Source: Amphiscolops sp. MND2022 (Eukaryota). Taken from it: a stretch of DNA of 64,000 bases. The stretch spans positions 27,964,001 through 28,028,000 of the forward strand of contig OZ076409.1 in assembly GCA_964187785.1 (NCBI GenBank), written 5' to 3'. Both the position numbers and the translations under genes were made by a program. The notes below the pieces were generated by a model, which saw only the letters and a program-made list of their open reading frames with translations, did no database searches and was not told where the DNA came from. The stretch's first letter is position 1; each line of letters starts with the position of its first letter. This document shows positions 1 to 64,000 of this stretch, piece by piece.

Positions 1-3000
1 ATGTTTTTAAATTTTAAACTATACTTACTTGCTCCTTCTACCCAAATTTAACGTTTTTGAATTCATTCATCATGAAGGGGGAGAACCAAACAATGACGAG
101 ACTCAGTACTGACAAAATTCCATTTCTGATGTGTATAAACATTCAATCGCTACGATGTCATCATGATGAACTTAAACTTGAACTAGATAACTACGACAAG
201 AAACCAACAATAATAGCGTTAACGGAAACATGGTTAACCGAGAATGACGCTCTGGAAAACGATTACAACTTCGAAACCTATCAACGAATTGAACATAAGC
301 CAAGAACCTCCGGTCAAGAACGAGGAGGCGTTGCTTTTTATGTACAAGAAGATCATAATTACAGAGTTGTTGAATTCCAGTGTGAAATTGAGTGTCTAAT
401 CATTCAAACAACTTTTCATGCGAATATTATCAGAAATTTTTGCGTTATATACAGGCCACATAGCCTAAAAATCCCGAACTTTTTGCAAGCGTTGGAACAT
501 TTACTCGAGTTTTTACGGAATTTGAAACATGACACTATTTTGTGCGGTGACTTTAACATTGATACAATAAAAGACTCGAAAGAAAAATTGGAATCTGAGA
601 ATTTACTTTTAGCATATGACTTCAAACGACAAAATTCTGATCCTACCAGGGTAACTCCAACATCCGCTACCTGCCTCGATCATATCTCGACAAGTTATCA
701 AATAAAAACTGAAACCATCAAAACAACAATCAGTGATCATTACACAGTCTTAAGAACAATACCTGGTGTTATCATGAAAGAATCTCCAAAAATTGAAGTG
801 AAACAAACGTATCGAGATATGCGCAAAATCAAAGGCGAGAATGCTTTGAATTTTTTGTTTATTCTTGATCAAACCTTGAACAAGTTTGAACCTTCAAAGC
901 AAATTGACCTAGAAACGATAGCAAAAACGATTATGCGTTGTGTAAATAAATTCGCTCCAGAACAAGAAACAACAGTGAGAAAAGTTTCGAGTGACTGGAT
1001 TACCAAAAAATTGAAGAAAGAAATCACAAGAAGAAACAAGTTTTTCCAAAAATGGATAAAATGTCCAACTGAGGAAAATAGAATTTTTTATAAAAAAACA
1101 GAGAAATATGGTGACAACATTGATAAAAAACGCCAAACGCCAGAGTAATTTTGATAGATTAGGAGAGAACCCAAGCGCAAAAACGATTTATCGAAACTTG
1201 AAGAGTCATAGGAGGTGTAACCAACCAGCTGTAAAGTTGCCTGATTTGGAAAAAACTAATCAATTTTTCACATCCATAGGATCAAAATTAGCCTCGTCTC
1301 TTCCTCCTGCGCATCACAAGTATGAAATCGAAAAACTTCAAAATTCTATGGTTTTAAATTACACGAATGAGTTGGAAGTTTCTAAAATAGTTGGAAGTTT
1401 AAAAAACAAGAAAAGCAGTGGTCACGATGGTATCAGTAACGAAATCTTGAAATGCTGTTCTCCAATAATTGAAAAATATTTAGTGCGAAGTTTTAATGAC
1501 TGTATTGAAAAACAAGTTTTTCCTGAATGTCTGAAAAATGCAAAAGTGTTACCGCTTTTCAAGAAGGGTGACGAAAGTCAACCAAGTAATTACCGACCTA
1601 TAACTCTTCTGAGCTCCCTGAGTAAAGTTTTCGAAAAACTCCTGCACAAACGAATGGTCAAGTTTTTCAACAAAAACAATCTGTTTACCCCAGTGCAGTA
1701 TGGCTTCAGAAAAAAATCTTCATGCGCACATGCAATAGCCGAAATCACTGATTTCATTAGAGGTGAAATTGATAAAAAATCAAGTGGAATTTCCTGTTTT
1801 ATTGATCTACAGATAGCTTTTGATTCATTAGACCATGGAATACTGTTAGCAAAACTGAGTAACTATGGATTCAGAGGCCCTATATACAATATAATGGTTG
1901 ACTATCTTTCAAACAGATCACAATATGTATATGCGAACGGGAATCGGAGTGATATTGCCAAAATTACAACTGGAGTACCACAAGGGTCAGTTCTAGGTCC
2001 CTTCTTGTTCCTCGTATATATCAATGATTTGCCCCAGATCCTTGGAAACGATAACAAGATGGCACTTTTCGCGGATGACACATCCATAATCAAGTCTGGA
2101 AAAACGAATTGTAACATGCAAAACGACTGAGATAAACTTTGTGATTGGTTCAATTATAACAAAATGTCACTGAACACCTCGAAATGTGAAACCATGTCAT
2201 TTGGTAACAACTATCAAAATACGCTCACAGTTCAAAACGAAGCCATGCCACGAAACACATGCTGTAAGTATTTGGGTGTGTTGATTGACTCGAAGTTGAC
2301 TTACAGAGATCATATTATTTACGTTGTAAAGCAGCTCAATAAATTTTGCGGCCTGATATATAGAGTTCGGGATATCTATCCAACAAAATGTCTATTGTTG
2401 TTTTATAATGCGTATGCTAAGTCTGTAATTTGCTATGGACTATTGGTTTATGGGAGAGCGGCGAAAACGAACCTTACCAAAATTGAAATGGCACAGAGGA
2501 GAATTATCAGAGCTATTTTATTCAAAAAGAAGTTTGACAGCTTGCAAAACATTCTGCACCAAACCACTTTAAATACAGTTTTTGAATTGTTCATTCAGGA
2601 TGTATTTCGAGAAATCTTTAATCAACTGAGATCTAATGGTACATCGAAACTTTCGAAACTCATTGCTGAATGGAAACAACGAAAAACGCGAGGATCGATA
2701 AAAAGCCTCTTACCAATACCCTACAGCCGAACGAAAAGTAAATCGAAGTCAGTTGAGCATACACTCATCAAAGGCTACAACTGGTTATTGCAAACGGATT
2801 TAATGCCTGGTAATATCGAAACCATGACCCAAACGCAAATCAAAACGTACCTGAAAAATCTAAATAGGCTATATATTACAGATAGTAGTGAACTTTTTGC
2901 TTTGTTTTTCCAATGATAAGGTCAGTCGCTGAAATTGAATCACAGCCGAAAAATTTATTATTCACATTAGTTGATCAATAAAGGATAAAAGCTTTGTTGT

Positions 3001-3195
3001 GTGAGATAAAGAGACTTCTGAAAAAGGAAGGTTAGATATGAGTTGGTCTGAATTTGGTTCTCTCTTATACAGGGCAAAAACTCGAAGAGCTGGTTTTGCT
3101 CCTTTTTCGTCCTGCTTGAACGTTTATTTTAGTCTTTTCATAATTATGTTGGATTATGTAATCGTTCAAGAAAAATAAACTTTCAAACTTTCAAA
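1..3195 (+). mobile_element. Non-LTR retrotransposon (LINE), CR1/L2-group-like; 5' part lies outside the window
   Basis: APE and RT coding region, then a 3' UTR with a hairpin (agggcaaaa...ttttgctcct, 3071-3103), AATAAA at 3174-3179 and a short tandem tail (CTTTCAAA)x2 at 3180-3195. Confidence 0.88.
57..2916 (+). pseudogene. LINE ORF2 (APE endonuclease + reverse transcriptase) with one frameshift and one premature stop
   Basis: APE motifs NIQSL, LTETW, GGVAFY, GDFN, LDHI, SDH. RT motifs YRPITLL, QYGFR, GVPQGSVLGP, FADD, KYLGV. Frameshift in the A-run near 1092-1098; in-frame TGA at 2128-2130, after which the frame continues DKLCDWFNYNKMSLN. Confidence 0.92.
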
Positions 3196-3784
3196 ATTAT
3201 AGCAACGGATTGGTTTTGAATGTTTATGCAGTTGACATTCGTAAAATTTCAAGCTCATTACGATACACGTACCGGCTTCCCGTTTAAACCTGGAAGAAAT
3301 TCGATCAAGCGTCAACAGCTTTAGGAAACAATTCAAAAAGCTCTGGAAGATGATTGATAATTCCTCCTGTGCTGTAAATTATCATAGCACGATCGGCATC
3401 ACTGGTTAACTGATAAAGATTAGTGTATATAGGGATGGGCTCAAGGGGGTGAATGTGCCAAATTATTAAATAAAATGCGCAATGGTTGATAAATTGATAT
3501 GAAAGAAAACAAGTTTAGATTTGCAAAATTTCAATGATTCTGTCAGGTTCTGGAAAGTCTATCGAGCTCGCTTTTAGGTCGAGCAAAAAAGATGGCATAT
3601 TATGAGGTTTCCATAATCAGAATGAATCCACCTTCTGCTCGACTTTCTGCTTCACTATTTTGAGCTATCAGGTTGAAAGTAATACCTTGAAGATAATTGT
3701 TTCCGCCTCAAACATATCCCATCAACCCTGGCTTGGGTTGTAATACACTTATCATGCACGACATGATTGGGAGAAAGAGAATGA

Positions 3785-6131
3785 TGTCACGACCCGCTCC
3801 CGGTCGTAATTTCTATTGCTGCAGCGGAATACCAGGCTTTGGAAGAGGCCGAGGACAAGGCCGAGGTAAACTTTACTAAACTAATTTAATCTTAAACTAA
3901 TCTAAAATTCTACTTACAGTACAGCTAAATTGATTGCAGATATTTTTCCGAATACAGAATCTAACGTAAGCGTTACGGAATATTTTCAGAAATGACTCTA
4001 AACAAGCTAAAACTTCCGGTCTAATGTTTTCACACGCAACGCCGTTTTATTTCCGGTCTCATCTTCTGAATTTTCCATTTCGGTCTAAATACTAAATAAT
4101 CTTGTAAATGGGATCATTTCTTCTGCTCCACACTGAAATGAAAACATTCAAAACAATATTCAACTCCGAGATCCCAACGGAGTCCATACAATCTAAAATG
4201 AAAGAACATACAGAAATATGGTGGAAATGTATTCCAATATTAAAGTAGTTGTTAAATATCCACTTAATACCGCATCCAAGTGGTTTTAAGTAAATGTTTA
4301 CAACGTTATGACAGCGTCACTCAACTAGGTTGGTAACGAGCGTTTCTATTTTTACGGACCAATAGCGTCGCTTGTTGACAGAATTATTTGTGCCGGTACT
4401 AGTTAGATTAAGCTTGGTTGCTAATAGCAACGCTTACTAGCTAAGAGAAAAGAATAGAACCGCCTACGCTTTCCGTTTCCACTCCGCTTACTACTGCTGC
4501 TCAGCCAAGAGCAATCTCAATGCGTACGGAACACTTACGGAACGGATTGTAAAATTGTATTCTGCTGCTCAGCTATAGGTAATCTTAATACGTAGCATCT
4601 ACGGAGCGGATTGTAAAATCACAAATGAGAAATACTGCTTCAAACGAAATCCAAACGAAGCTTTTTAAATCGATGCTTTTGGAAGATTTAAGAGTTATGG
4701 TTTTTACACAAGGGAAACTGTACTGTAGGGAAGAATGATAGAAAATTGCAATGATGATTTTTACGTTCTGGTTTTTATGTTTTATACTATCATCATGATA
4801 AATCACTAAAAACACGTTGACATTACGCCTTACTCAGTTCCTCATTAAGGGAACAAATCTACTCGATTTACTACAGCATTTAAAATATCTTAATGATAAT
4901 CCTAATATGGGACGTAAGGTCAACGTCAATTCATCGGTTTCAAGTCAATAGTGATAGTAACATTTCTATGATAATGACAATCGAGCTAGTGACCAGACTT
5001 CGATCATGTTTTGATAAATTTCATGATTATTGTGCAAAGTGTTGAAGTTGCTTTCCATTTATTATGAATATGTTGCGCTCATCTTTGTTGCATTACGTTA
5101 AAGTCCCGTTTGGGCTTAGTTTTGTGTTTGATGTAAATGATATAGCATACCATTAGTAGGTAATTCATATGTTTGAATTTGGGATTATAATTTCAGCATC
5201 GTTTGTTCCTTTATACCAAATTTCTACGTTTTTCCTCCGCTTCCAAGTTGATTCAATCCGTCGCGATTACGTCGCCATTTTCGAGTGTCATTCTTTTGCT
5301 TCGAAATTTAACTTCCCAAGTTGAGAATTGACTAATTGTTCATGCCGGCGTGCCTACGTTGATGGAAATGCAAGCTAGACTTTTGTTTTACCGCAATTTT
5401 GAGACTCAAACAGGAAGTGAGATTGCATGAACAAAAATGATTTCAACAAATTTTACGGAACGCTGACGTAACTAGGAATTTTGATGCCTGTTTTTACGAC
5501 GCGGGACTGAAATGATATGAATCATTAGCGCTTTTTGTTGAACAAACCCAATTTTTGTGATACCTAGGAATTTTTGGGTGAGGAACAAATGATGCTGAGA
5601 AAGTATAAATATGTAATACATACATGTAAACACACAGTTTTTGAATTGCCTTGTAACAATTAGTTCTGTTCCGTTACTATAACGTATCTAAAGATCTTTG
5701 AAGAATTCAACCTTTCCAAAGATACTTTCTCTCTCTCTCTCTCTCAATTAAAATGACAACTAGAAGCCAGAAAAGGAAAGCGGTAGCTGAGTTGGTCTCT
5801 GGTCATTTCGAAACCTCTGTAACCGAAAATCTTCCGCCTGAAGCTCTTGTAGCTAGTTCCAGCAAAATCCCTAGGATAGAATCTGAGGACTTAACTGAGA
5901 TAAAAACGTCACTAAGAAAGGAAATTATGTCTGATCTGACTAAAATACTTGCAGAAAATCAAAAGGAAATGCTCAAGCTGATAGCACCTTTAAACAAAAA
6001 ACAGACTGTCCATATGAATACTCAAGACTCGGACTCTGAACCTGAGAACGTCTCCGTCGCAAGAACGTCCACCCCCGTCAAAACCCACACTGCGACTAAC
6101 TCTAAAACAACACCAGTAAATAGTCGTAACA
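3785..6131 (+). repeat. 5' LTR of element A (2347 bp)
   Basis: Direct repeat of 18094-20438 with TG...CA ends and an 8/9 terminal inverted repeat. Candidate TATA box TATAAA at 5604-5609 and ATTAAA at 5747-5752. Confidence 0.97.
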
Positions 6132-7162
6132 TGGTGACAGGAGTCCTCAATGACTCTACCAACCAACCCGCGAAAAGACCGAAACAACAACGCGCACCCA
6201 ACGAACAGACAAAAGACCGTCCTTCAACATCTAAGATCCTGTTCGCGCCACAACCGCAAACATTTCCAGCTACCAATCTACTTCCGATGCCGAAAGCACT
6301 CACCGCTTCGCTTCCAGTCTTCGATGGTAAGTCCGAAAAGTTTGAACTTTTTGAGGACCTCTTTAGAAACAATATCAAAATGTACCCTCACCTAACCGAG
6401 ATACAAAAGATCAACTACTTTCACTCACTCCTACGAGGAAACGCACTACAAGCGTACTGTAACCTAGACGACACTAAAAAAGACAACTTAGAAGAAGTCA
6501 TCACAGCATTCAAACGTCGCTTTGGCGATTTCCAATCATCCGCTAAAGCGAGATGCGAGTGGGATGCCCTGCATTTCGACCCCACTAAACAAAAACTCCA
6601 TGAATTTCTTGACGTGTTACAAAAAACCGCAAAGGAAGCGTTTGGCTCAGAAGCCCAGAAATTCATTGACAAAGCCATATACGCTAAAATGCCGGATCAC
6701 GTCAAAAAGATCCTTAATAGAGCCTACCTAGAAGACAAACCCTATAACGATATTGTTTTACATCTCGAACGCGAAATGCGCCTCAACGGACTAGGAGCGC
6801 CCGATGAAACCACCCTAGTCCCTCTCAACACCGTGGACACAGCAGTGGCGGATGAAAAGAAAGAACAACAACAACGAGGCCATTGTTTCCACTGTGGGAA
6901 ATATGGCCATTACAAGGCACAGTGTCGCAGACTCCAAAGAGACCGCTACAACACCGCCAAAACGACTACAAAAAACCTAACCCAAAATGAAGCACCCAAG
7001 CCCAAGTGTGATACATGCGGTAAAATGCACAAAACCGAGAACTGTTGGAACGGAGCTAATGCGGCCAATGACCCCAGGAAACGCAAACATGAGTTCGCCA
7101 TACCCACAAACAAAATTGACGAACAACCCGTACCTACAACGTCGTCCCAAGCAAAAAACTGA
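5753..7162 (+). CDS. gag: Gag (469 aa); the first 126 codons lie inside the 5' LTR
   Basis: Capsid-like region (LPVFDGKSEKFELFE...) and two zinc knuckles, CFHCGKYGHYKAQC and the variant CDTCGKMHKTENC. Confidence 0.93.
   Translation: MTTRSQKRKAVAELVSGHFETSVTENLPPEALVASSSKIPRIESEDLTEIKTSLRKEIMSDLTKILAENQKEMLKLIAPLNKKQTVHMNTQDSDSEPENVSVARTSTPVKTHTATNSKTTPVNSRNMVTGVLNDSTNQPAKRPKQQRAPNEQTKDRPSTSKILFAPQPQTFPATNLLPMPKALTASLPVFDGKSEKFELFEDLFRNNIKMYPHLTEIQKINYFHSLLRGNALQAYCNLDDTKKDNLEEVITAFKRRFGDFQSSAKARCEWDALHFDPTKQKLHEFLDVLQKTAKEAFGSEAQKFIDKAIYAKMPDHVKKILNRAYLEDKPYNDIVLHLEREMRLNGLGAPDETTLVPLNTVDTAVADEKKEQQQRGHCFHCGKYGHYKAQCRRLQRDRYNTAKTTTKNLTQNEAPKPKCDTCGKMHKTENCWNGANAANDPRKRKHEFAIPTNKIDEQPVPTTSSQAKN
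6132..6143 (+). promoter_or_regulatory. Primer-binding site TGGTGACAGGAG
   Basis: Starts with TGG immediately after the LTR-terminal CA. The same 12-mer, with TGG>TAG, follows the 5' LTR of element B (32002-32013). Cognate tRNA not identified. Confidence 0.8.
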
Positions 7163-7206
7163 AGTCGCCGCGCCTACGCTTCGGGGAAAAAGTAGACGCG
7201 AGGGCG
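7153..7206 (+). promoter_or_regulatory. Putative -1 programmed ribosomal frameshift signal (gag-pol)
   Basis: Slippery A AAA AAC at 7153-7159 directly before the gag stop, followed by a GC-rich stem (cgcgcctac...gtagacgcg, cgcc...ggcg). The -1 frame is open from here into pol. Confidence 0.8.
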
Positions 7207-10200
7207 TACACCATCGAAGACCCCCCAAATAGGTATGAAGAAGATTTTTTCACAGAGTGTAATGAGGAACCAACTCAAGACTGGCAACGTCGCTGGAACG
7301 TTGGCATGATCCTCCGACACAATGCCAGACACCCAGACGATCCAACGCCACTACCCCAATGGATAACTGAATCACCGGACAACTATGCAACACTCAAGAG
7401 ACCCTTGCCCGAATCAAAAACTGAGCGTATCTACATTTACGATAGGGACTACAGATGCGATCCTTGGGACGAACCAACCATTTATGATACTAACAAACTC
7501 TCCTTCAAAATACAAGTCTCAAATCCCCAAGCACAATCCACAGAAATTATGGACCTACCATCACCACCATCGCCAATCTTAAAACGAACAACACCATCCC
7601 CAACAGTACCCGTCACCATCACGTCCACACCGATAGATGCTGAAAATATCATCTGCATCGAAGACAAAACAATATGGCAACAACAACAGCAAGCAGCACG
7701 AGAAAATGTCGACCCTCCAGTAACCTCCCCAAAAATCGCGCCTGTGACAACACTGATGAACGACGACGTAGAAATCACGGAATGTCCCTCAAAATTACCC
7801 GAAGATCTAGATGTCATCAAAGAATTCATACAACATGACAAAAATGACGACTACATTCCGTTAATGTCTTCCATCGCCCTTAAGAAGAAAAAACGAATGC
7901 TTTTTCTACCAGTCGAATTCAACAAGGTCAAAATCGACGCCTTAGTCGACTCAGGTGCGTACATTAACGCTATTAGCGAAAGAGACGCTGAAAAACTCCG
8001 ACAGCACGCTAGCCAATGCATCGTCAATAAAGCACCCCCACCCCCTTTCAAAGTGCAATATGCCAATGCTGAATTAGAACAACCACTCGCCACGTACACC
8101 CTACGTTTCAAAATAGGCGATTACACCTTTGAAGAAACATTCATCATCATGAATCAAACGTCATTTCCTATAATTGGATTAGCGTTCCTACGCAAGCATG
8201 CCGCAATCCTCGACACGGCACAAGGAACCATCGACTTCCCCAAAATCCAAATCACAATGGCGCTCACAGACGAAAGACAAAAATGCAATCCCAAGCCCAT
8301 TATGATAAAGACCGAAGCCAAACACACAATTCCAGCACACTCTACCCGAATCATATACGCAACAATTCCTGTGAGTACTGAACACTCGATAACAGGTACA
8401 ATACAACCCCTACCACAATTCGACGAATGCGCGAAGGTAATAGTAGCCCCAGCGATTACAACAGCCAGAGATAAAAAACTCCCAATTAAAATCGCCAACA
8501 CCACGGATTTCCCATACACAATAGCCACCGACACCAAAATGGCTGAACTGCAAATCCTGAAACCCGAAGAAACGAAGATGATCCGCCCAGTTGACATTGC
8601 CGCCCTGAATCTCCTCAATGAACATGACGATGTGGTCACGTACATCAACGCACTAATGCAAATAGAACGGCCCGAAGACAATGAAGAAAAATTCTGGTTT
8701 CCGACCCCAGAACACCCAGGCAATGAACAAGAACATTCGCCAATACAAAAGCGTATCTTGAAAGAATTGCGAGACCTTGCTGAACTAGAAAAACTTGACC
8801 CAACCGAAAACGAAGAGTCTCGCAACAAATTCCTATCAATGTTCAAATGGACAGACTCACTAATTGCGGGCAAAGATCGTGAGAACCTTGAGGACACCAT
8901 CGTCGAATTCAACGACATCTTCGCTCGACACCGACTAGATATCGGGATGAATACACAGTTCAAAGTCAGCCTAACACCACAGGATGACAAACCAGTCTAC
9001 ACACAGAGCTTACCTGTCCCGATCAACCTCAAAGAAGACCTAACAGTGGAACTGGCACTGATGCACCGTTACGGAATAATCACGACGCTTCCTTTCTCAA
9101 AGTACGCGAGCCCTATCTTTGCGCAACGAAAACCCAACGGCAAACTGAGACTACTGGTGGATCTACGAAAAATCAACGCCCTCATTGCTGATGACTACAT
9201 CAACAACAACCACCCTGTCAGCACCCTCTCAGATGCGGCACAACACCTAGCAGGGAAAAAACTATTCTGCAAGCTTGACTGCTCCCAGGCGTACCACTGC
9301 CTTCAAATGGCAGACCAAAGGTCAGTAGAGTTACTTGCTTTTAATTTTGCTAGTAGGACGTTCGCCTACCGTCGCCTGGCACAAGGACTAAGCAGGGCCC
9401 TATCAGCTTTTTCGAGCTTCATGCGTGAGTATCTGGACTCAGTCATCAAAGCCGACCAATGTGCACAATACGTAGATGACATTGGCATTGCCGCAAACAC
9501 AACGGAACAGCTCATAAAAAACATCAGAGCAGTCTTCAAATGTATTAGAAAAGCAGGACTAAAACTAACCATCGAAAAATGTCACTTTGGAGTAACCCAA
9601 ATCGAATTCCTTGGCCGAACCATCACCCCCGACGGAGTAGCCCCGCAAGATCAAAAAGTCAAAAATTTCCTCTCCAAAGTACGCTTCCCCAAATCCAAAA
9701 AACAAGTTCAAAAATACATTGGCTTCGTTAACTACTACCGCAACTACATACCGCGCTTATCAGAAAAACTCATCGGCATGTACGAACTCCTCAAAGCAGA
9801 CTCCAAGATCAGAATTTCAGAAGAACTTGTCGATAACTTTAAGGAAATCAACGCCAGTTTAGCGGAAGCTTGTGGACTCGCACTAAGACAACCTATACCA
9901 GGAAAACAGTACGTTCTAATGACGGACGCAAGCTTTCGCGCGTCAGGCTACGCTCTCATGATTGAGGAGAACGATGAACGCAAAATACTCTCCAAACGGA
10001 AAACTTTCGCACCAGTAGCGTTCGGATCACGAGTTTTTTCACCTGCACAACTGAAAATGTCTATCTACTGCAAGGAATTCTTAGCAATCTACCATGCATT
10101 CCTCGAATACAGCCACATACTATGGGAAGCAACAATTCCAACCCTGGTCTTAACAGACAACCGCTCAGTAACGAGATTCTTCCAAACCAAAACGACACCC

Positions 10201-12444
10201 CCTGCACTCTGGAATGCCTGCGACTATGTATTACAGTTCAAGTTTCGAATTATGCACGTAGCAGGCTCCCAAAACACAGCAGCAGATTTTCTTTCAAGAC
10301 TTGAACTTACACCGAAAGAAAAGGTACAACTTAAATTACGAGACGACATCCTAACGTCCCCAATCGAGGTCAACCTACAATCATCAGATGTGGCTGACGA
10401 AGAACAACTTTTCTTCCTACCCGATGAAGAAGATGAATCTGAACAAGAAATTTTTGCCCGAAAAGCACTCAGCAAACGACGCGCCCTAGACGAACATGAG
10501 AAAGAACTATCAACAAAAGTAACCGAAGTCATCAAGATACCACTCAACTCCGCAGTCTACTCCTTCGGCGCAATTAAGGAAAATGCACGGATCAGAAACG
10601 AACAGGACGCAGACCCTCTCCTCAAAGCACTGAAACAGCGGATCTCACACGAAGAATATGACAAACACCTTCTCAAAACTGAGCCGCGAGGACGAAACCT
10701 ATTACGCCACGAAGAACGAATCATAATGAAAGATGGAGTTCTGATGCGAAAATACTATGGAGAAGACGGATCAGTCACCCATAATCAAATTATAATTCCG
10801 AAACACCTAGTCCCAGAACTCTTGGCCACTCTACATGGAAAAACAAATAAACACCCAGGAATCACGAAAATGATACAAGAATGCAGAGCGAAATACTACT
10901 TCCCGGGTCTTGCACGTAAAATCAGGGCTTGGGTAACTAGCTGTCAAGACTGCATTGCCAATAAAAGAATTGACACAAGACAAATACGCCCCAAAATGCT
11001 AAGCAACACTGAGTTCACAATGGGACCAGAAGACTGTCTAGAAGTAGACATCCTACCAAATCTACCTTCCTCAAATGGATACCAGCACATCATAACGATG
11101 ATGGATGTTTTTTCGCGTTACCTTTTTGCTTACCCGACACAGGACATGACAGCCAAAACAGTTGCACGATGCATAATAGACGTCATGACACGACACTGCT
11201 ACCTGCCGACCGTCATTCTAACGGATAAAGGATCACAATTCAGGTCAGAAGTAGTCAATCAAATAACACAAACACTGGACATACGGATAAGCCACGCATC
11301 GACGAAACACGCTCAAACAATTGGCATCCTAGAAAGGACTCATGCCTCTTTGAAAACCTCACTAAAGATATCAACGGGAGAACGACGCTCTATGTGGCAT
11401 AAATATGTCCAGATTGCGGTCATGAACTACAATACGAGCTATCATGAAAGCCTAGGTTGTGAACCTACAACAGTATTTCACGGACGCATACCGTACAACA
11501 TCCTAGACATAAAACTTGGATTGAAACCTGAATGGAAAAAAGATAACAACGAAGAACTGACGGATCAACTACAAAAACAAATATCCGAAATACACCAAGC
11601 CGCCAAAGAAAATCTAATGCAGTCCTACTTAAAGTACAAACAGTACTACGACAAGAAAGCGACAGCAACGCCACTCAAAGTCAACGACTATTGCTACGTC
11701 CTTAATCCGAAGGCAGATAACCAGTCAATGAAATTCGCCTTCAAAGATTGCATCTGGACAGGCCCGTACATAGTCGTCAAAGTATTGTCAAACAACAACT
11801 ACGTCGTACGTCGCACGGGAACCCGATATACGCAAACCCTCCATAGAATTCGCCTAAGGCTATATGCGCCCAATCAGCGAATACCTGACGTAACAGTCAG
11901 AAGGGAAGATTACCTTCCAGACCCAGAGGTTAAAACAACCCACAATGATTGGTACGCGCAAGCTTGGGAAACTGAATTCGGAGAAGTTCTGTTCGGAAAC
12001 AATACGGAAAACGCCGACAAAGAAGCTACACTTACTGAAATTGAAGACATAACAGGAAACGACGAAATTACAACGGGAAATGATGTGGTTAAAACAACCA
12101 CCAAAGAAAGTATAGTGGAAAATGACGTGGTTAAAACAACCACAAACGAACCTACAACGGAAAACGACGAGGCTCAAACAGCCACGAATGAAAATACTGC
12201 AGAAGATAAAACACCTTCCGACAATATAGCGTCGTTCGACCTAGATGTCAGCGATAACCCATATATTTTGACTCCACCACCGATACACAGCCCTCCCAAA
12301 ACACCCGAATTACCGCCTATTGTCGTTGGATATAACCCCAGAAAAGTGGGAAGATACAACTTACGACCTAATCCGAAACCCAATGTCAATCCCGATTTTC
12401 GAATGCTTGACTCAGTTACTACGGAGGACTCACGTCCAACTTAA
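7153..12444 (+). CDS. pol: Pol polyprotein: protease, reverse transcriptase, RNase H, integrase (first in-frame ATG at 7306)
   Basis: LVDSGA (protease), KLDCSQAY and QYVDD (RT), TDAS (RNase H), HGKTNKHPG...CQDC plus EVD/TDKGSQF/ILER (integrase HHCC and DDE), acidic T-rich tail ending GRYNLRPNP. Confidence 0.96.
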   Translation, partial: KKLKSPRLRFGEKVDARAYTIEDPPNRYEEDFFTECNEEPTQDWQRRWNVGMILRHNARHPDDPTPLPQWITESPDNYATLKRPLPESKTERIYIYDRDYRCDPWDEPTIYDTNKLSFKIQVSNPQAQSTEIMDLPSPPSPILKRTTPSPTVPVTITSTPIDAENIICIEDKTIWQQQQQAARENVDPPVTSPKIAPVTTLMNDDVEITECPSKLPEDLDVIKEFIQHDKNDDYIPLMSSIALKKKKRMLFLPVEFNKVKIDALVDSGAYINAISERDAEKLRQHASQCIVNKAPPPPFKVQYANAELEQPLATYTLRFKIGDYTFEETFIIMNQTSFPIIGLAFLRKHAAILDTAQGTIDFPKIQITMALTDERQKCNPKPIMIKTEAKHTIPAHSTRIIYATIPVSTEHSITGTIQPLPQFDECAKVIVAPAITTARDKKLPIKIANTTDFPYTIATDTKMAELQILKPEETKMIRPVDIAALNLLNEHDDVVTYINALMQIERPEDNEEKFWFPTPEHPGNEQEHSPIQKRILKELRDLAELEKLDPTENEESRNKFLSMFKWTDSLIAGKDRENLEDTIVEFNDIFARHRLDIGMNTQFKVSLTPQDDKPVYTQSLPVPINLKEDLTVELALMHRYGIITTLPFSKYASPIFAQRKPNGKLRLLVDLRKINALIADDYINNNHPVSTLSDAAQHLAGKKLFCKLDCSQAYHCLQMADQRSVELLAFNFASRTFAYRRLAQGLSRALSAFSSFMREYLDSVIKADQCAQYVDDIGIAANTTEQLIKNIRAVFKCIRKAGLKLTIEKCHFGVTQIEFLGRTITPDGVAPQDQKVKNFLSKVRFPKSKKQVQKYIGFVNYYRNYIPRLSEKLIGMYELLKADSKIRISEELVDNFKEINASLAEACGLALRQPIPGKQYVLMTDASFRASGYALMIEENDERKILSKRKTFAPVAFGSRVFSPAQLKMSIYCKEFLAIYHAFLEYSHILWEATIPTLVLTDNRSVTRFFQTKTTPPALWNACDYVLQFKFRIMHVAGSQNTAADFLSRLELTPKEKVQLKLRDDILTSPIEVNLQSSDVADEEQLFFLPDEEDESEQEIFARKALSKRRALDEHEKELSTKVTEVIKIPLNSAVYSFGAIKENARIRNEQDADPLLKALKQRISHEEYDKHLLKTEPRGRNLLRHEERIIMKDGVLMRKYYGEDGSVTHNQIIIPKHLVPELLATLHGKTNKHPGITKMIQECRAKYYFPGLARKIRAWVTSCQDCIANKRIDTRQIRPKMLSNTEFTMGPEDCLEVDILPNLPSSNGYQHIITMMDVFSRYLFAYPTQDMTAKTVARCIIDVMTRHCYLPTVILTDKGSQFRSEVVNQITQTLDIRISHASTKHAQTIGILERTHASLKTSLKISTGERRSMWHKYVQIAVMNYNTSYHESLGCEPTTVFHGRIPYNILDIKLGLKPEWKKDNNEELTDQLQKQISEIHQAAKENLMQSYLKYKQYYDKKATATPLKVNDYCYVLNPKADNQSMKFAFKDCIWTGPYIVVKVLSNNNYVVRRTGTRYTQTLHRIRLRLYAPNQRIPDVTVRREDYLPDPEVKTTHNDWYAQAWETEFGEVLFGNNTENADKEATLTEIEDITGNDEITTGNDVVKTTTKESIVENDVVKTTTNEPTTENDEAQTATNENTAEDKTPSDNIASFDLDVSDNPYILTPPPIHSPPKTPELPPIVVGYNPRKVGRYNLRPNPKPNVNPDFRMLDSVTTEDSRPT

Positions 12445-12604
12445 CACTAGCTAAAAAACTCAACAAACCAAACCGAACCGGAATGGCTACGTCAATTTTT
12501 TCTCAAGATTCTCTAAAACTATATACTCAAAACTAATACAACAAAGATCAGCAGACAATAAAAAGAAAATATAAATACATCAAAGTCTTCAAGGAATCAA
12601 ATCA

Positions 12605-15600
12605 TCAACAGTTTTTGGGCACCTTCTTAGGCTTTGACTGACTACCAGAGCCATCATCATCAGCACCTCGCACAACTTTCTTTCTTCCTTTAGACGAACC
12701 GGCTCCATCACCCGAATTACCACCGGCGTTTTTCTGCGGCTTCCCTTTAGACGAATTAGTAGCAGACTTAGATCCCGACTTTGTTCCGTCATTACTTGAC
12801 TTACTGCCACCAGACTTCACAGAAACAAAACTTGAAGGACCTGTACATTGCTTTTTCCGCTGGATCACAGAACTCAACGAACCACTCGAGCCAGCTGTAT
12901 CGCCACTATCAGATAGCCGGGATATCCGATTTGCATTGTTGTATTCCACATAACGGGCATCGAAGCTTTTCCGGTGCTCTGCAAGGAAAGCAGCAAATAA
13001 GGAACTATACTTCGCAACAAAGGCATCCACATCCTCTCCGCAAAAATCTGTCCACATACTGAAGTCAGACGCTCCAAAGAATCTACCAGCATCTGCGATG
13101 GCCTTCTTCACAACTGCAAGCGTCTGATCACTGAAGAAAGACTGATGCGAATACCCTTCGCTCAATATATAAGACTGCACCAGTTGCACACAGCTCTGAA
13201 AGTCTGCAACACTTAATGCAAACCCAGATAAGTCCAGAGACACGGCAGGATAGCGCGAGACGGACACTCCCGCGACAAGACAACACAACTTGAACACTCG
13301 GAGCAAATGTGGTCGCGACAAGAAACCAACATCACGGAGCAGATACGGCACCACATTCGCGATGTCACCAGCAGACTGCCCTGACGAAGAATGATATCCA
13401 CGCTTTTCCACAATGAAACTTGCATGCTCCTCCAAAGCCGCACTACTTTCGTCCACACTCAGCGAACCACAGGATACAAGAGTACGGCACAAATCCGCAA
13501 ATAGACTAAAAACGGCCACATCATCGCCTTCCAGCATCAACTCTGGGCAGAAGCTACACATTCCCTTAGCAACAACAGAACGTGCATATGTGCTTTCCAG
13601 TAGAATAATGATCAGACGATCAACAAACTGACGACAATGAAGCCGGAAAGCCACATACTCTTTCGTCTTGCCTGCGGATAACTGTTGCCCCAAGTCATGA
13701 TTAGAGAGGAAAGAATCACACGGAACAACAGCGAAATTCCGGACCTTCGCGACGTCCATGTAACGCTCCCAAGCATGAATTTCAGGAAGACCACTGGTGC
13801 TGCGAGTTTTCAAGAGCAGGCAATACACAAAATTGCAAAACTCGCCATAAGCGCGGAAAGCATAATCTGCCTGATCCTGTCGTAATCTGGGGCAATTGTT
13901 GTAGACTAAAACATACACCATGATTCGTATACAACAGAAGAACAACCCTACCCCAACACACAAAAGAGGAAGACAGGAAAGAACAGTCAATAATACGAAC
14001 AAATACGCAGTCAACAACAATCAAAAACAATCCATCAACTCAAAAAGAAACACTCACAAGTATCAAGGATCACTTTTAGCAGACTGAACCGATACGTTAT
14101 CATATTATCGGCAGTTAGCAACCAATCAATCCCCTGGAGCTAAAATACACAACATGATATGACAAAAGCAACACCGCAACTACAGCGGACGGAAGGAACA
14201 ATTTTCACTTACCCGTTCAGCCTTGTCTTTAGCCTCAGGGTTACCAGTACATCGAACAAATGGACGAATTGAAGGCCACAACTCGATCAGATCCGATAGT
14301 ACTTCCCGCAAATCAGTGAATTCCACGTGGCCCTGACGAACACTTTTACAAAGGATGGTCCTCTCCTCCATCCAGGCCTCGTAAATAGCAGTTTTCAAAC
14401 GTAGCACAGTACAATCCACCAGGGAAGTCACCTCCATCATACTGAACACGTCCTGATAGGCTTGCCGGATACAACGAATCAGCATTTCACTGGTGAAGGG
14501 CTGGTACGACACAAAGACGCGACTGTCAGTGCGAGTGTCACTCAAGACACGGACTAAGGACGGACTTCCACCGACTACAGCCAAAGGCAATTTCCCAGAC
14601 GGTAAACTACAGACGACTCGTGCCAAGGGCAGCAACTCTGGTTTTGGCACACGTTGCAGCAACGACTCACATCCGACACACACCTTCTTCAAATAGTTGT
14701 CTTCCCAGAAGAGAACGAAACAACGTTCTACCTCCGTATCTTTTTCGTACTGCAAAGAATACTCCCGAAATTGCCCAATGTTCTTGAACATCACACGCAG
14801 CACTCGGGGAACAAGGCCTTGACACAACACGGACTGAAACAAACACCCAAATCAAAAGAAGAAGGAAGAGAAAATAAAAAACAACACCGGAGAACGAACC
14901 CCACAACAGTACATCTTTGTGGTCACCTAACGGCTTACAAGAAACGGAGCAAATACGACATAACAGAACATCACCCACTAAATGTACCAAACATACAAAA
15001 TACTAACCACAGTCTCTGAACGACTCCACTGTAGAGAGAATTCCGGATCCCGACCGCCCAGAGACGCAAGGAAGTAGCCCCACAAACGACGAACCAACGT
15101 GAAATCACCGCCACTGCGTAACACGTCGCTCAAGCTTGAAACGAGAGTCATCAGTGGCACCTTTGAAGAAGTCTTTGAATGTTTGGGCAACATGTCCTCA
15201 GGGAAAGGAAACTCCCCGCCCAAATCCACGAAGGGCCGCGAAAGGAAGTCGTCCCTCTGATGGGCACTCAGCTCCATGGGCTCCATTAGCTTGTTGAACA
15301 CAGGGAGACCCATGTGCACACGATATGTGACGTCCTGCTCCCAGTGTTTCTTTGACTCAAAATGACGAACAAACTCAGCTGACCCTTTTGAGCCCATCTT
15401 TACGTCTCTTCTGCAAATACGACAATAGAAGAGCTTGGCACTTCCACACTCCGAACCCGTCACGAAATCAGCAAATAACGGATTCAGGGATAACATCCGA
15501 CGATGCAACAACTTCCGACTGCTGTACTTTTTCGTCTTCGGGCGCTCAAGGTGACTCTCCACTTTCTCAACGAGCTCGCTAAAGCCTACAATACGAACAA

Positions 15601-16686
15601 AACCAATCAAACAAATGTAGCACCCAAAACAAACGTCGCCGCAACGTACAACACACCATTCCAACAAGAGGCCAATCACAAATAAACAACTCACCTGTCT
15701 GTATCTGCCGAACAGTACGCTCCTCTACCGTCGAAGCCAACTGACGACCCAGCTGCATCACTTCGGGTGACACGGGAGTTGCCGAGAATGACACGTCTTC
15801 CGCCCCACTCCAACCACTCAAGGTAGCATCAACGTCTGCGGCCCGTGTTGTCCTTTTCAATTTCGGAGACGACTCCATGAATCTTACACTCGTCTTCCGG
15901 AATGGAAACACTTTCGAACCTACAACACAAGAGTGATAAGAAATGGAAACAGAAACCAACAAGTTGAAAACCAGAGCCGCATGTATAAAAAAAAAAAAAA
16001 AAACAACAACAACAACAAAAGAAACCAATCACACAAACACACAACTTACAGACTGGCGTATCCTCTTCGTCTGCAGTCCTTTCTTCCCCTGTGGAGGTGG
16101 TAGCAGCCTCACCTTCATGAGGCTCCACACTGACATCGAAATCGCCCGGAACTACTTCGGACAAATCAGGAGGAACTGCTGGGGAAACATCAACGCCCGG
16201 AACTACTTCGGACAAACCAGGTGGAGCTGTAGAAGAAACATCAACACCCGGAACTACTGAAGATCCAGTAGTAGGATTAGCAGGAAGCAATGTTGTCAAA
16301 ACATCATTGATGGATTGCTCAGGAACCAACACTGAAGACACCGGAGGCAACTTCAAAGAAGTACCCAGCAAAGATAACCCCACGGAAGTAGCAGAGGTCC
16401 CACCCGTAGTGGTAGCGGAAACAACAGCCAAGGAAGTTCCAGGTTGAGTTACTGAAAATCAAGATCTGGTTCAGACGCGTCAGAGTTACGGGTAAGACTA
16501 TAAAAGGCTGATCACCGAAACAAAAATAGTCCTATTACCCAAGAAGTCAGAAAGATTTTACCAACCTGAAGAAGTAACTATAACTTCCGTTTCCGAGGGA
16601 TAAGCGTCGTCTTCAGTGAAGCAGAAGTTAGTCTCATGCCCACTGAGAAAACCAGAGACATCAGGAGGAACAGCGTTTTCACTCAT
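12605..16686 (-). CDS. Spliced antisense accessory gene of element A, 7 exons, about 1109 aa, BED-like zinc finger plus hAT-transposase-like body. Exons: 16686-16566, 16451-16050, 15919-15695, 15585-15008, 14833-14213, 14139-14058, 13905-12605
   Basis: Six GT-AG introns (donors GTTGGT, GTAAGT, GTGAGT, GTTAGT, GTAAGT, GTGAGT; T-rich acceptors) with phases 1,1,1,0,0,1 join five separate ORF-track entries plus two small exons into one 3330-nt stop-free frame. Contains CRIC-x16-H-x5-H. Confidence 0.85.
16145..16257 (-). repeat. 51-bp in-frame tandem repeat (about 2.2 copies) in exon 2 of the antisense gene
   Basis: cccggaactac recurs at 16145, 16196 and 16247; encodes VVPGVDVS...PPxLSE repeats. 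Confidence 0.85.
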
Positions 16687-16719
16687 GGCCAAAGGGACAA
16701 TAGCGATTACCAACGGAAT

Positions 16720-17230
16720 CTAAAAAGGAAAAAGAAATCAACAAGATAGAAATCACGCCGAGTAAAAGTTGACACCCTAAAAGAAATCATTAACGTCATC
16801 CCTACGTAGTTGGAAAAATCATCTAATCTTCAACTTCAGTGAAAGCCTATTATGGCAGTGACGGGACAAAACGTTCCAAAAAGAATACAGATGAATAAAA
16901 GATTCATCAAGAAGCTCTGAAGGAAAGATGGTATTTTGAAAATTACGGAATATGAACGTAGAATATTCGAGAAAAAAATCAATGACGTCATTACGCCATC
17001 AAACGGAAAGAAGAAGAAAGATAAAATTAGAAGCTTTTCTGTGAAGCTTCAACCAATCACTGCGCAGATGAAAGAATTTCCTTTTCCGAACTCGGGACGC
17101 ACCGGAACGAAAACGGAAAAACCGACCAATGGAATTCCGATAAAAATCACGAAGGAAAGAACTTTAAACGGTCATTTGTCGTCCAATTCACATAAAAGCT
17201 TGACCAGCACATTTTTCTTAACGCACAATC
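16720..17230. promoter_or_regulatory. Putative internal bidirectional promoter between the antisense gene and ORF3
   Basis: Spacer between divergent ORFs with a perfect CRE (TGACGTCA, 16983-16990) and CCAAT boxes (17053-17057, 17126-17130). Confidence 0.4.
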
Positions 17231-17282
17231 TTTGCCAACAAGAAAAATTCTTGAAATAAACCTATCTGAAATTTTCAACAAA

Positions 17283-18188
17283 ATGAGCGGATACAGCTTG
17301 GTCATTGATATCTCTTCTGATGAAGAAAACAATCGCACGAGTACTCCGCTGAAAACACTGCCCCTGAATACAATAGGAACGCTAAGTGACTCCTCAGTCG
17401 AAGTTTACCGTGGGAGTGACGCCGATTTAGAATCTACCTTTAGTTCCGATAGCTCCCCGAAGAAATGTGGGCCCACCCCCAAAAAGAAAAAGAAGTTCGG
17501 GCGAGTTACGTTCAACCTGCCGACAGCTAATTCGGACACAGATGACTACTACGAAGAACCACCTTCCCCGCAAGAACAGTACTCTTGGGCAGAAACCGCG
17601 TCCACTCCGAAGAGTAAAATTCCCTTGCTGGGAAATGAAAGAGTCCCGAATACGGTCAGGCTGAATGACTTAAATGAACCCCCGCTAGCAGATCTGGACG
17701 CCCTATACAACTTAGATTTAGAAGACCGTCAGTTCACCGCATCCGCCAGTCGTGGCCGTGGTCTGAAAGCAATGGAATGCCCCAGACAGCCTTCATTCTC
17801 GCCCCGCAGTAAGGAAAACGCTCCCCCTACGGAGGGAAAAGGAAAATGCGACTGCACATTGAGCAACTCGAGCAAGCCAAATGGGCCACCCGAATTTTGT
17901 CCTGCTGTGTGGGCACAAATAGAAAAGGAAAGTCGCGAAATGGAAGAAGAAGAAAAGCTCACGGCCAAAATGAAGGAGGGCAGAGGTCTTGCTCGCGGCA
18001 GACGACTACACAACGGGCGCCCCCCAATCATTATTCGAAAAGAAATCCCACACTGCAACGCTCTACCCTTGTCTTTCGGTTCAAGAGGGGCCCTGTCACG
18101 ACCCGCTCCCGGTCGTAATTTCTATTGCTGCAGCGGAATACCAGGCTTTGGAAGAGGCCGAGGACAAGGCCGAGGTAAACTTTACTAA
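17283..18188 (+). CDS. Extra sense ORF3 of element A (301 aa from the ATG; low complexity, basic NLS-like motif, RG-rich tail); function unknown
   Basis: Long intact ORF (frame open from 17232) with PKKKKKFGR, acidic Ser-rich tracts and GFGRGRGQGRG. Reads through the PPT and ends 95 nt inside the 3' LTR. Confidence 0.6.
   Translation: MSGYSLVIDISSDEENNRTSTPLKTLPLNTIGTLSDSSVEVYRGSDADLESTFSSDSSPKKCGPTPKKKKKFGRVTFNLPTANSDTDDYYEEPPSPQEQYSWAETASTPKSKIPLLGNERVPNTVRLNDLNEPPLADLDALYNLDLEDRQFTASASRGRGLKAMECPRQPSFSPRSKENAPPTEGKGKCDCTLSNSSKPNGPPEFCPAVWAQIEKESREMEEEEKLTAKMKEGRGLARGRRLHNGRPPIIIRKEIPHCNALPLSFGSRGALSRPAPGRNFYCCSGIPGFGRGRGQGRGKLY
18083..18093 (+). promoter_or_regulatory. Short polypurine-tract-like sequence AAGAGGGGccc
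   Basis: Lies immediately upstream of the 3' LTR start (TGT at 18094). Confidence 0.6.
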
Positions 18189-20438
18189 ACTAATTTATTC
18201 TTAAACTAATCTAAAATTCTACTTACAGTACAGCTAAATTGATTGCAGATATTTTTCCGAATACAGAATCTAACGTAAGCGTTACGGAATATTTTCAGAA
18301 ATGACTCTAAACAAGCTAAAACTTCCGGTCTAATGTTTTCACACGCAACGCCGTTTTATTTCCGGTCTCATCTTCTGAATTTTCCATTTCGGTCTAAATA
18401 CTAAATAATCTTGTAAATGGGATCATTTCTTCTGCTCCACACTGAAATGAAAACATTCAAAACAATATTCAACTCCGAGATCCCAACGGAGTCCATACAA
18501 TCTAAAATGAAAGAACATACAGAAATATGGTGGAAATGTATTCCAATATTAAAGTAGTTGTTAAATATCCACTTAATACCGCATCCAAGTGGTTTTAAGT
18601 AAATGTTTACAACGTTATGACAGCGTCACTCAACTAGGTTGGTAACGAGCGTTTCTATTTTTACGGACCAATAGCGTCGCTTGTTGACAGAATTATTTGT
18701 GCCGGTACTAGTTAGATTAAGCTTGGTTGCTAATAGCAACGCTTACTAGCTAAGAGAAAAGAATAGAACCGCCTACGCTTTCCGTTTCCACTCCGCTTAC
18801 TACTGCTGCTCAGCCAAGAGCAATCTCAATGCGTACGGAACACTTACGGAACGGATTGTAAAATTGTATTCTGCTGCTCAGCTATAGGTAATCTTAATAC
18901 GTAGCATCTACGGAGCGGATTGTAAAATCACAAATGAGAAATACTGCTTCAAACGAAATCCAAACGAAGCTTTTTAAATCGATGCTTTTGGAAGATTTAA
19001 GAGTTATGGTTTTTACACAAGGGAAACTGTACTGTAGGGAAGAATGATAGAAAATTGCAATGATGATTTTTACGTTCTGGTTTTTATGTTTTATACTATC
19101 ATCATGATAAATCACTAAAAACACGTTGACATTACGCCTTACTCAGTTCCTCATTAAGGGAACAAATCTACTCGATTTACTACAGCATTTAAAATATCTT
19201 AATGATAATCCTAATATGGGACGTAAGGTCAACGTCAATTCATCGGTTTCAAGTCAATAGTGATAGTAACATTTCTATGATAATGACAATCGAGCTAGTG
19301 ACCAGACTTCGATCATGTTTTGATAAATTTCATGATTATTGTGCAAAGTGTTGAAGTTGCTTTCCATTTATTATGAATATGTTGCGCTCATCTTTGTTGC
19401 ATTACGTTAAAGTCCCGTTTGGGCTTAGTTTTGTGTTTGATGTAAATGATATAGCATACCATTAGTAGGTAATTCATATGTTTGAATTTGGGATTATAAT
19501 TTCAGCATCGTTTGTTCCTTTATACCAAATTTCTACGTTTTTCCTCCGCTTCCAAGTTGATTCAATCCGTCGCGATTACGTCGCCATTTTCGAGTGTCAT
19601 TCTTTTGCTTCGAAATTTAACTTCCCAAGTTGAGAATTGACTAATTGTTCATGCCGGCGTGCCTACGCTGATGGAAATGCAAGCTAGACTTTTGTTTTAC
19701 CGCAATTTTGAGACTCAAACAGGAAGTGAGATTGCATGAACAAAAATGATTTCAACAAATTTTACGGAACGCTGACGTAACTAGGAATTTTGATGCCTGT
19801 TTTTACGACGCGGGACTGAAATGATATGAATCATTAGCGCTTTTTGTTGAACAAACCCAATTTTTGTGATACCTAGGAATTTTTGGGTGAGGAACAAATG
19901 ATGCTGAGAAAGTATAAATATGTAATACATACATGTAAACACACAGTTTTTGAATTGCCTTGTAACAATTAGTTCTGTTCCGTTACTATAACGTATCTAA
20001 AGATCTTTGAAGAATTCAACCTTTCCAAAGATACTTTCTCTCTCTCTCTCTCAATTAAAATGACAACTAGAAGCCAGAAAAGGAAAGCGGTAGCTGAGTT
20101 GGTCTCTGGTGATTTCGAAACCTCTGTAACCGAAAATCTTCCGCCTGAAGCTCTTGTAGCTAGTTCCAGCAAAATCCCTAGGATAGAATCTGAGGACTTA
20201 ACTGAGATAAAAACGTCACTAAGAAAGGAAATTATGTCTGATCTGACTAAAATACTTGCAGAAAATCAAAAGGAAATGCTCAAGCTGATAGCACCTTTAA
20301 ACAAAAAACAGACTGTCCATATGAATACTCAAGACTCGGACTCTGAACCTGAGAACGTCTCCGTCGCAAGAACGTCCACCCCCGTCAAAACCCACACTGC
20401 GACTAACTCTAAAACAACACCAGTAAATAGTCGTAACA
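18094..20438 (+). repeat. 3' LTR of element A (2345 bp)
   Basis: By eye it differs from the 5' LTR by about 3 substitutions and one CT microsatellite unit. Confidence 0.97.
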
Positions 20439-20443
20439 AATGA
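20060..20443 (+). other. LTR-encoded copy of the Gag N-terminus (127 aa), terminated by the TGA inside the TSD
   Basis: Identical to Gag residues 1-126 except H17D. Confidence 0.85.
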
Positions 20444-23400
20444 TTTTTTTTCGAACTTCGGACGCAAAATTTTCTAAAATTAACGAATGCTTTTTTCTGT
20501 TCTAAATTCTGTTCGACAACCACATGTGCAGTCAGAAATTGACCTGCATGACACTTGACTCATTGGACATCTCTCTAGTTATATACCTCGTGAGCAAAAA
20601 AAAGTTGTAATTGTAATTGGAATTGGACACCAACTGAGCGGCAGGATATCTTCCACCCCAAAAACACTCTGGCAACGATATGATCGTTGGGCTCGAGCGT
20701 AACCCTTTACTATAAAAATGCTAAAAAATTTTAAAATGTGAAAGTTTCCACACTTTTCGGATGAACCATGGGAAACAAAAACAACTCAATTTTCTTCTAA
20801 ACAAGAGTGAAGTAAGTAGCTGTTTGCTTTGCTGTTGAGCTCTGTGGATAGCCATACCCACTTAAACATTCTAAAACGGCCAACCATTTGCAAAACGTCG
20901 GAAATTGAGAAAAAAAGAAGAAAAAAATCAAGGAAAACTTTCACGTTTCGTTCTTGAAAAGCAATGTTACAAAACATTCAAAAACCAGACGAAAAGTGCA
21001 ACTTTAGTATCAAAAACTGAAACTTTGTATTATAACCTGCAGATTTGTCCCCAGTCCCTAAAAAAACTGAAAGGGGACCCGGTTTTGTATGTTACGCGAA
21101 AAAAGGAACAACTAATATAGTTCAGTTCTTTGGGTCAAATTGTACAATTTGACCCCTTAAATTTTTGTAGAACTTGTAGAGATATTTGGGTCAGTTCGTG
21201 TGGATTGAAAAAAAGGTCACTTGGATAGTCGCGCTTCACTCCAAAAAACGCTGACTGAAAATGGAATTGTTGGCTCTTCTCGTATAATTTTAGTGGTTTT
21301 TAAAAAGATTCAAATATCTTTTGTAGTGACAAGTAAGAATTCAACAAGACTCCCGCTGAGCATCGGGATTTTTTCCGTAATAAATGTAACGCATCAGCAC
21401 GTCTTCGAACACACAGCCCCGTGGCTGCCATGCATATGCACTTTCAACTGCGCCATGGTGCCTAGAATATCCAAATTAGTATTAACTAAATAGAGTAATA
21501 AAGTGGAGATTTGGCAGAATTTGGAAAAAACGCAACACATCATGATTTTCCTCCCCCATTAAATATGGGCGGAAAATAATAACAAAACTATTTATATGTC
21601 ACTTTATTTCTCTTGAAGAAACTCTTTAGTTGGGATGGAAGTTAATAAGAACAGCGCTGCTTAGTTAGTAAGTTTTCCTTCCTATATGGAAATACGGAAA
21701 ATTCATGCCGCCGCTAGCCTTGAAAATTCAGTAAGGTTTCAGTGTTAAATCTTGTAGAATTACACAGCATTTTTCACAACTGTAATTAAATTTGAAAATA
21801 AATCAACCTTCCAGAACAAAACGATCATGTTGTATTTCCTCGTTGTTTTCTCAACTTCTCATATCGTGTGATCACCTCAACAAGGACACTAAATATGACT
21901 AAGGTGCAGTTTATTTCGCGACTGAACTTATGTTGCCTCAAATTGACGGTGAAACTAATCGCAAATTATTTGCATTTAAGATTATAACTTTTTGCCTATG
22001 AAACATGCAGAAGTTCAAAGATTAAAATAGCTGTCAAGACTTTGTTGAATCTTTCAAAAAGCGTGATAACAAAACACAGGGATACATTTTCGCACGAGTT
22101 TCCCTAAGAATTTTGGAAAACCATAAAAACGTTGCAGGCAAGATTGAAATGCATGCAAAACGTCCAAGCAATTTCGAACAGAATTTCCCAAAAAATGATT
22201 TTTTATGTAGCTATTAAGTAAATTTTACGGTTGCATTGTTCCATGTATTTGAGTCCATGGTATGTGTGAGTTCATTTTTAGTCGGCGCTTCATTAAATAT
22301 AAAAAAATGCGACTGTCATAGGGGTTTGAGTTTCACTAAGGATGAGGCAGAGGTTCAAACGAGGAGCTTCCATTTGTCCCAGCACGCTGTATCCGGACTT
22401 TTGATGTTTTATCCGAAGTAAATTGCGTTTTACTTAGAAGGAAGCGGACGTTCAAATTTTTTGCTTTATATCTGAATTGGATCGTTACACCCCAAGGTAA
22501 TTGCTTAACGCCAAGCAAGAGGCGTACATGCTCAGCAGGTATAATGCTTTGGTTTTCTTTAACAAGAGGCCATGCTTTTACTTACTACAACTCTAAATGT
22601 CACTTTTTCCTAAAAGTTGTCTCTCAAATGGGGCTTTTCTAACGTCAAGGAAACTAGTCATTTAGAGCTCCGAGGCGACCTGCCGGCACGCTCAAAGTCC
22701 GGAAACGTCCCCGAAGCACGTGAAAACGAATCCTAACTCCTTCGTCTTCCTACATACTCCCGAAATCCAAAAAGGCAATTATCTGAAACCATTATATCGT
22801 GGAAATATGATGAAATAAAGGAATCTCTAACAGATCAAGCATCATAATACACCTGCAAATAATTGCTAATTGATCACAGTGTATGCCAAGAAAAACATCT
22901 TAAACAGTCTGAGACAGTTTTTGGTTTGCGGAACAGACCATGACAAAGTTTTTTTCGGAGTTCCGGGTGTGTCCGCATTTCATGGGAATGACTTGAAAAC
23001 TCTCCGATTGAATGCGTATGGGTGTAATGGCACAACACTGTGTGTTCTAGGGCTTTTACAGGTAATCCGGGGGTACTCTATCCGTGTGTTTTCTGTGTTT
23101 TCGTTTTCCGGGTGTTCTCTCTCTCTCTCTCTCTCTCTCTTTGAATGGATTTTGGGGTACCTGCCAGGTCGGCCATGTCACAATTTGAACTTTTCAAAAG
23201 TTTTCTAACGTGCCATTAAAACGGTTGACGTTAGATACCAAGGAGGAGCCGGAGATTCGAATTAAGGTGCTCCCCTCGGTCGAGCACGCTATATTCTAAT
23301 TTTTTTGACGTTATGTCCAAAGTAAGTTGCGTTTTTTTATGGATGAGATGAAAATTTGAAAATTTTGCGCCAATTTTGGGACGTTATGTCAGAGAAGCGC

Positions 23401-23985
23401 TAGTATTTGTGCCAACAGGATATATCGGTCCTTTTGACGCAATGCCCGAAGTAAAGCAAACTCAACCTTCAGGCTGAAAAGGGTCCTTCTGTTTTTGGGT
23501 ACTGTTAAAAAGAATACTTGCCGCTTTGAAGTACTTTTGTTTGCTGTTTTTGAGCCCTAAGCGGGGCGCCGATTCAAGCCGTCCCCGACTTGTTTCCAAT
23601 AATCTTTGCCAATGGTAGTCATAAAGAAACAGCTTGAGTTCAAAGATGCCCAGATGTTTCATGAATTTTCAAACTGAATAGTTGGGACAGAAATCAACTT
23701 AATTGACATTCAGAACGGCCACATAGTTTTTCAGAACGGCCACAACTATTATATTTTCTAGTTTTCAATTGGTTTAAAGTCGATAATTTACGTAAATTGA
23801 TTTTCAGTTCTGATTGCCGCCAATCACAGCGCTTCCACTGCTTCAAACACCATTGAAAAAGGAGTATTATTTGCAAAGCTTCAATTTACGGATTGGCTAC
23901 CAGGAGCGGCAACGAAAAACGTGGCTGATTTTCAACTGAAGCTCATCGTCATTACTGAAATTTGTTCTCGCTTCGTAGTTCTGAT

Positions 23986-24151
23986 ATGGAAGTTTCAAAT
24001 TCCACAACTCTTGCTCCGGAATTTGAATCGAAACAGTTCCAGGTGGAAACTTGTACGATATCCAACATTGTTTTGAGTTCGATCGGAGCTCTGGGAAACA
24101 TTCTTCTATTCGTAGTATCTGCAATCATCGTGAAGAAAGAGAAGAAAGCTG
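23986..24151 (+). CDS. Rhodopsin-class (family A) GPCR, exon 1 (N-terminus and TM1)
   Basis: MEVSNSTT (N-glycosylation sequon) ... IGALGNILLFVV (TM1 GN motif); phase-1 donor G|GTACGT. Confidence 0.8.
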
Positions 24152-24963
24152 GTACGTCGACAGATTATTCAGGTTTTATAATAACAAAAAATACTTGCCT
24201 TTTGCAAGTTTGAAACTTTTCGAAAAGACAGCTTTACAAGTTCCGTTTTTGATAACTTCTAGTGAGACTTGCCTGTTGAATAAAGCACTTGAAACTTGAC
24301 AAGTCTAAACCTCAAGCGAGAGTTGTATCAAAACCTCGATGCTCTTTGTCTTTTATGAGGAAACAGTCAAAAGTGGCTCAACGAAATGAGCAAAAACTAT
24401 GTTAACAAGGATACTGAGTAAAAACAAGATAAAATTCAACCCATGTAAGCCTTTGAATGATGTTTAAACGAGAACCGAAAACATCTTTACTTCGAATTGT
24501 TATTACTCCAATGTTGTTTGGCTCGATTAGTGTGAGCATTAGGTTTTCATACAACCGCTACAAGAGCTACGTAGTTGTGGAAAATTGGAGACAAAAAACA
24601 GCTTGAGGCAGTGTTTGTGAAAAATGAGGAGAAAACAATTTTTTAAGACAAAATTGTTTCTCAGCGTCATAAAATCTATGTTTGGGACTTTATACAACGG
24701 GCATTATACAATTTTGTAGAGGCAAAAATCATTTTCCGGACTTGGTAAATATTCAGCTTCGTTTCATAGTAAAGTTCGATGATGGTATGATATTAAGTTT
24801 TCAATAACAATTTTGCTTCATCACACCAAAATGAAAAATGCAAAATTTACTCGACTATCAATTCTTGGACAAGGGATGACATAAATTAACGGCGTGTAAA
24901 AATGTGACATTCACGTGACAAACTGGATTCGCATAAGTTGATGACATATGCGTGTAATGGAGT

Positions 24964-27900
24964 CCCGGGTCGACCCTCCATGGATATCTCAGTAAGATCT
25001 TGGCAAGATCCTGGAACAATCTTGACTAAGATCTTGTCAAGATTTTGCAATGGTATTCATTTTGCCATAGTAAGATCTTATCAAGAGAGCCGTGTTCCCA
25101 ATAGAAACTTTTATTGCAAAATCCTATTTGTCCACAAAAAATCTGAAAGAAAGTCATCAAACATCAACATCTATGCAGATTTACATTGTCAGACTTGACA
25201 ATTTTCTGTCAAAGTCAAAGTGTACTATAAAATGCAAAACCAATACCGGTGTCAGAAAAGCCTCGAGCTGAATCATTATCCAAACCGGACAATTACCACC
25301 ATTTCCAGCAGTAATACGGCTGCTGAAATAGACTCAAAGAAAGACGGAGATATGAATTTACAAATATTTCAGGATTTTAAACGTTCCTGTGTAACTTTCG
25401 ACAGTGGCTCTGGATATTTGAGAATATTTTTCTCTCATTTGAGAGAATTTCGGAAGCCAGAATAAGTAACCAGACTTTTTCGCACATTTTGCATGTAAAT
25501 TGTTTCAGCAGGTTGAAGCATTTTGATTATGAAAATGAGCAGAAAAAGTCGTTGTTGGGTGACATGAGCATTTAGACTGAGTCTCGACTGCTTGCACCGA
25601 AGGTATAGTAATTTTATTGTCATAAGCGTTGTCTGTGTGTTTGTCATCGAGACGATTATGGGCAGGTTCACTTCTCAAATTCTTCTTGGCCTTTTCACTG
25701 CGGAAGTGTTTGGCAATAGATTCCGGTCTCTCGGCCGGAACGTGACATCCCTTTTGTGTCACGTCCTGATACAGCTATAATGGCGTTTTGGATCTGAGGC
25801 AATACCTGATCGCTATTGGCATCGTTAATAGCCCTTTGGATCTGAACACTAACATTGTTCATCATCTCATCAATCTCTCTAGATATTCTCGAGTTGAGTT
25901 CACTTGACAACGTGTTGATCTCAGCACTAGAGTTATTGCTAGTAGAGTTTTGGCCGCAATCGGCATTGTTAGTCTGTCTGACCTCTCTGGGATTTGAGTA
26001 CAAGTTTTCCTCATTATTCTCAGAGGCGTTGCAATTAATACTATCAAATCTTCTAGGAAGGTTGCTATTCACGCTTTCCTCTCTTTCAAAGTGATTTCCG
26101 CCTAACATCACATCTAGTTTTCTATGTCCGATAACATTTCTAGTCCTCTTGACTTTCTTGCCTTTTTCTGTCTTCTCGTAGTAGGCATGAAGAAATCCTG
26201 ATTGCGTTATTTAAATTGAGAAATCAGTTCTATCTTTTAAGGCAGGTGATTATTGGCAGAACTAAAACAATTGTGTCCCTCTCAAGGGAGATGGGAGTAT
26301 ATATAGGTCCCCAAGAGAGTGACTATCACATTTTTTACATTCTTTAATAAGTCAGGTGACATACCAATCATTCAACAACATCATTTCTGAATTACATATA
26401 TCATAGAAGGCGTTTTAACAGATTACATACATTTCACCAAATTCAAATATGTGCTTCAAAGGGAAGCGGAAGAATTTGGCCTCGCAATAGTAAACAAATG
26501 GGTTTGACTGAACATCGGAGCTGACACTTCAAACTGCTGTGTATGACAAAAAGAATTCAAGGTATTTTACGGCAAGTGCAAGCGTGTGCAAACAAGTTCA
26601 TCTAGTACAAAATCAACAGCACGATTTCATGCACAATTGGGATAACACAATATTATAGCCCTGTACGGCCATCTGACTAGGAAATTGATTGTTAGGAGTG
26701 GCTGGACTAGGCACAGGGACAGGTAGTTAAAATTACTGCTAATGATTGTCGGCTACTTCAACCGGGCTCAAGAGGCTTGTTAAGGCTTTCTAGTATCAAT
26801 ATGGCACTACATGACTGTAAAACATAAAATATTAATACTTCAGAACATTTCAAATAATAATTAGAAAAACGGCCTGAACCGGCCTTTCGCCTATTGTCCT
26901 GAATAGTTAACACATCATAGCGTCAAACGGCCATATGCGGCCAGTTAAATTAAAAATGCACAGAGTGCAGTAAATGAAACGGTTTCATTGGTTGAAATAA
27001 CGAGCTCTAGTGACGTCTCCGGAATAGAAGTTCGTTCACTCGAATTCGTTTCCGTTTAACTGCTTGCTTGTATGCTGTTATAACTGCATTGATTACTTTA
27101 TAGCACTGCAAATTTTGATACATTGAGCATCTCAATTTGAATCTTTCAATTGTGAGCTTTAACGGACTAATACTGAATAAGACAATAAAAATATGCAAAA
27201 CATTAGGTAAAAAGAAGACCATTTATTCATGTCTGCGTAGTTCTTACTGTAATAGACGCGGAGATAATAGTTTCCTGTAACGAATTCAGTGAGCGAATCT
27301 CTGAACAGCAGCATAAATTGGAAAGACTCAGTTTACCTGAGTCTATTCAACTTATGTGGCTGTTTAGAGATTGGCTCACTGAAAGTAGTACGTAAAAACT
27401 TTTTAAATATTTGACAGAGCGGCTATATTGTGAAAAGATCAAGATTCGAAACCAAGACCCACCGTGTATCAGCAGTAATGGGGCTGCTGAAACAGGCTCA
27501 AAGAAAGCTGGAGAGTCTAATTTACAAAAACTTCCGGATTCTAAACGTTCCTTGTGTAACTTTCCGACAGTGGCTACGGACGTTTGAGAGTTTTTTGTTC
27601 CGTCTCTGGAATCGACAGGAGTGATGAGTTACAAGTTTTCAGGAGCCCTCGAAATAAGCTTTCTTTCGGTACAATTCCATTTTTCAGTCTCAAACAAGTG
27701 AGGAGTTATTAGAATTCTTATCAGAATTTCGGAAGCCAGAATACGTTATCGTAGTTTCGTACATTTTTACATGCCAATCGGATTCAGCAGGTTGAAACAT
27801 TTTGACTATGAAACCGAGAAGAAACAGTCGTTGTTGGGTGAAATGTGCCTTTAGATTGAGTAGCGGCTGCTTGTACCAAAGATATAGTGTTTTATAATCT

Positions 27901-28001
27901 CAGAAATTTTCGATCTGAGTAAGATTCGGTCTTGGGAAAACGGTACTTCTTCGTAAGATTTCGCAATGGCTGCCAAGATGCTAGTAAGGGGGTCAACCCG
28001 G
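24964..28001. mobile_element. Probable non-autonomous DNA transposon with imperfect TIRs and a diverged internal direct repeat
   Basis: cccgggtcgaccc at 24964 versus gggtcaacccgg ending at 28001; subterminal (agt)aagatct repeats; about 25305-25617 resembles about 27470-27895. Confidence 0.45.
25618..26350 (-). mobile_element. LTR fragment or solo LTR of a third related Gypsy family, containing a frameshifted Gag N-terminus (upstream boundary not found)
   Basis: ATG at 26188 gives MPTTRRQKKARKS..., then coiled-coil-like SSELNSRISREIDEMM..., ending ...DNAYD at an LTR-type ...ATGACA terminus (25618). TATA-like sequence near 26298-26304. No PBS follows. Confidence 0.6.
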
Positions 28002-28642
28002 TCTATCAAAAATTATTTAGAAGTCTTTTTGTTGTCTATTCTCAAAAAAAGTCACGCATTGATATTTTTGGCAGTTTTTACTCAGATATTTATCCAATTA
28101 AATCCTCCAGGGAAATTCTCAAATGTGAAAAAAAACATTTCCACAATGTCTAGCTAAAAATGTAACCTTTTGACGCGATAAAATGGTGGTCGAAATTGGT
28201 GCTACTTTGTGTAGGAAAAAGTGTTTTGTGTCCGTGAAATCCCGTGTTCCTTGAAAGTTACTAAGAATTTCTAATTACGTATGAATTTATGCATTCAAGC
28301 AAAAACCATTCAGGAGCGTTAGGCTGGAATTAAATATTTTGGATGAAATGTTTCCTGTGAAAGAATGAAGAAAGTTTTAAAAATGAAATCTATAAATTTT
28401 TTGAAATGTGATTTGAAACTTGTATCAATCTAAGAAGAAAGTTCATTTCCCCAATTCCGCTGGGTGGGCGCGGAATGAGCAGTTCTGTTTTTCGAAGTCG
28501 GCGCCCTTTCGGATACTATCTCCCCATAGCACGCTATGGTACCATATTTGCAGCCAAGTGGTCAAGCAATGGTGCGGCTTGAAGCTGTGGTTTCAAAGTG
28601 ACTTGCTCAGGGTCACAAAAGTCTGAGTACTCACCGTTGCTC

Positions 28643-28821
28643 TTTTTTTTGTTTTTGTTTTTTTTTCGCCGCCAAATGCGTTATTTTTTGCCGTTGACCA
28701 TATCATTAAGCTAGAGATGAAGGACTTGCTTAAGACCCAACAATGGTGAATTGAGAGAGATTCGAACCTGGTACTGCCCCGGTACAGGCCGAATGCTCTA
28801 ACAACTAAATCATGACCCCCC
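28643..28821 (-). mobile_element. tRNA-derived SINE
   Basis: Degenerate tRNA-like head (A-box-like tgatttagttg, B-box GGTTCGAATC), followed by a non-tRNA body and an A-rich tail. Confidence 0.65.
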
Positions 28822-28876
28822 AATTTCATAATGTGAAAATTATATCAAACAAACTTTGATTGAATTTCAATTTCTT

Positions 28877-29076
28877 NNNNNNNNNNNNNNNNNNNNNNNN
28901 NNNNNNNNNNNNNNNNNNNNNNNNNNNNNNNNNNNNNNNNNNNNNNNNNNNNNNNNNNNNNNNNNNNNNNNNNNNNNNNNNNNNNNNNNNNNNNNNNNNN
29001 NNNNNNNNNNNNNNNNNNNNNNNNNNNNNNNNNNNNNNNNNNNNNNNNNNNNNNNNNNNNNNNNNNNNNNNNNNNN
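28877..29076. other. Assembly gap (200 N)
   Basis: Run of N. Confidence 1.
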
Positions 29077-29500
29077 CATTGTCAGATCTAGGAAACAGGT
29101 TGAAACAACTGTTCGAAAACTTGTAGAAAAACGTTTCGCCGCAAATTCCTGTGAATCTTTCATCCAGGCTTATTTTGTCAGAGTCATGTGCAATGAACAA
29201 AAATCACCGCTGTAGTACATTTTAAAAAAGATAGATATTTCAAGCGATTATGCAACTATAAAAGCTCAATCATGTGTAAATTTGAAAATTTCAGTCATCA
29301 ATTGAAAAAAAAATGAATTTTTGACGCAGAAGTGCTTTATATGTTTCTTTGAATCAGTGTCCAAAATTTAAAAAAAAAGGTTTCCGGATAAATTACAGTT
29401 GATAGTGGGCTTATTAGAATTTTAAAACGTCTATCATGTTTTGAAATTTGAGTCCGTAGATAAGCTATTGTACATCTAACATCAAACTCCCGTTTTACAG

Positions 29501-29987
29501 GTTGTGTTATAATCTGCTGGTTGTCCATTATTGATATGTTCATCATGTTGGACTCTACCGCGGATTCAATTTTGAAATCCCAATGGGCGCTCATCCCATT
29601 CAAGGAAACGCTTTGCCGTATTCATACTTGGTCGTTTTATGCCACTGTGTCAATATCGGCTAACTTGGTTTTAACTCTGGCCGTAGAACGATTTTACGCA
29701 ACGTATTTTCCGTTCAAGTACCAGGAACAAAGTTCTGTTTCAAATACCAACAAGGTATCATTTGGGTGTGTATTGGTTGGGCTACTCTTAGCTTCTCCTC
29801 TTGCAAGTATTCACGCCATCGATGGAGGCCACACTTGCTTCGGTCTGGCCGATTATATGAACGAAACAGTGGCAGTCACAGCAATGATGTTCCAGAGATA
29901 TTTTGTCACCTTTACACCTTTGTTGCTGATGTGCGTTTTGAATGCTCTCATTGTGATACGGATTTTTGCGCGTCCTCGGTCAAAAAG
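29501..29987 (+). CDS. Rhodopsin-class GPCR, exon 2 (TM2-TM5)
   Basis: Acceptor ttttacag; LSIID (TM2), CRIH (conserved Cys), LAVERFYATYFP (DRY-like), TM5 TPLLLMCVLN; phase-2 donor AG|GTTGGT. Confidence 0.88.
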
Positions 29988-30975
29988 GTTGGTCAACGAT
30001 GTCAAACAGTTTCAAGTCTTCTTTTAAAAAATGTTGAGAAGTCATTTTCGGTCTAGAGGCATTTTCTGTTGAGAAGAAAGTGAACATATACTGTGCGTAA
30101 TAGGAAATTAGACGAAACATCTAGGCTCAACAACTCTTTATCCAATTACCCCATAACGACAAACTTTGCAACACATTTACATGTAACAGTTATTTAGAGA
30201 TTGTAGCGGACGTGAGAGGTTTTGTTCAGATATTTTTCCTCGCAATTTTTTACTTGTTGCTTCGAAAACTGTATGTGTAACAATGAAAACTAAAAGACAA
30301 GCGAGAGTTACACTTGAAGCTCACTACACTGCAGGTCAAATAACAGCTCAATTATTAGTAACAATTTTTCCACAGTTTATTAGGGCCACGGTATATAATA
30401 AATTCAACCACTTCAAGAAATTTGGGACACATTCCAGGCAGGCTGGAATTGGACGACCCAAGAAACTTTATAGGAACGATATGAAAAAATTGTGCAAACT
30501 TGTAGAGCAATCCTGTCAAATTTTTGCAAAAGGACTTTCTGAGATGCTGGAGAGCCGGGGACGAGTTAAGGTATCAGAACGGACCATTTAACGAGCACCG
30601 AGTCATCTGGCTTCTGAAAGAAAAAAGCCAACTTTATACAAAATCTCACAAACGACCCAAAACAATCAAAGGTGATTTTTTTGCACAAGAATGCAAGACT
30701 ACAGCTGGTATAATGCATTTACTACCGATGAATGTTTTTCCTATGTCCATCGCAATACTTTGATGCATTGCTACCGTTGATGCCGACCCTCGATTATGAT
30801 CCCAAATTTTTCCCCAAAAGTTATGTTTGGGGGGTTTTAAGCTCCAAAGGATTCTATCTAAAAGTGGGGACGGGTACTGTGGATAGCAGAAAGTACTGCC
30901 AGATTGACTTCATTCCGTTTGCAAAATCATTATTTCCGGAAGGATGAGTACTGCAACAGGACGGAGCGGCACCAC

Positions 30976-32001
30976 TGTCATGCCTGATGCATGAAAATAC
31001 AAACAATGATGTGAATAACCATCCTACAAACTAAAGATGAGAAATAAACCGGCAAACAGCGAACGAATATTAACAAAGAAAAAGAATGTGGCGCACCAAA
31101 CCAAACCACATCACAAAACTTGAACTCGAATTTGCCAAATGCATCATTTTTATTCAATTCCCAAATAACTTTGCTCTATTCACCCATATTTCATACATTT
31201 ACTACATATACTCTGTAAACCAAATTCGCGACTGTTTAGTTGACTGTGAAAGTAATGTGGGTGATGCACCATCATTAGATTTTCGTTCCAATATTATTAG
31301 TCCTGTGATCAATATATACAGTAACCGTTTACTCATATGAAGCTAGTAGTGAAACCACATCATAATACCAAGTATTGAGTCATGTAACCATAGCAATGCA
31401 ATTGTCTTTTATTTCTATGCTACGACAAAATTGCGCAATTACTGATCAGGTTGTGAATGAACGCAGTGATATGATTGGTTGATGTGGTCACGTGACAAAC
31501 GTCGCAATAATTGACACCAGACAAAATAGTACAAGCAGTAGATTTTGTAAAGTTACAACGTGCAGTTGCTTACCACATCAGTATCTTGATATCATAATTT
31601 TCGACATTTCCAACTTATTACTTTCAATAATCAAAAATTTTAAACTCCTACGCTTTTCTTTATGGTCAACACTAGATCTAGAACAGCCAGAAATACTCAT
31701 TAGAATATGAACGGAACATACAAGTACAGTGATGTTGAAAACGAAAGTAGTATTCCCGAAGTTCTCACGAGAGAACAAATGAATGACTTCGACAACGGAA
31801 ATCTATTGGACTACAGAAATGAATCAGAACACCATACAGTAAACCAACGGTTCAATCAAATGAACAAGCAGACTAGCGACTTAACAAACCTAGTTCTCGC
31901 GTTAACTGAAAAAATATCCTCCAACGATAAGATATCCTCTAGCAATAGAGGAGGGAACGACCTTAACACGGTCTCAATCGGACATGAGACCCGTTCCGAC
32001 A
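30976..32001 (+). repeat. 5' LTR of element B (1026 bp)
   Basis: Diverged direct repeat of 45325-46351 (several percent mismatches by eye). Confidence 0.95.
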
Positions 32002-33193
32002 TAGTGACAGGAGCTCCAACGACCAACCATCTGCCGAATCCACTACGTCAATCTACCTCGCAATACCCTCAGCCATCTGCCCACCAGTTCGATGACATCG
32101 TCACTGAAATCCACCACCTGAGGGACACCATGACGGATACAGTACAACATCCGAAAATATTGCAGACACAAGTTCCACTTTTCCAAGGAAATCGGGAAAA
32201 ATACAATGAGTTTGAGCACCTACTGCGCAATCATCTCAGGCCACACCAGCACAAATTGTCAGAAGAGCAGAAACTGACATACTTCCAAAGCCTGCTGCGC
32301 GACGACGCCATTGAATTTTGGCAATCGCTGAAGATGACAAACCACATCACACTAGCGCAAGTCTTGCGTTACTTCAAGAAGGAGTACGCAAAAGAAGACT
32401 TGAAAGAAGTGGCCAACGACAAGTTTGACCAGATGCACTACAACCCTTCAGCTGAGACCTTTAATGACTTCCTCAACAAGTTCAAAAATGTAGCGAAACA
32501 AGCATTTGGGGACAAGTCCAGTGACATAACAGAGACATTTCTGTTCACCAAACTCCCCGTTCAAATGCAAAACGAATTGGCCTTGGCAGGCAAACACGAC
32601 GCATCGATGGAAGAAATCCGGACATTTGTGCAACGCAGATGTCAATATGCGCAGCTCATCCCAAACACAACCAGTGCGCAACCGTTCAACCAGATAAGCG
32701 CACCCCAGCCAAATGTAGCCGCGCCTCAGGCATCTAACGCCCAACACCAGCGAAACAGGGAGACAAAGCGAAAATTCGATGGCCAATGCCGCCACTGCGG
32801 AATGCACGGACACAAGTGGGCAGAATGCAGAAAACGCCTCCGGGAGGAAGCACAAGCCAAACCTCCGAGCCCAACCCCGCATAAACTAGCCCAACCCACC
32901 CAAACTCAGGAGACCAGGCCAAAATACAACTCCAAACTTGTGTGCCAAATTTGTGGCAAGGTGGGACATTCCGCTCGAGACTGCTACTACAGGAATACGA
33001 CGACGTCAGCCTACCGAAGCGTCCCGTACCCTATGCAGTCGACCGAGGAAAACAGACAATTCAGAAGAGATTTCAAACAGACCAACAGCAGGGTCTACAA
33101 CGCAAACGAACTGTCCCACACCACCAACGATGAGACCGACAATGCTGAGGAAACGGAACGACACGATGACTAGAAGATCCAAAAAACTTCTAA
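31662..33193 (+). pseudogene. gag: gag of element B; starts inside the LTR, with a nonsense TAG at codon 14
   Basis: ATG 31662 (MVNTRSRTARN) is in frame with ORF 31707-33173, and the 3' LTR has TCG at the TAG position. Knuckles CRHCGMHGHKWAEC and CQICGKVGHSARDC; AAAAAAC at 33181-33187. Confidence 0.88.
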
Positions 33194-36100
33194 AGCCACG
33201 TCATCCTCCTCAAACATAAAAAAGTGCGCTGCTAACCAACAACAACAAACTACTCCTCAGACTCGACTATATACTGGAAGCCACACGGGGTGGCAGTCCC
33301 GTCCTTCAACTTACACTAAAGAGACTACAAACTTTGTCATCACAAGACACTCAACTGACAACTACACAATCAAGACGAAGGAGACCAAGCGAAGACCTGA
33401 AGTCCACAACATACAACGGTTGAATCCAGATAGCACACCGCCTGACCAACCGAATGAAGAGAAGCGAACCACATCCCCAAAACCAAACAATCCACAAAAG
33501 AAACAGAAGTACGAAATACGCCAGTTGAGTGCCACCTTGCCAACTCAACAAAAAAGACAAGATGCTATACGTACCACTTCAGTTCCGCGAATATGAAAAC
33601 TTCGGCCTACTCGATACTGGAGCAATCCAAAGTGCTCTCTCAGAAGCAGAACTCCGCCGCATCCTAACAGCCCATCCAGCCGCCCTTCCCCAGGAACACC
33701 CTGCCCCGGAGTTCAAAGTGCAGAATGCAAATGGAAACATCGTTCCAGTGAGGAACAAGTCCTGCTACGATTCTTCATCGCCGGAAAACTCTTTGAAGAG
33801 ACTTTCATGGTCCTCCCGACAATGGGGAACATACTTATTGGAATGTCGTTCTTCAAAAAAACTCCGTAACGCTGGACTTAGCCAACAACAATGTCACATT
33901 CCCGGACATCACCCTCCAACTAGATCAGTCAACGGGAAATTCAAAAACAAACTACTCGAAGTAAGGACAACTCAGAAAATTGTGATCCAACCCAACAAAC
34001 AAGTGTTCGTCCCAGTGGTGATTGAACGCGATCTAGGCGACATCACTGGCACTGTCGAAGGGCTACCAGCCTTTGAAAGGCTCTCACACCTGTTGGTGTC
34101 TCCAGCTCTCAGCGAGACCCAGGAGGGTCGGACTCATGTCCAGATCACAAACCCACTCGCCTACCAAATTAAAATCAATGTGGGTACACCTGTAGCATCG
34201 TTCAAAATATTGACACCGAAACAAGCCAACAACCTTCAGCCGATGACCAATCACCAGCTAAACTTGATTTCACAGTACCCAGACGATGCTGAAGCTGTCT
34301 TGAATCAAATCTTCCAGGATCCGACTGCAATGTCAGACAGACGATGGTACCCTACCCTTGAGACATGCCACGACCCGTAAAAACTCAACAAGATTAAAAA
34401 ACGCATCTACGATGAAATCTTCAAACTCAGGGCAGAGGAGAAATTGGATCCAACAGCGAGCGAAGAACAACGACTTGAATTTCTGGCAAATTTTTAGTGG
34501 GAACACTCAATACTGAACCCTCACGAGAAGCAAAAAATTGAGGCTCTATTGGTCAAGTACCATGACATCTTCGCCAGACATAGACGGGGCATTGGGATCA
34601 ACACCGAATTCAAGATAAAGTTGACTCCCAAACACGACGAACCAGTCTATGCCCAAAGCTTACCCACGCCGACGAACCTGAAGGACGACTTACTGGTTGA
34701 ATTGGCGTTGATGCAGGAGTATGGCGTAATCACAACATTGCCGTGCAGCAAGTACTCATCACCCATCTTCGCGCAACGCAAGCCGAATGGGAATCTTACA
34801 ATCCTCGTAGACCTCAGAAGAATCAATCACTTACTGAAGAACAACCATCCTTACTCAGCACAACCATCCAGTGACGACGATGGCAGACGCAGCGCAGCAC
34901 ATGGCAGGAAAGCGATACTTCTGCAAACTGGACTGTTCACAAGCATACCACAGCTTGCAGATGGCAGACGAACAGTCAGTCCAGTTACTCGCTTTCAGTT
35001 TCGAAAGTAGGACGTTCGCCTACCTCAGGCTAGCCCAAGGACTGAACCGATCCTTATCAGCCTTCAACAGTACTGTTCGAGAGTACTTGGACCCCTTGGT
35101 CAAGGCCGACAAATGTGTCCAATACGTCGACGACATCGGCATTGCAGCCAACAATGTCGAAGAGCTAGTCGACAACATTGAGTCTGTGTTCATCAAGATC
35201 AAACAAGCTAGCCTGAAACTGTCAATGGCTAAATGCGCCTTCGGAGACCCCGAGATAGAATTTCTGGGACGAAACATCACCTCCAAGGGAGTTGCTCCCA
35301 TCGAAGTAAAAATTGACAAATTCTTGAAAAAGATCAAACTACCGACGTCTGTGAAGTCTTTAAAACGGTACATTGGATTCGTCCAGTTCTACCGCCAATA
35401 CATCCCATGCCTAGTCGAAAAACTTGTACCACTCAACAGACTATTGCAGAAAGACGTCGAATTCGAATTAACTCAAGTCCATAAAGACGACATGTTTGAC
35501 ATCAATGAGAACCTCGCAAATGCAGCCAAGATGTCCCTGCGATTACCACTTCCGGACAAACAGCTAGTGATCATGTGCGATGCTAGCGAGCATGCAGCTG
35601 GATACGCTCTCTTGATCGAGGATTACTCTGAAACGAATGGGGCCAGGTTTACTGAGGGCCAGATGTCACTCACGATGAATGCAAAGGAGTTCGTGGCTAT
35701 GCACTTCGCCTTTGATGAGTTTGCCCATATCTTGTGGGGAGTGAAGAAGCCGACAATTGTCATGTCTGACAACAAAGCCCTCACAAGATTCTTCCAGTCA
35801 AAACGAATACCCTCGAAGCTGCGGAACTACTGCGACCAGGCCCTCTAATTCGACATCGTCCTGGCCCATGTAACTGGTGTCGAAAACCCAGCAGCCGACT
35901 ACCTGTCCAGAATCGACATCCACCCGAAGGACAGAATCCACCTCAAAATACATGATGAGGTACCAGTCTTCAAAGTCGAAATTGATCTGGCATCAAAAAC
36001 GCCTAAGCAGGATGTTGAGGAGGAAGAATACATTCCAGACAAAACAGATGTGCCTGACACAACAACACTAAACCCAACAATGCAGTCACTCCTGGCGATG

Positions 36101-38081
36101 TTCCCTCAATGGTGTCACGAAGACGACGAACAGTACCGTAGACGCATTGACGACATCAAAATCCAGGTGCAACCATTTGTGACGCCCTCTGACCCAACAC
36201 TGTTCTTCACTCGATTCTACCTACGGAACCAGGTTCACACGGTATATCAGGTATGCCCTTCGGGGAATTCAGAAATTGTTAAGGCTCAAGGCGAAAACAG
36301 TGACGTTCAACGGGTAATTAGGATCCTTACTGTCCAAGAAACTCCTCCGAACCAAGTGAATTTGCAAGTATCTTTTTCCAAAAACTTTTCAAGAACCGTA
36401 AAAGACTTGAAGTAGTGAACAACGTGTTAAACAGGCAGTTTTTTGACAACACGGGAAACTTAGCTTACCGACAAATTGTAGTTCCTCCAGAAACTACGGA
36501 AGCCATAATCAGGACGATGCATGGCGACCCCATGCCGGGACACCCTGAAGCATCCAAAATGTTAGGTGAACTAAAGAAAAGGTACTACATCCCGAAGTTA
36601 GCTGAAAAAAATCAAGAGTTTGTAAACAACTGCCAAGACTGTATTAAAGCGAAACCTGTAAAACCTAACACCGTGACGCCACCACTCGAACCAATCTACG
36701 ACCCTTGCAACGGTCCTGAAGATGTCCTGGAAGTTGACTTCGTTGGTGAGTTACCGCGATCTAATGGGTACTCACACATTCTGACAGCCTGTGACTATTT
36801 CTAGCGATATCTGTTTGCCATTCCGATCCGTAAACCTGATACGAAATCCGTCGTTGACGCCCTGCTAGACATTTTCACGAAACATGCATACGTGCCGAAA
36901 CACATCATCACTGACAAAGGCTCTGCCTTCACATCACAAGTCATACCAGAAATGATGGACAAAGTCGGGATCCAAGTCTCCCACGCGACAATCAAACATG
37001 CCCAAACTGTCGGAATGATCGAAAGGTCGCATCAACGTTTGAACAAGATTCTGAAAATAAACGTCTCCGCAGACCGCCCACAATGGGACCGATACGTCAA
37101 TCTCGCTGTGATGGCGCACAATCCGACTTACCACCAAACTCTGAAACGTTCATCGACTGAAGTTTTCCACGGCCGCGTGCCATACAACGCACTAGACCTA
37201 AAGTTTGGCAACCCTCTCAGTCCACCGAGGAATGCCACTGATACAGAGTCGTTAGTCGACAATCTGAATGCCAAATTCAAAGAAACTCATACCAATATAA
37301 TCCGAGCCTTCCATAAGTACAAAGCGTACTACGATCGAAAAGCACAAGCATCACAATCAAAAGTAAACGACTTTGTCTTTTTATTGAATCCTAAAATAAG
37401 TACGCAATCAGAAAAAATCCCTTTTAATTCCTTCAAAAGGGAAGGACCTTAAAAAGTTGTTAAGGTCTTGACACAATCGAACTATATCGTCAGAAAAGTC
37501 GGTACCTTCAGAACGCAGTTTGTACATAGAATGCGGCTCCGCCATTCGTACCACATGACCCGATTGAAGACATACACGACGATGCAGCCCGACACTATAG
37601 TGACCCCGACGCAATTGACGATCAGTCAATATTCAACAAAAATCTGCCTGCACCCGAACCATCACCGCCGGCTGAAAACACATTTGAACTCGACACAAAC
37701 GAAACTGAAACAATCAATCCTGAGCATGGAACAATTTATTATGAACACAAACGGGTTCATGAGGTACCACCTCTGTAAAACCCGCTGCCTGAAACCGTCC
37801 ACAACGACCGTACACACCGAACTGAAACTGAAAATCAATCCGGCGAAATAGACACACCGCCACCTGATCACGAGTCTGAACAACTAATTCAGTCAAATAA
37901 TGATGCGGCATCAACCACATCATCTGCCGAAACGTCTCAACCGATCACACGAATTAATATTACCAGATATAGCCTTCGCGAGGCACCTGTGCCAAAAACG
38001 TTTGATAACTTCCTTGTTCATGAACTGCAAGCAATGCCCGCACTTTTTAAATTCCTGCAACGCAAATCCGCAAGCCAATAG
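33181..38081 (+). pseudogene. pol: pol of element B with multiple frameshifts and stops
   Basis: LLDTGA, QYVDD, CDASE, HGDP..GH/CQDC and TDKGSAF are spread over at least 7 ORF fragments. Confidence 0.93.
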
Positions 38082-39186
38082 AAATTACATGCATTCAATT
38101 GAATGTAGTCTACATCACCACATGTAACAATCATAATATCGAATTATTCCATTTACTTTACACCATTCAGTGACGACTGATACTCACTGTCCTGCATACT
38201 CGAGTTTACCGGCAGAGTAAATTATTACTCTCTACCGAGACAGCTGAGCGCGAAAATAAATACATGTAATGCAGTCATATGCACCACATCAACCTAACCG
38301 GAAACTGTGAAGTACACGTAAAACACGTGCAAACAAGCTACTAAATTATGCAAATCACAAAAATCTCCAACCGCACACCTTCAAAGGATTTGCGTTGCAA
38401 TTCTGTTTCCACCAACTCTGAATCAACTAAGTTACGTGACTTTTGCAAACGTAACAACCCACAAGCGAGAATGTAAAAGAATTAGCCGACTCGTTTAAGT
38501 TACGTCACCACAATCTAGTCTCACACTTCCGCCCCGAACAACCATGATGTGGTTCGGCTGTGTGGGTGCGTCATCAAAAGCGCGTTTGTGTGGTTGGTCA
38601 AACATTCAGATGAAGCTTGCTCTTTAGCAAGTGGATTCGGAGTTAATTTTGTATGAGTTTTTGCGACAGCAAATAACCTTCCCAATGAACAAAAACTCCC
38701 TCCTCCTTAAGGACAGTTACATGCAGTCGTCACCTTAACCCGACAATTAAGTCGTGACGCCTTTTTTCTTACTGGTGATTCGTAGGCTTCGCCTCGCGTC
38801 AGTAAAAGCAAGGTAAAAGCACATCAACCACCAATGGACATGGGGTAAACCATTTCCCATTGCTAGACAATTCAAACTTGACACGCATCAATGATGAAGT
38901 CACAAAAATGACGCTTACATAACTTCATGCAACCTATACCAAAAAATTAGTACAACGTTCTAAACATGTAAATTCAACGAAGTCAAACAAACAAAGACTA
39001 CACGCTAGAACAACTAGTCTCTCGTGATCTCTGATATATACAAAATCGCTCCCGCAGTAAAACAACAAAAATATTTATACATAAAAAAACATCAGTACTG
39101 CAGCAAAACAACCATAATCGCAAATGATCAATCGGAACAACAAAAATAGCAGTAACAAAATCAAGTTCGACAAAGTTCATCTGTAA

Positions 39187-42100
39187 CTACTCATATGATG
39201 AGTCTATTTGGAAACGACTCTGTCGTTTCTTCCCGCTCACGACCACTTCACCCGCAGAATCGCTATCGGAACTAACAACATTAGCCAGTTGTAAACTTTT
39301 ATTTCCTCGGGGGATCCCCCCTGTTCGACGCCCAACTGACTGCTTAGAAAGGGAACCACCACGACTAGCTGAAGACATATCACAACTGGCACCTCTAACA
39401 CTCTTTGCAGCAGACTTTTTACTCTGGGAGACCAACGGAGCCGAAGTCGAAACGCCAATGCCCAAAGCGACATCGCTCTGTCTCCGTGCACTCTTATTTG
39501 ATTTAGCGCTAACCATAGCAACGGGACTACTCCGTCGTCCAGCACGTGGGGGACTCAGCACCTCCACGAGGTCCAATTGTGCCAGGACACTAGAACGATA
39601 ATCGTCAATAGGCACCGTCGATGTAGACACTTGCATATCATTGGTAGAGCAAACACGCAGTAGTCCAGTCAGCGATTGACGGGTATGACCCGCGAACATC
39701 TTCGAAAACCAGCTTCTGACAAGATGCAAACTAGAACGAAGAGTATCAACAGGCATAGCAGCATCAACTTCATCAGTGAAATTAGGGTTGTAAGACCCAA
39801 CTACCGTAAGTCCAAACAAAACGTTCAGTACTAATAACAGTTCTTGACACCGAGACCAATAAGGGTATGAAAACCACATTGAAATAACATCATCCATTAC
39901 AGGTACCCCCTCTATTAGCATCCATTTGTTTTTGAAAAATTGAGTCACCTCCCGATACTGTCTCAGGGTAACAGCAGCTATGTCGTCGCTCATCAAGTTG
40001 TAACGATAAAGAGTATCACAGGTCCCAACTAGCGCTAGTGCAGCAGTGTCTGCAAAATAGTCTAGTGCATACGCGCAAATAGTCCAGAACGCTGAGGGGA
40101 TCCAGTCCAACGAACTCAGTAAGAAAGTGCTTTCTGACGAGGTCAAAAAGCCACATTTGTGTAACACGGCCCACGACCAATGGATAAATGACTCCAATCG
40201 AAGCCGCTAGCGCGTATCCAATACGGGTATCTGACTCAGTGCTGTACAGTCTAACAGTGGACGCATGAGGCAGACTCAGCAACACCGGGACAGCATTGTC
40301 GACCATTCTCTTCTCCCAGCTACTCCCGCCAACCACCGCACCAAGAACGACCGTCTCCACAACGTAGTCACAAACCACATGGTACTCGCACAGCCAATCT
40401 GCCCCATGCCGTCTGATGCTGACACTCACGCTTTTGCCACGAGCTATTAGGTCATCTAACTGCTCCACAACGAATCGGTACAGTCCATAGAGAACCAGAA
40501 TGTGTCAAAACGAAAAACGACCTCATTCTACACATTTTTACATACAGCTGCCTAGTTACATACACAACCATATCACGATAACAAATTGACAATCCTCACA
40601 CACAAAACAAAAACTAACATGAGCTAATGTAGGTACCTGACATCGTGGGTATGTTAAAGTGCGGCACTCAACCCGTAGTTCCGTATTCATGGCGTCCCGC
40701 CATGACTCCACGATCCGTATTACGTCTTTGAATGTAGTAGTGCTACAGAAACTAAAACTACTCACAAACTGGCAAACCAACACGCTCTCCTCACGCAATG
40801 CAGGCTTCCCTCCAGCAGCTGCTTCAGCCTCCTCGATTGCAATCCGTTTATCCACGGTGAGACTAAGTTTTGACTCCAGGAACACTGGAGGTTCCGACAT
40901 CCGAGCTCGCCGAATACGTCTGTCTCCTTCCGCAGACACTGGTCGACAAGCTTTATCAAGTAACGGCATTTGCATCATAATGCGATACTTCTGCTCCAGA
41001 CGGGTGTGTTCCACACCCCGCCAATGCACCCACAGGGAAGACAAACCACGTCCGGCAATGCTGAGGTCAACTTTACTCAACAGGCATCGGGCATGACCGT
41101 CGATTACACATTTATGTCGGGGAAAACCAACGAAGTTCCCGGCAACTCCTGATACAAAATACGAAGGCTTCAGTGTTTTCACCTTCTTAACTCGAGCTGA
41201 AACAAGCAAAACATTCGCATTGCCACACACAAAAAAACCTTCTGCAACAAAAACTAACAGTTACTCCCGCCTAGGACTTCCAAAAGAAAAAATGTGTGTG
41301 CCTTGAGCGTAGGATAACCACTAAAACCCCTCCCATGATCTTTTGAGAGTTCCTAACCAGGTTTAGCAGATGTGGTGGGCCCTCCATCCTTCGACACCAC
41401 TGACCGCAAGCCACCAAAAGCAGTCGGTACTTCCTAGATCTGTCTGACTCATGCAGCACCGTTCAGGGCAAATGGACTCCCAGGAACCTCTACTGGGCCT
41501 GGCGATACAGCAACCGCTGGCTGGATTTGAACTGCCGCAACCCCACAAGACGGAGTGGTATTATCCAGCTGTCCCATGGCAGTCTGCACCTTCTTTGCAA
41601 ATTCCTCCAGAGATTGCACACCAGCGGTACTTAAATCTCCCAATTTCGCTTCTATCACTGCTTTGACAGTTCCGGACAGTTCCTTTGACGTCCGTTGCAG
41701 AAGAATTCCCATTTCTGCTTTCGTTACGGGTGCACCAATAGTAGTACGTAAAAACAGTCAATTTTCTACCGCAAGTCATTTACACTCACCAACTTACGGG
41801 TCCCGGCACCCCTCCCTACACCACACGATGATCCGAGATTGATTACCTACAATGTACAAAGAACGACCACTTACCCAATGGATCGGCGAGGTAGTTACTG
41901 AAACGGTCCTCGACAGCAGCCAGAAGCGCACGAAGCACATGCACGACGCTCACCAACAGCAACTCTTCTAGAACAAATTAAAAAGGATGACGCCCTTGAA
42001 ACCACATCAGTTACCCAGAGCATTGAGATCCCGGGAAGAACAAAAGCTATCATGTTAATATTGCCCCAAACAGCGTATTAGCATAAGATAATTCAAAATG

Positions 42101-42490
42101 CTCTGATGACGGAAGAACAACTCTCCAATCGAATAACGCAAAAAATCACAGGTGATACCCGAAACACGGACACATTCACCTACACGCCAAGATTTGAAAC
42201 CAATAAGAAAAATGAAAATACGAGTACTTACGGAATTCACTGGATAAGGCTATTTCCAGTAGAGTATTAGCTGCCTCGATATTGCTATCTGTCACTTTGC
42301 GCGAGAAACGACAGCATGCAGCAGAACTCTCATCCCTCAACACTTCATCAACAGCAGCAGGTAACTCACTGCCCATCGATGAGAAACTAAACTGTTCTAG
42401 TTTTTCAACGCACCTTCTGCTGTCAGAACAACAGCGGCGACTTCAGATTCTGCTTGGACACGCCCCTCTCCTGACGATGGAAACATACGA
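39187..42490 (-). pseudogene. Decayed spliced antisense accessory gene of element B, homolog of 12605-16686 (5' end approximate)
   Basis: Exon 41196-40637 (acceptor tttcag, donor CAG|GTACCT) encodes a zinc-finger region alignable to exon 4 of A. Further GTAAGT/GTGAGT donors near 41790 and at 42231; Ser/Lys-rich C-terminal tail as in A. Confidence 0.7.
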
Positions 42491-45400
42491 ATAACAACAA
42501 TCAATTCTGAAATAAACAAGTAGAGGCTTAAAAATGAAAACACACAGTCGTTTGCGATTTACTGAGGTTCAAAGTATCTGCTAACGATCATGTGGACTGA
42601 TCAACCACATTATCTATGCGAAGAAACTACCCTGAAATTACAAAGGGACTAACTAATTCCCGAAATTCAACTACCATCCTTTTCCAAAACCAAAAAGGGA
42701 TAGCGCCTCCCCGAAAAATGTTCAAAATCGCAACTCGAATCCCTGGCTTAACCTACTCTTAGGCCATTTGATCATTAGTACCATTACTCAGTAAGCCGCG
42801 GCCGAACTGAACTGCTGAAGAAGCTCACAAATAAAAATAGCTTAGAAAATTTTGCTTCTCGTATTTGGCATCGACGAAGATTTGTTTACAAAGCGCACGA
42901 TGTTCCACTGCATTCACTTCCAAACAATTACCGAATAAGCCGAGTAATTATTTTACGCTGCCACGTTAGATTAATTTCCGGCAAATTCACTGTTATTCTC
43001 ACTCTCTTCCTGCAAGCGACGCGCACGATTGGATGACGTGGCTATCCTCGCCATATCGACTCTATATTTACTCTTTACCGAAGTGGAACATTCAACGCGC
43101 GGCTAACATTTCGTCCTCTCACTTGCAATTTCGAGACGAAGTAACAATCAATCTGACTATTTCCAGCCACGAAGTCAACTCGCCGCTGCCAATGTGGTTG
43201 CTATGACAACATCACTGCTATCTCAAATCAACGATTACCGCCGAGTTCAACTCTGCTAATTGGAATGCAGCGTCCAACCTATCTCACAATTAGAGGAAAC
43301 TATACACCATCCCCGCCACATGTTCTTTTTCCAAAAAGACCCGGAGTGTCCTGCCTGATGCATGAAAATACAAACAATGATGTGGATAACCATCCTACAT
43401 ACCAAAGATGAGAATAAAACCGGCAAACAGCGAACGAAGATTAACAAAGCACAAGAATGTGGTGAACCAAACCACATCACAAAACTTCAACTCGAATTTG
43501 CCAAATGCATCATTTTTCTTCAATTCCCAAATAACTTTGCTCTATTCACCAATATTTCATACATTTACTACATATACTCTGTAAACCAAATTCGCGACAT
43601 CAGCATACTTAAATCTCCCAATTTCGCTTCTATCACTGCTTTGACAGTTCCGGACAGTTCCTTTGACGTCCGTTGCAGTAGAATTCCCATTTCTGCTTTC
43701 GTTACGGGTGCACCAATAGTAGTACGTAAAAACAGTCAATTTTCTACCGCAAGTCATTTACACTCACCAACTTACGGGTCCCGGCACCCCTCCCTACACC
43801 ACACGATGATCCGAGATTGATTACCTACAATGTACAGAGAACGACCACTTACCCAATGGATCGGCGAGGTAGTTACTGAAACGGTCCTCGACAGCAGCCA
43901 GAAGCGCACGAAGCACATGCACGACGCTCACCAACAGCAACTCTTCTAGAACAAATTAAAAAGGATGACGCCCTTGAAACCACATCAGTTACCCAGAGCA
44001 TTGAGATCCCGGGAAGAACAAAAGCTATCATGTTAATATTGCCCCAAACAGCGTATTAGCATAAGATAATTCAAAATGCTCTGATGACGGAAGAACAACT
44101 CTCCAATCGAATAACGCAAAAAATCACAGGTGATACCCGAAACACGGACACATTCACCTACACGCCAAGATTTGAAACCAATAAGAAAAATGAAAATACG
44201 AGTACTTACGGAATTCACTGGATAAGGCTATTTCCAGTAGAGTATTAGCTGCCTCGATATTGCTATCTGTCACTTTGCGCGAGAAACGACAACATGCAGC
44301 AGAACTCTCATCCCTCAACACTTCATCAACAGCAGCAGGTAACTCACTGCCCATCGATGAGAAACTAAACTGTTCTAGTTTTTCAACGCACCTTCTGCTG
44401 CCAGAACAACAGCGGCGACTTCAGATTCTGCTTGGACACGCCCCTCTCCTGACGATGAGAACATACGAATAACAACAATCAATTCTGAAATAAACAAGTA
44501 GAGGCTTAAAAATGAAAACACACAGTCGTTTGCAATTTACTGAGGTTCAAAGTATCTGCTAACGATCATGTGGACTGATCAACCACATTATCTATGCGAA
44601 GAAACTACCCTGAAATTACAAAGGGACTAACTAATTCCCGAAATTCAACTACCATCCTTTTCCAAAACCAAAAAGGGATAGCGCCTCCCCGAAAAATGTT
44701 CAAAATCGCAACTCGAATCCCTGGCTTAACCTACTCTTAGGCCATTTGATCATTAGTACCATTACTCAGTAAGCCGCGGCCGAACTGAACTGCTGAAGAA
44801 GCTCACAAATAAAAATAGCTTAGAAAATTTTGCTTCTCGTATTTGGCATCGACGAAGATTTGTTTACAAAGCGCACGATGTTCCACTGCATTCACTTCCA
44901 AACAATTACCGAATAAGCCGAGTAATTATTTTACGCTGCCACGTTAGATTAATTTCCGGCAAATTCACTGTTATTCTCACTCTCTTCCTGCAAGCGACGC
45001 GCACGATTGGATGACGTGGCTATCCTCGCCATATCGACTCTATATTTACTCTTTACCGAAGTGGAACATTCAACGCGCGGCTAACATTTCGTCCTCTCAC
45101 TTGCAATTTCGAGACGAAGTAACAATCAATCTGACTATTTCCAGCCACGAAGTCAACTCGCCGCTGCCAATGTGGTTGCTATGACAACATCACTGCTATC
45201 TCAAATCAACGAATACCGCCGAGTTCAACTCTGCTAATTGGAATGCAGCGTCCAACCTATCTCACAATTAGAGGAAACTATACACCATCCCCGCCACATG
45301 TTCTTTTTCCAAAAAGACCCGGAGTGTCATGCCTGATGCATGAAAATACAAACAATGATGTGGATAACCATCCTACATACCAAAGATGAGAATAAAACCG

Positions 45401-45578
45401 GCAAACAGCGAACGAAGATTAACAAAGCACAAGAATGTGGTGAACCAAACCACATCACAAAACTTGAACTCGAATTTGCCAAATGCATTATTTTTCTTCA
45501 ATTCCCAAATAACTTTGCTCTATTCACCCATATTTCATACATTTACTACATATACTCTGTAAACCAAATTCGCGACAT
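41628..45578 (+). repeat. Near-identical tandem duplication (41628-43600 and 43606-45578, period 1978 bp) including the PPT and a partial third LTR (43347-43600)
   Basis: Duplicated ORFs are offset by 1978; junction ...ttcgcgacat|cagca|tacttaaatc... Confidence 0.95.
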
Positions 45579-46351
45579 TTTAGTTGGCTGTGAAAGTAAT
45601 GTGGATGATGCACCATCATTAGATTTTCGTTCCAATAATAATAGTCCTGTGATCAATATATACAGTATCAATTTACTCATATGATGCTAGTAGTGTAACC
45701 ACATCATAAAACCAAGTATTGGGTCATGTAACCATAGCTACGCAATTGCATTTTATTTCTATGCTACGACAAAATTGCGCAATTACTAACCAGGGTGTGG
45801 ATGAACGCGGTGATATGATTGGTTGAAGTGGTCACATGACAAACGTCGCCATAATTGACAGCAGACAATATATTAAAACCAGTAGATTTTGTAAAGTTAC
45901 AACGTGCAGTTGCTTACCATATCAGTATCTTGATATCATAAATTTCGACATTTCCAACTTATTACTTTCAATAATCAATAAAACTTTAAACTCCTACGCT
46001 TTCATTTATGGTCAACACTAGATCTAGAACAGCCAGAAATACTCATTCGAATATGAACGGAACAGACAGGTACAGCGATGCTGAAAGCGAAAGTAGTATT
46101 CTCGAAGTTCTCACGAGAGAACAAATGAATGAGTTCGACAACGGAAAATTATTGGACTACAGAAATGAATCAGAACACCATACAGTAAACCAACGGTTCA
46201 ATGAAATGAACAAGCAGATTAGCGAGTTAACAAAACTAGTTCTCGCGTTAACTGAAAAAATATCCTCCAACGATAAGATATCCTCTAGCAATAGAGAAGG
46301 GAACGACCTTAACACGGTCTCAATCGGACATGAATGAGACCCGTTCCGACA
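45325..46351 (+). repeat. 3' LTR of element B (1027 bp), containing the Gag N-terminal ORF 46008-46337
   Basis: Preceded by purine-rich aaaaagacccggag and followed by the TSD ACCAC. Confidence 0.95.
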
Positions 46352-47266
46352 ACCACCTACTTCAAAATACTCACAAGAATTTTTTGCAAGTCAATGGCCT
46401 GCCAATTCACCTGATCTATCGTCAATTGAAAATATGTGGAAGGTAATAAAAGATATATGAGAATAATAGAGAAGAACCATTCAAAGATGAAACTGGATTT
46501 CATTGATGCAATCCAGGTTGCTGCCGGCACAATTCCGAGGGACATTCAACAAATTTCAATGAACCCGCTGCCGTACCACATTACCAGCTGTATCTCTTCT
46601 CAGGGACAAACATTTAAATACTGAATAACTGTTAAAATACTTCTATTTATTATCTATCTGTTGTATTTTGTTGTTTTCCTCTGTTAATCCTATTATCCGA
46701 GATACTTTACTTTCAATTGTGCAACTTTGTCTATTTTTTTTGACGCTCAGTGTAGAAGTACTCTTGATTTCGAAATAAACGCAATTACTGTGATATTTTT
46801 TTCTGGATTTAACAAAATAGAACAAATCAAGAGTTTGTCTAGCAGGTAGACTCACTATCACGCCTATCGTAAGAGATTTGTAAGAAGATCGTATCAATCA
46901 TGTACCTCAAACTACGAAACGCTTTCGTTACTGAACAATGAAATGTGGCAATTGTGTTGCATACTTTATCATTTCACTAATTCTTCGAATGTGTCCTCTA
47001 TTTTTGCAAAATCATAATAGTAACTTGAAATTGCAAAAAATCGTGAATTTATCCAGATCTTTTGTTCACGGCTTGGGACTGGATAGTACAACGCTGCCGC
47101 TCAAACAGTTTGTCTTTTGGGCTCAATCTTTACTGGTGTACTTTTCAAGTCTTAAAGCGCATTACTTTTGACTTGTGAGTTCGTCTTCTTTGCGTGAAAA
47201 CCACCTCTAATTTATTCGTTTACAAATCAAACGAGATAGTCATGTTGTTGCCTAAATTAAATTAGA

Positions 47267-47646
47267 TGGGGACTGTTCAATTCGTCGAACATTCAATTCG
47301 TCGAACACGTATTAATTTAGCGACAATGGTATGACGTAATGGAATGAATTGATTTCAGCCAATCAAATTCGAGCATTCAAAATTACGATAACGTAGTCAG
47401 CTATGTTCGCACACCCCTAGTGCCCTAAATGCAGGAGCGAAGCGAAGCGGAGGGACTTGCCATATGCCATGCCTCAATGTTGCTACTTGGCGAAGGGAGC
47501 GAAGCGACCGAGCCATACAACAAATATGTTATTCGGCACAAAAGATAACCAAATGAAAATAATCGCTGAAATGGAATTCTTTCGACGCATTGAGTAGCTT
47601 TGCATTTTTCGACGATTTGAATGTTCGACGAATTGAAGTTGCACCA
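47267..47646. mobile_element. MITE-like element with about 38-bp imperfect TIRs
   Basis: ttcaattcgtcgaacattcaattcgtcgaa on the left versus ttcgacgatttgaatgttcgacgaattgaa on the right; internal agcgaagcga repeats. Confidence 0.75.
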
Positions 47647-48943
47647 AACTATATCATTAAATTCCTCTCTTGAGTTTCTGGCGTGCGTTGCGGACACTGC
47701 TTTCAAACTCTATCATACGTACAGTAGTGTAAGAAAAGAACTGAACCTTTATTTATTAGAAAAACTTGGAGTGGCAAGTAAACAAAGGTAGCATTTTAAA
47801 CAGTGAGCTCTTTCAATCCGCATTTACGCATAAAATTTGGGAAGTGGAAAAACAAATTGCATGTTTAATTTTATGGATAAAATCGCATTATTTAGCAGAC
47901 TTAGTTGGTATTAATTTTATTTGCTAAAAAACTGTATCTGACGTTTTAAGGTAGTAAATTAAATGAAACAATAGTTGATGTATATTAAACTTGTCAAAAA
48001 CTATATAATACCAATTATCTTGATGCAATAGTGTTGAATGTCTACAAGAAATGAAGAAGTACCTGCCAAATAAACACAAGTTATAAATTAGGTGCGAAGT
48101 GTTAACAAAATTTTCTAAAATGATGTCCCACGTGCAATTTCAGTAGTAAATACAATCAATGAAAAATGAAATTAGGAAGTTTCTTCATTTTTGAAAACGT
48201 CATTTCAAGTGCCCAACAAAACTGTAAAATATTTGTTATTTCGATTTTCAATAGCCGAATGACAGCCGAATTGAGAGTTGTTTTTGTTTTGGTCGAATTT
48301 TTTTTACAAATAAAGTACGCTTCTTGGGACGATCTCATTGCAACATCATGCCAATCGTAGTACGAATCAAGCACGATCACGACTAAAATACAACGACACA
48401 TAAATGTAGGGTTTACGCTGACACCCAAATACTACCACACAAGGGTTTCAACAAAAAATTGTTGAAATTTTAATTGTCAATAGAAAACGATGAATATTTT
48501 TAGGTTACCTTCGATGAATAACAATTATTTGTTTTTGATGACAAATAATATTTGCAATATAGCTTTTTTATAGGCTTCTAATTTGAGCACGAGAGTTTGG
48601 CTTTGTCGTGAATACATTCAGCCTCGAATACAGCTGAGAGGTTATTTAGCGTTGTGCGTTCTGCATATAGACTACAGAGAAAAACAAGTCCTGTAAACCT
48701 CGAATCGCGATTATTTTGTGATAAGAAAAGATTATTGGGATTGGATAGTTGTTGATTCAGTGCATTGATTATTGGTTGTGTAGAAAATAACTTCAATTAT
48801 TAAGTGTTATCCGCCACAAGTAGAATTATTTTTTTGAGACTAATCATTTTGAGACTAATCATTTTGACTAATCATAAATGACCTTATTCCACACAACTGC
48901 GTTTTCATTAAATTTGCTTATTTCAGTTCCATGTCTTTTTCAG

Positions 48944-49223
48944 GGAGATGACAGCTGAAAAAGTGAATGCGCTTCGAATGCTCCTCTGTGTATCTTTTGT
49001 TACCGTGTCTGCTATCTCACTTGAGGTTGTTTTCTCAATCTTTTTCGGGTTCGAATTAGAACATAAAGAGCCGGATTCTGAAATCAAGATGTTTCTTTAT
49101 GCGAGAAAACCTTGCTTCCGGAGATTACCCTTATTTTTAAATTCTGGTGGGAACTCATTCTTCATCTTTCTTTTTGTGAAATCTTATCAAACTTATTTGA
49201 AAACTGTTCTTAAACTAGCTTGA
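48944..49223 (+). CDS. Rhodopsin-class GPCR, exon 3 (TM6-TM7 and stop)
   Basis: Acceptor tttttcag in phase 2; ALRMLLCVSFVTV (TM6), LFLNSGGNSFF (TM7-like). The three exons sum to 933 nt, or 310 aa. Confidence 0.78.
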
Positions 49224-50899
49224 ATGCTTCTAGTACATAAGAAGCGTCACCTTTCAACTGCGTGTGATTTCAATATTTCCTTCATATTATTTCCACATTT
49301 CCCTCGATAATCGTTGATCCTAAAAACTCAATTAATTGTAATTCTGGATTTGCATGAAAATATTAATATTGAACCAAAAGTATGTAGACAATTTTTGAGA
49401 CATTCAGAATATCATCATATGGAATGCTGCCAACCCTAGTTATGCAACGAAATAGATTTTTAAAAACACTTTTTTTCCTTTTTGGTAAATATTGATGAAG
49501 CTCGAAGCACCTTTCAAAAGGGAAAATCAGAAAAAATACGGAACAAGTGCTTTTTCCCACCAGAAGTCAGTTCACAACGTACTTCCGGTTTCTTCGTTGT
49601 TTATTCTAGCAATTGCTGCTGCTAATGGGCATCAAATTCTTATAACTAGTCAAAAGTAGTTTTATAACTCTAATCAAAAATTCACTTGTCTGAATATCAG
49701 CTTACATCCATCTTGAATAATATAAAAACAAGAACAACAACTAAAATTGAATAGGACTCTGGATAGGTTGAGGACTTACAAGAGCTTCACATGCCAGCCA
49801 CAAAACATCATCATTCACTCGCTGAAAAGGCAATGAAAAACGAAGATTTTGTACACTATACGAACATTGCTTCCTATGTTCAACACCTGTTCGAAATTAG
49901 ATCAAATCCAAAATTGAGTTGAGAAGAGTGTATTGAAAAGAGTGCATATTTAGTGAAAGTCGTCTGTTCTAGTTGGTAGTTTCGGTTTTTACTTTGAAAC
50001 GCGTCGAAAATAAGAAAACATGTGTTCAAAAAATTCCGTGTAGTCTTTGAAGTCATACTTGTTCGTAATCTTTTCATTGTGAGAGAGGTCTCAGCTTTTA
50101 TCTGTTGAATCATTTGGAAAATGAAAAATCTTAGCTTCAAAATCTTAGTTTTTTTTCATTTTTGTCGCAACAATTTCTGCTTGAAACTACTGTAACCACT
50201 GACAAGAAACGGTCAGTCACCAACGTCGAAAAAAGTATTCATTTCATCACTGCGTCTTCACTTCAGTATCTTCATGTTCCAGGTGAGAAAAGGCGTTTTT
50301 CGAGCGGGAAGGACCTCTTGCTCGAATAGTTTGGGACATTAGTTTTAGTAAGATCAGATTATTTTCGATGAAGCTTGTTATTGACCCACTGAGTAATTCC
50401 CTTTCAACCTGCCACTTCAATGATGGTAAGTTTATGCAACTTTCTGGTTGTGACAATAACGGAGCATTTAGTGGCGGAAAACAGACGTCTTTTGAACGTG
50501 TCATAAATACTTCACCGATGTTGTAATAAAGTGAAGATCGCTTCTTACGCTTCTCAGTGTTATTTTCCTCGTGCAGGTATTGCAAACGGTCACCTTCGGC
50601 TGGTACCAATTTCGTAAATGTGTGACAAATCAAAGGCTCGTAATAAAACTGGAAGATCCTGATTCCGCTCAAATTGTTGTGGCATATATCAATCGCATTA
50701 TCAAATGCTTGCCAAGTACAGGAGGCGTTGAGCACTAACCTGTGACCAGTTCTCTCAATAACGTTGCGTTTGGACCCGCTCAATAGCGACTTCTCTTTTT
50801 GACAAGATTGTTTCAGCTCCTTTGTTTGATCGTATGCTCCGTCTCGCCAGTACTTTTGACCATCAGCGCTGGAATAAGACAGCAAGCTTCACATTCTCT

Positions 50900-53800
50900 T
50901 GCCTCTTTTTGGCGAAAATGGTACTGTGGTCATCTCTGGGGAATTCTTCTAACTTATCGAGGTCCACGGATTTGTCGAAATCTAATTCATTCAGTTCTTT
51001 ATGCAACTTCACAAATATAAATTTTATTGTGTTTGGTTTCCTACCTGTGTGTCTCTCGAACAGCGATTCTCAGTCTTTTCCTTTGCTTACACTTAGCGCG
51101 CTTACTAACTGGTAGAACATTTTGTTCTGTTTTCCAGCTAAAAGTTCCAGATGAGCCCTCAACCTCTCATTAACAATCCTTATCAGTCTCTCGACCTTTC
51201 TGTTTCCCCTATAGATTAGGCACACTATATGGCGGTTTCAAACTCTTCTCTAAAAGATTTGAAGTCGTTTCCTTGACACCTGGTCTGTTCTTATTATCTG
51301 TGGAATTCCTTTATCACGTTATCACAAGGTATTTCCGTAGGAACCTTTCGACTCCCTTCACGTCAGTACTTTTATCAAATTTTAACGTGAGGTACGCTGG
51401 AAAAGGATTAATAGCTACCAATATGTATTTTCTGTTTTCGGCTGCCCAGCAAAAGGTCCCATGAAATCTAAAGCTTTATCTTTGTTTACTTGTTTTGGTT
51501 TTTCGATTTTTTTTAATTTTTTCGCATTTTCATTGGTTTAAGGTTCTTACCTGCTTTTGGCAGTTTGCACACCTTTTTGAAGCTGCAACAACTTGTCGAA
51601 TAATTTGTGGTAACCAAACTTCATCGACGGGGCCCAGTAAGGCGTCCCGGCCCGCGTGTCTACTTTGGATACAATTTAGTACCGCTTGCCGCGTGTCTGT
51701 GGGAATAACTAATACATTTTCGGAAAAACGTAACTCCCGATCAACTCGTAGGTCTTCAAAAACAAGACGGAACAATTACGTCTCCCTACGGAGCAATTTA
51801 ATGTCTCGCTTCAGTTCAGCTTGTCTGACATTTTGAAGACCGAGATCGGCTTGGTAATTACTCATTAATAGTCCATCCCTTACCTCGGGAAAAGTTTTAA
51901 TATTGACGAATTTAACCTCAGAGTTATGTTAGGGTGGCAAAGAGCTCTCTTCTACTGAATTAACTATTGACTGCGAGGGAGAAGTCTTGGGAATAAAATC
52001 CTTTGACTGAACAATTTGTTCATCTTTCAAATTTTCGATGATTTTATTAAGTGGCGCGTCGCGTCCTTTTCGCGGCTAATCTCAATGCGACTCATTATGG
52101 ATTGTTTACTTTTACAATCAGTGCGTTCGACGCGCTTACTTTTTTCTTTCGCTCGCCTAGTTGGCTGCAATCTATTGGCTGGTTGAACAATTTGTTCAGT
52201 CTCTGTCGAGTAGCTGCCCATCGTAATTTCTATTGACGTCTTCTACTGAATTGACTACAAACCAGCTTTACCAAAGTTCCTGTGCGCTTTTTAACTATTC
52301 GCTCTCAAAATAGTCGCTCGGGTGTCGGGTCAAATCTTCGGCAAAACCCATTGTCAGGCTCGGTTGATGTACCACCTCCGAATCGAATGACAAAAGCCTA
52401 TCGCTCCAACTTGTAAACCTACTGGATAATGTTTCATTTCCGTGGTTACTTTTTATTGCATTTTCTAAAGCCTTATGGGCTGATACAACTTCGAAGTTTA
52501 CTTCGTTGATGTCGATTTGAAAGTGTTCCACGGCCCAAACTATCGTAAGTGATTCAAGCTCGTTTGTGGAATATTTTATGCCATAGTTTGTTAGGTACCT
52601 TGACGCGCACGATATCAGCTACGGAACTTTCTGCATTAAAAAAGCACTTAGTCCTCCATGGCGAGCGTCGCAGACGATCCGCGATTTGTTCTTCCGTTTG
52701 AAATGCAAAAATTTATTAGGTTTTTGAACGTTTTTCTGTTCTTGTTCAAAAGCAAAGTCGTGTTTTTCCTGTCATTCCCATTGTTTTTCTTTGAAAGCTC
52801 TCTAAATGGTTCTGTTATTTGAGCTAGTCCAGGTATCAATATTTTCATTGGCTTTCCGCCCCGACCTTAGGTATGCCAAGTTTTTAGGTTTCATTTTTAC
52901 CAATATTCTTTGAATTTTTTCGTTTTGTGGTGTTATTCCAATTTCAGAGACCATGTATTCAAGTCAATATTATTCATTTTCAGCTATTTGACATTTTTGT
53001 TCATTCAGTTGTAGTATTTAACTTGCTAATTTTTGAGAAACTTCCCAAACCTTCTCTTCCTGTTCTTCTTTGGTATCCTTAGTTACAATTAAAACGACTT
53101 GTAAAGTAGCGTATTTGGCCGATTGCGTAATTCAAATCGATCGAGGTGAACCACACCTCATCGTTTCCGTCTTGTGTGATTACTTCGGCTAACATACTCA
53201 ATCGTCTAGGTTAGGCATTTCATATTTGTCTTTCTCTATGTATTCGTTCATCATTCTCGCGTCTGGCGCAATTTTTATGCTTTTGTTGGTTGAATGACCG
53301 TTGGTTGTATAATAATGTCGTCTTTTATTTCGTTTACTTTTTCTGTATGCCCCTTTTCGAGTAGTTTTTTGAGTTCTTTTTGACTGAAGTTTGGAGCTGT
53401 AATGGTATACGGCCCCCTTTTTGTTGTTAGGGTACCAATTGTTTTAAAATTGTGCGGTTTTGTTCGTGCTCTTCAAGGCGTCTGTGTCTAGAAAAATATT
53501 CTTTGATTTCCTTGAACAATTTGTTCGGTGATTCGTTTTCAAGATTAGTTTCGCACTTACCGCCTTCTGTCTTTAGCTTGATTCCCAAACCTCTCAGCCA
53601 GTTCCTGCTTCTCACCGTTCGAGACCCATTTTCAGCTACCAACACTCGAACTTTGTCTAACTTTCCGACCCGACTTGTCCGATGGTGGCTTCGAGGAATT
53701 CCAATTTGTTGCTGCTGAAATCGATATACTCCTCGTTGCTTTTCTAGGGATCGCAGTTTGTAATCCCGATCATTTTCTGTCTATTGGGCTTCGTAAACTT

Positions 53801-54740
53801 AGTGACAAGTGACGCAGTTTCTTTGAGGGCATTGAATGGTTTTCGGTTGAATGTCCTTTTTAAGACGAACGGTTGAATTGCACGCTTTTCCGCGTTATCG
53901 GCGGAAAATATTGACTTTCGCCTTACATGACTTCGATTTCTTCTCCCGACTTATCTTCACAATTGCTCCAGGGGCTCTCCGGGTGTAACACATTCATTTT
54001 TCCTCGGGGTATTGTTTTGTTTTAGTTAGCTCCTGGTTGCATCATCCTGCACATTCAGGCATAATGTCCTGACTTTGCACAGTGTTGGCACTCGACGTTT
54101 TTGCCTTGCAAATCTTTTGATGTCTTATTTTGAACGGGATTTCTCCGCAATTGTAGCACTCGTTGCTTTTCTCCACTGCAAATTCGGCTCCTCTTTAATG
54201 TTTGTCGCTTTCACGCAAATTGTTTGCTTCTGTTGGGCTCCTCCCTCGAAAACAATCGCAAATTTCACCGCCTCACTTGAACTGTTTTTAGGCTATGTGA
54301 ACAACCTCTCTTGGACCAACGTAATCTTCATATTACATACGAAAAGACCGTTAACTAACCCCGTGGTCTGTTTTCCAATTCGCAAATTCGCCCATCACAT
54401 TCAGGGCCCAACCCAAAGTTGTTCGAGGCTTTTATCATCTTTCTATTTCCTGTTTAGAAACATGTGACAATCCATGAGCCTGGTCCTTTTCTTCTGGAAA
54501 GCTTCGTTGCATTCGTTGAGCAAATCTTCTGGAGAGCTTCCTTGCATTCGTTGAGCAGCATTCACGGTCTTTATGTCCATGTTTGGCTTTCGGTCCAATA
54601 ATGTTGTTCGTGCTGCCTCTCCGAGAGCAATATACAAGAAACTGACCGCTTTTTTCCCGGCTATAGGTTCTTCTGCGCCGCCCATTAAGACTCGTTCCTC
54701 GTCAGTTCTTCTAATGATATTGAAGATTTCGCCATAAATG
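50900..54740 (-). mobile_element. Heavily decayed Gypsy-type gag-pol of a different lineage (boundaries approximate)
   Basis: Gag-like LYIALGEAARTTLLDRKP, RNase H-like ELESLTIVWAVEHF near 52520-52560, integrase zinc finger HAGRD...W...CANCQK; possible PBS TGGCGA near 54734. Confidence 0.7.
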
Positions 54741-55199
54741 TCGCTTCAGATAATTTTATTCATTTGATCCATTCATGCTGAGTTTCAGTTGAGGTATCTT
54801 GCCAATTAGTACCAGAGTGTCGACGCTTCATCGATGTCAAAAAAATCAGAAAAGTGTCTGAAGAATCCAGAAAAGCGTGTAAAGCATTCACAAAAAAGAA
54901 TGAAAAATCTAGAAAAGCCTGTGAAGAATTCAGAAATATGCTGAAGAATACACAAAATACGAAGTATACTTCCACCAATGCTGCTACATAGGTAGCGAAG
55001 TTTATCATTAATAAGAAGAATCCACAAATCAATTTTTTCATATCTTCAATTTTGAACTGCTAATATTAGTGTTTGGATGCTTCCATCGCATTTACGGTAC
55101 TACCAAATAGTAGTACACACAGGTAATGATTAAAACAATACAAAATAAGAATCTAAAGCTACCCTGAGTTACACGCAGGTTCAAAAACGAAAAGAATCT

Positions 55200-56200
55200 T
55201 CAGTCGGGCTTTCAGCAGTGAACCCTAGGTTGGTGTAGAGCTTGCTCACGTAGTGAAGAATATAAGGAATGTCGTCATGACGCGCAGACTTGAAAAGGTC
55301 ATGAGCAAATCAACAAAATACCTTTTCGAAAATGCGCATAAAACTTCTGCAAAATCTCGTAGTGGAATTAGCAGCATCAAAGGTCTCATTGGAGAGAATA
55401 GTACTGTCCTGATGGCATAATGTGGCACATCCGTCGCCTTATATAGAAACAGTAAACCAAACCTCAGCGTCATTGCAACAATTTCCAATCACAGACTCAC
55501 TATCAGTTGTTTTCGCAGCAACCTCAAGTGACAATAGTTTCTCGAACTGACTAGGCTATAGCTGAGGAAGAATTACTGACAACGTTGACCCCCTGGCAGC
55601 ACTGCTAACCTGAAGTTGACCTGGCACTATTAACCTGTCAAGAGAAAACACGTCCCCTTCCATAAGTTTAGCCTCTGATTTTCGCTGATTTCAAAGTTCG
55701 TTCCTGAAACGCTATAGATGTACGAAGCAAACATTTTATTTAAGCGATAATGGCTGCTGACAGGAAGGGAGAGAGCAAGTCTCCGACGGAGAGAGCTGAG
55801 TCACAGGTCCAAGGAAGCATGTTGGGCCACCGTAGACATCACGGCTTCGTAGAAGTCCTTCGACACCTTTTTGCTCTGAATTTAACCAGGACGGGCCAAA
55901 TTAAACTCTACTTTTGTCCTTAAGAGTACACAACGGGCGTTGTATGTGACTGGATGCAGTAACAATTTGGGAACAGTCTGAAGCGAAAAACGAGCAAGTT
56001 TATTAAAAGGAACTGCTTTGATGCGATGACTTTCGAGGTTAGCTTTCTTAACGAGACTATCAAATTTTTAGGTTCGGATTTCTAGCAATACCAATACGCT
56101 AAGGGATGCAGCTCACTGAGCTCCTCAAATGAAGCCTCTGCGTCCATAACACTTCTCAAAGCTTGTGATTTGATGAAAGTTCGCCAAAACTAGTTCTCAA
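55200..56200 (-). mobile_element. Possible DIRS-type tyrosine recombinase relic
   Basis: Scattered short motifs in broken frames (ELSELHPL, FAHDL, a GWKS-like remnant); no continuous ORF. Confidence 0.25.
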
Positions 56201-57669
56201 GTTCAAGATAACAGTACTAAACAGTGTTAATCAGTACAGTCATACCTTAAAGCGACAGACAACAAAACTCAGGCTCCATGTACTAAACAATGTTTGATAA
56301 CAGACGTTTCGACAACACAATTCAGAAGCCGTTTTGAGGAAAATTTTTAGAAAAAATCGCATACAAAACATCATAATACGGAATCAAAACCATTACCAGA
56401 AATAGACGACATATATGAGAAATACACTACATAAATATGATTTACTGATCTCAATAGTGTGGGCTGTGCTTCGATTTTCAGATTATGAACAACAAGAACG
56501 CCACCCATACGCATATGTTGCTAAAACGTCCTTTATCTAATGTTTTTGCCAAAAATGAAAACGAAAATTGCTGACAAAACTTCAAAAACTCCATCAAAAA
56601 CTCTACACCAGATCCGGAAATCCCAACCATCCGCGAATAGTGTCTCAAGACCACAACTTCACTTTTAGTAGTACCCTCTTAGCAGGAGCGACAATCGAGA
56701 AACGATCGGAGGGGAGCTGGTTTTTCTGTCGGCGAGCGCGAGTGTGCAACAAACATGCCTTCTTGAATTTTTTTAGCTAAGGCGAGACGATCCGGCGACA
56801 ATATGGCTGCGAACGTTTCGGCGACAAAAAGTGTCGCCCAAACGCCTGTCGCCAAATCAAAGATGTTCAAGCTGAAAGACACTTCTCGCAGTTTCTGCTA
56901 CTGTACGGAGTCTACCAAAACTAACAAAGATGGTTAGAACTTTCAAATCCAGTCCTTTCAACGTTTTTTTCTCAATTTTTCTCTCCGCCTTCGGGCCCTC
57001 TGGGTCTTCCCGCGTCTTCCTTTTCGATTCGGAATGGCAAAAACCACTGAAAGAGCGTTCACATTCTCAATGTCACGTCAAACTTTGGATTAAACTTTTC
57101 GGCCGATTTCTGCAACATTGTGCTCGCAATGCATGTTCGAGGGTTGACGTTTGCAAACCAAGTCGGTCGAAATATAATTTTCCTCGCTCTTTTTTTGTTA
57201 AGAACCGAATGTTTTGGGCCTAGGAGAGAATGTAACATCACCCTCTGGAGGACCTTAGCATAGCAGATTTTCACAATTTAGGTCTGATAAAGTTGAAGGG
57301 ACTAAAGTGACGTCGACATCGAGCATGTTTGCTCAAAAGGGAGTGGGAATAATGACCAAGGAAAAACGTCTAAACACAAAACGGAAACTAACTTCTGAAG
57401 AAACACTTTTCGGGAATATCCTCTAGAGTTTAAGATGTTACTGAGGCTCGAGCGTTGCGAGGTGCCCATACGGTGACGTTTTTCTTCGCAGAATTCGTGA
57501 CATCTGGTAACTTTTCAAACTTGTGAGGCAAATTTCTAGAAACCGAGAATAGATATGGGAACCATGTTTTCGCTGAAAGTGGCGCAAGATCCTAAGGTAC
57601 AATTTCGCCGAAAACAAATCGACGAAAAATCGGCTTCTTGTTTTTTGAGAAGGGTTTTTGAAAAACGCT

Positions 57670-60600
57670 ATTTTTTACTATTTTCATTTTACTCTTCTAG
57701 TCTTTCATCCCCTATATCTCAGGACTGATTCTGTATCTACTCGACAAGGGCAGAGTGGAGCTCGCTATAACTTTTGTACGCATTCTGCCAGATCCACGTC
57801 GAAATTCACAAGGAGCATGTTGATAATTCTTTTTAGACGTCTGCTTGTTGTTTTTGGATAGGAAATTCTTTCCGATTCAATTTGAGTGATAGACCAATCC
57901 AATGGGGTAGTCGTGAGCGCGTTCTTGAATATTATGTTCCATCTACTTCTCAGGTACTCATGATAAGTTGACACCGTGTAACAAATTGTTCCACCGGTGA
58001 CTTTATAAAAATAGTCAATGAGGTTTTTATCACTTTTATTTCTGGCAATTGACATTTCCGATACAGTTTCCACAAAATGTCCTGTTGTTGAGAAAGCTTG
58101 ATTCCAAATTTAATAGTGATAATGTCATTTTGTAAATGCCTAGGCGGGAAACCGCACAGTATTTCTGCTGCCAACTGGTCGTTTTTCGTACTTATACCTA
58201 CGCTAAGTTTGAGCGCAGTGTATAGTAATCTGCTATGTGCTTGTACGTGTTTCCTGGCCCACACAGGGGCCGCGTACAGAAGTCGGGGGAGCAGTAGAGT
58301 TTTTTAAAGCTTTATGAGCATTGCTTGCTTTAGACCCCAATTAGAGCCGCAAGACTTTTTATATATGTTCAGTTGCTTAACAAATTTCCCTTCCACCTGC
58401 TGTACATGTTCGTTGAAATTCAGTTTGATGTCCACAATCGCACCCAGGATTTTTGTGTTTCCGGTTACCTAGCAGGCCTCGCCGAAAAACTTCGGGAGGT
58501 GCGTGTTCTCAGTGTTGAGGTAGATTATTGACGTCTTATCACCATTGACTGCGATCCTCCAATTTTTGCACCACCGTTCCAGTTAATTGAGAATAATTTG
58601 AAAGTTCAGATAGACTTGAGTTTCAGTGTCCCCTGTCACCAGGAGGTTTCCATCGTCAGCGAAATTGAACTTGTCGGAAACAAAAAAAAATGAACAGAAT
58701 TGGTGATAACACACTACCATGTGGGAGTCCATCTATGGCTCAAGAATTCGTTTCTCAGATTACCAATTTCGATGCTGAGTTGTCGGTTTTTCAGAATACT
58801 TCCAGTCAGTTTATTGAATTTACCTCTAACTCCCGATTGATAGGGGTTTTGGAGCAGTGCATTGATCCATACGGAATCGAAGGCCTTCTCGAAGTCATTG
58901 GATATCAAGGGTCACTGTTTTTGCTCATTCGCACTTCTCGATATTCCATTTTCGTCCTATACAACAACCTTTTTGTGCTCTTGTGGGACTGGAAGCCTTC
59001 CTGCTATTCGTCTTTCTGGATGAAGTTTTTGAAAAAGCTTCTCAGCCTGACATCCAATAGTCTTGCCACATTATTTGCGACATAGCTGGAGATGGTTGTC
59101 GGCCGATACGCTGACGGTGTCGTGTAGTCTGCTTCACCTTGCTCCCTCAGAAATATCACTTTTGAATTATCCCACGGCCAGTGATTGTCATTCAGTGTTC
59201 CCTTTGCAATGTGAGGACGGACTTCTTTATATCGGGGCTCTGCGTAATTCATCGATTTGGGATGGATGCTGTCGTTATCGAAAGACTTTCCCGGTGTTTT
59301 CAAAAAACGCAGATTGTATTCCAGTTCTTCGAAGGTGAAGTCGCTGTTAAACTACCTGCCACTTTCTATTTCATGTCTTCCGGAATGTAGGGATTGTTGT
59401 AAAGTAACTTCTACGTGTAGCTTGAATTCTTGAATTCTCGTTGAAGCTGGGTTTCTCTAAATGTTTTCCAGCGGAAACAGTTTCACGAATTATTTCTGCT
59501 TTGTCTTTTTAAGCGAAGAAGTGGATTTGTTCTCTTACAACAACGGGGAAACTCCAGCATCTACCTTGTCCGTCAAATGCTTATTGACACGCTTTCAAAA
59601 ATCCTTTGAATGACTATCGTTAACGTCTTCGATGGAGCTTTTGGAGGCTTCGTTTGCTTTATCAATTACAAAATTTTGAAAGGATTGTTGAAGTTCACTA
59701 AAAAGATTGAGGTTATGCGCCGAGCTACGGTATTGGTAGTTTCTCCGTGCCTTATGGAGCTCGCGGCTTTTCGAACTGAGTTCTTCGCACCAATAAGGTT
59801 TCGAAAGGCAACAGACCTTCTTCACCGGAATATGTTGTTCTGAAGCAGTTTGAATTGCTTGTTTCAGTAGCAACTGAGAAGGATCGGCGTCCATTGTCTT
59901 GAAATCTATCCTTTCTGTTAGAAGGCTTTCTACACACTCGTAAAATCCTTCCCAATTGGCGTTCTTCAGATCTTTTTTAAGTTTGACTTCTTTTGTGTCT
60001 TCTTTCATGTTCAGCCATACGGGAAGATGTCCCCTCGTCGGAGCACCAGTGAACAATTCTGTCTCGAGGTCTACCATTATGAAGTTTGTAGTTTCAGTTT
60101 TTCTCTCTGACGTGATACAAAGGTCGATAACACTGCTCCCGTTGGTTGACACAAAAGTGGGATGTCCGTCGTTGTTAACATTTAGCACCCTGGAGGAGTC
60201 GTGTAGTGCGTTCACTAGAATTCTGCCGTGCTCATTCGTTGATCTAGCTCCATATTGGGTGTCTAGCATTATTGTCACCCGCTAGCAGAAATACGAGGTG
60301 GTGTCTAGTGGAAAAGGTCACCGCTTCCTCGAGCTCACTGATAAAGGTTTGTAGTTTTGGTGAACTGGTTTTATGTAGACAGCTCCCGATAAAACTGGTA
60401 TTCTGTTGATAGTGACAATGGTCCAGACAGAGTCAATTGGGGCCTTGAAGATTTTCGGTACGAGTGTGATATCTTATCTGACTTGAATAGAAATTCCGCC
60501 ATGACCGGTCGTTCCAAAGTAGCTGATGGCTGAGTAATTATTGATTTCGAAAGCTGCTAGTTTTTGGTGAGTTTCCGTTAAAATCACTACATGGGGCTTT

Positions 60601-61990
60601 ACTTGGTTCAGGTAAAAAGGTGACGCGGTTGAGCTATGAGTGCTTAACCCTGCCTTATTTACTTTCATTATGCGGGTCATTTGCTTTCAGCGATGAGTTT
60701 GTCAATTTTGTCTGGTAAAGAGTTTTGTAGGGGTACCGATAGACCTGCTACTACTTGGACATAAACTTTAGGTAGACAGGGAACTCTTTCGATGCTGAAG
60801 ACACAATTGTAATTTTGTTTCGATTGGTGACAGCTATCGGTATTGTGATTTTCGGCGCATTTACCACATTTTTGACCCAATTTGCAAGATGATGCTATAA
60901 TGGCCATAATTCTTGCTTTTGAAGCATCTGCTCACCGGAGTATCTGTTTTCTCGATGTATTCGGTAGGTCTGAAAAACAGCTGGTTGACAAAAAGACCGT
61001 TTGCTAATGCTGTCTCTAACATAGTTCTTTCTTGTAAGTCAACTTTGACCAAGGTCTTTCTGGCGTTATCAGATTTTTTGATGAAACGTCTGATTGTGAC
61101 TCTTTCAGTGTCTGTGTGGAGTTGCTCTGTTCCGCCAGCGTCTCGTCGCTGATTCCTGTGTTAACTGTTTTTTTAATTAGAGCATTTCGCCGGCGTTTAC
61201 CAGGGGTTGTAACAATAGTATCTGCACCCATGGCATTTTTATTCCAATTTTGCATTATATCCGCTGCTGTGTCTACGGAGTCGAAGGGATCGTACCTCTA
61301 CTGTTCCTGAAAGCGTGGATCAGTTTTCTACTCTGGCGAACGCCTTTTTGATATCCATACTGTTGGCAAGGCCGCTGTCTGAGTTTTCCACAAGAAGTAT
61401 CTGCTCGATGGACCGCAAAGCTTTCTTTTCCGTAGGCTCGGGTAGCGTTCCTGCTCATTTGGCTGCGTAAACAATTTTGTGTTGCGTTAGTGTATCGCTG
61501 TGTTGTTGGATTTTTCTGTTCACCTCCATCAAGGTAGGTTTCAGGCCAGTAACTGTTGATTCGCATGCAGTACAAGCCTCCTGAATGCCTTCAATTTTTT
61601 CAAAACTTTTTGAAGCTAAATGTTGGTTTCGTGCAATCCCATCTGCGACCATGTTTTTGAGTGTCTTGACGTTTTTTTTCAAGTTCAAGACGCCAGTTTG
61701 GCAACCCTGATTTGAATGTCGTTTTCACTGTCGGTCTGCTTGGTTTACAGAACCACATTGCCCCTTCAGTTTCGTTTATCACATCAATCTGTTGTTTTGT
61801 GAGTCCCACCCAGTTGCCGTGGGACCATTTTTCACAGGAGTTGCAAAAAAAGTGCCAGCTCGTTTCCAAAAGTATTAGGGCAACTGATGCATATCCTTGT
61901 TTTGTTGATTTTCGTCTTGTTACTTTCACTCATTGCTTGCTATTCAACTCATTGCTATTCAGCAACGTGTGTCATTCTACTGAGAAACTG
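57670..61990 (-). mobile_element. Decayed full-length LINE: ORF1 with PHD finger and CCHC knuckles, ORF2 APE + RT (boundaries approximate)
   Basis: CNSCEKWSH...WFCK (61600-61929), CGKCAENHNTDSC, ILTETH, SSVIDL, GHLPV, AYRPTT, DFEKAFDSV and FADD near 58650-58665; many frameshifts. Confidence 0.85.
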
Positions 61991-62229
61991 AAGTCCTTAA
62001 GTTAAATAGACAGTTTCTTCCGTCGTCTCTGAGATGGTCGGATTTTTCTGAAAGGAATCGTTTTTTTTGCGGATCAGATTTCTAAGAATGTATTGCTTCT
62101 TAAGTATAGTATGTAGTAACTTGCGGCCAGTCCCGATGTTTGGGTGTATTTCCTGGAGATCACCATTGAAATTTAGGTTGTTCCTTTTCCAGGTTGACGC
62201 GAGGCGCGTCTTCACGGGAGTGTACGCCT

Positions 62230-62682
62230 TTGATCTAATTGCCGCGGGTCTAATGGAATTAAATCTAACTGTTAGGTCTAACTTTCAGATCTAATTTTAT
62301 CTAAAATACTTAGTTCTAACCCCTTTATGATCTAATATGTGTTCTGAAAGCGAAAGTATAATGTCGGGCATATGCGATGTATGCACGCTCGCCCTCACCG
62401 TCGCAAAGACCAGCTCCCAATACGATCGTTTCGCGATCTCCGTTCCCGCTAGATCTTTGCTCCTGTTCGACCTTGCTTAGCAAGATGGGAATATAAGCGG
62501 CCCAAGGGGCCGCGGGGTATTAGAGGAAATGGGGACAGATTTAGATCCTAATTGACTTATTTTTTTTCTCAAATTAGATCAAATTAGAAGAGATTTTCAG
62601 ACCTGATTATTTATATCAATTTAATTAGATCTCAGTTTTGCCCCCTCTCTTAGATCTATTTAATTAGACCTGATTCCTCGTA
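62230..62682. repeat. MITE-like palindromic element with arrays of GATCTAA / TTAGATC motifs
   Basis: Multiple (a)gatctaa on the left half are mirrored by ttagatc on the right half. Confidence 0.5.
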
Positions 62683-63014
62683 GCTGTCTTCACGTCCAGA
62701 ATAAGAATCCCCGTGCTCTTCAACTTTTGCTGTTTGGTGAGCTTGCCCGTTGGACGCAAAGAATAGCTTCTATTCTGTTCTTGAACGAACACAAAGTGTC
62801 CAACATATTCTTTGTCTAACAGGGTCTGTTTCCGTTACTTCGATGTTTGGAAAAAGATTTGCTGATCACGTTGTGTCATATTACCAATTTTTCAGTTCTA
62901 CTTCTTGAAAGGGAGTTTTGGAGTTTTTTCCCTGGTCTAGGGCTTGTGGGCTTAAAGATAGGCCACGAATTGTCAGAATATTTGTTTTCAGTGCCTTTTG
63001 CTTGGGTGGGGGAG

Positions 63015-64000
63015 AACGGAATAAGACCTACGGAATAAGACCTAAATCGAAAACGAGAATAAGACCTAAGAATTCTTTCATTTTTCGGGAATAAGACCCA
63101 AAGTTTTAGGACTTATTCCTGCTTTTTAGGTCCTTTTCCTGTTCAATGGTATTAATTGTTTTTCAAGTTTTTCAGTCGATATGGAATAATGAGTATAAAG
63201 GGAAATTGAATTTGAGGTGTCATCTCTATCGGAAAGAGTGCACAGGTACAGCCAGCATTGAGGATGGTCTCCTTTTTGAAAATCAGCCCCATTGCCACGA
63301 TAGAGACTTGCATTCCATCGAAAAACTGAAAATTGAGGCCAAAATAAAAGAGGATTCTGAAAAAACACCGCTCGCTCCCCGTGATATATACAACAACCAT
63401 GTAAATGATTCCAATGCTCAAATAAGTCCTTTTCCTAATATTTCTTCAACTATGCGAAAAAGACGTGCAAAAACTTTTCCACCAGTTCCGAAGACGCTCC
63501 CCGAATTCGATCAAACTCTGAGAGAAAACGACCTAGGTTGCATTGAGAAGAAAGTCTTCTATCGTTCCTTTTCAACAGCTGTCGGAGAGTATGCTCTTAT
63601 ATTCTCAACTGAAATTCCTGACGACCTCCTAGAAAAAATTGAAATTCTCCCATGCTTTCTGTCAATGGCCAGAATCGTCTTACAAATTCGGAAGTAGAGG
63701 ATTTTCATAGTAACTTTGGCAAACGTATGGCTCGAAAACGTCTCAATTTTTGGTACTTTCTTAACAAACTGAAAGTTGTTGCCAAAGCTTCTCATTTGGA
63801 AATAATTCAACTTGGTCAGGGTATTTTGACGCGACGATATAAGCGCAAATCCAGCAAAATTATTGATCGATACATCAGCGAAGCTGAACAAAAATTACAA
63901 GAAGAGAGGTATAGAAGCATGGAATTTCTGAAAGCGAAGAGATGGAACTAACGGACTTCACGTTCTGCAGTTTCTGCGAGACCCAAAAGATTGAATTCTG
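63015..64000 (+). mobile_element. Mutator-like (MULE) DNA transposon remnant, internally deleted
   Basis: Terminal array GAATAAGACC x4 with inverted copies; FLYWCH/WRKY-like LRCHLYRKECTG...PHCH; C-terminal RLTNSEVEDFH resembling the MULE TNN-x-x-E motif; central DD domain missing. Confidence 0.65.

Follow-up and report, generated by a model that had tools for sequence, protein, structure and literature searches.

We compared the 64-kb window, which is the whole stretch of DNA analysed here, with itself and were able to identify two complete LTR elements, A and B, both with TG..CA ends and a 5-bp TSD. The 5′ LTR of element A spans positions 3785 to 6131 of the plus strand (2347 bp, with a terminal inverted repeat matching at 8/12 positions), and its 3′ LTR lies at 18094–20438 on the same strand. 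The two copies are 99.8% identical, differing by three substitutions and a 2-nt microsatellite indel. The gag ORF of A (5753–7162, plus strand) codes for 469 amino acids that include a capsid (DUF1759, Retrotrans_gag) and two zinc knuckles, and it ends at a −1 slippery heptamer, located at 7153–7159, just before the gag stop. The pol ORF (7306–12444, plus strand) is counted from its first ATG, its frame being open further upstream, and encodes protease, RT, RNase H and integrase. Element B, also on the plus strand, has a 5′ LTR of 1026 bp at 30976–32001, gag at 31662–33173 and a 3′ LTR at 45325–46351, and its LTRs are 93% identical. Within B, a 2-kb tandem duplication (41618–45578, 99.2%) takes in the first ~257 bp of the LTR and is much younger than the 7% LTR divergence. 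The tracts before the two 3′ LTRs (18083–18093 in A and 45311–45324 in B) are of little length and finish on pyrimidines or a mix of bases, so the polypurine tracts of both elements are atypical. Family C is represented by a solo LTR of 744 bp on the minus strand (26361–25618), with neither PBS nor internal region and with flanks that contain no matching TSD; the full-length Gag of this family, as in the relative P0269, has ~570 amino acids. Elsewhere in the window, we noted by eye from the translation a LINE-type endonuclease/RT element with three ORFs (72–2916) and a GPCR-like host ORF (29536–30027).

The order of the pol domains in A is protease, RT, RNase H and integrase, with Pfam matches at 197–303, 608–773, 840–973 and 1164–1333, respectively. 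Its Gag matched DUF1759 with an E of 1.9e-9 and Retrotrans_gag with an E of 0.0034, the latter below the cut-off. The Gag proteins are of the CX2CX4HX4C knuckle type, with two zinc knuckles and a zf-CCHC match in B. The TG..CA LTRs, the 5-bp TSD, the PR-RT-RH-IN order and the two knuckles resemble those of metazoan Ty3/Gypsy elements, and by LTR ends, TSD, pol order and Gag type the A, B, C group is to be placed, as judged from the sequence, in Ty3/Gypsy (Metaviridae). The closest Atlas gag clusters stood at 0.93, and the nearest clusters for RT/RH were arthropod and mollusc Gypsy-type (0.94–0.95). The group is possibly Mag/Micropia-like, and we take its two knuckles to resemble those of the Mag lineage. 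The TGG-starting PBS of 12–13 nt is conserved across families; the window contains no tRNA gene to match it, and the primer is presumably a tRNA of perhaps the Leu type. Three other assignments were considered and rejected. BEL/Pao elements have a three-knuckle Gag and a Pao-type (Peptidase_A17) pol, whereas here we found two knuckles, no Peptidase_A17 match, and Gypsy-type RT_RNaseH and Integrase_H2C2. Ty1/copia membership is contradicted by an integrase that follows RNase H and does not precede RT. Finally, Troyka needs CG..CG termini, a 3-bp TSD and a CX2CX8-10HX4C knuckle, according to the available part of PMC12440569, against the TG..CA ends and 5-bp TSD present here.

The initial annotation had proposed that in three families Gag begins inside the LTR and reads through the PBS. 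This was borne out in A, where the frame 5753–7162 is open and its ATG lies 126 codons inside the LTR. The LTR-encoded N-terminus (5753–6130, plus strand) consists of a basic tip (residues 1–10), a spacer, a helix (44–77), a second spacer and a terminal R-N that comes from the integrase att end. At the junction, the last LTR base and the first two bases of the PBS form an ATG (6131–6133, plus strand; codon 127) in a strong Kozak context, with A at −3 and G at +4. The PBS itself (6132–6144, plus strand) contributes to M-V-T-G-V in the gag frame, whereas its +1 frame runs into a TGA stop, and the protein reads R-N-M-V-T-G across the border. From the gag ATG to the LTR end there are 379 nt in A (126 codons + 1), 340 nt in B (113 + 1) and 571 nt in C (190 + 1). 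All three distances equal 1 modulo 3, which makes the final LTR base the first position of a codon whose other two bases belong to the PBS. Open frames this long arose by chance from the non-coding LTR composition in 1 of 20000 draws for A and in 2 of 20000 for B. In the 3′ LTR of A (gag ATG at 20060) the 126 gag codons are repeated, and the frame enters host DNA and stops two codons on.

The 113 LTR codons claimed for B are also present (ATG at 31662, 340 nt before the LTR end), and so are the N-M-V-T-G junction of A and the Ile codon of the mutated B (32001–32003). The shared layout of B and C is upheld by their positions and by open relatives, but the window copies of both have broken frames. 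Element B does not read through, having a stop at codon 14 in the 5′ LTR and Ile at the junction, and its 3′ LTR (gag ATG at 46008) has a 4-nt insertion near its end. The third fragment (26188–25618) had been said to behave in the same way; its ATG at 26188 does lie 190 codons inside the LTR and its relatives read through, but it is a solo LTR without a PBS and with two frame breaks. Read-through in C is known via those relatives, with D-[M/I]-V-T-G in 112 of the best 120 of 2712 matches, and the last codons of the window copy, N-A-Y-D, resemble a YD-MVTG subgroup (23 of the 112 C matches with the motif). As for the three families, they have a layout in common but are not independent, since they share a Gag core (~40% identity between A and C, ~29% between A and B).

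To follow the frame across relatives, we used the Gag of A, of B and of the full-length C relative P0269 as queries, which returned 1116, 131 and 2712 protein matches, respectively; the best 120 of each were examined, and this ranking by score favours full-length proteins. For A, the junction motif was located at residue 95 or beyond in 88 of the best 120 of 1116, 14 were partial, 14 had no motif and 4 started at the junction. The corresponding numbers for the best 120 of 131 matches of B were 77, 13, 27 and 3, and for C the extension was present in 112 of the best 120 of 2712, with 8 unmatched by the pattern and none starting at the junction. The position of the junction shifts by whole codons (127/128/132–134 in A, 104–119 in B and 190/196/198 in C, in the best 120 of each). 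Conservation is uneven along the protein: between A and subfamily A2, identity is 76% in the tip, 46% in the helix, 23% and 14% in the spacers and 87% in the capsid, and within the C family it is 92% in the tip, 69–79% in the helix and 32–43% in the spacers. Moreover, in 19 of 23 hand-picked N-terminal matches from a representative search, similarity ends exactly at ..R-N and unrelated sequence follows, which places the LTR end independently at this codon in other subfamilies; the remaining four continue into M-V-T-G. These 19 behave as expected of 3′ or solo LTRs whose frame continues into the host sequence. A set of 188 proteins, selected for having an extension, fell into 19 groups, which the capsid splits into two deep clades (100/100). 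Every group has [N/D/H]-[M/I]-V-T-G, and the extensions span 97–223 residues. Outside the tip, profile comparison detected no homology among the extensions of the three families (hhalign probability ~1–3%), and in a scan of metagenomes 110 stretches matched and none was confirmed. Cluster "member" counts (1259 vs 12 and 1534 vs 3) include truncated members and are rough only.

Frame conservation across LTR copies had been put forward as a check, and here the outcome is divided: the frame is kept across subfamily proteins, but the two LTRs of B carry no purifying signal: in the coding part, 13 changes alter the amino acid or create a stop and only 2 are synonymous, as expected from decay after insertion. 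Substitutions are not significantly less dense in the coding LTR part of B (15/340) than in the non-coding LTR (46/681; p=0.16). The behaviour of this pair would also fit an LTR part that is untranslated, in which case the junction AUG would be the start of Gag, and chance or a cis-acting constraint on DNA or RNA would have kept the LTR frame open. In B-type elements the best Kozak context is the one at the junction, and the part of U5 that adjoins the PBS is more stably folded than shuffled sequences (z −2.98 in A and −2.19 in B, in windows chosen after the fact), which points to some constraint on the DNA; the decayed C has no hairpin at its LTR end (z +1.38). An untranslated LTR is nevertheless difficult to reconcile with spacers that have drifted to 14–43% amino acid identity in many subfamilies and yet are free of stops and change in length by whole codons only. 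Nor does it account for a helix that keeps its residue character (mismatch BLOSUM +0.11, against −0.17 for one-step neighbours), or for M1 being the first AUG after the predicted transcription start in all three families. We consider it very unlikely. Comparison of the proteins instead supports the view that the LTR part of Gag is under coding constraint across many subfamilies. A Gag that begins deep inside the LTR, ~100–220 codons from its end, is thus supported for this Ty3/Gypsy group, and the LTR likely doubles as protein-coding sequence.

The extension had been described as basic and coiled-coil. The first term holds for the tip, with at least 4 K/R within the first 15 residues in 10 of the 19 groups, but the whole extension is net acidic in 17 of the 19. 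The second derives from one predicted long helix and a crude heptad score. In the AlphaFold model of A Gag, which is poor overall (mean pLDDT 47.7), this single helix (residues 44–77) has the best confidence, with pLDDT ~85 over 51–70; a two-copy prediction of the helix complex, in which the alignment was not used, scored 0.02. A Foldseek search gave no match at E<=0.001, only weak HIV CA, PNMA2 and Arc rows, and a sequence search of the PDB gave weak knuckle matches only. The tip likely acts as a patch for nucleic-acid contact or nuclear localisation, and the helix, which precedes the capsid, likely serves in assembly in the manner of a matrix domain.

Any LTR that ends in CA directly before a TGG-starting PBS yields an ATG at that point, and the junction ATG follows from this zero-spacer CA/TGG border together with stops in the other frames. 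The PBS continues as TGG TGA, which closes the +1 frame in all families with this PBS, and the +2 frame is closed by the LTR end, with TAA in A and TGA in C. B-type LTR ends leave the +2 frame open, so that the phase there is inherited and not forced. The att consensus of Metaviridae is YNYAACA (PMC3601003, in the part of the text available); the LTR end of A matches it, and such an end closes the +2 frame whenever the base before AACA is T. Since N/D/H is the att end and V-T-G the PBS, the conserved Met and its strong Kozak context are uninformative on initiation.

This bears directly on the proposal that the junction ATG is a second start giving rise to long and short Gag isoforms. In a scheme of this kind, a full Gag from 5753 would be accompanied by a shorter product, capsid plus nucleocapsid, initiated at the junction AUG and produced through an internal start in U5, trans-splicing or leaky scanning, and perhaps used for copy-number control like p22 of Ty1. 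The strong context of this AUG fits such a role, as does a Met that is near-invariant in the matches with the motif (100/102 in A, 86/90 in B and 111/112 in C, among the best 120 of 1116, 131 and 2712, respectively), except that both are dictated by att and PBS. The capsid begins ~55 residues downstream of the junction, so a short form could fold. Scanning ribosomes would meet earlier AUGs: three upstream of the junction in A, all in frame and two of them with a purine at −3, and seven in B. In two of the groups, P0262 and P0115, the extension is free of Met, which fits two isoforms. The extension of A contains no out-of-frame ATG where 1.9 are expected (P=0.10), which favours two isoforms; B has 4 where 3.1 are expected. 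Against them, the extensions show no shortage of Met (57/2563, 2.2%) relative to the remainder of Gag (123/6682, 1.8%; p=0.24). Ty1 does make its short Gag, p22, from a separate, internally initiated RNA, as described in the available part of PMC5408680, but this transcript starts near nt 1000, far inside GAG and not at the LTR/PBS junction. Proteins that start at the junction are also rare. All 20 stored proteins beginning with M-[V/L]-T-G have an extended relative at 52–99% identity, and of nine that were looked up, seven form singleton clusters and two sit in small mixed clusters. P0250, whose extended relative is at 52%, could be the one family without an extension, and no multi-copy family starting at the junction ATG occurs among the proteins examined. 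The second start and the two isoforms were therefore not borne out, and we regard them as unlikely; the junction ATG is most likely a by-product of DNA signals, which accounts for the idea of a second start without new biology. We also looked for crossings of the junction in the H-G-D-R frame and found none among those of the 240 A and B matches that lack the main motif; P0304, the lone such case among the long representatives, was discarded, as its N-terminus looks frame-shifted relative to P0262.

Candidate transcription signals lie upstream of the gag ATG. TATA-like boxes, recognised by motif, are found at −149 in A (5604–5609, plus strand), at −117 in C and, by eye, near −140 in the 3′ LTR of B; the 5′ LTR of B has no TATA match at the expected distance. 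The transcription start proposed near 5635 fits the box at 5604 and is a prediction from this motif. Between the predicted start and M1 there is no ATG in A (5635 to 5753), B or C, and M1 has a weak Kozak context in B and C (T at −3). A candidate poly(A) signal, ATTAAA, abuts the gag ATG of A (5747–5752, plus strand; −6), and AATAAA occurs 31 nt upstream of the ATG in the 3′ LTR of B; C has no canonical poly(A) hexamer near its gag ATG. In A, this motif would put the R/U5 border within the first gag codons. Folding of the predicted R region is not stronger than that of shuffled sequences (z +1.67), so no hairpin is available there to explain how the 5′ poly(A) signal is bypassed.

The best explanation, which we hold with considerable confidence, is a gag frame that opens 100–220 codons inside the LTR and stays open across the LTR end and the PBS, and that is likely translated from its first AUG into a single full-length Gag, in which the Met at the junction is a residue like any other. 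Transcription would start ~85–120 nt before the gag ATG, as the TATA distances suggest, and with a poly(A) signal 6–31 nt before the ATG (in A and in the 3′ LTR of B) R would end in the first codons, leaving U5 (~350 nt in A) wholly coding. Translation from the first AUG would then yield full-length Gag, the junction AUG being decoded as an internal Met. A single RNA could serve as Gag mRNA, as Gag-Pol mRNA via the −1 slippery site, and as a template on which priming takes place within the gag frame. The Gag of several related groups has ..S-K-N or ..A-K-N at its end, which suggests that the slippery site may be conserved. The junction codon would be held fixed by the integrase, which needs a terminal ..ACA, and by a PBS recopied from the tRNA in each cycle as TGG.., and the remaining frames would be shut by TGG TGA in all families with this PBS and, in A and C, by the TAA or TGA that the end of the LTR supplies.

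Gypsy gag normally starts after the PBS. In Ty1, with an LTR of ~334 bp, the PBS lies inside GAG and only about a dozen GAG codons are in the LTR. The first GAG AUG of the Saccharomyces Ty1 is upstream of nt 321, in the U5 part, according to the available text of PMC9283973; its U5 is coding as proposed here, where the coding part is about ten times longer. The closest parallel to the deep start is Tca5 of Candida albicans, a Ty5-like member of Ty1/copia with one ORF that starts 382 bp from the beginning of an LTR of 685 bp, has ~100 codons inside it and reads through the PBS; in the part of the paper available, its authors call the start unusually deep and leave open which start is used in vivo (PMC4139406). 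Tca5 shares with A, B and C the deep in-LTR start and the PBS inside the frame, and differs from them in its copia domain order, single gag-pol ORF, initiator-Met half-tRNA primer and low copy number, whereas the elements described here have the Gypsy order, a −1 frameshift and 100–220 LTR codons, and form a whole multi-family radiation. Full-text literature searches, in which older element papers and Repbase notes are thinly covered, returned no Gypsy case of a deep in-LTR gag start. The available parts of PMC7055915, PMC13709905, PMC6431247, PMC6238403 and PMC12992720 contain nothing on gag starts in LTRs, and that of PMC9911081, a genome paper, contains nothing on gag. The layout described here is real and well supported; it is of a known kind, that of Ty1 and Tca5, and is unusual in length, breadth and superfamily.

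These observations extend the Ty1/Tca5 layout, with gag inside the LTR and the PBS inside gag, to a large and probably animal Ty3/Gypsy radiation, in which U5, the integrase end and the PBS would carry protein code too, over up to ~200 LTR-encoded codons. An annotation that splits the LTR from the internal region would lose a quarter to a third of Gag and misplace its start at M-V-T-G; conversely, x-[N/D/H]-M-V-T-G can serve as a marker of the LTR end in protein data. Solo LTRs place a start codon and a helix-coding frame beside host DNA. More speculatively, the LTR could act as a portable promoter, start codon and 100–220-codon module, with every 3′ and solo LTR making the basic-tip/helix piece of Gag with a random host tail and the junction AUG making the complementary capsid half, a reading that we think quite unlikely. 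If it were true, particle assembly would be tuned by how many solo LTRs there are per full element, so that the family would sense its own copy number, and new host genes could arise from LTRs that bring along a ready-made N-terminal domain.

Some further features were observed in these elements. M-V-T-G-like units are repeated inside the Gag of P0275 (three), P0179 (two), P0262, P0271 and P0354, which suggests in-frame duplications of the LTR-end/PBS junction as their possible origin. Between pol and the 3′ LTR of A, the minus strand (16686–12605) contains open stretches of 209, 149, 248, 223 and 471 codons, with GT donors at 16565, 16049, 15694, 15007 and 14212 and AG acceptors at 15919, 14833 and 13947. 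This region is a probable multi-exon gene, although an exon chain assembled by eye did not close; a zinc-finger-like motif is visible by eye, and three of its ORFs have no Pfam match. Element B has an antisense ORF as well (39187–39993, minus strand), with a similar S/K/G-rich tail, and it gave no tblastn match to the antisense frames of A at E 0.01. Back to back with the antisense gene of A lies a sense ORF of 301 amino acids (17283–18188, plus strand), with an RG-rich repeat at its end and no Pfam match, which extends 95 nt into the 3′ LTR, so that both ends of the LTR of A would be coding.

What the first reader, a model, noticed from the sequence alone, without database searches (positions are those of the whole stretch)
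39187..42490. A second, divergent Gypsy family carries a homologous antisense gene with conserved intron phases
Seen: A exon 4 CRICRRDVKMGSKGSAEFVRHFESKKHWEQDVTYRVHMGLPVFNKLMEP aligns without gaps to B CLLSKVDLSIAGRGLSSLWVHWRGVEHTRLEQKYRIMMQMPLLDKACRP. Both exons are of similar size (578 and 560 nt), begin in phase 1 and end in phase 0. Both genes sit antisense downstream of pol and end in a Ser/Lys-rich tail, although the LTRs show no similarity I can see. Inference: this is an old, inherited module of a whole Gypsy clade, diverging much faster than pol as expected for a host-conflict protein, and not a one-off captured fragment.
Basis: partly seen in the sequence, partly recalled or inferred. 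Interest (0 to 1): 0.88.

Follow-up and report, generated by a model that had tools for sequence, protein, structure and literature searches.

The report
Retrotransposon carries swappable dead-transposase gene
A large group of Gypsy jumping genes in this genome carries, on the opposite strand, an intron-containing gene that probably descends from the cutting enzyme of an unrelated DNA transposon, has lost its cutting residues, and is exchanged between near-identical elements like a cassette.

Summary
The antisense gene is real and shared, but the window's B copy is a pseudogene (about 930 nt deleted, frameshift, stop). Intact B copies elsewhere have seven exons with phases 1,1,1,0,0,1, as in A. 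The A and B proteins are homologous (hhalign 97.5%, E 6e-12, 599 columns, 19% identity); a third clade, C, also has the gene. Introns 4 and 6 align exactly in A, B and C; intron 5 only in B and C. All 27 gene-picked loci had Gypsy pol on the other strand; 4 of 4 pol-picked loci had the gene.

New here: (1) The protein is probably a dead hAT transposase: BED-like finger (E 2.6e-6), collinear downstream segments above 80 of 80 shuffles, catalytic residues not kept. Structure support is weak. (2) It is under purifying selection (dN/dS 0.06-0.14). Its fast divergence reflects exchange: elements 93-98% identical in LTR and pol carry cassettes with saturated dS and conflicting trees.

Best guess: a nuclear DNA-binding regulator that helps the element escape silencing (untested; no RNA data). 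Antisense extra genes are known in plant and fungal Gypsy, and this scan noted them in fungi; my searches found no hAT-derived or swapped case.

The parts
30976..32001 (+). Element B 5' LTR (TG...CA), preceded by 5-bp target duplication ACCAC
   Evidence: 93% identical to the 3' LTR
31704..38081 (+). Element B gag and broken pol (PR, RT, RH, IN in several frames)
   Evidence: ORFs; gag Pfam; RT 67% to A; IN tree
42232..42486 (-). B antisense gene exon 1 (out of frame in this copy), phase-1 donor
   Evidence: alignment to intact B copies
41875..41967 (-). B exon 2 (42 nt shorter than in intact L073), phase 1 to 1
41359..41747 (-). B exon 3 (non-canonical acceptor, in-frame stop near 41450)
40637..41196 (-). 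B exon 4: C-x2-C-x16-H-x5-H BED-like finger and following helices; phase 1 to 0
40073..40501 (-). B exon 5, truncated by the deletion; predicted RNase H-like strands without catalytic acids
39187..40072 (-). B exon 7 remnant with Ser/Lys/Arg-rich tail; exon 6 and the start of exon 7 are missing
41618..45578 (.). 1,978-bp tandem duplication (41618-43600 / 43597-45578, 99.2%) covering exons 1-2, part of exon 3 and the first 250 bp of the LTR
45325..46351 (+). Element B 3' LTR followed by ACCAC
3785..6131 (+). Element A 5' LTR (99.8% to 3' LTR), target duplication AATGA
5753..12444 (+). Element A gag (starts inside the LTR) and open 1,774-codon pol, order PR-RT-RH-IN
16566..16686 (-). A antisense gene exon 1
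16050..16451 (-). A exon 2 (Ser/Thr/Pro-rich, 51-nt repeats)
15695..15919 (-). A exon 3
15008..15585 (-). A exon 4 with the BED-like finger (C304, C307, H324, H330 of the 1,109-aa protein; invariant in 13 of 13 intact A, B, C copies)
14213..14833 (-). A exon 5 (degenerate RNase H-like region and the helix matching the hAT RW segment)
14058..14139 (-). A exon 6
12605..13905 (-). A exon 7 (helical region and Ser/Lys-rich tail)
18094..20438 (+). Element A 3' LTR followed by AATGA

Best explanation
An ancestor of these Gypsy clades took up a hAT DNA-transposon gene, in reverse, between pol and the 3' LTR and kept it as an accessory gene. Being antisense, its introns are not spliced from the genomic RNA and so survive reverse transcription (follows from the known retrotransposition cycle). 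The protein kept the BED-like finger and overall domain order, lost the catalytic residues and gained a low-complexity N-terminus and (in A and B) a basic tail. Most likely it is made from its own antisense promoter, enters the nucleus, binds a motif in its own element and helps it be transcribed despite host silencing, as transposase-derived TnpA does for Spm. Old, very different versions of the cassette are exchanged by recombination onto near-identical LTR+pol backbones. Shown: gene model by comparative evidence, homology, linkage, purifying selection, mosaic ancestry. Probable (about 0.8): hAT origin. Inferred only (about 0.5): DNA binding, nuclear role, activation; expression itself is unobserved.
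Against: No transcript or junction read was seen. Each hAT segment outside the finger is weak alone (E 0.014-0.5), the B-only chain was beaten by 1 of 80 shuffles, and I chose that hAT subfamily from a recalled motif after seeing the protein. A second hAT subfamily profile (46 sequences) gave nothing; global alignment failed; no PF05699 or other Pfam hit over cut-off in 8 window exons or 63 relatives. Both folds are low-confidence (pLDDT 41 and 47); Foldseek has no hit at E<=0.001, Hermes ties with unrelated chains and is not among the 50 rows of the wide search. LTR type does not travel with cassette type, which argues against a tight protein-target co-evolution of the VANC kind. Clade C lacks the basic tail.
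Confidence: 0.45

Rival explanations
1. The protein is an antagonist of a host defence protein (piRNA or chromatin silencing). The dead transposase fold is a scaffold; old cassette types persist and are swapped because rare types escape host recognition, including small RNAs against the cassette's own mRNA.
For: Cassette types are swapped independently of the LTR; synonymous sites are saturated between types while the protein is kept; exons 5 and 7 vary more than exon 4 within clades.
Against: No exon has pN/pS above 1; the finger ligands are invariant in 13 of 13 intact copies, which fits nucleic-acid binding; no host partner is known.
Confidence: 0.25
2. The protein is a repressor or exclusion factor: it limits the element's own activity, or blocks elements with another cassette type, like truncated transposases that act as repressors (recalled: P-element repressor, KP).
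For: Loss of catalytic residues with a retained finger; many coexisting types (736 clusters at 50% identity for exon 7).
Against: Families carrying it are abundant and recently active (A LTRs 99.8% identical; dozens of open 1,760-1,775-codon pol frames); nothing tests the sign of regulation.
Confidence: 0.12
3. The protein acts in the replication cycle rather than on transcription: tethering the integration complex to chromatin or exporting and packaging genomic RNA, like retroviral accessory proteins.
For: Found at 4 of 4 pol-picked loci; weak Pfam echoes of RNA-binding fingers (E 0.2-0.6); the idea is raised for plant antisense ORFs in PMC7264820.
Against: Cassettes 55% identical work with integrases 99-100% identical, so any integrase contact would have to be very tolerant.
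Confidence: 0.1
4. Only the finger is BED-like; the rest is an unrelated or unrecognisable captured gene, not a transposase.
For: Negative comparison with a second hAT subfamily, no Pfam or PDB sequence hit for exons 5 and 7, poor folds.
Against: Collinear non-finger segments exceed 80 of 80 shuffles; length, domain order, helix-three strands-helix prediction and the Hermes alignment all fit a whole transposase.
Confidence: 0.2
5. The region is an independent nested DNA transposon or a neutral passenger.
For: Probable hAT ancestry; cassette history differs from pol within clades; at G000:C8:9435541 only a piece of exon 4 remains inside a Gypsy.
Against: Same place and orientation in 27 of 27 and 4 of 4 loci, no convincing TIR pair, catalytic residues not kept, strong purifying selection, clade-level agreement with the integrase tree.
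Confidence: 0.03

Closest known systems
Antisense additional ORFs (aORF-3R) of plant Gypsy: maize Grande gene23, rice RIRE2, Retand TRP28/PF04195
   Same: [quoted passage not shown]
   Different: Here a six-intron, about 1,100-aa gene with a probable donor. PMC7264820 states that the origin of most such ORFs is unknown and that they lack similarity to other TEs. No PF04195 hit here. Cassette exchange is not mentioned in the passages I saw.
brtn of Boty-like Gypsy elements (Botrytis, Sclerotinia)
   Same: Additional antisense gene at the same position (named in PMC8365987, passages, and PMC7264820).
   Different: Fungal; I did not see the original paper (Zhao 2011) or its sequence, so homology was not tested. 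Earlier scan notes describe small Cys-cluster proteins in fungal elements, unlike this large protein.
hAT transposases of the CGRTK-motif subfamily (e.g. L189, L182, L232; PF05699) and Hermes
   Same: C-x2-C-x16-H-x5-H finger, then helix, first strand, RW-type helix in the same order and similar spacing.
   Different: First catalytic Asp, second Asp, CxxH, RW and the C-terminal Glu motif are not kept in the alignments; no TIRs; carried by a retroelement; intron positions differ from the G000 hAT inspected.
TE-encoded anti-silencing factors: Spm TnpA and VANDAL VANC
   Same: TE-borne accessory regulators; TnpA is reported to derive from a transposase, and catalytic loss recurs in transposase-derived regulators (10.64898/2026.08.24.746577, passages; PMC5735166, abstract).
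   Different: Both are in plant DNA transposons and act through DNA demethylation; VANC targets co-vary with the protein, whereas here LTRs do not co-vary with cassette type. No sequence homology is claimed.

Membership tests
Ty3/Gypsy LTR retrotransposon (carrier) | pol order PR-RT-RH-IN | tested here: met
   Pfam on A pol
Ty3/Gypsy LTR retrotransposon (carrier) | TG...CA LTRs, PBS and 4-6 bp target duplication | tested here: met
   AATGA (A), ACCAC (B); PBS-like TGGTGACAGGAG in A; primer tRNA not identified
Antisense additional ORF (aORF-3R) | [quoted passage not shown] | tested here: met
   27 of 27 gene-picked and 4 of 4 pol-picked loci; pol-picked sample is clade A only
Antisense additional ORF (aORF-3R) | Maintained by selection | tested here: met
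   dN/dS 0.06-0.14
Antisense additional ORF (aORF-3R) | Transcribed from its own antisense promoter and spliced | not testable with these tools
   no RNA run was listed
hAT transposase | N-terminal BED-type zinc finger | tested here: met
   hhalign 88.6%, E 2.6e-6; ZBED2 E 0.063; ligands invariant in 13 of 13
hAT transposase | RNase H-like catalytic fold with insertion domain | tested here: inconclusive
hAT transposase | DDE triad, CxxH and RW motifs | tested here: not met
   positions invariant in hAT alignment A5 align to Glu/Arg/aliphatic, Gly and other residues in A, B, C; second Asp and final Glu placed by eye
hAT transposase | C-terminal dimerisation domain PF05699 | tested here: not met
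   no hit in exon 7 or in 63 relatives
hAT transposon (mobile element) | Own TIRs and 8-bp target duplication | tested here: not met
   no convincing terminal inverted pair around either cassette
TnpA/VANC-type anti-silencing factor | Binds cognate element and relieves silencing | not testable with these tools
   needs ChIP and knock-down
TnpA/VANC-type anti-silencing factor | Target sequences co-vary with the protein | tested here: not met
   LTR and upstream DNA 90-96% identical between elements with 55-65% identical proteins; a small internal target could still co-vary
env-like gene | Sense orientation and transmembrane segment | tested here: not met
   antisense; highest 19-residue hydropathy 1.4-1.8 in exon 4-7 cores

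The most novel reading that the evidence does not exclude
A retrotransposon radiation domesticated a hAT transposase, introns included, as its own counter-silencing regulator, and keeps many ancient versions of it that are swapped between backbones under frequency-dependent conflict with the host: a TE-to-TE domestication and an exchangeable counter-defence cassette in a probably animal genome.
Probability: 0.33. Interest if true: 0.9.

Novelty: new variant of a known kind. Interest (0 to 1): 0.74.

Why it matters
The origin and job of antisense extra genes in LTR retrotransposons are open questions (PMC7264820). This case names a probable donor, a DNA-transposon enzyme recruited by another class of mobile element, and offers hundreds of natural variants on near-identical backbones, so function can be tested by comparing cassette types. 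If it counters silencing it would be a rare TE-encoded counter-defence outside plants. If the host is an animal (inferred, not established), a seven-exon accessory gene in Gypsy would also matter for repeat annotation, since such exons look like host genes.

Full report
Setting. The window holds two full-length Gypsy elements. A (3785-20438) has 99.8% identical LTRs, target duplication AATGA and an open pol; B (30976-46351) has 93% identical LTRs, duplication ACCAC and a broken pol. Their LTRs share nothing by blastn; RT is 67% identical in DNA, and integrase 44% in protein between A and an intact B copy. G000 has 1.07 Gb; the host was not identified. I infer an animal from the genome size and a GPCR-like frame seen by eye at 29464-30027.

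Observation. The exon-4 sizes, phases and the 49-residue match are right (11 identities, score 64; best of 150 shuffles 37). In A, seven exons joined at six GT-AG introns give one open frame of 1,109 codons. The window's B copy is a pseudogene: about 930 nt spanning the end of exon 5 to the start of exon 7 and another 108 nt are missing, exon 1 is out of frame, exon 3 has a stop and two acceptors are non-canonical. Direct BLASTP between window exons is not significant.

Family. Exon 4 of B and of A each filled the 150 scored rows in G000, down to 64-66% identity (2,342 and 7,875 candidates). Of 20 loci chosen across that range, 20 had RT and integrase on the opposite strand. A chance hit led to a third clade; 7 of 7 loci had integrase in the same arrangement. 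Picking from the other side, 4 of 4 A-type integrase loci absent from the exon-4 list carried the gene, at 55-62% exon-4 identity. Intact B copies have seven exons with phases 1,1,1,0,0,1, as in A; splice sites are canonical at 113 of 120 (A), 106 of 108 (B) and 42 of 42 (C, exons 4-7 only) mapped positions. Profiles of the spliced exon 4-7 region align A-B at 97.5% (E 6e-12, 599 columns, 19% identity), C-A at 98.1% and C-B at 99.5%. Introns 4 and 6 fall in the same alignment columns in all three clades; intron 5 is shared by B and C and lies about 40 codons later in A; intron 3 cannot be aligned exactly. Exon 7 finds 736 clusters at 50% identity; those looked up are unnamed ENA records, so host range is unknown.

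Evolution. A, B and C with L309 are separated by long branches in both the integrase and exon-4 trees (A and B one side of a branch in both; C only with L309 in the exon-4 tree), which fits inheritance from one capture. The gene is under purifying selection: dN/dS 0.06-0.14 where dS is measurable, against mostly 0.01-0.25 for pol; pN/pS is 0-0.29 in exons 4-7 and up to 0.74 in exons 2-3 and the tail. Yet elements with almost identical pol carry very different cassettes: L064/L070 RT 99% (dS 0.10), gene 55% (dS above 5); clade C integrases 96-99% (dS 0.02-0.13), genes 60-78% (dS 0.95 to saturated). Non-coding flanks and LTRs stay 90-98% identical up to sharp edges near the gene's ends. Informative sites conflict: integrase groups L313+L314 9:0:0, the cassette groups L313+L310 182:41:61 (Fisher p 6e-8); in the A quartet the cassette is star-like, so it shows decoupling rather than a rival tree. 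Selection on amino acids cannot saturate silent sites, so the simplest reading is recombination of old cassette types onto shared backbones. A strongly raised local mutation rate is not formally excluded for the A quartet.

Mechanism. Antisense orientation explains why six introns persist through reverse transcription. An invariant finger (13 of 13 intact copies), a dead catalytic core and a basic tail suggest a nuclear nucleic-acid-binding regulator. Transposase-derived activators of their own elements are reported for Spm TnpA (10.64898/2026.08.24.746577, passages) and VANC is a TE-encoded anti-silencing factor (PMC5735166, abstract). I therefore favour self-activation against silencing (overall 0.45), then antagonism of a host defence protein (0.25), repression or exclusion (0.12) and a replication-cycle role (0.10). 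That LTRs do not follow cassette type argues for a shared target and a variable host-facing part, and against VANC-like paired evolution. None of this is tested; expression was not observed.

Novelty. Antisense ORFs between pol and the 3' LTR are known in plant and fungal Gypsy, with unknown origin and function (PMC7264820, parts 1-2 of 3; PMC11963269, passages; brtn named in PMC8365987, passages; PMC8220671, passages, adds no case). Earlier scan notes report spliced antisense genes in fungal Gypsy, including a seven-exon one, and none in this genome (unchecked AI notes). Eight literature searches (listings only unless stated) showed no hAT-derived or exchanged cassette. Verdict: new variant of a known kind, interest 0.74.

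Noticed in passing
window 16452-16565 (A intron 1): About 90% conserved across A subfamilies whose exons are 55-65% alike; it folds so that the donor site pairs with the start of exon 2. None of 36 pairs shows a compensatory change and Rfam has no match. Possible splicing control or a signal on the genomic RNA.
   Followed up: partly
window 42590-42611 and A intron 1: A hairpin with the palindrome TGATCA is conserved upstream of the B gene and inside A intron 1; it could be an RNA dimerisation loop (inference).
   Followed up: no
window 17196-18188 (+): A 330-codon sense frame between the cassette and the 3' LTR of A, running into the LTR; no Pfam hit; kept in L068 (48%) and in pieces in L064 and L070 (30-59%). 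A second accessory gene is possible.
   Followed up: partly
window 5753 and about 31710: In both elements gag starts inside the 5' LTR, so the primer-binding site lies within gag; A and B share the PBS-like TGGTGACAGGAG (one mismatch in B) despite unrelated LTRs.
   Followed up: no
window 41618-45578: A 1,978-bp tandem duplication (99.2%) in B, younger than its LTR divergence (7%); real or assembly artefact not tested.
   Followed up: no
G000:C13:16513705-16552043 and G000:C9:54625024-54657196: A-type elements in head-to-tail arrays with about 14-16 kb period.
   Followed up: no
L310-L315: Clade C exon 7 ends without the Ser/Lys tail, and its upstream region (one long Ser/Pro-rich frame) stays 87-96% identical while exons 4-7 are swapped; exons 1-3 were not modelled.
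   Followed up: partly
window 18-2916: Endonuclease plus reverse transcriptase frames of a non-LTR (CR1/L2-like by eye) element, in three frames.
   Followed up: no
window 29464-30027 (+): Frame that looks like part of a rhodopsin-type GPCR by eye, next to an N gap at about 28880-29075.
   Followed up: no
L278-L289, L300-L308: At least three groups of free hAT elements related to the probable donor subfamily in G000, one with an intron inside the finger.
   Followed up: partly
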